Notes: generated by a model not told the origin, from the letters alone. A stretch of 33,912 bases of DNA from Gemmatimonadota bacterium (GCA_039589355.1 JBDHHM010000004.1:1-33912), one strand, 5' to 3'; numbered from the stretch's first letter, positions 1 through 33,912 are shown. Program-made: numbers and translations.

Positions 1-2
1 CT

Positions 3-851
3 CAGGTCGCCGATACGACCGGGGCGCTGGTTCCCAACCCCGTGTTCGACTCTTCGCTGCAACATAGCGGGCTGGTCTGTGCGGCGTGTCATGTGCGGGG
101 CTGGCAGCGCTACGGGCCGCCGCGTCGTGACGGCTCGCTAACGGCCTCGCCACCAGGCTCGCCGCACGGTGGTGCGAAGCGTACGGCGTACTTCGAGGAC
201 TCGCGCTTCTGCGCGGGCTGCCACCAGTTCGAGCTTCCCGCTCCCAACGGCAAGTCGCTTCAGAACACGTTCGAGGAATGGCGGTCGAGTCGCTACGCGG
301 AGCAGGGGCTGGGGTGCCAGGGCTGCCACATGCCGGATCGGCGCCACCTGTGGCGCGGCGTACACGACTCGCTGACGGTCAGCAGCGGCGTCACAATCGA
401 GTGGGTGACGGCTTCCGCTCGCTCGGCCGAGTCCGTCGCGTTGCGGGTGACGAACTCCGGGACGGGGCACCGCTTCCCGACGTACGTGACGCCAGAGGTG
501 ATCGTAGGCATCGAGCTCCTCGACGCGGATCGCCGAGTCATCGCCGGCACCGCAGTCGAGTCCGCGATTCGACGCGTCGTCGAATCGCGGGGCGGAATCT
601 GGGTCGAGCTCTCAGACACGCGCCTCGCCCCGGACAGCAGCTTGATCCTCTGGGCTGGAGCCGAGGAACCGCGGGCCCGCTTCGCCCGCGGTACGGTCGT
701 CGTCTACCCCGATGCGTTCTATCAGAGGATGTTCAGCGGAATGATGGCGGGCGCCCTGAGCGATACGTCCGCGGCCCTGATCTCGGAGGCCTACCGGCGA
801 GCGAGCGAGAGTGCTTTCACGATCTTCGACGACACGATCCGGGTGCACTGA
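3..851 (+). CDS. Multiheme c-type cytochrome (c554/c-prime-like family), 5' part outside window
   Basis: Frame is open from base 3 (QVADTTGALVPNPV...). Three CxxCH motifs (CAACH, CAGCH, CQGCH), plus 'NTFEEWRSS' and 'VTNSGTGHRFPT' segments typical of this family's C-terminal domain. Confidence 0.8.
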   Translation, partial: QVADTTGALVPNPVFDSSLQHSGLVCAACHVRGWQRYGPPRRDGSLTASPPGSPHGGAKRTAYFEDSRFCAGCHQFELPAPNGKSLQNTFEEWRSSRYAEQGLGCQGCHMPDRRHLWRGVHDSLTVSSGVTIEWVTASARSAESVALRVTNSGTGHRFPTYVTPEVIVGIELLDADRRVIAGTAVESAIRRVVESRGGIWVELSDTRLAPDSSLILWAGAEEPRARFARGTVVVYPDAFYQRMFSGMMAGALSDTSAALISEAYRRASESAFTIFDDTIRVH

Positions 852-943
852 GGGAGCGTTTGGGAGTTGGGAGGGCGGTCCGTAACTGCCCCCGCGCGCT
901 GTGGACCCTGGAACCGCTGCCGGTGTAGCTTCGTAGTGGATCA

Positions 944-1255
944 ATGATGGACACCGTTCTTCTGCTAAAGATCGCCGGAGCCGCTCTGACGTTCGCCCTC
1001 GGGATCTGGATCGGCCTGGGTATGCCCGGGCTCAAACGGTCCAAGCGCTCCCGTGAGTGGCAGTCGTCCGACCGGCTGCACGCTACCTGGCTCAACCGCG
1101 TGTTCTTCCGCATGGAGCGTTCGGAGCGGCGGTTCGGGTCCGGCCTCATCACGCCCGGGGACAAACCGGATGGGACCGACGAGGGGCAGCAGGAGCAAGC
1201 CGACTCGGAAGACTCACCCGGCGAGGTGCGCCTGCGGCGTACCTTCGAGCGCTGA
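944..1255 (+). CDS. Small hypothetical protein with one N-terminal membrane helix
   Basis: Hydrophobic N-terminus (LLLKIAGAALTFALGIWIGLG) followed by a charged tail; fills the gap between recognisable genes. Confidence 0.6.
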   Translation: MMDTVLLLKIAGAALTFALGIWIGLGMPGLKRSKRSREWQSSDRLHATWLNRVFFRMERSERRFGSGLITPGDKPDGTDEGQQEQADSEDSPGEVRLRRTFER

Positions 1256-1309
1256 CTGGTGGCGGCGTCGGCGGCGCCCGGGTAACCACGAACACGTCCT
1301 ATAGCAGCC

Positions 1310-3037
1310 CTAAGAATCTTCGGGTGTGTGGACGCGCAGCGTGCGCAGCCTGCCCAGCGCGGCGGCGAGCTCGTGGATGCGGAACTGGGCGTAGTCGCCG
1401 GGCTGTCGCGAGTCGATCGTGTCGAGCCCCTTCTGCCGGACCTCCTCCATCAAGCCCTCTAGCGCCCTACGCACCGTGCGGCGGCCATCGAGCCAGCGGC
1501 CGGCGGCGTGAACCATCGCCTGGGCGATGGCGCGGACCTGCGCCTCCTCGACGAGCTGTTCCAGCGCGCTAAGCTCGAGCTCTTCCGTCCCGAACAGGAC
1601 GCGGGTAGAGGTCTGCACCTTGATCGAGACGGACTTGCGCCCCTTCTGGGCGTCGATGCTGGCCGGGTCCGGGACGCGTGCGAGGAGCGGCGACCAGGGT
1701 CCGCCTTCATGGGCGCGCTCGGTGCGGAAGCGTTCTGCGACCTCCTTAGCGCCGGCTGTCAGATCCGCCGGCAGATATCTGCGCATGCCGATGACGGTAT
1801 CGGCGACGTCGAAGTAGTCGCCGGCGCCGCCGACGACGATCGCGGTGGAGATGCCGAGCTCTTCGTATAGCTGTCGGGCGCGGTCGATGAACGGCGTGAT
1901 CGGCTCGTCGGCGTCGTGGATCAGCGCCTGCATCCGCGCATCGCGGATCATGAAGTTCGTGGCGCTCGTATCCTCATCGATCAGCAGGCAGGAGGCACCG
2001 ACCTCGAGGGCCTCGGCGATGGCCGCGGCTTGGCTGGTGGAGCCGCTGGCGTTCGGGGTCGAGAAATGGGCGGTGTCCTCGCCGCGGGGCAGGTCGGTGA
2101 TGAAATTAGAGATGTCCACCGCGGCTACCGAGCGGCCGTCCTCAGCGCGGATCTTCACCGCGTTGGGCACGGTCACGGCCAGCTCGCGGCCGTCGCCCTC
2201 GACATGATCGTAGATACCGTTCTCGATAGCGCGGAGCAGGGTCGACTTGCCGTGGTAGCCGCCGCCGACGATGAGGGTGATACCGCCGGGCACCCCTATG
2301 CCGGTTACCTGTCCCCGGTTCGGGGCCTCGAGTGTGACCGTCAGTCCGTCGGGCGGCTGGAAGGCCACGGCCTGCGACGCGGCGAGCGGCTGGTCATCGA
2401 CGCCGCTGCGGCGCGGGAGGACCGCGCCGTCAGGGATGAAGGCAATGAGGCCGCGTTCCTCGAGTTGGTCGCGGAGCGCGGCCGAGTCCTCGGCCAAGAA
2501 GGCATGGCTGCGCAGCGTCTCCAACTCGCCTGTCGCGGGCGCCAGAACGCTGCGCAGGGCGCGGGGGATGTCGCCGAGCAACATCTCGGCCGCCTGGCGG
2601 CCGAGCACGCGGCGGCCGGCGGCGGGCAATCCCGCGGTGAAGCGGGCGACGACGCTGCCCGCCTCGTCGATCTGCAGGCTGGTACGCTCGAGGATGCACT
2701 GCCCCGGCTGCAGGATGCGGACGGCCCCGCTCTTGCCGCTCCCCCGGTCGTGGCTGATCGAATGCAGCTCGCGGTGCAGACGGCGGTTGAGGAAATCGGC
2801 CGCTGCCACGCGCCGGACATCCGGCTTCAAGACACCCTCGGTCAAAGCGACGATCTCGGGTGGAAAGACGGCACGCAGCCGACTGGGCGACGCGAAGGGG
2901 TCACCCTGGACGTAGTCGATGTGGAGGGCGTGATCGCCGAAGTCGTAGCTACCGGCGATCTGCTTGTAGGCGCCGTAACTTCGACCGTCGATCGCCTTGA
3001 GCGAGGAGTGCAGGATGTCCTTGGCTTTGGGGATCAT
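1310..3037 (-). CDS. Predicted ABC-class ATPase (COG3044 / ABC_ATPase family)
   Basis: Walker A GGGYHGKST, Walker B LLIDED, and family motifs VQGDPFASPS, IRAEDGR, NASGSTSQAA and ATNFMIRD. Confidence 0.9.
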   Translation of the reverse strand: MIPKAKDILHSSLKAIDGRSYGAYKQIAGSYDFGDHALHIDYVQGDPFASPSRLRAVFPPEIVALTEGVLKPDVRRVAAADFLNRRLHRELHSISHDRGSGKSGAVRILQPGQCILERTSLQIDEAGSVVARFTAGLPAAGRRVLGRQAAEMLLGDIPRALRSVLAPATGELETLRSHAFLAEDSAALRDQLEERGLIAFIPDGAVLPRRSGVDDQPLAASQAVAFQPPDGLTVTLEAPNRGQVTGIGVPGGITLIVGGGYHGKSTLLRAIENGIYDHVEGDGRELAVTVPNAVKIRAEDGRSVAAVDISNFITDLPRGEDTAHFSTPNASGSTSQAAAIAEALEVGASCLLIDEDTSATNFMIRDARMQALIHDADEPITPFIDRARQLYEELGISTAIVVGGAGDYFDVADTVIGMRRYLPADLTAGAKEVAERFRTERAHEGGPWSPLLARVPDPASIDAQKGRKSVSIKVQTSTRVLFGTEELELSALEQLVEEAQVRAIAQAMVHAAGRWLDGRRTVRRALEGLMEEVRQKGLDTIDSRQPGDYAQFRIHELAAALGRLRTLRVHTPEDS

Positions 3038-3143
3038 CGTGCCACGTGGCTGCTTGCATGTCGTCCCCGGCTCGACATATTGCTTGCCGTCGAGTCAGTC
3101 TTCGAGTCACACTGACGGCAGTGACGAACGCTGCACCTTTTGA

Positions 3144-3677
3144 ATGGAACAGCTCCTGGCCGGGGCGCTCGGCCCAATATTCATCTTCCTGCTGCGCATC
3201 GTTGACGTATCACTGGCGACGCTGCGGCTGATATCGGCCGTGCGAGGCCGGAAACTGCTCGCCGCGTCGGTCGGGTTCGTCGAAATCTTGATCTGGATAG
3301 TGGTTGTCGGCACGGTGGTTCGCAATCTCGATTCGCCCCTGCTGGTGCTCGCCTACGCCGGCGGATTCGCGGCCGGTACATGGGTAGGTATGACGATCGA
3401 AGAGAAGCTGGCGCTCGGTCTTGCGGAGGTACAGGTGGTCTCGCGCACCGCCGGCGTCGAGATCGCCGAGGCTCTGCGCGATGAGGGGTTCGGTGTCACC
3501 GAGATGCTGGGCCAGGGACGCGAGGGTCGAGTGGAGATCGTGTACACAGTTGTTCAGCGGCGCTCGTTGAAAGAAGTTACTCGTGTGGTCCAGCGCTGGG
3601 ATCCGGAAGCGTTCGTCCGGGTGGAAGAGCCACGCTCGATCGAGCGGGGGTGGCTGCTGAGTCGGCGGCGCAAATGA
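3144..3677 (+). CDS. UPF0316 / DUF2179-DUF5698 (YebE-like) membrane protein
   Basis: IFLLRIVDVSLATLR, AYAGGFAAGTWVGMTIEEKLALG, GFGVT..G.GREG and DPEAF motifs. Confidence 0.85.
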   Translation: MEQLLAGALGPIFIFLLRIVDVSLATLRLISAVRGRKLLAASVGFVEILIWIVVVGTVVRNLDSPLLVLAYAGGFAAGTWVGMTIEEKLALGLAEVQVVSRTAGVEIAEALRDEGFGVTEMLGQGREGRVEIVYTVVQRRSLKEVTRVVQRWDPEAFVRVEEPRSIERGWLLSRRRK

Positions 3678-4609
3678 ACGCCTGGTGGCGTAAGAGCGCC
3701 GCGGTACGGCCGCCGGGAGTGCGTAGGCCGCGAGAGTGGGATGATGTCGAGCGGCAGCGCCGGGTACGGCGGATCCTGTTTTGGATCCTCTGGGCCAACC
3801 TGGCGCTGGTCGCGGTCAAGGTGGCCGTGGGTTGGGTGATTGGGTCGCTCTCGGTGTTGGGCGACGCGGCCCATTCCGGCACAGATGCCCTCAACAACGT
3901 GATCGCGCTGACGGCCATCTACTTCGCCGCCGCGCCGCCGGACGATGAGCACCCTTACGGACACGGCAAGTTCGAGACGCTGGGCGCTTTCGTCATAGCC
4001 GGCTTCCTCTCCATCACCTGCTTCGAGTTGCTGAGGTCCGCGGCGCTGAGGCTGATCCGCGGCGGAGCGCCGCCGGAGCCTGACGCGACGGCCATGATCA
4101 TCCTGGCGGCGACGATGCTTGTGAACATCGCGATCGCGTACTACGAGCGCCGCCGCGGCAGGGAACTGCGCAGCGAGCTGCTCATCGCCGATGCGCGGCA
4201 CACGCAGGCCGATGTCTGGGTGACGCTGACGGTCCTCGTCGGCCTCGGCCTGGTCCGCCTGGGGTGGGGGCAGGCCGACGCGATCCTGGCGGTGATCGTG
4301 GCGATCGTCGTCGCCCATAGCGGCTACCAGATCCTGCGCAGAACCGTTCCGGTCCTGGTCGACCGGGCGGCCGTCGACGCGAATCGTGTCTATGAAGTCG
4401 CGTCCGCGGTGGAAGGCGTCGAGAGTGTGTCGGGCGTCCGCTCGCGCGGCCGACCCGGCGAGGGGTTCGCCGAGCTCACCGTCCGCGTCCATCCCGCCAC
4501 CCAGGTGCGCCAGGCGCACGCCATCGCCGATGAGGTCGAACGGCGCGTCGCCGCGGAGCTGAACCTAGAAGACGTTGTCGTGCACGTGGAGCCGAGTGAA
4601 TTGCATTGA
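3674..4609 (+). CDS. Cation diffusion facilitator (FieF-like) metal transporter
   Basis: ATG at 3674 overlaps the upstream stop (ATGA). Metal site HxxxD occurs in TM2 (HSGTD) and TM5 (HTQAD); HPYGHGKFE loop; C-terminal domain ends in VHVEP. Confidence 0.9.
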   Translation: MNAWWRKSAAVRPPGVRRPREWDDVERQRRVRRILFWILWANLALVAVKVAVGWVIGSLSVLGDAAHSGTDALNNVIALTAIYFAAAPPDDEHPYGHGKFETLGAFVIAGFLSITCFELLRSAALRLIRGGAPPEPDATAMIILAATMLVNIAIAYYERRRGRELRSELLIADARHTQADVWVTLTVLVGLGLVRLGWGQADAILAVIVAIVVAHSGYQILRRTVPVLVDRAAVDANRVYEVASAVEGVESVSGVRSRGRPGEGFAELTVRVHPATQVRQAHAIADEVERRVAAELNLEDVVVHVEPSELH

Positions 4610-4669
4610 GAGCTCCGTGCTGGCGTCGGCCTTTTCTGTGCTTGAATCGATGGTTGGTGTCAGGCGTGG

Positions 4670-4790
4670 AGTGACCGGTGGTCGGTGACCGGTGACCGGT
4701 AACTGAGAACGAGTGACTTCCGAGAAGAACGCGAACGACCGATCACTGGCTACCGGCCACTGACTACCGGCCACCGGTTACCGGCTACCG
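4670..4790. repeat. Degenerate heptamer tandem repeats in inverted arrangement between convergent genes
   Basis: Left arm gtgaccg-gtggtcg-gtgaccg-gtgaccg-gtaactg (4671-4705); right arm cactggc-taccggc-cactgac-taccggc-caccggt-taccggc (from 4744) carries the complementary heptad. Confidence 0.8.
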
Positions 4791-5410
4791 TCCCCCTCCA
4801 CTCTCCACACGCAACGCTCGTCTCCGCGCCGCTGGCACTCTGGATGCGCGACCGTCGTTTTGCCCAGCCCACTCAGTTCCAGCAGGCTGGCGGCGAGCGA
4901 GCCGTACAGTTTGCAGGCGGCGCTGTACTCGCCGACCCGCGCGGTCAGAGCATCGGTGGCGCGGATCTCGAGCGGCTCGGTCTCAACGGTCTTATCGGCT
5001 GCGATCAGGTAGGTGCCGTGAGCGGTGCGCAGCGTGCGGTGGGCGGCGCGCTCGCGCAGCGGTAGCGGCAGTCGCCGGGCGATGCGGCGGAGCAGGCCCG
5101 CGGGGCCCGAGAAGTAGAGCCCGGCCAGCTCGCGCCCGGCGGCGGTGAAGACGGCACCGGCGTCGGAGCGGCGGGCGACCAGCTCGAGGAGCGCCACGAC
5201 CTCCGCCTCGGCGACGCGGCGGCGCTGGCGTGCGAGACGTCGGAACTGGCGGATCTGGTCCTCGACGACGCCGCTGAGCCCGAGGCGATGCGGAAAGAAC
5301 GAATGGGGATGTTCATGCGACATCAGCTCCGGCGGGGTATCCTGCTGTTGTACCGCCTGCAGGAGTGCCAGTGGGAGCCTGGCGTCGATATTTCGATCCG
5401 GAGGGTTCAT
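4778..5410 (-). CDS. Stand-alone V4R-domain protein
   Basis: C-terminal 'AACKLY...HPECQRRGDERCVW' fits the V4R Cys/Glu pattern; no fused output domain seen. Confidence 0.7.
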   Translation of the reverse strand: MNPPDRNIDARLPLALLQAVQQQDTPPELMSHEHPHSFFPHRLGLSGVVEDQIRQFRRLARQRRRVAEAEVVALLELVARRSDAGAVFTAAGRELAGLYFSGPAGLLRRIARRLPLPLRERAAHRTLRTAHGTYLIAADKTVETEPLEIRATDALTARVGEYSAACKLYGSLAASLLELSGLGKTTVAHPECQRRGDERCVWRVEGDGSR

Positions 5411-5435
5411 TCCCCTACACGTTTCACTGGTGCCC

Positions 5436-6926
<1,491 letters not shown>

Positions 6927-6994
6927 CGCTCCGAGAATAAGCGCCTGCCCGGCTGTCGCAAGACGCAGGATCCGGTCGCAACGCGAGGAGGCTT

Positions 6995-7765
6995 GTGGAC
7001 CTTCTACTCAGAGGGCTGATCGCCGTCGGCGCAGCGGCGGCCGTGTCGGCATCCGCCTGGCAGCTGCGTGCGCTTACCGCACGAGGTGCGGTGGCGGGGA
7101 CTTTGGTGGGAAGCGCGGTGTTCGGCTCTGCGGGTCTCGGGCCGGCCGTCGTGCTGGTGGCCTTCTTCGTGAGCTCGAGCGCGCCATCGATGCTACCGGG
7201 CGGCGGCGCGCGGTCGAGGCGCGGGGCGCGCCAGGTGCTGGCCAACGGATCGGTGGCGGCGCTGGCCGCGTGCTTCCATTCGCTGCACCCGTTTGCGGAC
7301 TTGGCACTGCTGGGCGCCGTCGCCGCCGCCACGGCCGACACCTGGGCTACGGAGGTGGGAGTGCGTCTGGGGCGGCGGCCGCGCTCCATCCTCACGCTGC
7401 GGCGGCAACCGCCCGGAACTTCCGGGGCCGTCTCGCTTCCCGGGACGCTGGGGGCGGCGGCGGGGGCGCTGGCCGTAGCGGGCGCGGGCGGCTGGCTCGT
7501 GCCGGGCCTCGATGCCGGCGCCCTGATCGCAGTCGCGCTGGGTGGCCTGGCGGGCTCTTTGGCAGATTCGGTGGCGGGTGCGGGCTTCCAGGCCGTCTAC
7601 CGCTGTCCGGCCTGCGGGGCGACCCCGGAGGTGTCGCGCCACTCAGGCTGCCCGGAGCGCGCTCTCCGGGTCTCGGGCCTCCCGGGGGTCGACAACGACG
7701 CGGTAAACCTGATCGCCACCGCCACGGGAGCCGCCGCCTCCGTGCTGGCTCTGTTGCTTGTTTAG
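6995..7765 (+). CDS. DUF92 (TMEM19/VTE6-like) integral membrane protein
   Basis: QVLANG, AAATADTWATEVG, PPGTSGAVS, DS..GA..QA.Y.C..C and DNDAVN motifs; GTG start after gaggagg RBS. Confidence 0.85.
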   Translation: MDLLLRGLIAVGAAAAVSASAWQLRALTARGAVAGTLVGSAVFGSAGLGPAVVLVAFFVSSSAPSMLPGGGARSRRGARQVLANGSVAALAACFHSLHPFADLALLGAVAAATADTWATEVGVRLGRRPRSILTLRRQPPGTSGAVSLPGTLGAAAGALAVAGAGGWLVPGLDAGALIAVALGGLAGSLADSVAGAGFQAVYRCPACGATPEVSRHSGCPERALRVSGLPGVDNDAVNLIATATGAAASVLALLLV

Positions 7766-7909
7766 CGGCCGATATTTAGGCGGTCGCATTGGTTTTGAAG
7801 GGTCCGCTCAACTTGACCGGTACGGCCATTCGATGTTCTTTTCGTTGTCGGACTTGCCGTCCCTGCAAAACCCGCCATATAGTCGTGCGCAACCCTAGCC
7901 GGAGGCTCC

Positions 7910-8884
7910 ATGTCTCGGTCGCCGAAACGGGCCCGTGAAGCCGTATTCTCCAAGGCCGCCGACGCCCTGAACGAGGACACCGCTCAAATGGCGGCGGATT
8001 GGGCCGAGGCCTTCGAGAAGCGGGTTTCGGAACGCGGAGAACCGTTTCCCTACGGTGGCCTGCAGACGGACGTCGAGGCGCTGGTCAAAGGCGTGTCCGC
8101 GGTTCTCAACGACCCGTGGTACTACCGCAGCTTCCTGGGCGAGGGCGATAACCAGCAGATCGGCCGGCGCCTGGCGGAGAAGCACGTCCAGGCCGGCGGC
8201 ACGCTGATCAGCGCCCTCGAGGCCTACATGCGGCTGCGCCAGGCGATGATCCTGGCCTCTCGCGACGTGTTCCGGGACAGCGACCGGCCATTCTTCGATT
8301 TGATGACGCGGTTGAACCGCTGCATCGACCGGATCCTCTTCGCCATCGCAGAGGGCTACTTCAGCGCCTTCCAGGCCGAGATCGAGAAGCAGGCGGTCAC
8401 CGACCCACTGACTGGGCTCGGCAACTCCCGGCGCTTCCGGGAAGCGCTGGCTGCCGAGCTCAAGCGCAGCGACCGGACCGGCCGCCACTTCTCCATCGTC
8501 TTCGTCGACGTCGACGATTTCAAGGATATCAACGACAGGATCGGCCACGTCGAGGCCGATTACACCCTCACGGCCGTCGGCCGGGCGCTCGCCTCGCAAC
8601 TGCGTGGCAGCGACCTCATCTGCCGCTGGGGCGGCGACGAATTCATCATCATGCTGCCCGAGACCGAGCGCCAGGAGGCCGGAGTGCTCGCCGAGCGCCT
8701 GCGGACTTCCGTCGCAGATTGTGACAAGTGTGCCGGCGCCACCATTTCCCTCGGGGTCGCCTGCCACCCGGTGGACGGCAAGGACTACGACAGCCTGGTG
8801 GCCAACGCCGACCGGGCGCTTTACGCCTCCAAGGACCGCGGAAAGAACGTCGTGACCCAGAGCGCCGCCGGCAGCGGGCGCTGA
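7910..8884 (+). CDS. Diguanylate cyclase with N-terminal RsbRD_N/globin-like helical domain
   Basis: TDPLTGL.N, DVDDFKDIND..GH, intact I-site RGSD five residues before GGDEF; ggagg RBS. Confidence 0.9.
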   Translation: MSRSPKRAREAVFSKAADALNEDTAQMAADWAEAFEKRVSERGEPFPYGGLQTDVEALVKGVSAVLNDPWYYRSFLGEGDNQQIGRRLAEKHVQAGGTLISALEAYMRLRQAMILASRDVFRDSDRPFFDLMTRLNRCIDRILFAIAEGYFSAFQAEIEKQAVTDPLTGLGNSRRFREALAAELKRSDRTGRHFSIVFVDVDDFKDINDRIGHVEADYTLTAVGRALASQLRGSDLICRWGGDEFIIMLPETERQEAGVLAERLRTSVADCDKCAGATISLGVACHPVDGKDYDSLVANADRALYASKDRGKNVVTQSAAGSGR

Positions 8885-9179
8885 GACACCTCGCCCCATC
8901 CAGCAGTCACCCCCAAACCCCAGTAACCAAGCCAAAACCCCCATAGCGCAGGCCGCCGCCGCACCCTTGGCGGGCAGCCGTTTTGACGGCGATTCCCGCC
9001 CCGGGCCAGTCATAGTATGTGGTGTGGGCGCAAGTGATGGGGAGCATTGCGATTTACGGCGGATGCATTATGATGGCGAAGTTCTCAGATTCAATGCTGA
9101 GAATGATTACTGTCGATTAGCCCCCCGATGTGACGGTTTGCCCCACCTCCTCCGCCGTCGCTGGAGCCTGCGGCTCTGG

Positions 9180-9192
9180 TAAGTGCTTGATA
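9180..9192. promoter_or_regulatory. Candidate IHF binding site
   Basis: TAAGTGCTTGATA matches YAANNNNTTGATW, the reverse complement of the IHF consensus WATCAANNNNTTR, in an AT-richer intergenic region. Confidence 0.45.
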
Positions 9193-9219
9193 TTTAAGAG
9201 ATTAGGTGATTGGCACCGG

Positions 9220-9235
9220 CGGCCTGATACCTGCA
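9220..9235 (+). promoter_or_regulatory. Candidate sigma-54 -24/-12 promoter
   Basis: CGGCCTG-ATAC-CTGCA has the GG-N10-GC spacing and partly matches TGGCACG-N4-TTGCW; about 90 bp upstream of the ATG at 9322. Confidence 0.35.
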
Positions 9236-9321
9236 TAGCGGGCGTATGAGTCCTAAGCTCTCAAATGCAGCAATTGACGGTCTACATATCTCAGAACCGG
9301 TTGTACCAAGGAGGGGTAGCT

Positions 9322-10743
9322 ATGAAGCATCGACGTTGGATTGGGGCCGTCCTGGCGATGTCCCTCGGTTTCCTGGCGTTGGGCTGCGACGGAGACACCA
9401 TCATACAGGAGGTTGGAGCCGACTTCAGCCTGTACTCCTACCAGGGGAACTTCGGTGAGCCGTGTCTCCACTGTCACTCCACGAACGTCGACAACGTGCT
9501 AACCACCAATCACAGCTTCGCGTACGAGGACCTCGGTGAGAGTCAGTCGAACCTGTACTGCCTCCAGTGCCACACGGTCGGATTCGACTCATACGTCGAG
9601 TACGGCGACACGGAGATCTTGGACGAGAACCGGGGTCCGGACGAGCATGGGTACGACGACTACGTGGGTGTCGACACGGAGGAGGCGGCGGCGCGCCGGT
9701 TGGCTCTCGAGGCCGTGCAGTGTGAGTCGTGTCACGGGCCGATGGGTCCGAACTTCAACGCTCACAAGCCCGAGATCTCGTTCTCGACGCACTATGTCGG
9801 GACGGAGACCACTTCTCTCTGCGAGCAGTGCCACCATACTCAGGTCGAGGAATGGGTAGAGTCCGGGCACGCGAACGCGGCCGGCGGCAATATCGACGAC
9901 TTCAACGACGAACACTACGCGCATAGCTCGAGCTGCCAGCCTTGCCACACGTCGGAAGGGTTCATCGAAGCCAACGACCCGGCCTACGCCGACTATGAGT
10001 TCGGCGAGGAGGTCAGCTTCATTGGCTGCCCGACCTGCCACGACCCGCACAAGGGCGAGGCCGGCGGAGGCAACTACGCTCAGCTGCGCAACATCACGGC
10101 GGAGGAAGTCCAGTACACCTTCCCGTACGAGCCCGGCGACCCCGAAGTCCCAACGATGGAGGGCTACGGCCCGGCGCAGACCTGCGCACAGTGTCACCAC
10201 GGGCGCCGCGACACCGACAACGTGCTGGGCCAGATCGCCGACGGGTACGGTCACTTTGGGCCGCACCACAGCAACCAGATGGACATGTACATCGGCGGTG
10301 GCTCCTATCAGATCCCGGGCTACACGTACGATGGCGTCCACCAGCATCAGGGCATCACGCTTGCCTGCGTGGAGTGTCACATGGTGCGCGAGACCGAGCT
10401 GCACGGCGAGCTGGTCGACCACCCGTTCCACACGTGGGAGCCGACGGTGGAGAACTGCTTGCCGTGCCATGCCGGCATCCCCGATTTCGACGTGAACGGC
10501 CTGCAGACGACGATTCAAGGCAAGCTGGATCAGCTGGCGGTGCTGCATGGCTATACCGACTTCGCCGATCTCGAAGCGAACTGGGACAGCGAGGCGCCGG
10601 GTGTGCTGGTGTGGGAGCGGGAAGCGATTTACGCGGCCTTCTTCATATTCGACGACGGAAGCTTGGGTCTCCATAACCCGACCTACGCGAACTCGCTGCT
10701 CGACAACGCGATCGCGTACACGATCCTTATGCAGGGTCCGTAG
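9322..10743 (+). CDS. Nonaheme c-type cytochrome lipoprotein (OmcB/c552-like), paralog 1
   Basis: aggagggg RBS then ATG 9322; signal peptide with lipobox LALG-C; nine CxxCH (CLHCH, CLQCH, CESCH, CEQCH, CQPCH, CPTCH, CAQCH, CVECH, CLPCH); C-terminal DGSLGLHNPTY helix region. Confidence 0.88.
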   Translation: MKHRRWIGAVLAMSLGFLALGCDGDTIIQEVGADFSLYSYQGNFGEPCLHCHSTNVDNVLTTNHSFAYEDLGESQSNLYCLQCHTVGFDSYVEYGDTEILDENRGPDEHGYDDYVGVDTEEAAARRLALEAVQCESCHGPMGPNFNAHKPEISFSTHYVGTETTSLCEQCHHTQVEEWVESGHANAAGGNIDDFNDEHYAHSSSCQPCHTSEGFIEANDPAYADYEFGEEVSFIGCPTCHDPHKGEAGGGNYAQLRNITAEEVQYTFPYEPGDPEVPTMEGYGPAQTCAQCHHGRRDTDNVLGQIADGYGHFGPHHSNQMDMYIGGGSYQIPGYTYDGVHQHQGITLACVECHMVRETELHGELVDHPFHTWEPTVENCLPCHAGIPDFDVNGLQTTIQGKLDQLAVLHGYTDFADLEANWDSEAPGVLVWEREAIYAAFFIFDDGSLGLHNPTYANSLLDNAIAYTILMQGP

Positions 10744-10756
10744 AGCGACCCGACGC

Positions 10757-10790
10757 GATGCGCGCGAGGTGGTCTTGCCTCGCGCGCATC
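10757..10790 (+). other. GC-rich stem-loop immediately after the stop codon
   Basis: Perfect 13 bp stem gatgcgcgcgagg / cctcgcgcgcatc with an 8 nt loop and no U-tract. Confidence 0.7.
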
Positions 10791-10818
10791 ACGTCTCAGG
10801 TTCCACGGGGGGAATTCG

Positions 10819-10862
10819 ACGGAGACCGGAGCTGACGCAGATGCTTCTGGTTTCCGTTTTTT
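10819..10862 (+). terminator. Rho-independent terminator
   Basis: Stem acggagaccggagc / gcttctggtttccgt (with G-U pairs) running into a T6 tract. Confidence 0.75.
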
Positions 10863-11163
10863 GCTGAGAGATCTAACAAGGTCCTGCTTGATAGCGGTGT
10901 TCAGGATGGGCCTTGACGTGATTCAGCAGTGGCGAAAGGTTGTTTCATTCGGCACGTGGTAGGCGCGGGTCGTACCCGTTTCCCGCCACGGGCATGCCCA
11001 AATCTCGCGCAGCCGCACATTCGAGATACGGGATTCGAGAGGTAGGGGTCACGGGCCCGTGTGAAGGCGGGCCGAGGTCCCCGGCCCCGAGGCTGGCGAA
11101 CAGCCGGGCTGTTCGCGAACGCGGCGCGGGGCGCGAATAGCACCAGCGTAACGGGAGGCATCC

Positions 11164-12753
11164 GTGACTGACAGAGTTACAGCACCGAGGAGAGGGCCGA
11201 AGCTCTCTCGCGCCCTGCCGGGGATCTTGCTGCTGGTTCTCGTCGTGGGCGGCGTGGCGTGCATCGACGAGGACGCTGTGTTCGACCGTCCCAGCAACGA
11301 TGAGCCGACGGAGACGACGAACAACTTCCTCGGCTACGTGGGCGATCCGGCCGAGCAGTGGACATCGTGCGGCAATTGTCACGCGACGTTCCAGGCCGGC
11401 TGGGCATCTACCGGCCATTCCGAGGCGTGGGCAGGCCTTCAGTCGAGCGACCACGCTGCAGAGTTCTGCGAGGGCTGCCACACGATCTCGGAGCTGGGGA
11501 ACCCGCTCACCGAGCCGGCGGGCTACAACCTGGTGAAGGACGAGCGCTACACCGACGTGCAGTGCGAGTCATGCCACGGTTCCGGCTGGGATCACGTGAA
11601 TGACCCGAATGTGGAAAACGCACCGCTCTGCTCGATCGTAGCGGCGACGGACGCGACCGTGGGATGCGGCGAGTGCCACCAGGGCACGCACCATCCGTTC
11701 ATCGAGCAGTGGGAGGAATCGGCCCACGCCAATGTCGGCTTCGCTGCGGGGCGCGCCGGCTGCAACGAGTGCCACGAGGGCCGGGTAGCGATGGTGCGGA
11801 AGTTCTTCGAGACGTCGAACTACATCGAGAAGGACGGCGACGAGGAAATGGCGATCGTCTGCGCGGTCTGCCACGATCCGCACGGCACGGACTTCGAGGG
11901 CAACCTGCGGGCGCCGATCGATGTCGAGAGCTCGGGCCTGCCCGGCGAGAGCCACCTCTGCTTCCAGTGCCATTCGCGGCGCGGCACGCCGCCGTCGGAT
12001 CATGGCCCGCACGCTGCGCAGGGCCTCGTCGTGCTCCAGGAGGATGTCGGCTGGATACCCGCCGGCTTCGAGTTCCCGGATCTCGCCGGCCACGGCGATC
12101 CGGCGCAAAACGAGCATCTGTGCGTGACCTGCCACGTGGCAGAATACGAGTTTACGGATCAGTCCACCGGGGAAGACTTCACTTCGGTGGGTCACTTGTT
12201 CGAAGCGCTCCCCTGCCTGGATCAGGTCACCGGATTGCCCGTGGGCGGTGGTGATTGCGACGTCAGCGAGAAGTCCTTCAGCAGCTGCCTGGCGTGCCAC
12301 GGCAGTGAGAATGAAGCTCGCTTCTTCTACACCTTGCTCAAGGACGATCTCAACGAGTTACTGGATTCACTCTGGGTTGACGTCGATCTCGACGGTGTGA
12401 TGGATCCTTTCCCGGATGATACGGGACTGCTGCCGCAGATCATCTTGCGGGCGGTGTCTTCTCCAGAGGATACCGTACAGCTCGATCCGCGGGACGGCAT
12501 CGTCACGGTGGCCGAGGGCACGATGTGGAACGCGCAGCTCGCCCACACCTCGGACAAGCCCTGGTTCGCCGGAGCCATAGTCTACGAGGGGATCGCCGGG
12601 CCCGACGAAGATGAGCCGCCGGACGGGATTCCGGACGGCATCGAATGGTCGGCGCATAAAGCGAGCGGCGACGGGGTCCATAACCCGAACTTCCTGGAGG
12701 ACCTGCTGGTGGCTTCGATCGAAGCCATGCTGGCAGAGTACTTCGGAGGATAA
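11164..12753 (+). CDS. Nonaheme c-type cytochrome lipoprotein (OmcB/c552-like), paralog 2
   Basis: gggagg RBS, GTG start, lipobox GVA-C; nine CxxCH (CGNCH, CEGCH, CESCH, CGECH, CNECH, CAVCH, CFQCH, CVTCH, CLACH); C-terminal SGDGVHNPNF. Confidence 0.88.
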   Translation: MTDRVTAPRRGPKLSRALPGILLLVLVVGGVACIDEDAVFDRPSNDEPTETTNNFLGYVGDPAEQWTSCGNCHATFQAGWASTGHSEAWAGLQSSDHAAEFCEGCHTISELGNPLTEPAGYNLVKDERYTDVQCESCHGSGWDHVNDPNVENAPLCSIVAATDATVGCGECHQGTHHPFIEQWEESAHANVGFAAGRAGCNECHEGRVAMVRKFFETSNYIEKDGDEEMAIVCAVCHDPHGTDFEGNLRAPIDVESSGLPGESHLCFQCHSRRGTPPSDHGPHAAQGLVVLQEDVGWIPAGFEFPDLAGHGDPAQNEHLCVTCHVAEYEFTDQSTGEDFTSVGHLFEALPCLDQVTGLPVGGGDCDVSEKSFSSCLACHGSENEARFFYTLLKDDLNELLDSLWVDVDLDGVMDPFPDDTGLLPQIILRAVSSPEDTVQLDPRDGIVTVAEGTMWNAQLAHTSDKPWFAGAIVYEGIAGPDEDEPPDGIPDGIEWSAHKASGDGVHNPNFLEDLLVASIEAMLAEYFGG

Positions 12754-12883
12754 TTGACATACGAGCGACCGGCCGCGCGCTGAAGCGGGGCCGGTCGCGC
12801 CTGCCGGCCCCGCCCGTCCGGGAGACGTTGAGGCGGGGCCATGAAGCCGGAAATATCACTCATCCGGGATTCGGGAGGAAAAA

Positions 12884-14404
12884 GTGAGGGTCTCAGACCT
12901 ATCTCAGACGCGGGTCGGGGCCCGGCTCCAAAGCTGGCGAGTTGGAGTCGCGCTCCTCGGCGCCGCCGTCGTATGGGGTAGCTGGGGTTCGGCCGCTCTC
13001 TACGCGCAGCAATGGCGAGCTCGCGCCACGACTCGTGTCCAATATGTCGAGGCGCAGACGCTGGCCCTCGACAGCGTAGAGGTCGGCATGACCACCGGGA
13101 GCGGGACGCAGCGCGAGTTCAGCGGCATCCTCGTTACCTGCGCAACCGGTGCGAACTACTGCTACTACTATCGTTCGGACGAGAAGATCTCGACTGTACC
13201 AGTGTGGCTGGACCTCGACCTGAACGTCTTCGGCTTCGGGATCGAGGGGTTACGGTTCTATGCTAATACGCGGTTCCGCGGAGCGCTCGGCGCGAGCGAG
13301 GAGAAGTTCTGGCCACGAACGGAGAATGACCACTTCGATGTTTTCGCCGCCTACCTGGAGTTGAACCGGCCGTCGTATCGGGTCCGACTCGGGCGCGATT
13401 ACCAGACGAGCGGGCTCGGGTGGTACGGCTACGACGGCATCTCGGTTCTCTGGCGCTATCGGCCGGTTCGCCTCGAGCTGGAGGCGTACGGCGGCTGGGG
13501 GCTGGAGCGCGGTCTGCCGGAGCGAGTCACGTCGAGCGCCCTCGAGTCGCTCGGCTCGTTCCAGCCGCTCAACGACAACTACTTGTTCGGCTTTCGCGGC
13601 TCGGCAACGCCCCTGCAGGGGCTGTCGCTCGAGGCCATCTACCAGCGGGAAATAGAGACCGATCGCTCGGGAATCAGCTCGGAGCGAGTCGGTTTCGAGG
13701 CCGCCTATGTCACGCGCAACCGACGGCTGCGACTCGACGGCCATGCCGACTACGACCTGGCCGCGGGCTGGTGGGGCAAGGCCGGCGCGAAGCTGGGTTG
13801 GACGCCCAACGACCTTCTGTACCTGGAGGGCCGGTACCTGCGCTATCGCCCGGTCTTCAGTCTGCAGACGATCTGGGCGGCGTTCAGCCCGGTGGCCTAC
13901 ACCGGCTACGGCTTAGCGTTGGGCATTCGGCCGGGCTACAACCTGGACATCCGGCTGGACGCCGAGAAGCGCAACTACGGCGATACCGGCGCGGAGACTT
14001 CGTTCTACGTGACGACTGACGACAGCTGGCGGACCGGTATGTGGGCGAGCTGGCGACCGCTGGCCGACTGGAACTTCCAGGGCGCTTACTGGTTGAACTG
14101 GGGCTTCGGCTCGGCGATCAGTGCCGGCGACCTGCGGGCCGACTACTACCCGATGCCGGACCTATCGGTCGGCGCGCGGTTCTCGAGGTTCGTCCAGCAG
14201 TGGGAGTTCCGGGTCGGCGAGGGTCAGACCTGGAGCGTCGGGCTGGACTCCCGCTGGCGTACCCGCGTCGGGACGCTGTATGCCGGGATCGAGCGCTACC
14301 AGAACGACCGGAAAGACGACGCGGCTGCCATCGATTGGACCCAGTGGCGGGCCGTGTTTGGACTGTCCTACTATCTGGGTTCGGAACCTGGGAGGACAAG
14401 GTGA
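12884..14404 (+). CDS. Outer-membrane beta-barrel protein, putative porin of a porin-cytochrome complex
   Basis: Signal peptide (..ALYA-QQ); Trp/Tyr/Gly/Arg-rich alternating amphipathic strands throughout; terminal strand WRAVFGLSYYL; no CxxCH; located between multiheme cytochrome genes. Confidence 0.8.
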   Translation: MRVSDLSQTRVGARLQSWRVGVALLGAAVVWGSWGSAALYAQQWRARATTRVQYVEAQTLALDSVEVGMTTGSGTQREFSGILVTCATGANYCYYYRSDEKISTVPVWLDLDLNVFGFGIEGLRFYANTRFRGALGASEEKFWPRTENDHFDVFAAYLELNRPSYRVRLGRDYQTSGLGWYGYDGISVLWRYRPVRLELEAYGGWGLERGLPERVTSSALESLGSFQPLNDNYLFGFRGSATPLQGLSLEAIYQREIETDRSGISSERVGFEAAYVTRNRRLRLDGHADYDLAAGWWGKAGAKLGWTPNDLLYLEGRYLRYRPVFSLQTIWAAFSPVAYTGYGLALGIRPGYNLDIRLDAEKRNYGDTGAETSFYVTTDDSWRTGMWASWRPLADWNFQGAYWLNWGFGSAISAGDLRADYYPMPDLSVGARFSRFVQQWEFRVGEGQTWSVGLDSRWRTRVGTLYAGIERYQNDRKDDAAAIDWTQWRAVFGLSYYLGSEPGRTR

Positions 14405-15306
14405 GTTACCGCCGACCTGCAGGAGCTTTGCTGGTCGCCGCTCTGCTGGCGGCCGTGAGTGCATGGGGCTGGTCGATGAGCGGCGGTGATATTTTCGACC
14501 ACAACAAGCACGCCACCCTGTTCTCGAGTTGCGACGGCTGTCACTCGGTCCAGCCGGCGGAGGTCTCCTTCCCGGATCCGAGCTTCTGCCAGGGCTGCCA
14601 TAACGGACAGATAGCTCGAGAGGTGGATTGGCAGGAACCGACGCGGCGGGCGAACCGGTTCGGATTCAACCACGCCGACTATGTCGCCGAGCAGGAGGCC
14701 GCCGGCGAAGAGGTCAGCTGCAGCAGCTGCCACATGGCGGACAGTGGAGAACCGATGGACGTCCGGCGTTCTCCAGCGTTCCACACGCCCTTCTACCTGA
14801 GCGATCACCGGGCGCTGGCTGCGTCGGCGACCGCCGATTGCGAGACCTGTCACGTCCGGGAACAGCGTTGCCTCGGCTGCCACACGGGCTCCGAGAACCT
14901 GGACACGCCGAGCCAGGAGCAGGGCCTGTATCACACGCTAAACTTCATGCAGCAGCACTCCGCCGCTGCCTGGAGCCGGGAGACGGAGTGCTCGAGCTGT
15001 CACAACCCGGAAGCGTTCTGCCGCAGCTGCCATCTCGGCCTCGGTCTGGGGGCAGGAGAAGGCCGGACGGATACCGGATTCCATAACTGGAATCCGAACT
15101 TCCAGTTCGGGCACGGCCAGGCGGCACGGCAGGGGCTCGAGAGTTGCGCCTCGTGTCATGCACAGTCGGACTGTTTGGCGTGCCATTCGGCGAAGAGTGG
15201 GCGCAACATCAATCCGCACGGCCCGGACTTCGACGCGGATAGGCTGCGCGACAAAAATCCGCAGCTGTGCCTGTTTTGTCACTTCTCATCCATCTTGGAG
15301 CCGTAG
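14401..15306 (+). CDS. Periplasmic decaheme c-type cytochrome (OmaB-like)
   Basis: GTG 14401 overlaps the porin stop (GTGA) with a ggagg RBS; signal peptide; ten CxxCH, including three tight CxxCH-x4/5-CxxCH pairs, each preceded by two His. Confidence 0.85.
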   Translation: MSYRRPAGALLVAALLAAVSAWGWSMSGGDIFDHNKHATLFSSCDGCHSVQPAEVSFPDPSFCQGCHNGQIAREVDWQEPTRRANRFGFNHADYVAEQEAAGEEVSCSSCHMADSGEPMDVRRSPAFHTPFYLSDHRALAASATADCETCHVREQRCLGCHTGSENLDTPSQEQGLYHTLNFMQQHSAAAWSRETECSSCHNPEAFCRSCHLGLGLGAGEGRTDTGFHNWNPNFQFGHGQAARQGLESCASCHAQSDCLACHSAKSGRNINPHGPDFDADRLRDKNPQLCLFCHFSSILEP

Positions 15307-15329
15307 CTCTGAGAGCCTGAAAGAAGGCT

Positions 15330-15378
15330 GCCGCCGTCGCCGGGCGCCTCATTGGCACGCCGGCGACGGCGGCTTTCT
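15330..15378 (+). terminator. Probable terminator of the porin-cytochrome operon
   Basis: 14 bp perfect stem gccgccgtcgccgg / ccggcgacggcggc followed by tttct. Confidence 0.6.
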
Positions 15379-15486
15379 CCTAAGTCCGCAAAGCAGTAAC
15401 TTTATAGCCAGAAGAAATTCCTTAAAAACGCCACGCACATATCAGATCCGCACGACTACCAGGTCATTGCGACGCAGGGGGCAATC

Positions 15487-16683
15487 ATGACCGGTAAGCT
15501 CATTCGCGGGATCGCTACGGGCAGCGCCATCCTGCTGCTGGGGTCTCCTCGATCTTCGTCCGCACAGCCAACAGCAGAGCTCTCGCAGGACCCGTTGGCC
15601 GGCTCTCAGGTGTTCGAGAGCAAAGGTTGCTCTAAGTGTCACGCAGTGAACGGGTTAGGCGGCACGGTAGGACCCGATCTGGGGCGCATCCAGGAGGGCC
15701 GCTCGTTCAACGAGCTGGCGGCGACATTGTGGAACCACGTCCCGCTGATGGGCGCCGGGATGGCGGAGCTGGGGATCGAGTATCCCGAGATGACGGCTAG
15801 GGAAGCGGCGGACCTGGTCAGCTTCCTGTTTACGCTGGACTACTTCGATGCGCCGGGTGACGTAAGGATTGGGATGCATCTGTTCACGCACAAGAAGTGC
15901 TTCGTCTGTCACCGGGTGGGCGACTACGGCGGTGATGCTGCCCACAACCTCGATTTCGCTGGGCAGTATGGGTCCCCCATCCTCGTGGCCGCCGCGATGT
16001 GGAACCACAGCGCGCCGATGGCAGAGCTGATGGAAGAGCGTGGCGTAGTGCGTCCCACGTTCGAGGGGTCCGAGCTCGCGGACCTGATCTCGTACATCGA
16101 GTCGGCCGCGCCCCAACCGGTGGAGGGACGGGTGTATGTCCTGCCGGGGCGCGCCGAGGCCGGGCGTACGGTATTCCTCGAGAAGCGCTGCAACCAGTGC
16201 CATAGCGTCCAGGGGATCGGTGGCCGCCTGGGACCGGACCTCGCCGAAATGGGCCGTCAGTGGGGGCTGACCGAGTTCGCCGCTGCCATGTGGAACAAAG
16301 CTCCGGCGATGCTCGAGGCAATGGAATCAATCGATCTGCCTGCCCCGAAGCTGGGCGGTGGTGAGATGGCCGATCTCGTCGCCTATCTCTACTACATCGA
16401 GTACTTCGCAGAGCCGGGTGATAGCGAACGGGGTGAGCAGGTCCTGCATCAGAAAGGCTGCTTAAGTTGTCACGCGTTGCGCGGCAGCGGTGGAACCGCG
16501 GCCTCCGATCTCGCCTGGGTCAGCGATATCGGCTCGCCCGCCGCGGTGACCGCCTCGTTGTGGAACCACTCTGTGAAGTTGGCGACCATGCCTCAGGCCT
16601 GGCAGAAGGAGTGGCCGACCTTCGACGCCGAGGAGATGGCGGACCTCACGGCGTTTCTCGAGGAGCTGGAGAAGAGCCGTTAG
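15487..16683 (+). CDS. Periplasmic tetraheme protein made of four tandem class I cytochrome c domains
   Basis: Signal peptide; four repeats of G..VF..K.CxxCH...G..GPDL...WNH..M (CSKCH, CFVCH, CNQCH, CLSCH). Confidence 0.85.
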   Translation: MTGKLIRGIATGSAILLLGSPRSSSAQPTAELSQDPLAGSQVFESKGCSKCHAVNGLGGTVGPDLGRIQEGRSFNELAATLWNHVPLMGAGMAELGIEYPEMTAREAADLVSFLFTLDYFDAPGDVRIGMHLFTHKKCFVCHRVGDYGGDAAHNLDFAGQYGSPILVAAAMWNHSAPMAELMEERGVVRPTFEGSELADLISYIESAAPQPVEGRVYVLPGRAEAGRTVFLEKRCNQCHSVQGIGGRLGPDLAEMGRQWGLTEFAAAMWNKAPAMLEAMESIDLPAPKLGGGEMADLVAYLYYIEYFAEPGDSERGEQVLHQKGCLSCHALRGSGGTAASDLAWVSDIGSPAAVTASLWNHSVKLATMPQAWQKEWPTFDAEEMADLTAFLEELEKSR

Positions 16684-16888
16684 TCCCGCCGGGCGGCGCA
16701 GGCGCCTCTTTTGCATCTTGTTCCCGTTGAACGGTTTACGCGCCCTGGCGTGGCAAGATCGACGCCTCTTGCCAGAGCCGGCCGTGTTGCCTAAGGTCTA
16801 GCTGATGGGAAGTGGTCAGGTCAGGACACGTCACGCCCGGATTGGTGTATAAGGATGGGTGTGGCCCTCATCTGAAAGGGAGCTGAAC

Positions 16889-17287
16889 ATGAGTCATCGA
16901 CGTTCAATCGGAGCTTTTGTTTTTCTGCTGGTCGCGCTGGCCGCATTCGCGTGGCAGCAGGAGGGTTGGAAGACGCCGCCGGCCATGGCACACGATGCTG
17001 CCGGTCGTGACAACTGCATGATGTGCCACAAGGCGGGAGCCATGGAGCCGGTGCCCGACGCGCCGGCGAACCATGCGGAACGCCCGAACGAGATCTGCCT
17101 GATGTGCCACGCGGCGGACGCTGCGGTGCAGACGACGGCACCAACTGCAACGTCGCACCCGCTCGAGGGTCGAGATAACTGCATGATGTGTCATACGGCC
17201 GGGGCGATGGAGCCGGTGCCAGACGCACCGGCGGACCATGAGGGCAGGGACAACCAGAACTGCGCGCTCTGTCACGCACCGGCTTAG
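16889..17287 (+). CDS. Small periplasmic tetraheme cytochrome c (duplicated NapB-like diheme module)
   Basis: aaagggag RBS, ATG 16889, signal peptide (AFA-W); CMMCH, CLMCH, CMMCH, CALCH; 55-aa internal repeat. Confidence 0.85.
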   Translation: MSHRRSIGAFVFLLVALAAFAWQQEGWKTPPAMAHDAAGRDNCMMCHKAGAMEPVPDAPANHAERPNEICLMCHAADAAVQTTAPTATSHPLEGRDNCMMCHTAGAMEPVPDAPADHEGRDNQNCALCHAPA

Positions 17288-17301
17288 CTGTAGCTACCCG
17301 A

Positions 17302-17335
17302 CGGGCGCGCCTTCCGTACCGGGGAGGCGCGCCCG
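17302..17335 (+). terminator. GC-rich stem-loop after the small tetraheme gene
   Basis: cgggcgcgccttcc / gggaggcgcgcccg stem; U-tract weak or absent. Confidence 0.5.
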
Positions 17336-17461
17336 ATTAGTGCCCGTACACCCCAGCGCACACTTCAGCGAGCTCGATTCCGTCGTGCTGACCTCTTCGC
17401 GCTCTGATCGGAGCCGGGAGTCCACCAGTCGCGCTCGACTCGTATCGTCCGGGGCCTTCCG

Positions 17462-18202
17462 ATGACGATCACACCGGGGACCGTTTTCATCTTCGCGTTG
17501 GTAACCGCCGCGGCTACCGGTCTCGGCGCACTGCCTTTCCTCTTCTTACGCCGCATGACGCGCACCTGGCTGGCGATGGCGAACTCGGTGGCGGCGGGCC
17601 TGATGATCGCGGCGAGCTTCGGGCTGATCTACGAAGGACTCGAGGCGGGCCTGCTGAGCGTTGTATCCGGCGCGCTCATCGGTGTCGTTTTCATGGCATT
17701 CAGCAGTCACTGGCTCAGGGGCCGCCGCGAGCTCGAACTCGGCATGCTGCGCGGTACGGATGCCCTGAAGGCGCTGATGATCATCGGAGTGATGACGCTG
17801 CACTCCGTGACCGAGGGAGTGGGCGTCGGCGTCTCGTTCGCCGGCGGCGATGCGCTCGGCGTGTTCATCACCACCGCTATCGCGGTCCACAACATCCCCG
17901 AGGGGTTGGCCATCAGTCTCGTGCTCGTCCCGCGCGGCGAAAGCGTCCGGCGCGCGGCCGGCTGGAGCGTCTTCTCGAGCCTGCCGCAGCCGCTGCTCGC
18001 CGTTCCGGCCTTCATCTTCGTAGCAACGTTCCAGCCCTATCTTCCCGTCGGCCTGGGATTCGCCGGCGGCGCCATGATCTGGATGGTCTTCTCCGAGCTT
18101 ATACCCGAGGCCTTGGATGACGCGTCCAGCCCGGCCGTGGCGACCGTAGTCACGCTGTCGCTCATGGCGATGATCGGGTTCCAGTGGTTCCTTCGGGGCT
18201 AG
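17462..18202 (+). CDS. ZIP-family (GufA/ZupT-like) divalent metal transporter
   Basis: ATGLGALP, LHSVTEG and VHNIPEGLA metal-site helices, ELIPEA. Confidence 0.9.
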   Translation: MTITPGTVFIFALVTAAATGLGALPFLFLRRMTRTWLAMANSVAAGLMIAASFGLIYEGLEAGLLSVVSGALIGVVFMAFSSHWLRGRRELELGMLRGTDALKALMIIGVMTLHSVTEGVGVGVSFAGGDALGVFITTAIAVHNIPEGLAISLVLVPRGESVRRAAGWSVFSSLPQPLLAVPAFIFVATFQPYLPVGLGFAGGAMIWMVFSELIPEALDDASSPAVATVVTLSLMAMIGFQWFLRG

Positions 18203-18375
18203 CGGTTGTCGCAGAATGCCCCGCCCAGGCCTCTTACGTCGCTGATCCGCCCGCCCTTGGAATTGCGTCCCCGCTAGTAAAACCCATTATTGACCACGGG
18301 TTGCCGGGAGGTCAGGCCTGAGCGTCGTCGCGCGGCCCGCGGTTTGCCGTCAAGAACGGTTATAGGAGGGCATCG

Positions 18376-18714
18376 ATGCACGAGATGTCGCTCGCACTGG
18401 AGATTCTGTCGATCTGCGAGCGTGAGCTGGAGAAGCTGCCGGAGACCCGGGTCACGGCGCTGGGCGTCGAGGTGGGTGCCTTCTCCGGCGTCGATGCCGA
18501 TAGCCTGCAGTTCTGCCTCGAGGTCATGATGTCCGACCGCTTCGATGGGGTTCGCTGCGAGGTGGTGCGCGAGCCGGGCGAGGCCGCATGTCCGACGTGC
18601 GATAACCGGTTCGAGGTGATGCAGGCGCCCTTCGAGTGCCCGGAGTGCGGCGGACTGGCGCGCGGTCTCTCGGGTGGGCAGGGCCTTCAACTCAGTTATC
18701 TCGAGGTGGAGTGA
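18376..18714 (+). CDS. hypA: Hydrogenase nickel metallochaperone HypA
   Basis: N-terminal MHE, CPTC and CPEC zinc site, aggagg RBS. Confidence 0.95.
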   Translation: MHEMSLALEILSICERELEKLPETRVTALGVEVGAFSGVDADSLQFCLEVMMSDRFDGVRCEVVREPGEAACPTCDNRFEVMQAPFECPECGGLARGLSGGQGLQLSYLEVE

Positions 18715-18719
18715 GAGCG

Positions 18720-19391
18720 ATGAGCGCCGAGCGTGTCGAAGTCAAAGAGAAGGTCTTGAGCGCGAACGACCAGATAGCGGCGGAGGCTCGCGCTCAGCTC
18801 GTTGGCCACGGCGTGTTCTCGGTCAACATCATCTCGTCGCCGGGCTCGGGGAAGACCACCCTGCTGGAACGTACTGTGGATCTGTTGAAGCCGTCGTTGC
18901 GCCTCGGGGTAGTGGCCGGCGACGTGCAGACGCGCAACGATGCGGAGCGGCTGGAGCGGCACGGGATCCCGGTGCAGGCGATCGAGACGGGCGGCGGCTG
19001 TCACCTGAACGCTCGTCAGGTGTCGGAGAGCCTCGCGTCGCTCGATCTGGCGCAGACCGACCTGTTGTTCATCGAGAACGTCGGCAACCTGGTCTGCCCG
19101 TCATCGTTCGACCTCGGTGAGTCGCTGAAGGTGGTGCTGATGAGCGTGACAGAAGGCGAGGACAAACCGCTCAAGTACCCGGCGGCGTTCAGGCGCGCGA
19201 GCGTGCTGGTGATCACCAAGGTCGACCTCTTACCGCACCTCGAGTTCTCGACCCAGACGGCCATCGACAACGCGCTCTCGATCAACCCGGATCTCACCGT
19301 CTTCTCGACTTCGTCCTACACCGGAGAGGGGCTGGAGTCTTGGACGGAGTGGCTTACAGGACAGGTATCGGCGTGTAAGCAAGGCTCGTAA
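18720..19391 (+). CDS. hypB: Hydrogenase nickel-incorporation GTPase HypB
   Basis: SSPGSGKTT, GGGCHL, ENVGNLVCP, EGEDKPLKYP, TKVD; ATG 6 bp after the hypA stop; no N-terminal His-rich extension. Confidence 0.95.
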   Translation: MSAERVEVKEKVLSANDQIAAEARAQLVGHGVFSVNIISSPGSGKTTLLERTVDLLKPSLRLGVVAGDVQTRNDAERLERHGIPVQAIETGGGCHLNARQVSESLASLDLAQTDLLFIENVGNLVCPSSFDLGESLKVVLMSVTEGEDKPLKYPAAFRRASVLVITKVDLLPHLEFSTQTAIDNALSINPDLTVFSTSSYTGEGLESWTEWLTGQVSACKQGS

Positions 19392-19392
19392 A

Positions 19393-21669
19393 GTGCAGGG
19401 GCTAAGCGTAAGAGTACGCGGCATCGTCCAGGGTGTCGGCTTTCGCCCGTTCGTATTCCAGCTGGCCGAGCGCCACGGGCTCGTCGGTTGGGTCCGTAAC
19501 ACGAACACCCAGGTCGAGATCGAGGTCGATGGAGGCGAGGAAGCGCTCGCCGGATTTCTCCGCGACCTGCGCGAGGAAGCGCCGCCTCTGGCACGCGTAG
19601 ATGAGATCGTCGCGGAGGATCGCCCAGCCTCGGGCTATTGCTCGTTCGAGATAATCGAGAGCACCTTCGACGCGGGCTGGCAATCGATCCCACCGGATAC
19701 GACCACCTGCGATGCCTGTCTGGCAGAAACCTTTGACCCCGACGAGCGGCGCCACGGCTACCCCTTCACAAACTGCACGCACTGCGGGCCACGCTTCACG
19801 ATCATCGAGGAATTGCCGTACGATCGCAGCCGAACGACGATGCGCTGCTTCGAGATGTGCGAGGATTGCCGCGCCGAGTACGAGGATCCGCGCGACCGCC
19901 GCTTCCACGCGCAGCCCGTAGCCTGCCCTGCCTGTGGACCACGAGTCTGGTTGCAGACCCCGGACGGTGAGCCGGTGGAGGGCGATCCGATCGATCGGTG
20001 TGTCGCGTTGCTCGAGCGCGGAAGCGTGGTGGCGCTGAAGGGGCTGGGTGGCTTTCAGCTCACCTGTGACGCGACGAACGCCGAGGCCGTGGCGCGGCTC
20101 AGGGCGCGGAAGCGACGCTACGGAAAGCCGTTCGCGCTGATGGTGCCGGATCTGGAGTGGGCGCGGCGCCTCTGCGAGATCACGCCGCCGGAGATCGGCG
20201 TGTTGGAGAGCCGCGAACGGCCGATCGTCCTGATGCGCCGCCGGCCCGAGGCCTGCATCGCGCCGGAGGTGGCGCCCGACCTGGACACCCTGGGGCTGAT
20301 GCTCCCCTACACGCCGCTGCACTATCTGCTGCTAAGTCGTTTCGATGGCCCCGTCGTGATGACCAGCGGCAACCTCAGCGAGGAACCGATCGCGATCGGC
20401 AATCGTGAGGCATTGGAGCGGTTGGCCGCGATCGCCGACGCCTTCCTCTTCCACAATCGCGACATCTATGCGCGGTACGACGACTCGGTCGTCCGGGTCC
20501 TGGGAGATTCGGCAGTGCCTATCCGCAGGGCCCGCAGCTACGCACCTGTTCCGCTGGACCTGCCGTTCACAGCTGCGCAGGACGTACTCGCCGTCGGCGC
20601 CCAGCAGAAGAGCACCTTCTGCCTGGTGAAGGGGTCAAAGGCTCTCATAGGCCAGCACATCGGCGACCTCGAGAACCTGGAGACCCTGGAGCACTTCGAG
20701 AGCTCGCTGAAACTGTACGAGAGGCTGTTCAAGATGAAGCCGGGCGTGATCGCCCACGACATGCACCCCGACTACATGTCCACGCACCTGGCGCACGACT
20801 ACCCGGCGCCGTCGGCTCTGCGGGTTGTGGTACAACATCATCATGCGCACGTGGTGAGCGCGATGGCAGAGCACGGGATCAGGGACCCGGTGATCGGCGT
20901 GGCCTACGATGGTACGGGTTACGGAACGGACGGAGCGATCTGGGGCGGTGAGATCCTGATTGCCGACTGGAGGTCGTTCGAGCGGGTCGGCCACCTTCGC
21001 TACGCCCCGATGCTCGGTGGTGAGGCGGCAATCCGCAAGCCGTACCGGATGGCGGCGGGATACATCTGGTCGCTCTGCGCTGCCTGCGAAGTCGATTTCG
21101 AGGAGTTCCTGGGGAGGATACCGATCGGCGAGCGTATCCTGCTGCGCCGGCAGTTCGAAACGGAGCTCAACGCTCCGCTCACGTCATCCTGCGGGCGCCT
21201 GTTCGACGCGGCAGCCGCTCTGCTGGGCATTCGGACCGAGGCGCTGTACGAGGGGCAGCCGGCGGTGGAGCTTGAAGCCGTTGCCAATCCTGACGCAAGA
21301 GATATCTACCCCTACGACATCCTCCGGGAAGGTGAAGGCTGGATCATCGACCCGGCGGCGACGCTGCGGGCGCTATGGTGCGAGTTCCGCGCCGGCCGGC
21401 CGATCTCCACGGTAGCCGCCGCCTTCCACAACACGGTGGCGGAGTTCACCCGCGCGCTCTGTGTGGAAGTCCGCGAGAAGCACGGGCTGCAGCGAGTCGT
21501 CTTGAGCGGCGGCTGCTTCCAGAACGCCCTGCTGACCCGGCGGCTGCTCGACGGCCTAAGCGAAACGGGATTCGAGGTTCTCACGCACCGCCTCGTGCCG
21601 CCCAACGATGGGGGTATCTCGCTGGGACAGGCGGTGGTGGCGTATGCGCTGACCGGTGGCGGGGCCTGA
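19393..21669 (+). CDS. hypF: Carbamoyltransferase HypF
   Basis: Acylphosphatase domain GIVQGVGFRPF, two zinc fingers (C..C-x18-CTHCGPR; C..C-x18-CPACGP), QHHHAH, DGTGYG, PPNDGGISLGQ. Confidence 0.97.
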   Translation: MQGLSVRVRGIVQGVGFRPFVFQLAERHGLVGWVRNTNTQVEIEVDGGEEALAGFLRDLREEAPPLARVDEIVAEDRPASGYCSFEIIESTFDAGWQSIPPDTTTCDACLAETFDPDERRHGYPFTNCTHCGPRFTIIEELPYDRSRTTMRCFEMCEDCRAEYEDPRDRRFHAQPVACPACGPRVWLQTPDGEPVEGDPIDRCVALLERGSVVALKGLGGFQLTCDATNAEAVARLRARKRRYGKPFALMVPDLEWARRLCEITPPEIGVLESRERPIVLMRRRPEACIAPEVAPDLDTLGLMLPYTPLHYLLLSRFDGPVVMTSGNLSEEPIAIGNREALERLAAIADAFLFHNRDIYARYDDSVVRVLGDSAVPIRRARSYAPVPLDLPFTAAQDVLAVGAQQKSTFCLVKGSKALIGQHIGDLENLETLEHFESSLKLYERLFKMKPGVIAHDMHPDYMSTHLAHDYPAPSALRVVVQHHHAHVVSAMAEHGIRDPVIGVAYDGTGYGTDGAIWGGEILIADWRSFERVGHLRYAPMLGGEAAIRKPYRMAAGYIWSLCAACEVDFEEFLGRIPIGERILLRRQFETELNAPLTSSCGRLFDAAAALLGIRTEALYEGQPAVELEAVANPDARDIYPYDILREGEGWIIDPAATLRALWCEFRAGRPISTVAAAFHNTVAEFTRALCVEVREKHGLQRVVLSGGCFQNALLTRRLLDGLSETGFEVLTHRLVPPNDGGISLGQAVVAYALTGGGA

Positions 21670-21845
21670 ACATCCAACATCGGACATCCCACGTCCAACA
21701 TCGAAGACTGCGGCGCTGAGCGCCTTGAACACTGGACTTCGAACGTTCAACGCTCAGCATCGAACTTCGATGTTAGGCGTTCGGTTTTCGATGTACGAGT
21801 GTTAGCTCGGAGTCCGATGTGGGATGTTCAATGTTCGATGTTCAC
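21669..21845. repeat. AACATCS-type heptamer repeats in inverted arrangement between convergent hypF and hypE
   Basis: aacatcc-aacatcg-gacatcc-cacgtcc-aacatcg at left; cgatgtg-ggatgtt-caatgtt-cgatgtt at right; a second degenerate pair in the middle. Confidence 0.8.
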
Positions 21846-21847
21846 TT

Positions 21848-22900
21848 CTAACATATCCGGGGCAGCGGTTCTCCTTCGGGCTCCGTCAGCAGGCGACGGC
21901 CGAAGCCGGTGTCGAGGACCAGGCGTCCGGCGTGCTCTTCCATACAGGTGCCGATAATGGCTGCGTCGCCGCCCTGGGGGTGAGATCGTAGAGCATCGAG
22001 CACGGCATCGGCTGCTTCCGGTCGCACTCCGATCACCGCCTTCCCTTCGTTCGCGATGTGGAACGGGTCGAGCCCGAGGACCTCGGCGGCGGAGCGAACC
22101 ACCTGTGTGATAGGAACCTGTGATTCCTCGAGCACGATTCCGACACGGCTCTTCTCGGCCATCTCGGTAAGCGCGCTCGCCAGGCCGCCGCGGGTCGGGT
22201 CTTTCATCGCTACGATGGCGCCGTCGGCGGCGTCGAGTGCGCCGCGGATCAGCCGGTTGATCGGGGCGACGTCGGACCGCAGGTCACCCTCGAGCCCGAG
22301 GTTGCGGCGGGCGGCCATGAGGGCGATCCCGTGGTCGCCTATGGGGCCGCTGAGGATGATGCGGTCGCCGGACGCGAGCCCGGAGTCGGACACGACGGAG
22401 TCGGCAAGCGCTACGCCGGTCGTGTTGATTATTACGCCGTCCAGCTCGCCGTGACCCATCACCTTCGTGTCACCTGTGATGATCTTCGCCCCCGCCTCGC
22501 GACACGTTTCCTGCATCGAGCGCTGAATCCGCTCCAGGTCGGACTGAAGAAAGCCCTCTTCGATGACGAGCGCCGAAGTCAAGCCCAATACTTCGGTGGC
22601 GCCCATCATCGCCAGGTCGTTTACCGTGCCGGCAACGGCCAGTCGCCCGATGTCGCCGCCCGGGAAAAAGACGGGATGGATGACGTGCGAGTCTGTGGTG
22701 ACAACCAGCCAGCGATCGCCGACCGGGAGCGCTGCGCCGTCGTCGAAAGCCGCGAGGCCGATCTCTTCCGCTTCGCCCTCGATAAACCCTGCCGCCAGCG
22801 TCTCCTCGATCAGCATCCGCATTGCGCGCCCGCCGGCGCCGTGCTTCAGCGTGATGATCTCGTCCCGGGGGCGGCCTCCCGCGCTGGGGCCAGCGCTCAT
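21848..22900 (-). CDS. hypE: Hydrogenase maturation protein HypE
   Basis: HGAGG, TTDSH, FFPGGDIG.LAV.GTVND, TGDTKV, DPTRGG, ANEGK and C-terminal PRIC. Confidence 0.97.
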   Translation of the reverse strand: MSAGPSAGGRPRDEIITLKHGAGGRAMRMLIEETLAAGFIEGEAEEIGLAAFDDGAALPVGDRWLVVTTDSHVIHPVFFPGGDIGRLAVAGTVNDLAMMGATEVLGLTSALVIEEGFLQSDLERIQRSMQETCREAGAKIITGDTKVMGHGELDGVIINTTGVALADSVVSDSGLASGDRIILSGPIGDHGIALMAARRNLGLEGDLRSDVAPINRLIRGALDAADGAIVAMKDPTRGGLASALTEMAEKSRVGIVLEESQVPITQVVRSAAEVLGLDPFHIANEGKAVIGVRPEAADAVLDALRSHPQGGDAAIIGTCMEEHAGRLVLDTGFGRRLLTEPEGEPLPRIC

Positions 22901-24033
22901 AGTTCGGGGTGCCCTCCGTACTGATGCCAGATCTTGCAGGTACCCTCGCTGCTCACCATGCAGGCACCCACCGGGTTCTCCGGGTCACACCCCTTGCCGA
23001 ACAGCTCGCAATCGGTCGGCGAGGCGAGGCCCGACATGATGGCGCCGCAGATGCACTGCTCGGTGAGAACCGACGGCACGTGCTGCAGCAGTCGGCTGAT
23101 GTCGATCGTATACTTCTTGCGCGCGTCGAGGTGGGCGAATTCGTCCCGTAACCTCAAGCTGCCGTCGGGCACGTCTGCTATGCCGCGCCACATGCCGCCG
23201 GCCGTTTGGAAGACCTTCCACATTTGCGTCTGCGCCACGGTGTTCCCCTCACGCGTGACGCAGCGCGGGTACATGTTCACCACGACCTTGCTATCGTCCC
23301 GAATCAGCTCCACAAGACGAACGAGACCGGCCAGGATGTCCAGCGGCTCGAAGCCTCCCACCACAATCGGAATACCGTAGTGCTCGACGTAGTCCTCGAA
23401 GATTCCCCAGCCGGTGATCGTGGCCGCGTGGCCCGCCGCCAGGAAGCCCTCGACCTTTGTCTGCGGGATTTGGGCGACCAGTTCCATGGCTGGCGGCACG
23501 TACTTGTGCGCCGAGAGGATCGAGAATCTGTCCGGCAAGTCGTCCTGAAGGGCAACTGCGGCGGTGGCGACCGCGGTAGTCTCGAAACCGGTGGCGAAGA
23601 ATACGACTTCGCGGTCCGTGGAACGGGCGAGCTCCACCGCCTGCGAGGCGCTGTAAACGACCTCTATCCGTGCGCCCTCAGCCTGAGCTTCCGCCAGCGA
23701 CTTCGCTGTGCCCGGCACCCGGAGCATGTCGCCGTACGTCGCGATCAACTTACCATCTTCCGCCAGGGCCACCGCCTCATCGACCTCGGGTAGGTCGGTC
23801 ACACATACGGGGCAACCTGGACCCATAATCAGGTCGAGCGACTTCGGTAGAACAGCCCGCAGGCCGTACTTGGCGATCGCCTGCTCGTGCGTCCCGCAGA
23901 CGTGCATAACCTGTACCGAATCGCGTCCGATCTCCTCGCACACCTCGGCGAGCTTCGCTGCCAGGGCCCGCGCCTTGACCGGGTCGCGGAACTTCAGCTC
24001 GCCCGCCTGTCCCCGAGCGTCGGTCTCAAGCAT
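22897..24033 (-). CDS. hypD: Hydrogenase maturation protein HypD
   Basis: CGTH, GPGCPVC, GFETT and the C-terminal Fe-S/Cys region ending GACMVSSEGTC; ATG 24033 overlaps the end of hypC. Confidence 0.96.
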   Translation of the reverse strand: MLETDARGQAGELKFRDPVKARALAAKLAEVCEEIGRDSVQVMHVCGTHEQAIAKYGLRAVLPKSLDLIMGPGCPVCVTDLPEVDEAVALAEDGKLIATYGDMLRVPGTAKSLAEAQAEGARIEVVYSASQAVELARSTDREVVFFATGFETTAVATAAVALQDDLPDRFSILSAHKYVPPAMELVAQIPQTKVEGFLAAGHAATITGWGIFEDYVEHYGIPIVVGGFEPLDILAGLVRLVELIRDDSKVVVNMYPRCVTREGNTVAQTQMWKVFQTAGGMWRGIADVPDGSLRLRDEFAHLDARKKYTIDISRLLQHVPSVLTEQCICGAIMSGLASPTDCELFGKGCDPENPVGACMVSSEGTCKIWHQYGGHPEL

Positions 24034-24328
24034 CGCTCTTCTCACCACGCCGGGTCTTGGCGGTAGCCTCGATCTCGCCCCGCACGTCGGCTGCCATCAT
24101 GTCGCTCTCGGCCGCCTGCAGCAGCTCCTCGTAGAGGGCCAGCGTCTCCTCGACTTCTTCGGAGGGGATCTTCCTTATGGCGAAGCCGACGTGGTTCAGG
24201 ATATAGTCACCAACCTCCACCGGCTGGTCTACGATGTCGAGGCGCACCTCCCGCCTGACGCCCCAGAAGTCGACCGTCGCCAGCAACCCATTCACCGCTA
24301 AAATCTTACCGGGTACACCTAGGCACAT
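24026..24328 (-). CDS. hypC: Hydrogenase maturation chaperone HypC
   Basis: Starts MCLGVPG (ATG 24328); VGDYILNHVGFAI motif. Confidence 0.96.
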   Translation of the reverse strand: MCLGVPGKILAVNGLLATVDFWGVRREVRLDIVDQPVEVGDYILNHVGFAIRKIPSEEVEETLALYEELLQAAESDMMAADVRGEIEATAKTRRGEKSDA

Positions 24329-24562
24329 CGGATCGTGACCTCGCGTTCGGGGCGCAGCCAAAACACAGGAATGCTCCATTGTGCGGGCCGCGGCCCCATA
24401 AGGTCAATAGCCGGTCCGAGGATCAGGCCTGGGATTCGCTGGCCTACGTCACCTCGGTAGCCGAGCTGGGGCCCGTTCCCGAGGTGCCGTAGATCTGAGC
24501 CCCGCTGCGCTAGGAGCCGGGCAAGCTCGCTGCCGCCGGCCGCTCTCTTGTCCTGCTGTGGT

Positions 24563-27394
24563 TCAAATCTCTCCGAGGTAGGTGACGATCATCGTATAGA
24601 GGATAACGATGATCAGCGTCACCCCGACTGTTAAGGCCGAGAACCCGAGGACGCGGAACAAGCGCTGGAGCTTCTGCGGGTACTGGTGCGTCATGTACTC
24701 CTCGAGCTTGCCTGTCCGAACGAGCTGCTCGTACTCTCGCGGCTTGTCGTGTTTCAGCTCCTCCAGCGTGATGCGGCCGGTGAAGATGACCGGGTCCATC
24801 GGGAACTTGTCGGGCCGGAAGTGGGTGTTGAAGAAGTGGACCGTGAAGATGAAGGCGACCGCCAGCAAAGCCTCGTCGCTGTGCAGGATAGTCGCCACGT
24901 TCACCGTCCAGCCCGGCAAGAGCAGGGTGAAGACCTCGGGGAACCAGAGCAGTAGCCCCGTCGAGCCGATGATGAACATCCCCCAAAAAACTGCGAAGTA
25001 GTCGAACTTCTCCCAGTAGGTGAAGCGTCCGTAATAGGGTCGCGGTCCGAGCCCGAAGAACCACTTCGCCGACGCGACGAACTCCTTGAGATCTGTCTTG
25101 TTGAAGATCAGCGAGCTGTCGGAGAAGATGAACTCCTTCCAGTTCTTGCCCGAGGCCTGCTTGCGGCGATAGACGTCGCCCAGGTGGATCAAGAAGACCG
25201 TGATGAGCGTGATCGCCGCCAGCCGGTGAAGTACGCCGGTAGTCGCGAAGCCGCCGACGGCACCGGCCAGGATCTGTGCCCAGCCCATGTAAGAGAACTT
25301 CAGGATCATGCCGGTGATGGCGAGAACGAAGAAGCTGAGCACCATAACCAGGTGCAGCGAGCGCTCGAATGTGGTGAACCTCCGGTAGAGCCTCTCGCCG
25401 GGTGCCGGCTCGCGGTGTTGCCTCGCGAACAGCCACTCCTCGGGCGAGCGCCAGAGACGCCAGAGCCAGGCGAGCGTGTGGAATGTCGCCAAGGTCAGCG
25501 TCCCGACCAGAAGTGCGGTCATCCCCCAAAACGTCCAGAACAGGTACGGGTACTTCTCCGGGTCGTGGTGGGTGGCGTGCGTCAGGTAGCCGGTGAACCG
25601 GCGGTTGGCTCCGGGGTGGCACTCGGCGCAGGTCTCGACGATGTTCCGGCGGCTTAGGGTAGAACGGACGTCGGTGATCGGGTGGATGTTGTGGGTGCCG
25701 TGGCAATCGTAACACTTCGCGACGCCGGCGTCACCCAGCCTGGAGACCTTGCCGTGGAAAGTGTCGAAGAACGTCTCCGACTCCTCCTCGTGGCAGCGCC
25801 CGCACTGGTTCATCATAGTCAGCCGGAAGTCGCCCAGACCGGTGCGGCTTATCGTGTGCGAGGTGTGACAGTCCTCGCAGCTCGGTAGCTCGCGATCCTC
25901 GGGTGCGTCTTCCCGGCCTATCCAGTGGATGCTGCCGCTGTATTCGTCCTCGATACCGTAGTGGCACGTGCCGCAGGTGCCGGCGATGTTGTCGCGATGG
26001 ACCGAGGACTCGGGATCCGTCGGGGGTAGCTCGTTGTGCGCCGTGTGGCAGCTCGGGCAGGTGGCCGTCACGACGAGGCCGCTCTCCAGAAGCCCCGTCC
26101 CGTGGATGCTCATTACATAGCTGTTGACGATGTCCGGGCCTTCGTAGCCCGCCTCCTCGATGCGGCGGGCCGCCGGCTCACCCTCGCGGTGGCAGCGTGC
26201 GCAGAGATCCGGCACGTTGCTGGCGAACGTCGGTGCGGTCGGCCAGATGTTGTCCTGTGTCGCGTGATGGTCATGGCAATCGAGGCAGGTCGGTGCCTCG
26301 GGAACTCCTTGCGCGGCCAGGCGGCCGTGCATGCCCGACGTGTATTCGTCCACCGGCCCTGCATGACAGATGGCGCAGTCGACGTTCGCCGCCACCGAAG
26401 TCGTGCAGGCGCGGGCCGTCAACGACGGCGTTACGTCGGCGTGGCACTGGGCGCAACCCGTTCCGCCGTGTTTTGAGGCGTTGTAGGCCTGCTCATCGAC
26501 AATAAGTGAGATGGTTTCGCCATCCCGCTCCATCGTAAGCTCCGGATCGGAGTGACAGCGCATGCAGTCGGCGTTGGCAGCGCCCGCGTCGTAGAAGACC
26601 CTGCGCACTTCGTGCGGTGCGTGGCAGTCGACGCATACGGGGATCACGTGCGGCTCCTCTTCCCACAGCCTCCCCTCGATCACTTGCTGGTGCACTTCCT
26701 CGATCAATGCGTGGCACTGCGTGCAGGTGCTCGAAACGTTCGATTCGTGGATGCTCGAGCGACTGTCCGTGTGCGGCAGGATGAAGTGTGAGGTATGGCA
26801 GGAGGTGCAGACCGCGGTCACCGCCAGGCCCTGTTGAAACAGACCCGCCCCGTGAATCGACATGGAGTAGTTCTGAAGGATCTGGTCCTGCGGTATGTCT
26901 CGCGTGCTCGATACCTCGGTTCCCTCCTGATGGCAACGTCCGCACAGCATCGGGATGCTGAACACGTAGGTCATGGACCTGGGGTCGCTGCTCGCCCCGA
27001 TGTCGTGGGTGCCGTGGCAATCCGAGCAGCTCGGGGCCAGCGGGTCGCCTCGCGCCGCCGCCTGTCCGTGCAGCGAAGTGGCGTGCTGAACGGTCTGATC
27101 GTTGTGACAGACGGAGCAATTGGCCGGCGGTGCCGCTTCTGGATGCGGGAAGGCGAGGCCGCGATGGCAGTCGGTGCAGAGCAGGCCTCGGGCACCGTGC
27201 AGCGAGCCCTCATGGGCCTCCCTGGTGACGATGTACCGGGACGGGTCGTCTTTGCCGGCAAAGAAGGCCTCGTTCTCGTGGCACATGAGGCACATGTCAT
27301 TGTCCTGCGCTGCGGCCGAGCCGGCCGTAGCCAGGATCAACGCTGACAGGAAAGCGGTCGTCGGCAGCCAGCCGCCCCATCTGCTCAGATGCAT
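24563..27394 (-). CDS. CbcL-like inner-membrane protein: 19-heme c-type periplasmic domain fused to a HydC/FdnI-type cytochrome b domain
   Basis: Likely ATG 27394 (aagaaggg RBS; signal peptide ending AAA-Q); 19 CxxCH counted; C-terminal TM domain with RSLH, LHR, YWEKFDYFAVFWG, LHSDEALLA and VHFFNTH. Confidence 0.88.
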   Translation of the reverse strand: MHLSRWGGWLPTTAFLSALILATAGSAAAQDNDMCLMCHENEAFFAGKDDPSRYIVTREAHEGSLHGARGLLCTDCHRGLAFPHPEAAPPANCSVCHNDQTVQHATSLHGQAAARGDPLAPSCSDCHGTHDIGASSDPRSMTYVFSIPMLCGRCHQEGTEVSSTRDIPQDQILQNYSMSIHGAGLFQQGLAVTAVCTSCHTSHFILPHTDSRSSIHESNVSSTCTQCHALIEEVHQQVIEGRLWEEEPHVIPVCVDCHAPHEVRRVFYDAGAANADCMRCHSDPELTMERDGETISLIVDEQAYNASKHGGTGCAQCHADVTPSLTARACTTSVAANVDCAICHAGPVDEYTSGMHGRLAAQGVPEAPTCLDCHDHHATQDNIWPTAPTFASNVPDLCARCHREGEPAARRIEEAGYEGPDIVNSYVMSIHGTGLLESGLVVTATCPSCHTAHNELPPTDPESSVHRDNIAGTCGTCHYGIEDEYSGSIHWIGREDAPEDRELPSCEDCHTSHTISRTGLGDFRLTMMNQCGRCHEEESETFFDTFHGKVSRLGDAGVAKCYDCHGTHNIHPITDVRSTLSRRNIVETCAECHPGANRRFTGYLTHATHHDPEKYPYLFWTFWGMTALLVGTLTLATFHTLAWLWRLWRSPEEWLFARQHREPAPGERLYRRFTTFERSLHLVMVLSFFVLAITGMILKFSYMGWAQILAGAVGGFATTGVLHRLAAITLITVFLIHLGDVYRRKQASGKNWKEFIFSDSSLIFNKTDLKEFVASAKWFFGLGPRPYYGRFTYWEKFDYFAVFWGMFIIGSTGLLLWFPEVFTLLLPGWTVNVATILHSDEALLAVAFIFTVHFFNTHFRPDKFPMDPVIFTGRITLEELKHDKPREYEQLVRTGKLEEYMTHQYPQKLQRLFRVLGFSALTVGVTLIIVILYTMIVTYLGEI

Positions 27395-27551
27395 CAGCGC
27401 CCTTCTTGCCAGGCCCAGGTTACCCATCCCTGTCTGTGGTATCTCTAGTCCTTGCCGCTCCAAACCGATATCCTCACAGTCGTTACGCTGCCTCGTGTAG
27501 GACATAGGCCGCAAATCGTGTGCCCTGAGCCAAGCCGAGGGCAGCCGGCTT

Positions 27552-27745
27552 CGACTAGTGTTCGGCCACAGTGGTCATGAGACGTGGTTGGGGTCGGCCG
27601 GGGGATCCTCTTGCTTCATGTCGCGCGGCGCCGGGCCGCGATCGAGGACGGGCCGGGGCGCTCCAAATTCCGCTCCGAGGATCCCCCGGCCGACCCCAGC
27701 GTCCCCTGTTTACGCGTCATCATCACTGTGGCCGAACACTAGTCG
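27552..27745. mobile_element. Putative non-autonomous MITE-like nested palindromic element with CTAG at both ends
   Basis: Perfect 22 bp outer inverted repeat (27552-27573 / 27724-27745) and perfect 22 bp inner inverted repeat (27589-27610 / 27677-27698); no credible ORF inside. Confidence 0.6.
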
Positions 27746-29922
27746 GATCGCTTGAGACGGGCCAGCCGCAGCGCATTGCCGGTGACGGCGAGTGAGGCCC
27801 CCATGTCGCCGACGAAGACGGCGGTGATCAAGGTGACCCAGCCGGGCAGGGTGCCGGCTGCGAGGGACAACTTGATGGCGATCGAAGCCGCGATGTTCTG
27901 TCGGATCACGGCGCCGCTGCGGCGCGAGAGGCGGAAGAGGTAGGGGAGGCAGCGGAGGTCATCGGCCATGAGGGCGACGTCGGCGGTCTCGAGAGCGACG
28001 TCGCTGCCGGCCGCGCCCATGGCGATTCCGACGCTCGCCGCGGCCAGCGCCGGCGCGTCGTTCACGCCGTCGCCGACCATCGCCACGGCACCGAGCTCGG
28101 CCTCCATTTCGCGGACGGCGGCGACCTTATCTTCGGGCAACAGACCTGCGTGGTACTCATCGACGCCGAGGCTCTGCGCCACGGTCCGCGCTGTAGCCTC
28201 GTGATCCCCGGTCAGCATGACGATCCGCGTTATCCCCAACCGGTGGAGTGCGGCGACCGTCTCCTTCGCGCCGTCGCGTTCACGGTCGGCGACGGCGAGC
28301 AGGCCGAGCACGCGCCCATCGGTCCCGACGCAGACGGGGGTGTGCCCGGCGGCGGCGAGGCGGTCGAGCTCGGCGGCCCAGGACACGACGGCGTCCCCGA
28401 AGAGCTCCGGTCTTCCGACCTTGTGCGGCACTCCATCGAGTCGTGCCTGAGCCCCGAGGCCGGGCAGCGCCTCGAAGTCGGTTATCTTGTGATCGTTCCC
28501 TACGTCTGTTTCCGCAGCGGCCTTGCGGATTGCCTCTGCGATGGGGTGCTCCGACCGTGCTTCGAGGGAGGCCGCGATGCTGAGAAGCTCCCTGTCGGAC
28601 GGGTCGGATCCGGCGGCGGTGCAGACTTCGACCACCGCTAGCTCGCCGCTGGTCAGCGTGCCGGTTTTGTCGAACGCGACGGCGCGGATCCGCGCCAGTG
28701 CCTCGAGGTGGACGCCTCCCTTGATCAGCACTCCGTTGCGGGCGGCGCTGGTGATTCCGCTCACCACGGCGACCGGCGTGGAGATGACCAGGGCGCACGG
28801 GCAGGAGATCACCAGCAACGTGAGACCACGCACAAACCAGGTAGCGAACGGCGCGTCCAGGACCAGTGGCGGGATCGTCATTACGACGAGAGCCAGCAGC
28901 GTGACCGCCGGAGTGTAGTAGCGGGCGAACTTCTCGACGTAACGCTCGCTGGGCGAGCGCGAGGCCTCCGCCTCCTCCACGAGGTGGATGATGTGCGCGA
29001 GTGTCGTGTCGCCGGCGCGTTTTGCAGCCTCGACCTCCAGATAGCCCTCGCAGTTCATCGTGCCTGCGTATACGTAGGCAGACGGTTCCACGGCCACCGG
29101 CATCGATTCACCGGTGATCGGGCTCTGGTCCACGGTCGAGCTGCCTTCCCGCACCCAGCCGTCGATCGGCACCTTTTCGCCGGGCATCACCTGGACCATG
29201 TCGCCCGGCTCGATCTCCTCCACGGGAACCGTCACGAACTCGCCGTCGCGGCGGACCCGCGCCTCTGCCGGCGCCAGGTCGAGCAGCTTTTCGAGGGAGC
29301 GGCGTGCCCGTTCCACGGAGTAGCGCTCCAACAACTCAGCGACCCCGAAAAGGAAAGCGATGCTCGCCGCCTCCACGTGCTCGCCGATCGCCAGCGCCCC
29401 GAAGATGGCGATCGTCATGAGAAAGTTCATGTCGAGCCGGACTATCCTGGCAGCGCGCAAGCCCTTCGGGAAGAAGTTCAACCCGCCGACTATGGCGGCG
29501 ATGATGTACAGCACGGCCGCGAGATCGATCGTCCAGGTGAACCCGCTCCAGAGGGTCGGGCTCAGACCCAGCAGTCGGAGCGCCAGCCCCGCCGCGATGC
29601 CCAGCCCCGAGACGTAGGTGCGCAGTGCAGCGCGGCCCCTCCACAGGCTCGGCTGCGCCAGGCGCTCGCCGATACTCAGCTCCTCTCCGTCGCTCTCCAC
29701 GGTGTAGCCGAGGGAGCGAACCGCATCCGCGATCGCCTGCTCCTCCATCCGCGACGGGTCGAAGCGAACCCGCAGATCCTTCGTGACGATACGGGTGTCG
29801 ACATGCTCGACGCCGTCCATTCCCTCGAGACGGGTGGAGATACGCAGCGCACAGGAGGCGCAGTCCATGTCCGGCACCCCGAGCACCAGTTCGCAGGAGG
29901 CCCGCTCGGTCACTTCGCTCAC
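27739..29922 (-). CDS. P1B-2 type heavy-metal (Zn/Cd/Pb) exporting ATPase, ZntA/CadA-like
   Basis: N-terminal MDCASC HMA domain, TGES, SCPC, DKTGT, SEHP, GDGVNDAP, Lys in TM7 and Asp in TM8 (GDMG). Confidence 0.93.
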   Translation of the reverse strand: MSEVTERASCELVLGVPDMDCASCALRISTRLEGMDGVEHVDTRIVTKDLRVRFDPSRMEEQAIADAVRSLGYTVESDGEELSIGERLAQPSLWRGRAALRTYVSGLGIAAGLALRLLGLSPTLWSGFTWTIDLAAVLYIIAAIVGGLNFFPKGLRAARIVRLDMNFLMTIAIFGALAIGEHVEAASIAFLFGVAELLERYSVERARRSLEKLLDLAPAEARVRRDGEFVTVPVEEIEPGDMVQVMPGEKVPIDGWVREGSSTVDQSPITGESMPVAVEPSAYVYAGTMNCEGYLEVEAAKRAGDTTLAHIIHLVEEAEASRSPSERYVEKFARYYTPAVTLLALVVMTIPPLVLDAPFATWFVRGLTLLVISCPCALVISTPVAVVSGITSAARNGVLIKGGVHLEALARIRAVAFDKTGTLTSGELAVVEVCTAAGSDPSDRELLSIAASLEARSEHPIAEAIRKAAAETDVGNDHKITDFEALPGLGAQARLDGVPHKVGRPELFGDAVVSWAAELDRLAAAGHTPVCVGTDGRVLGLLAVADRERDGAKETVAALHRLGITRIVMLTGDHEATARTVAQSLGVDEYHAGLLPEDKVAAVREMEAELGAVAMVGDGVNDAPALAAASVGIAMGAAGSDVALETADVALMADDLRCLPYLFRLSRRSGAVIRQNIAASIAIKLSLAAGTLPGWVTLITAVFVGDMGASLAVTGNALRLARLKRSD

Positions 29923-30311
29923 TCGAGCTCCTCACGGACGTGGTCCAGCCCGAGATCGAACAGTTGGGCCACGTGCTCGTCGTCCAGCGAGTAGTAGGTC
30001 AGCTTCCCGTCGCGCCGGTACCGCACGAGCCGCATCTGGCGCAGCTGACGCAGGTGGTGCGACACGGCGGAAGGACTCGCCCCGATGGCGGCCGCCAGGT
30101 CGCCGACGCAAAGCTCGCGCCCGGCCAGCGCCCTCACGATCTGCAGGCGCGTCGCGTTGGCGAGGATCTGGAAGGTGTCGGCGATGAGCGTGAGCTCCCG
30201 CTCGCCGCAGAGGGCGGCCTCGGCGGCGGCGACGGCCTCGGGATCGACGAGGTGGAGGTGGTGTGGATCGCCGGGAGGCGAACGTTTTTGGACGCGTGAA
30301 GAGTTTCTCAT
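29919..30311 (-). CDS. ArsR/SmtB-family metal-sensing repressor
   Basis: ELCVGDL, SPSAVSHHLRQL HTH and alpha5 site DEH-x10-H-x2-E; stop overlaps the ATPase GTG start; start codon uncertain. Confidence 0.9.
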   Translation of the reverse strand: MRNSSRVQKRSPPGDPHHLHLVDPEAVAAAEAALCGERELTLIADTFQILANATRLQIVRALAGRELCVGDLAAAIGASPSAVSHHLRQLRQMRLVRYRRDGKLTYYSLDDEHVAQLFDLGLDHVREELE

Positions 30312-30315
30312 ACGT
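30292..30315. promoter_or_regulatory. Candidate SmtB-type operator overlapping the repressor start codon
   Basis: acgcg-TGAAGA-gt-TTCTCA-tacgt is an imperfect inverted repeat resembling the SmtB 6-2-6 box TGAACA-GT-TATTCA. Confidence 0.55.
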
Positions 30316-30398
30316 TCATATAATAGCCGCCGCCACGACTCCGGCAAGGCCTCCCCGGCGCTTTGACTCCGGGGCCCCGCTCGCCTAGTTTCGCTCTC

Positions 30399-31091
30399 AT
30401 GTTCAAGCGGTTTCGCGAGAAGATCGAGCGCGCCCTAGAGCGCCGCGAGGCAGAGCGCCCACTCAGCCGGGACGAGGTCGACCGCCTGCTGCACGGCATG
30501 CGGGAGGAGCTCATAGAGATGAAGTCCCGCGTTCCACGCTTTGAGCGCCAGGCGATGGACCTGGACAAGCGTGCGGCCCAGCAGGTGCAGCGGGCGGAGT
30601 TGGCCTACAACAAAGCGCGTGAGTCGCAGGGATCGGGGAGCATGGACGAAGCGCACATGGCCACGGAGGCGGCCAGGGATGCGCTGACTCACGCCGAGGA
30701 TCTGCGCCGGCAGGCCGACGAGGCACGTGGCGAGGCGGAGCGACTGAAGGGCGAGTACGCCGAGAAGATGGACCAGCTGAAGGAAGCGGAGCGGAACCGC
30801 GACGTGCTGATCGCGCGTTCGCGCCGCGCCACTACCGCCCGAAAGCTTGACGACATGCTACGGGGTCCGGAGAGCGGTCTGGGGCGTTTCGAGCGGGCCG
30901 AGGATGATATCGACGCGGCGGAGGATCTGGCGGCTGCGGAGCGCGAGGTGAGTGAGGCATTAGGCGAGCGTCCGCCTGCGAAAGAGATCGAGACGGATTA
31001 CCAGCTGCGGCAGTTGGAGGCGGCGAAGGAAGCCGACGAGATCGAGGAGCGCCTGAAAGAGCTCAAGCGTCAGATGGAGGCGGAGGAGTAA
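30399..31091 (+). CDS. PspA/IM30-like coiled-coil protein
   Basis: MFKRF N-terminus, long Glu/Arg/Ala heptad helices, 'LIARSRRA', 'RFERAEDDI' and 'DEIEERLKELKRQM' C-terminus, all as in PspA. Confidence 0.7.
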   Translation: MFKRFREKIERALERREAERPLSRDEVDRLLHGMREELIEMKSRVPRFERQAMDLDKRAAQQVQRAELAYNKARESQGSGSMDEAHMATEAARDALTHAEDLRRQADEARGEAERLKGEYAEKMDQLKEAERNRDVLIARSRRATTARKLDDMLRGPESGLGRFERAEDDIDAAEDLAAAEREVSEALGERPPAKEIETDYQLRQLEAAKEADEIEERLKELKRQMEAEE

Positions 31092-31151
31092 GGGATTCGG
31101 GGATTCGGGGATTCGGGGATTCGGGGAGTTGGGGAGTTGGGGAAGTAGGGG
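31092..31151 (+). repeat. Octamer tandem repeat (GGGGATTC x4, GGGGAGTT x2) with eight G-tracts
   Basis: Directly visible 8-nt periodicity starting at the base after the stop codon; the first unit has only three G. Confidence 0.9.
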
Positions 31152-31174
31152 AACGCCGAGCACAGGAATACAGG

Positions 31175-31213
31175 ACGGTGAACATCGAGAACCTACTTCG
31201 ATGTTCACCGTTT
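31175..31213. terminator. Stem-loop / probable terminator between convergent genes
   Basis: Perfect 14 bp stem acggtgaacatcga / tcgatgttcaccgt with a 9 nt loop, followed by a short T-rich stretch. Confidence 0.65.
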
Positions 31214-31226
31214 CGTGTTTAGGTAT

Positions 31227-32732
31227 CTATGTTGCCGTGGACTGGTTCGCCGTGGCGTGGAACGGCTCCCACTTCTCGCGGGGCGGTTTCGCGGTGGCCA
31301 GGCTCACAAGGACCAGCGCCAGAATCGACGCTGTCGCCGCGGGTATGATGATGTAGTCGGTCTCCAGGAACGGCTCGCCGTGGGATCGCTGGTGGAACCA
31401 GTTGACGATGGTGATGAAGACCGTCACACCCATGCCGGCGACGATCGAAGACACGCCGCCTGCCGTCGTGGTTCGTCGCCAGAGGAACGCGGCGAGCAGG
31501 GCAGGTGTGATGCCGGCGCCTACCATAGTGTAGGCAGTGAAGGCCATCGCCAGGATGGTTGTGAACTGGGTTGCCAGCAGGAGCGCCACGACACCGAGTA
31601 CGGCGATCGATACCCGCTGGAAGAGGATGATCGCTCTGTCGTCGGCGTCGGGCTTGATGAATCGCTGGTAGATGTCGCGAGTCAGATTGGTGGCCGGCAC
31701 CATCAGGAATGTGTTGCCCGTCGAGAGAATGATCGCCACGCCACCCGACAGCAACAGCGCTCCCATGATCACCGGCAGGTTCTCGAAAGCCACCTGGAGG
31801 ATGATCGTTTCCGTGGTGGGCGCGTCATGCGCGAGGGCACCGGCCGCGGTCGCAGCGGCATCGACAAACGTCGGGTCATTCCAGTGGAGCGCCGATCCGA
31901 TAACTGAAACGGCGGCGAGCAGCGTCTCGATCACCACCACGCCGATGATCATCCCGATGACGGCCCGGCGCGCGGCGCGTTCGCTTTCCGCCGAGAAGAA
32001 TTTCTGGTAAATACTGCTTTCGCCCAAGAGCAGGAAGAATGTCGGGAAGAACACGCCCACGGCCCAGATCCAATTCCTGCTACCGAAAGCGGCGAAGTGG
32101 TCGGCGGGGATAGCCTCGGCCACACCGGTCCAGCCGCCGGCGGCGTTCAGGGCGAACGGGACGGCCAGGACCACCGATCCGATCATGACGATGCCGTTGA
32201 AAACATCGATGGAGACTATGGAGACCATCCCGGCGAGCAGAGTGAACATTATGATCACGCCGCACGTGATCATCGCGCCCAGCTCGGGGCTGACACCGCC
32301 GCTGGTGATGATGTTCAAAAGGCGGCCGCCGCCGCGGAACTGGTAGCCGGCGATCGAGACGTAGGCGATGATGACGGCGAGTGTGCCGAAGACGCGGGCC
32401 CACTTGTTGTAGCGCTTCTCAAGAATGTCGGGGACCGTGTACTCGGCGATCCGGCGGACTCGGTGCGCCAGAAAGTAGACGACGACGATCCCAACCCAGG
32501 CGCCAGCGCTCATCCACAGCTGTGAGAATCCCATCCTGAACGCCAGGCCGGCTCCACCGAACAGGCTGCCGGAGCCGACCCAGGTGCAGACCAGCGTTCC
32601 CACGAGCATCATGACCGGGACGTGGCGCCCGGCCACCATGAAATCCTCCTGGGTCTTGATGCGGCGCGACTTGGAGATGGCTACGCCGAACAGCAGGAGG
32701 ACGTACATCGCTATGACGGCGGTGTATACCAT
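31227..32732 (-). CDS. Sodium:solute symporter (SSS family)
   Basis: ATG 32732 with gggag RBS; EDFMVAGR, TWVGSGS..G.AG, TVPDILEKRY and YQKFFSA motifs; about 13 TM helices. Confidence 0.9.
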   Translation of the reverse strand: MVYTAVIAMYVLLLFGVAISKSRRIKTQEDFMVAGRHVPVMMLVGTLVCTWVGSGSLFGGAGLAFRMGFSQLWMSAGAWVGIVVVYFLAHRVRRIAEYTVPDILEKRYNKWARVFGTLAVIIAYVSIAGYQFRGGGRLLNIITSGGVSPELGAMITCGVIIMFTLLAGMVSIVSIDVFNGIVMIGSVVLAVPFALNAAGGWTGVAEAIPADHFAAFGSRNWIWAVGVFFPTFFLLLGESSIYQKFFSAESERAARRAVIGMIIGVVVIETLLAAVSVIGSALHWNDPTFVDAAATAAGALAHDAPTTETIILQVAFENLPVIMGALLLSGGVAIILSTGNTFLMVPATNLTRDIYQRFIKPDADDRAIILFQRVSIAVLGVVALLLATQFTTILAMAFTAYTMVGAGITPALLAAFLWRRTTTAGGVSSIVAGMGVTVFITIVNWFHQRSHGEPFLETDYIIIPAATASILALVLVSLATAKPPREKWEPFHATANQSTAT

Positions 32733-32864
32733 GTGGCTCTCCCGGTGGCTCGTTCCTGGGGCCCGCGGTGTCGGAAGCGGCGGCAACGTAAGGCGGGACG
32801 CGGCATGGTAGCAAGGGAGGCCGGCCGCCCTTGTCAGGGCCCGCGCGTGGCCTAGGATTGGGCC

Positions 32865-33470
32865 ATGACTGTGGAGATCTACGTCATGCGACATGGCGAA
32901 ACGGAGGCGAACGTCCGGCAGATTCTGATCGGGCGTGAGGATTCGCCGTTCACCGAATCCGGCTGGCAACAGCCGGTGGAGGTAGCCCGGCATCTTGTGG
33001 GTCGAGATCTGGCACGCATCTACTCTAGCCCGATGGATCGGACGCAGAAGACGGCGGCCCTCGTGCAGGAGACGCTCGATCGACCCATCCCGATCGAGTT
33101 GGAGAAGGCCATCGCCGAGATCGATGCGGGCGAGTTCAGCGGACTCAGCTTCCCGGAGGTGCGGAGCCGGGTTCCGAGCGATGCGATACTCGGACAGTTT
33201 CACTACCCCGGTGGCGAATCGTGGCGTTGTGTGCAGGAGCGGGCGGTTTCGTTCGTCTACGGGTTAGAAGCTCGTCACGCTGGCGATGCCGTGCTGCTGG
33301 TGACTCACGCCGGCGTTATCGCCGGTTTGGTGGCGGAATACGTGGGTGAACCCATCGAGCAGTACATCCGGACCCGCTTCGGTCACGACTTCCTCGGCCG
33401 TATCGTCCTGGAGGGCGGAACGCTGACGGGCTACGAGAAGATCGTCGGTACGGTGGACAGTTGGATTTGA
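32865..33470 (+). CDS. Histidine phosphatase (phosphoglycerate mutase-like) family protein
   Basis: RHGET, YSSPMDR, EIDAGEF, PGGES and LVTHAGVI motifs. Confidence 0.92.
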   Translation: MTVEIYVMRHGETEANVRQILIGREDSPFTESGWQQPVEVARHLVGRDLARIYSSPMDRTQKTAALVQETLDRPIPIELEKAIAEIDAGEFSGLSFPEVRSRVPSDAILGQFHYPGGESWRCVQERAVSFVYGLEARHAGDAVLLVTHAGVIAGLVAEYVGEPIEQYIRTRFGHDFLGRIVLEGGTLTGYEKIVGTVDSWI

Positions 33471-33503
33471 GCTGGGAAAACAACCTGGATGCCGGAGGGT
33501 CTG

Positions 33504-33912
33504 ATGACTATAACAGTGCGCGCTCGGCGGATCGCTGCGATGGTGCTTGTACTAGTGCTTGTAGGCTGCGCACCCGGCGAGCGTGCTGCTGAGCAGGCGG
33601 ACGAGGCGGTCCCGGCGGCCCCGGCGGCGGAGGCTGCGATAGCCGACGAGAGCGGCGCGGTTCCGGAGGAGGGGGCCGCCGCGGCAGCGGAGCCGCAAGC
33701 AGGCACGCCTGAGGTGGCCGTCCCAGACGCCGCGGCCGAGGGACCGGGTGCCGTTGCTCCGGCCGAGGAAGGCGAGGCTCGAGTTATGCGCAACTGGGTG
33801 CTGCTCGAGTTCAGCCGTCCGGTGGAGGAGGCCGACTTGGAGTGGCTGGAGGCGAACGGCTTTCGGGTGGACTCGGTGATGAGTGAGCTGCGGGTGCGAG
33901 GTTGGCTCGAGC
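33504..33912 (+). CDS. Putative lipoprotein, 3' part outside window (absent from the ORF track because it has no stop)
   Basis: ggaggg RBS, ATG 33504, MTITVRARRIAAMVLVLVLVG-C lipobox, Ala/Glu/Pro-rich linker, then a folded domain starting NWVLLEF; open to the window end. Confidence 0.7.
   Translation, partial: MTITVRARRIAAMVLVLVLVGCAPGERAAEQADEAVPAAPAAEAAIADESGAVPEEGAAAAAEPQAGTPEVAVPDAAAEGPGAVAPAEEGEARVMRNWVLLEFSRPVEEADLEWLEANGFRVDSVMSELRVRGWLE

Follow-up and report, generated by a model that had tools for sequence, protein, structure and literature searches.

The window analysed here is a 33,912-nucleotide stretch of DNA from a Gemmatimonadota bacterium (GCA_039589355.1 JBDHHM010000004.1:1-33912). 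It carries, on the plus strand, three successive genes for a lipoprotein cytochrome with nine CXXCH motifs, an outer-membrane beta-barrel and a decaheme cytochrome. Other cytochrome genes are found on either side of this unit. The features are, in order:

9265..10743, plus strand: second nonaheme lipoprotein cytochrome, 492 aa, 9 CXXCH
11164..12753, plus strand: nonaheme lipoprotein cytochrome, OcwA-like, 529 aa, 9 CXXCH
12754-12883: 130-nt intercistronic gap separating the nonaheme stop from the barrel start
12765..12798, plus strand: strong hairpin without a U-tract, directly 3' of the lipoprotein cytochrome stop
12884..14404, plus strand: outer-membrane beta-barrel, 506 aa, 0 CXXCH, about 22 strands
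14401..14404, plus strand: GTGA, in which the barrel stop and the decaheme start overlap, as seen in the sequence itself
14401..15306, plus strand: decaheme cytochrome, 301 aa, 10 CXXCH, Sec-type signal
15330..15381, plus strand: terminator-like hairpin, then CTTTCTCC, closing the three-gene unit
15487..16683, plus strand: protein with four class-I cytochrome c domains, 398 aa, 4 CXXCH
16859..17287, plus strand: small tetraheme cytochrome, 142 aa, 4 CXXCH
24563..27514, minus strand: multiheme/cytochrome b561-type fusion, 983 aa, 19 CXXCH

An earlier note had described the trio, the 130-bp spacing upstream of the barrel gene, the GTGA overlap and a terminator downstream. All of these are recovered in the reading frames and intervals above, with the decaheme GTG at 14401 overlapping the barrel TGA at 14402-14404. 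Shine-Dalgarno-like GGGAGG sequences lie 5-6 nt upstream of all three start codons. The decaheme start position is common to homologues, and a database protein, P0121, is identical to the product translated from this GTG (301 aa, 100% identity and coverage). The same note had overlooked the paralogous nonaheme gene upstream, the two cytochrome genes that begin at 15487 and 16859, and the fusion gene on the minus strand.

Two hairpins accompany the unit. A long G+C-rich stem (15330-15373) lies 3' of the decaheme stop at 15306 and is followed by CTTTCTCC. A consensus scan lists 15358-15371 as a terminator hairpin core, and none of 200 shuffled sequences folds equally well (z -4.11). The gap region (12750-12885) likewise folds better than all 200 of its shuffles (z -4.87). 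The position of the gap hairpin is kept with different sequence in two related loci, L002 (z -5.28) and L027 (z -3.34); no comparable gap hairpin occurs in the stretch folded from a third, L014 (z -0.58).

The barrel and its predicted filling

The AF2 model of the 506-aa protein (pLDDT 82.0, pTM 0.73) contains 22 long strands, counted from its DSSP string. The first strand begins at about residue 43, right behind the signal peptide, and there is no N-terminal plug. BtuB (Z 17.8, rmsd 4.8, 362 residues aligned) and FimD (Z 17.8, rmsd 5.1, 335 aligned) are the top fold matches, BtuB being covered over its plug-less residues 135-594. Other matches are Cir (Z 17.4) and MtrB (Z 15.9, rmsd 4.8, 354 aligned). 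Neither Pfam nor NCBIfam has a family that matches the protein at E<=0.1, and a search of PDB sequences with its family profile gives no hit at E<=1, Mtr chains included. Pfam MtrB_PioB matches none of 49 family members, and Plug and TonB_dep_Rec match neither the barrel nor its family members. Porin_4 is matched by 7 of the 49 (best E 3.5e-6) and OMP_b-brl by 9 (best E 0.0023). The barrel family is an unnamed one that is almost confined to Gemmatimonadota. The barrel is indeed shorter than MtrB, as had been remarked before (506 aa compared with 649 residues in chain 6r2q_B), but the strand number, 22, and the unnamed family are more informative than a mere difference in length.

Of 401 Gemmatimonadota genomes sampled, 181 encode a barrel of this family, and the barrel is present in 80 of 147 genera. 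A multiheme gene (at least five CXXCH motifs) lies downstream of the barrel in all 70 loci with at least 1 kb of downstream flank and upstream in 61 of the 66 loci with at least 1.8 kb of upstream flank. Multiheme genes occupy both sides in 54 of 58 loci with enough flank, and all these synteny counts are inflated by kinship because the loci are not independent. The association of barrel and multiheme genes is nevertheless far beyond chance. At 77 of 78 readable junctions the barrel gene and the next gene overlap by A/GTGA, and the remaining junction has CTGA in the same register; the barrels at these junctions are 32-95% identical. Translational coupling, which had been suggested from the single overlap in the window, is strongly backed by this pattern. 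The overlapping stop and start codons would cause the decaheme cytochrome to be made in step with the barrel. The relatives support the view that the barrel and cytochrome genes form a functional unit. Gemmatimonadota are a common phylum of soils and sediments, and nearly half of the sampled species would possess the conduit proposed below.

The decaheme cytochrome does not match the DmsE/MtrA family, and its profile does not find chain 6r2q_A. It is predicted to have two modules, a periplasmic one with three hemes at the N-terminus and one with seven hemes at the C-terminus that fills the barrel; the latter contains seven invariant histidines outside the heme motifs. When barrel and decaheme were folded together without hemes, three runs gave ipSAE values of 0.75, 0.77 and 0.76, and the best control gave 0.00. 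As a benchmark, 116 of 157 solved complexes reach this mark, compared with 2 of 215 mismatched pairs; the counts are only roughly applicable here because our own alignments were used. At least 79% of contacts agree among the runs, and the decaheme adopts a moderately confident fold (pLDDT 68-70).

Confident contacts in the predicted complex involve 146 barrel residues, which are spread over all 22 strands and are often spaced i, i+2. On the decaheme side they span residues 126-293, a 168-residue stretch that carries hemes 4-10. The lowest expected errors occur where barrel loop 327-337 meets decaheme residues ~237-259, the most conserved non-heme stretch of the cytochrome. This loop is the most conserved motif of the barrel, and the same pattern also retrieved the relatives. 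The long extracellular loops make 56 contacts versus 5 for the periplasmic turns, and the C-terminal end of the decaheme is predicted to lie beneath these loops. The question posed earlier, whether the decaheme threads the barrel, is addressed by a predicted model in which the C-terminal seven-heme module sits in the lumen (ipSAE 0.76 versus 0.00). With a confident interface and a cytochrome inside it, the lumen is predicted to be neither too small nor plugged for such a partner. The predictor may have learned the picture of a cytochrome in a barrel from the solved Mtr complex; against this, neither the barrel nor the decaheme profile finds Mtr chains by sequence. Both end modules are retained in P0137, a relative with 16 hemes: the barrel-filling one at 66% identity over 180 aa, and the N-terminal one, with about 185 aa inserted between the two. 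This layout fits a constant plug with a periplasmic reach of varying length.

Proposed outer cytochromes and their neighbours

The 529-aa protein begins with a hydrophobic stretch that runs up to ...GGVAC, and its lipobox cysteine, Cys33, is invariant in 44 homologues. OcwA is both its best solved relative by sequence (6i5b_A; E 3.9e-5 for the single sequence, E 1.1e-15 for the profile) and its best fold match (Foldseek E 7.9e-5, TM 0.37/0.40, ~14% identity). Its AF2 model divides into a heme-rich N-terminal region and a helical C-terminal region that is modelled with confidence. The family has nine invariant non-motif histidines; His176 is invariant, and the 'hhP' consensus to which His175-His176 of the 529-aa protein correspond aligns with a His-His pair of OcwA in the profile alignment. 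NCBIfam similarities to the selenite/tellurite Ext operon proteins ExtKL (E 8e-4) and ExtS (E 1.2e-14) are weak and far under the cut-offs. A relative of this lipoprotein occurs in 55 of 80 related loci, and we propose that it would serve as the outer partner of the conduit.

The N-terminus of the 492-aa protein runs to ...LALGC. It shares 28% identity with the 529-aa lipoprotein over 224 aa, as expected of distant paralogues, and its residues 356-485 match Pfam Cytochrom_C552 (NrfA-type, E 3.5e-9). Relatives over at least half of its length are present in 27 of the 80 loci, and it is a candidate second surface cytochrome.

Several neighbouring genes encode possible redox partners. The 398-aa protein, encoded 180 nt past the conduit genes, matches Pfam Cytochrom_C on four stretches (E 2.4e-28) and is a candidate for the soluble periplasmic electron carrier of the system. 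Relatives follow the conduit in 16 of 80 loci, and these all belong to L002-L027, the group whose barrels are most like that of the window. The 142-aa tetraheme protein has a hydrophobic segment at its N-terminus and contains a two-fold internal repeat built around CMMCH motifs. It has relatives in 14 of 80 loci, and in L081 the relative immediately precedes the gene for the lipoprotein cytochrome. Residues 712-890 of the 983-aa fusion match Pfam Ni_hydr_CYTB, and the protein has additional c7, c3 and NapC/NirT-type matches as well as an NCBIfam match to a formate dehydrogenase gamma-type cytochrome b (E 4.6e-8). Its gene is 9 kb from the conduit, on the opposite strand and adjoining hyp genes, so its tie to the conduit rests on relatives, which directly adjoin conduit genes in 4 of 80 loci and in L081. 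The fusion is a candidate inner-membrane quinol/quinone link.

Direction of flow and competing readings

We consider it probable that the three genes encode a porin-cytochrome complex that acts as an electron conduit across the outer membrane. The plug-less 22-strand barrel would be the sheath of this conduit, and the seven-heme module would form an insulated heme wire within it, under long conserved extracellular loops. The N-terminal three-heme, c7-like module would hang into the periplasm. At the outer end, the OcwA-like lipoprotein would take or give electrons, and its upstream paralogue probably does so too. Electrons from the quinone pool could pass through the 19-heme/cytochrome b fusion to the periplasmic side of the conduit, and the neighbouring soluble cytochromes may relay them onward. 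Outward flow, for example to Fe(III)/Mn(IV) oxides or humics as insoluble or extracellular acceptors, is somewhat favoured over inward flow.

Porin-cytochrome complexes are reversible, and electrons might instead enter from outside the cell, with Fe(II), Mn(II), reduced minerals or cathode-like surfaces as donors, and pass through the conduit to periplasmic class-I cytochromes, then to oxidases or denitrification enzymes. We regard this as possible but doubtful. The four-domain class-I cytochrome c gene 180 nt away, with its relatives in 16 of 80 loci, is consistent with inward flow, as are the Rieske and cytochrome b genes that L081 carries in one string with its conduit genes. Such neighbours are typical of high-potential chains and of PCC4 clusters (PMC5566968, excerpted text). 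The L081 genes parallel the association of petB/petC reported with some PCCs, one Gemmatimonadota MAG included (PMC13264449, in part), and with the PCC4 of iron oxidisers (PMC5566968). A 2024 survey of marine Gemmatimonadota was unable to separate iron oxidation from reduction (PMC11316326). However, the closest characterised relative of the outer cytochrome is a terminal reductase (PMC6703420, excerpted text). Genes for uptake-type [NiFe] hydrogenases, which supply electrons, are on the contig of the conduit in two of five genomes checked, and hyp genes adjoin the conduit here and in several loci; both count against inward flow.

Lipoproteins of diderms face the periplasm by default, and Gemmatimonadota are not known to have a surface-export signal. 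These points count towards a two-component conduit of barrel and decaheme, like MtoAB or PioAB, with the nonaheme lipoproteins as periplasm-facing, membrane-anchored feeders or enzymes. Coupling is absolute only for the barrel and decaheme (70/70 downstream versus 61/66 for the upstream cytochrome), and the lipoprotein gene is set off from the pair by the hairpin and the 130-nt gap. In more distant loci, another cytochrome gene sits between the OcwA-like gene and the barrel gene. Nevertheless, we judge this arrangement unlikely. Mtr and Geobacter Pcc both have a lipoprotein cytochrome as their outer component (PMC4245776, in part), OcwA is a surface protein (PMC6703420), and the C-terminal end of the decaheme is predicted under the extracellular loops, where an outer partner could dock.

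The preferred conduit reading also competes with an outer-membrane-linked reductase for a soluble compound, as opposed to a mineral wire. Such a system might reduce an oxyanion or N-oxide through the OcwA/NrfA-type cytochrome or by a DmsEF- or Ext-type route. OcwA reduces nitrite, turns over hydroxylamine and belongs structurally to the NrfA/c554/MccA group (PMC6703420), and the aligned His175-His176 pair and the ExtKL and ExtS similarities agree with this reading. It is nonetheless improbable. With nine invariant non-motif histidines, there are enough ligands for each of the nine hemes to be bis-His coordinated, so none need be left open for catalysis; the Ext similarities fall far under curated cut-offs; and the conserved gene string contains no gene for a catalytic subunit, molybdopterin or other. 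That this is an ordinary porin or transporter barrel merely situated among cytochrome genes, as its lack of a family assignment, the Porin_4 and OMP_b-brl matches in its family and its fold matches to porins and TonB receptors, which equal that to MtrB in strength, might suggest, is close to refuted by the downstream gene and overlap being kept at barrel identities down to 32% and by the high-scoring predicted complex that engages every strand.

Relation to known systems

The lumen of TonB-dependent transporters is sized for a domain of about 150 residues, which is comparable to the 168-residue decaheme span. BtuB and Cir share the 22-strand barrel of the 506-aa protein. Unlike in these transporters, the predicted filling here is a separate heme protein, with no N-terminal plug in the barrel.

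As in MtrCAB of Shewanella (6R2Q), a lipoprotein multiheme cytochrome, a decaheme that would reach from periplasm to surface and a large barrel are encoded together, and the decaheme is predicted to pass through the barrel with its C-terminal end outward. The proposed outer cytochrome is OcwA/NrfA-type here and MtrC/OmcA-type in the Mtr system, and the order lipoprotein, barrel, decaheme, with the last two genes overlapping, is unlike Mtr. MtrB has 26 strands in its 649 residues, compared with 22 in 506 aa. The pair of paralogous lipoprotein cytochrome genes upstream has a counterpart in omcA and mtrC, which are likewise upstream in Shewanella.

PCC3 and PCC4 of iron oxidisers are, like this locus, genome-predicted clusters of lineage-specific families (PMC5566968, excerpted text). 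PCC4 has 10-heme and 4-heme cytochromes and, like relatives of this locus, is associated with cytochrome b-type components, but is described in that text without an extracellular cytochrome. PCC3 cytochromes differ in having medians of 34 and 21 hemes. Both clusters include a conserved inner-membrane protein with WX3HX13H motifs (PMC5566968), a motif found in no ORF of at least 150 aa in the window.

OcwA of Thermincola potens is a cell-surface terminal reductase (PMC6703420). Like the 529-aa lipoprotein, it has nine hemes, and its heme domain leads into a C-terminal helical region (6I5B). It is a monoderm cell-wall protein without a barrel partner, whereas its relative here is a lipoprotein encoded beside a barrel gene in a diderm (PMC6703420).

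The earlier note had also stressed that the gene order is unlike those of Shewanella and Geobacter. [quoted passage not shown] The proposal of a distinct porin-cytochrome variant stands better on the barrel fold, the predicted lumen interface and the finding that none of the three proteins passes Mtr family sequence tests. Gemmatimonadetes do not appear in the text of the pcc-cluster survey (PMC4245776). The Geobacter Pcc (OmbB-OmaB-OmcB) described there likewise joins a porin-like protein to two multiheme cytochromes, one periplasmic and one an outer-membrane lipoprotein, with extra cytochrome genes nearby. Its heme numbers are 8 + 12 versus 10 + 9 here, and its gene order differs as well (PMC4245776). 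The locus would represent a lineage-specific porin-cytochrome conduit that differs from Geobacter Pcc in heme numbers and gene order.

Gene order and probable coupled synthesis of the putative conduit genes

The cytochrome cluster of the window is a row of six consecutive plus-strand genes, as read from open reading frames and CXXCH heme motifs. The second to fourth genes of this row, encoding proteins of 529, 506 and 301 residues, are the subject of this section.

Genes of the cytochrome cluster (coordinates, strand, product)
9265-10743, plus strand, nonaheme lipoprotein paralogue (492 aa, 9 CXXCH)
11164-12753, plus strand, lipoprotein cytochrome (529 aa, 9 CXXCH)
12884-14404, plus strand, barrel (506 aa, 0 CXXCH)
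14401-15306, plus strand, decaheme cytochrome (301 aa, 10 CXXCH)
15487-16683, plus strand, class-I cytochrome c protein (398 aa, 4 CXXCH)
16859-17287, plus strand, tetraheme protein (142 aa, 4 CXXCH)

A gap of 130 nt separates the 529-aa and 506-aa open reading frames, and the GTG start codon of the decaheme gene at 14401 shares bases with the TGA stop codon of the barrel gene to give GTGA. The sequence GGGAGG lies 5-6 nt upstream of all three conduit-gene starts. Downstream of 15306 is a long G+C-rich hairpin followed by CTTTCTCC. The earlier note had described a nonaheme lipoprotein gene 130 bp upstream, barrel and decaheme genes that overlap by GTGA, and a terminator behind them, and every item is present in the sequence. 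An open reading frame of 421 aa (14041-15306), which an ORF finder reports for the decaheme gene, was rejected. The start is placed at the overlap because the protein database contains an identical product of 301 aa (P0121) and because 36 aligned homologues start at these residues as well.

A long perfect hairpin without a U-tract occupies part of 12750-12885, immediately 3' of the stop codon of the lipoprotein cytochrome gene. Hairpins of differing sequence follow this stop codon in three of the four loci folded, which are the window and two loci encoding barrel relatives (L002:6864-7003 and L027:6764-6900). Through an effect on processing or stability, the hairpin at 12750-12885 may give the lipoprotein and the barrel-decaheme pair different levels. 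Rfam has no match at E<=0.1 within 8800-17600, and the intergenic hairpins are therefore members of no described RNA family.

Scanning one genome per species with a sequence pattern gave 395 loci that encode a relative of the barrel, of which the best 80 were kept. They carry the labels Gemmatimonadota (76), unclassified (3) and Krumholzibacteriota (1), where the 76 include Longimicrobiales and Ca. Kutchimonas, which we take to belong to Gemmatimonadota. A same-strand gene with at least five CXXCH motifs lies downstream of the barrel gene in all 70 loci with at least 1 kb of downstream sequence, a gene of this kind occurs within 700 nt upstream in 61 of the 66 loci with at least 1.8 kb of upstream sequence, and multiheme genes flank the barrel on both sides in 54 of 58 loci; these counts describe kin and not independent trials. 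Barrel and multiheme genes are clustered and co-inherited in the manner of porin-cytochrome systems.

The junction between barrel and downstream cytochrome is also retained. Stop and start codons overlap as ATGA or GTGA in all 75 junctions scored by script, the window included, and the same overlap was seen by eye in two truncated loci (L001 and L073). One locus (L059) has CTGA in the same register, and the sequences of three others (L012, L024 and L071) stop short of the junction. Overall, the overlap is found at 77 of 78 junctions whose barrels are 32-95% identical to that of the window. Its persistence through such divergence indicates that coupled synthesis of barrel and cytochrome is under selection, which bears out the translational coupling that had been guessed for the window.

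The barrel and its predicted complex with the decaheme cytochrome

The barrel protein has no match at E<=0.1 among Pfam and NCBIfam models, the latter a library that perhaps lacks an OmbB model. A word-indexed search returned 127 relatives, and all named ones are entries for a 'hypothetical protein' from Gemmatimonadota. When 49 family members were scanned against Pfam at E<=1, MtrB_PioB (PF11854) was matched by none of them, and weak matches were obtained to OMP_b-brl (9/49) and Porin_4 (7/49). A profile of the family found no PDB sequence at E<=1, the Mtr chain 6r2q_B included. The 30 nearest clusters in the ESM Atlas have no common Pfam family. The three of them that were listed are unnamed Gemmatimonadota clusters, and clusters with a name come no closer than generic outer-membrane barrels at score 0.92.

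An AlphaFold2 model built from the 49-sequence alignment (pLDDT 82.0, pTM 0.73) has 22 long strands between residues 43 and 499, past the signal-peptide helix, by our count of the DSSP string. Connections are long at odd positions and short turns at even ones. Long extracellular loops alternating with short turns are the usual topology of outer-membrane proteins. The first long loop carries a short hairpin near two invariant cysteines, C86 and C93. Over all PDB representatives, the top folds are 22-strand barrels of TonB receptors, with the plugs of these receptors outside the alignment. Scores are similar for BtuB (Z 17.8, rmsd 4.8, 362 aligned residues), Cir (Z 17.4) and the usher FimD (Z 17.8), which we take to have 24 strands. 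MtrB ranks twelfth (Z 15.9, rmsd 4.8, 354 aligned residues), no better than unrelated barrels. Foldseek likewise returns generic barrels, with FimD first and MtrB at rank 32, a result that is informative on fold class only.

The barrel is not a TonB receptor, because it has no plug. Such transporters combine a 22-strand barrel with an N-terminal plug domain and a TonB box. Pfam matches to Plug or TonB_dep_Rec are absent from the window barrel and from the 49 family members, and the first strand begins at about residue 43, directly past the signal peptide.

Two database entries differ in length from the window barrel. P0003 (461 aa) is identical to it over residues 69 to 427 and divergent beyond, which is consistent with a one-base frameshift in a different assembly, whether of the same genome or of one nearly identical to it; the window barrel itself is full-length relative to its homologues. 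In P0463, a representative of 828 aa, the barrel profile covers the first 452 residues, and about 375 residues follow. Either a fusion of barrel and cytochrome or read-through at the overlapping stop codon may account for this length.

The complex of barrel residues 41-506 with the mature decaheme (residues 24-301) was predicted without hemes, using a separate alignment for each protein. The ipSAE, which is the predictor's own confidence and could reflect a general arrangement learned from the solved Mtr complex, was 0.75, 0.77 and 0.76 in three runs versus 0.00 for the best of three controls; counter to this caveat, neither the barrel family nor the decaheme family finds Mtr chains by sequence. 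Of solved complexes, 116 of 157 reach the mark used for such scores, compared with 2 of 215 mismatched pairs, a calibration that is rough here because own alignments were used. At least 79% of contacts are common to the runs, and the pLDDT of the partner is 68-70.

The confident interface comprises 146 barrel residues and 101 cytochrome residues. All 22 strands contact the cytochrome, often with the i, i+2 spacing of lumen-facing side chains, and the long, presumably extracellular loops contribute 56 interface residues and the periplasmic turns 5. Within the cytochrome, the interface is confined to residues 126-293, which hold heme motifs 4-10. Expected error is lowest between barrel loop 327-337 and cytochrome residues ~243-259 and 272-292. 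This loop is the most conserved motif of the barrel and also the pattern used to find its genomic relatives, and the cytochrome residues that touch it fall in the most conserved non-heme stretch of that protein. The barrel-filling module carries seven invariant histidines outside CXXCH motifs (H128, H136, H178, H186, H228, H238 and H273), which would suffice for bis-His ligation of seven hemes. A multimer model of all three proteins with hemes had been proposed as a check in the earlier note. The two-protein model obtained, although folded without hemes, has a confident interface and predicts that the decaheme lies inside the lumen of the 22-strand barrel. In silico, a multiheme cytochrome is enclosed by an outer-membrane barrel.

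The best PDB matches of the decaheme family profile are HmcA (5.6e-6) and cytochromes c7. The match to PpcA-type c7 falls on the N-terminal module, and the decaheme resembles c3/c7-type proteins. At E<=0.1, the MtrA/DmsE family model TIGR03508 has no match in the 301-aa protein, and the MtrA chain 6r2q_A is not among the hits of the decaheme family profile. A 16-heme relative from the database (P0137) retains the barrel-filling module (window residues 122-301) at 66% identity and the N-terminal module (22-121) too, with about 185 aa inserted between both. This arrangement fits a constant plug module that bears a periplasmic extension of variable length.

Putative outer cytochromes, neighbouring genes and a proposed electron path

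Both nonaheme proteins of the cluster have a hydrophobic N-terminus up to a lipobox-like cysteine, which for the 529-aa protein is retained in all 44 homologues. With 28% identity over 224 aa, they are distant paralogues of one another. The best solved relative of the 529-aa protein is OcwA (6i5b_A), with E 3.9e-5 for the single sequence and E 1.1e-15 for the family profile. The profile also matches cytochrome c554 (7.2e-5), hydroxylamine oxidoreductases (2e-4) and the MtrA chain 6r2q_A (E 3.1e-8), the last of which we read as a shared heme-packing module. The MtrC/OmcA family model TIGR03507 has no match in the 529-aa protein at E<=0.1.

An AlphaFold2 model of this protein (pLDDT 75.6) comprises a heme-rich N-terminal region, a small sheet and, towards the C-terminus, long helices predicted with confidence (382-403, 422-440, 449-459 and 508-526). 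Two OcwA chains are its only Foldseek matches at E<1e-3 (E 7.9e-5, TM 0.37/0.40), followed by NrfA structures at E>0.2. OcwA is a nine-heme terminal reductase of the cell surface of Thermincola potens that is described as structurally akin to NrfA, c554 and MccA and as having two five-coordinate hemes under His-His motifs (PMC6703420). The 529-aa protein combines nine CXXCH motifs, similarity to OcwA, and a heme domain with a C-terminal helical bundle, the features by which the OcwA and NrfA-c554-MccA group is recognized. An 'hhP' consensus in its family (window His175-His176) aligns with a His-His of OcwA in the profile alignment, and the invariant or nearly invariant columns of the lipoprotein alignment hold no second His-His pair. 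Nine invariant histidines outside heme motifs would also permit all-bis-His ligation, so that the lipoprotein may or may not be catalytic.

Heme content varies among the flanking genes of the relatives. Where the barrel is at least 52% identical to that of the window, the upstream gene encodes an 8-9-heme protein of about 500 aa, mostly with a lipobox followed by acidic residues, and the downstream gene mostly encodes 9-10 hemes. The downstream protein has 16 hemes in three of these loci, and in four further ones it has 5, 5, 7 and 12 CXXCH motifs, with at least one gene cut off by the locus end. At 32-38% barrel identity, the downstream cytochrome mostly has 16 hemes, and an extra cytochrome (17-19 hemes, or 9 in about 300 aa) is encoded between the OcwA-like gene and the barrel.

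Within the cluster, the 398-aa protein consists of four class-I cytochrome c domains. The 142-aa tetraheme protein has a hydrophobic N-terminus and a unit of about 55 residues that occurs twice, built on ...GRDNCMMCH.AGAMEPVPDAPA.H.... Its similarity to the magnetochrome domain is only faint (E 0.09). Its family adjoins conduit genes in 14 of the 80 loci. Further genes surround the cluster.

Other genes of the window (coordinates, strand, product)
3650-4609, plus strand, cation diffusion facilitator
7910-8884, plus strand, diguanylate cyclase (GGDEF), upstream of the cytochrome genes
17462-18202, plus strand, ZIP transporter, beyond the 142-aa gene
18636-24048, hyp genes: hypB, then hypF, with hypE and hypD on the opposite strand
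24563-27514, minus strand, 983-aa fusion of 19 CXXCH motifs with a cytochrome b561 / formate-dehydrogenase-gamma-type membrane domain (residues ~711-930)
27739-29922, minus strand, P-type ATPase with a heavy-metal-associated domain

The 983-aa fusion is presumably of the kind (CbcL-type) proposed to join the quinone pool to periplasmic cytochromes. On the same strand, hypD and hypE directly follow its gene, and relatives with 40-65% identity directly adjoin conduit genes in 4 of the 80 loci (L009, L010, L036 and L056). A 20-kb stretch from a genome of the window's class (L081, G023:C7:70001-90000) has a longer gene string at 5981-18737. It begins with a Rieske protein, a cytochrome b, a 9-heme protein and a 21-heme protein with a NapC/NirT-type start. 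The rest encodes an 11-heme/cytochrome b fusion, a small tetraheme protein, an 8-heme lipoprotein, the barrel and a 16-heme cytochrome. This one operon-like unit seems to hold a complete pathway from quinol to the surface. Divergent from it are hypB and an operon for the small subunit, large subunit and cytochrome b of an uptake-type [NiFe] hydrogenase.

Among the 80 loci, hypB occurs near the conduit in eight, hypF in five, and hypE and hypD in three. Besides the window, hyp genes stand beside the cytochrome cluster in L003, L005, L017, L019, L021-L023, L049, L066, L068, L074 and L081, some of which have distant barrels. A hydrogenase large subunit of the uptake [NiFe] type is encoded on the conduit's contig, 12-20 kb from the barrel, in two of the five genomes examined. 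A search of the assembly to which the window belongs (80% complete) gave no [NiFe] large subunit, and the two nearest genomes (93% and 97% complete) have neither a large subunit nor hypD.

The diguanylate cyclase gene recurs in 11 of the 80 loci. Its product is 76-94% identical in these loci, where the barrel is 53-84% identical and the conduit proteins are much less conserved. The GGDEF protein possibly regulates the cluster through c-di-GMP. Three metal transporter genes, for the cation diffusion facilitator, the ZIP transporter and the P-type ATPase, are dispersed about the cytochrome cluster, and in 4 of the 80 loci the ZIP gene stands likewise between cytochromes and hypB, at 91-94% identity.

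An electron path is proposed because of these neighbours in the window and in its relatives. Quinol would give electrons to the multiheme/cytochrome b fusion, which would pass them to periplasmic cytochromes. From there they could enter the three-heme N-terminal module of the decaheme, cross the outer membrane through the seven-heme module inside the barrel, and reach an extracellular acceptor by way of the OcwA-like lipoproteins. Outward flow is favored only somewhat over the reverse, because the class-I cytochrome and the Rieske/cytochrome b proteins fit high-potential chains. With these neighbours, the context resembles that of PCC4 in iron oxidizers (PMC5566968).

Distribution and comparison with known systems

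In an even sample of the window's phylum, the barrel profile matches 181 of 401 genomes. The count is 180 of 395 for genomes with a completeness of 90% or more, and 80 of 147 in terms of genera. The barrel is present once in the window genome, which also has 17 open reading frames with at least four CXXCH motifs. In a profile search of 1.84 billion representatives, the matches number 743, 423 and 209 at E<=1e-3, E<=1e-10 and E<=1e-30, respectively; the best 150 of the 743, which were listed, are all strong. The idea that the family is widely shared outside Gemmatimonadota was dropped, since the phylum of the one locus labelled Krumholzibacteriota (L075) has the barrel in 1 of 101 sampled genomes, which is that of L075 itself.

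Porin-cytochrome conduits are a diderm route to mineral respiration, metal corrosion and electrode exchange. To our knowledge, the only solved conduit structure is of the Mtr type, and surveys lean on a few reference families. The locus would represent a conduit family missed by these references, though its barrel occurs in 181 of the 401 genomes sampled from the phylum. Taken as a whole, the evidence may describe an independently built outer-membrane conduit lineage that is Gemmatimonadota's own and is present in nearly half of the sampled species. It would have a plug-less 22-strand barrel of TonB-receptor size plugged by a separate seven-heme module, and a periplasmic reach set by inserted heme modules (10 versus 16 hemes). 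An outer cytochrome of the OcwA/NrfA type, a kind so far characterized on a monoderm surface, would have been recruited to a diderm conduit. We give this joint reading an even chance of being correct.

Gemmatimonadota are abundant in soil and sediment and are usually seen as aerobic heterotrophs, phototrophs or N2O reducers. If the joint reading is true, members of the phylum commonly exchange electrons with minerals, and in some lineages this exchange may be fuelled by an uptake hydrogenase encoded nearby. The taxa to which iron, manganese and humic cycling is assigned in soils and sediments would change as well. The compact 22-strand barrel and the 301-aa decaheme could be expressed and solved, the 10 to 16 hemes borne on the same plug module offer a natural wire-length series, and an OcwA-type cytochrome as outer partner in a diderm is a testable claim.

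Literature searches found no published account of the barrel family, the three-gene unit, barrel-cytochrome coupling or an OcwA-type partner. Several papers do place related systems in the phylum. One mentions a single Gemmatimonadetes MtrCAB and ascribes it to horizontal transfer (PMC8805035). Another, which applied FeGenie to marine Gemmatimonadota, reports only three MtrABC operons, along with 'DFE_461-465' and Cyc2 homologues that it leaves unspecified (PMC11316326); the Desulfovibrio ferrophilus clusters behind the 'DFE' models have no apparent porin (PMC9769857). Phylum homologues also include one of CbcL type and two of ImcH type (PMC6295460), and a 2026 paper counts SAW209, classed as Gemmatimonadota, among metagenome-assembled genomes with PCCs adjoining petB/petC (PMC13264449).

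A hallmark of PCC3 and PCC4 (He et al. 2017, PMC5566968) is a conserved inner-membrane protein of about 300 aa with two motifs of the WX3HX13H type, a pattern that is absent from all open reading frames of at least 150 aa in the 33.9-kb window. Heme medians of PCC3 are 34 for the extracellular and 21 for the periplasmic cytochrome, whereas PCC4 lacks an extracellular cytochrome and has three in the periplasm, with 4, 5 and 10 hemes. The window instead encodes proteins with 9 and 9 (the lipoproteins), 10, 4 and 4 CXXCH motifs and no 5-heme protein, and its lipoprotein cytochromes are present. None of the three families diagnostic of MtrCAB from Shewanella (PF11854, TIGR03508 and TIGR03507) recognizes the conduit proteins. 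This result, together with the barrel fold and the predicted complex, supports the distinct porin-cytochrome variant put forward in the earlier note. In function, the system would be a porin-cytochrome complex of the sort that Mtr and the Pcc of Geobacter are (PMC4245776). It is widespread in one phylum and has a testable predicted architecture.
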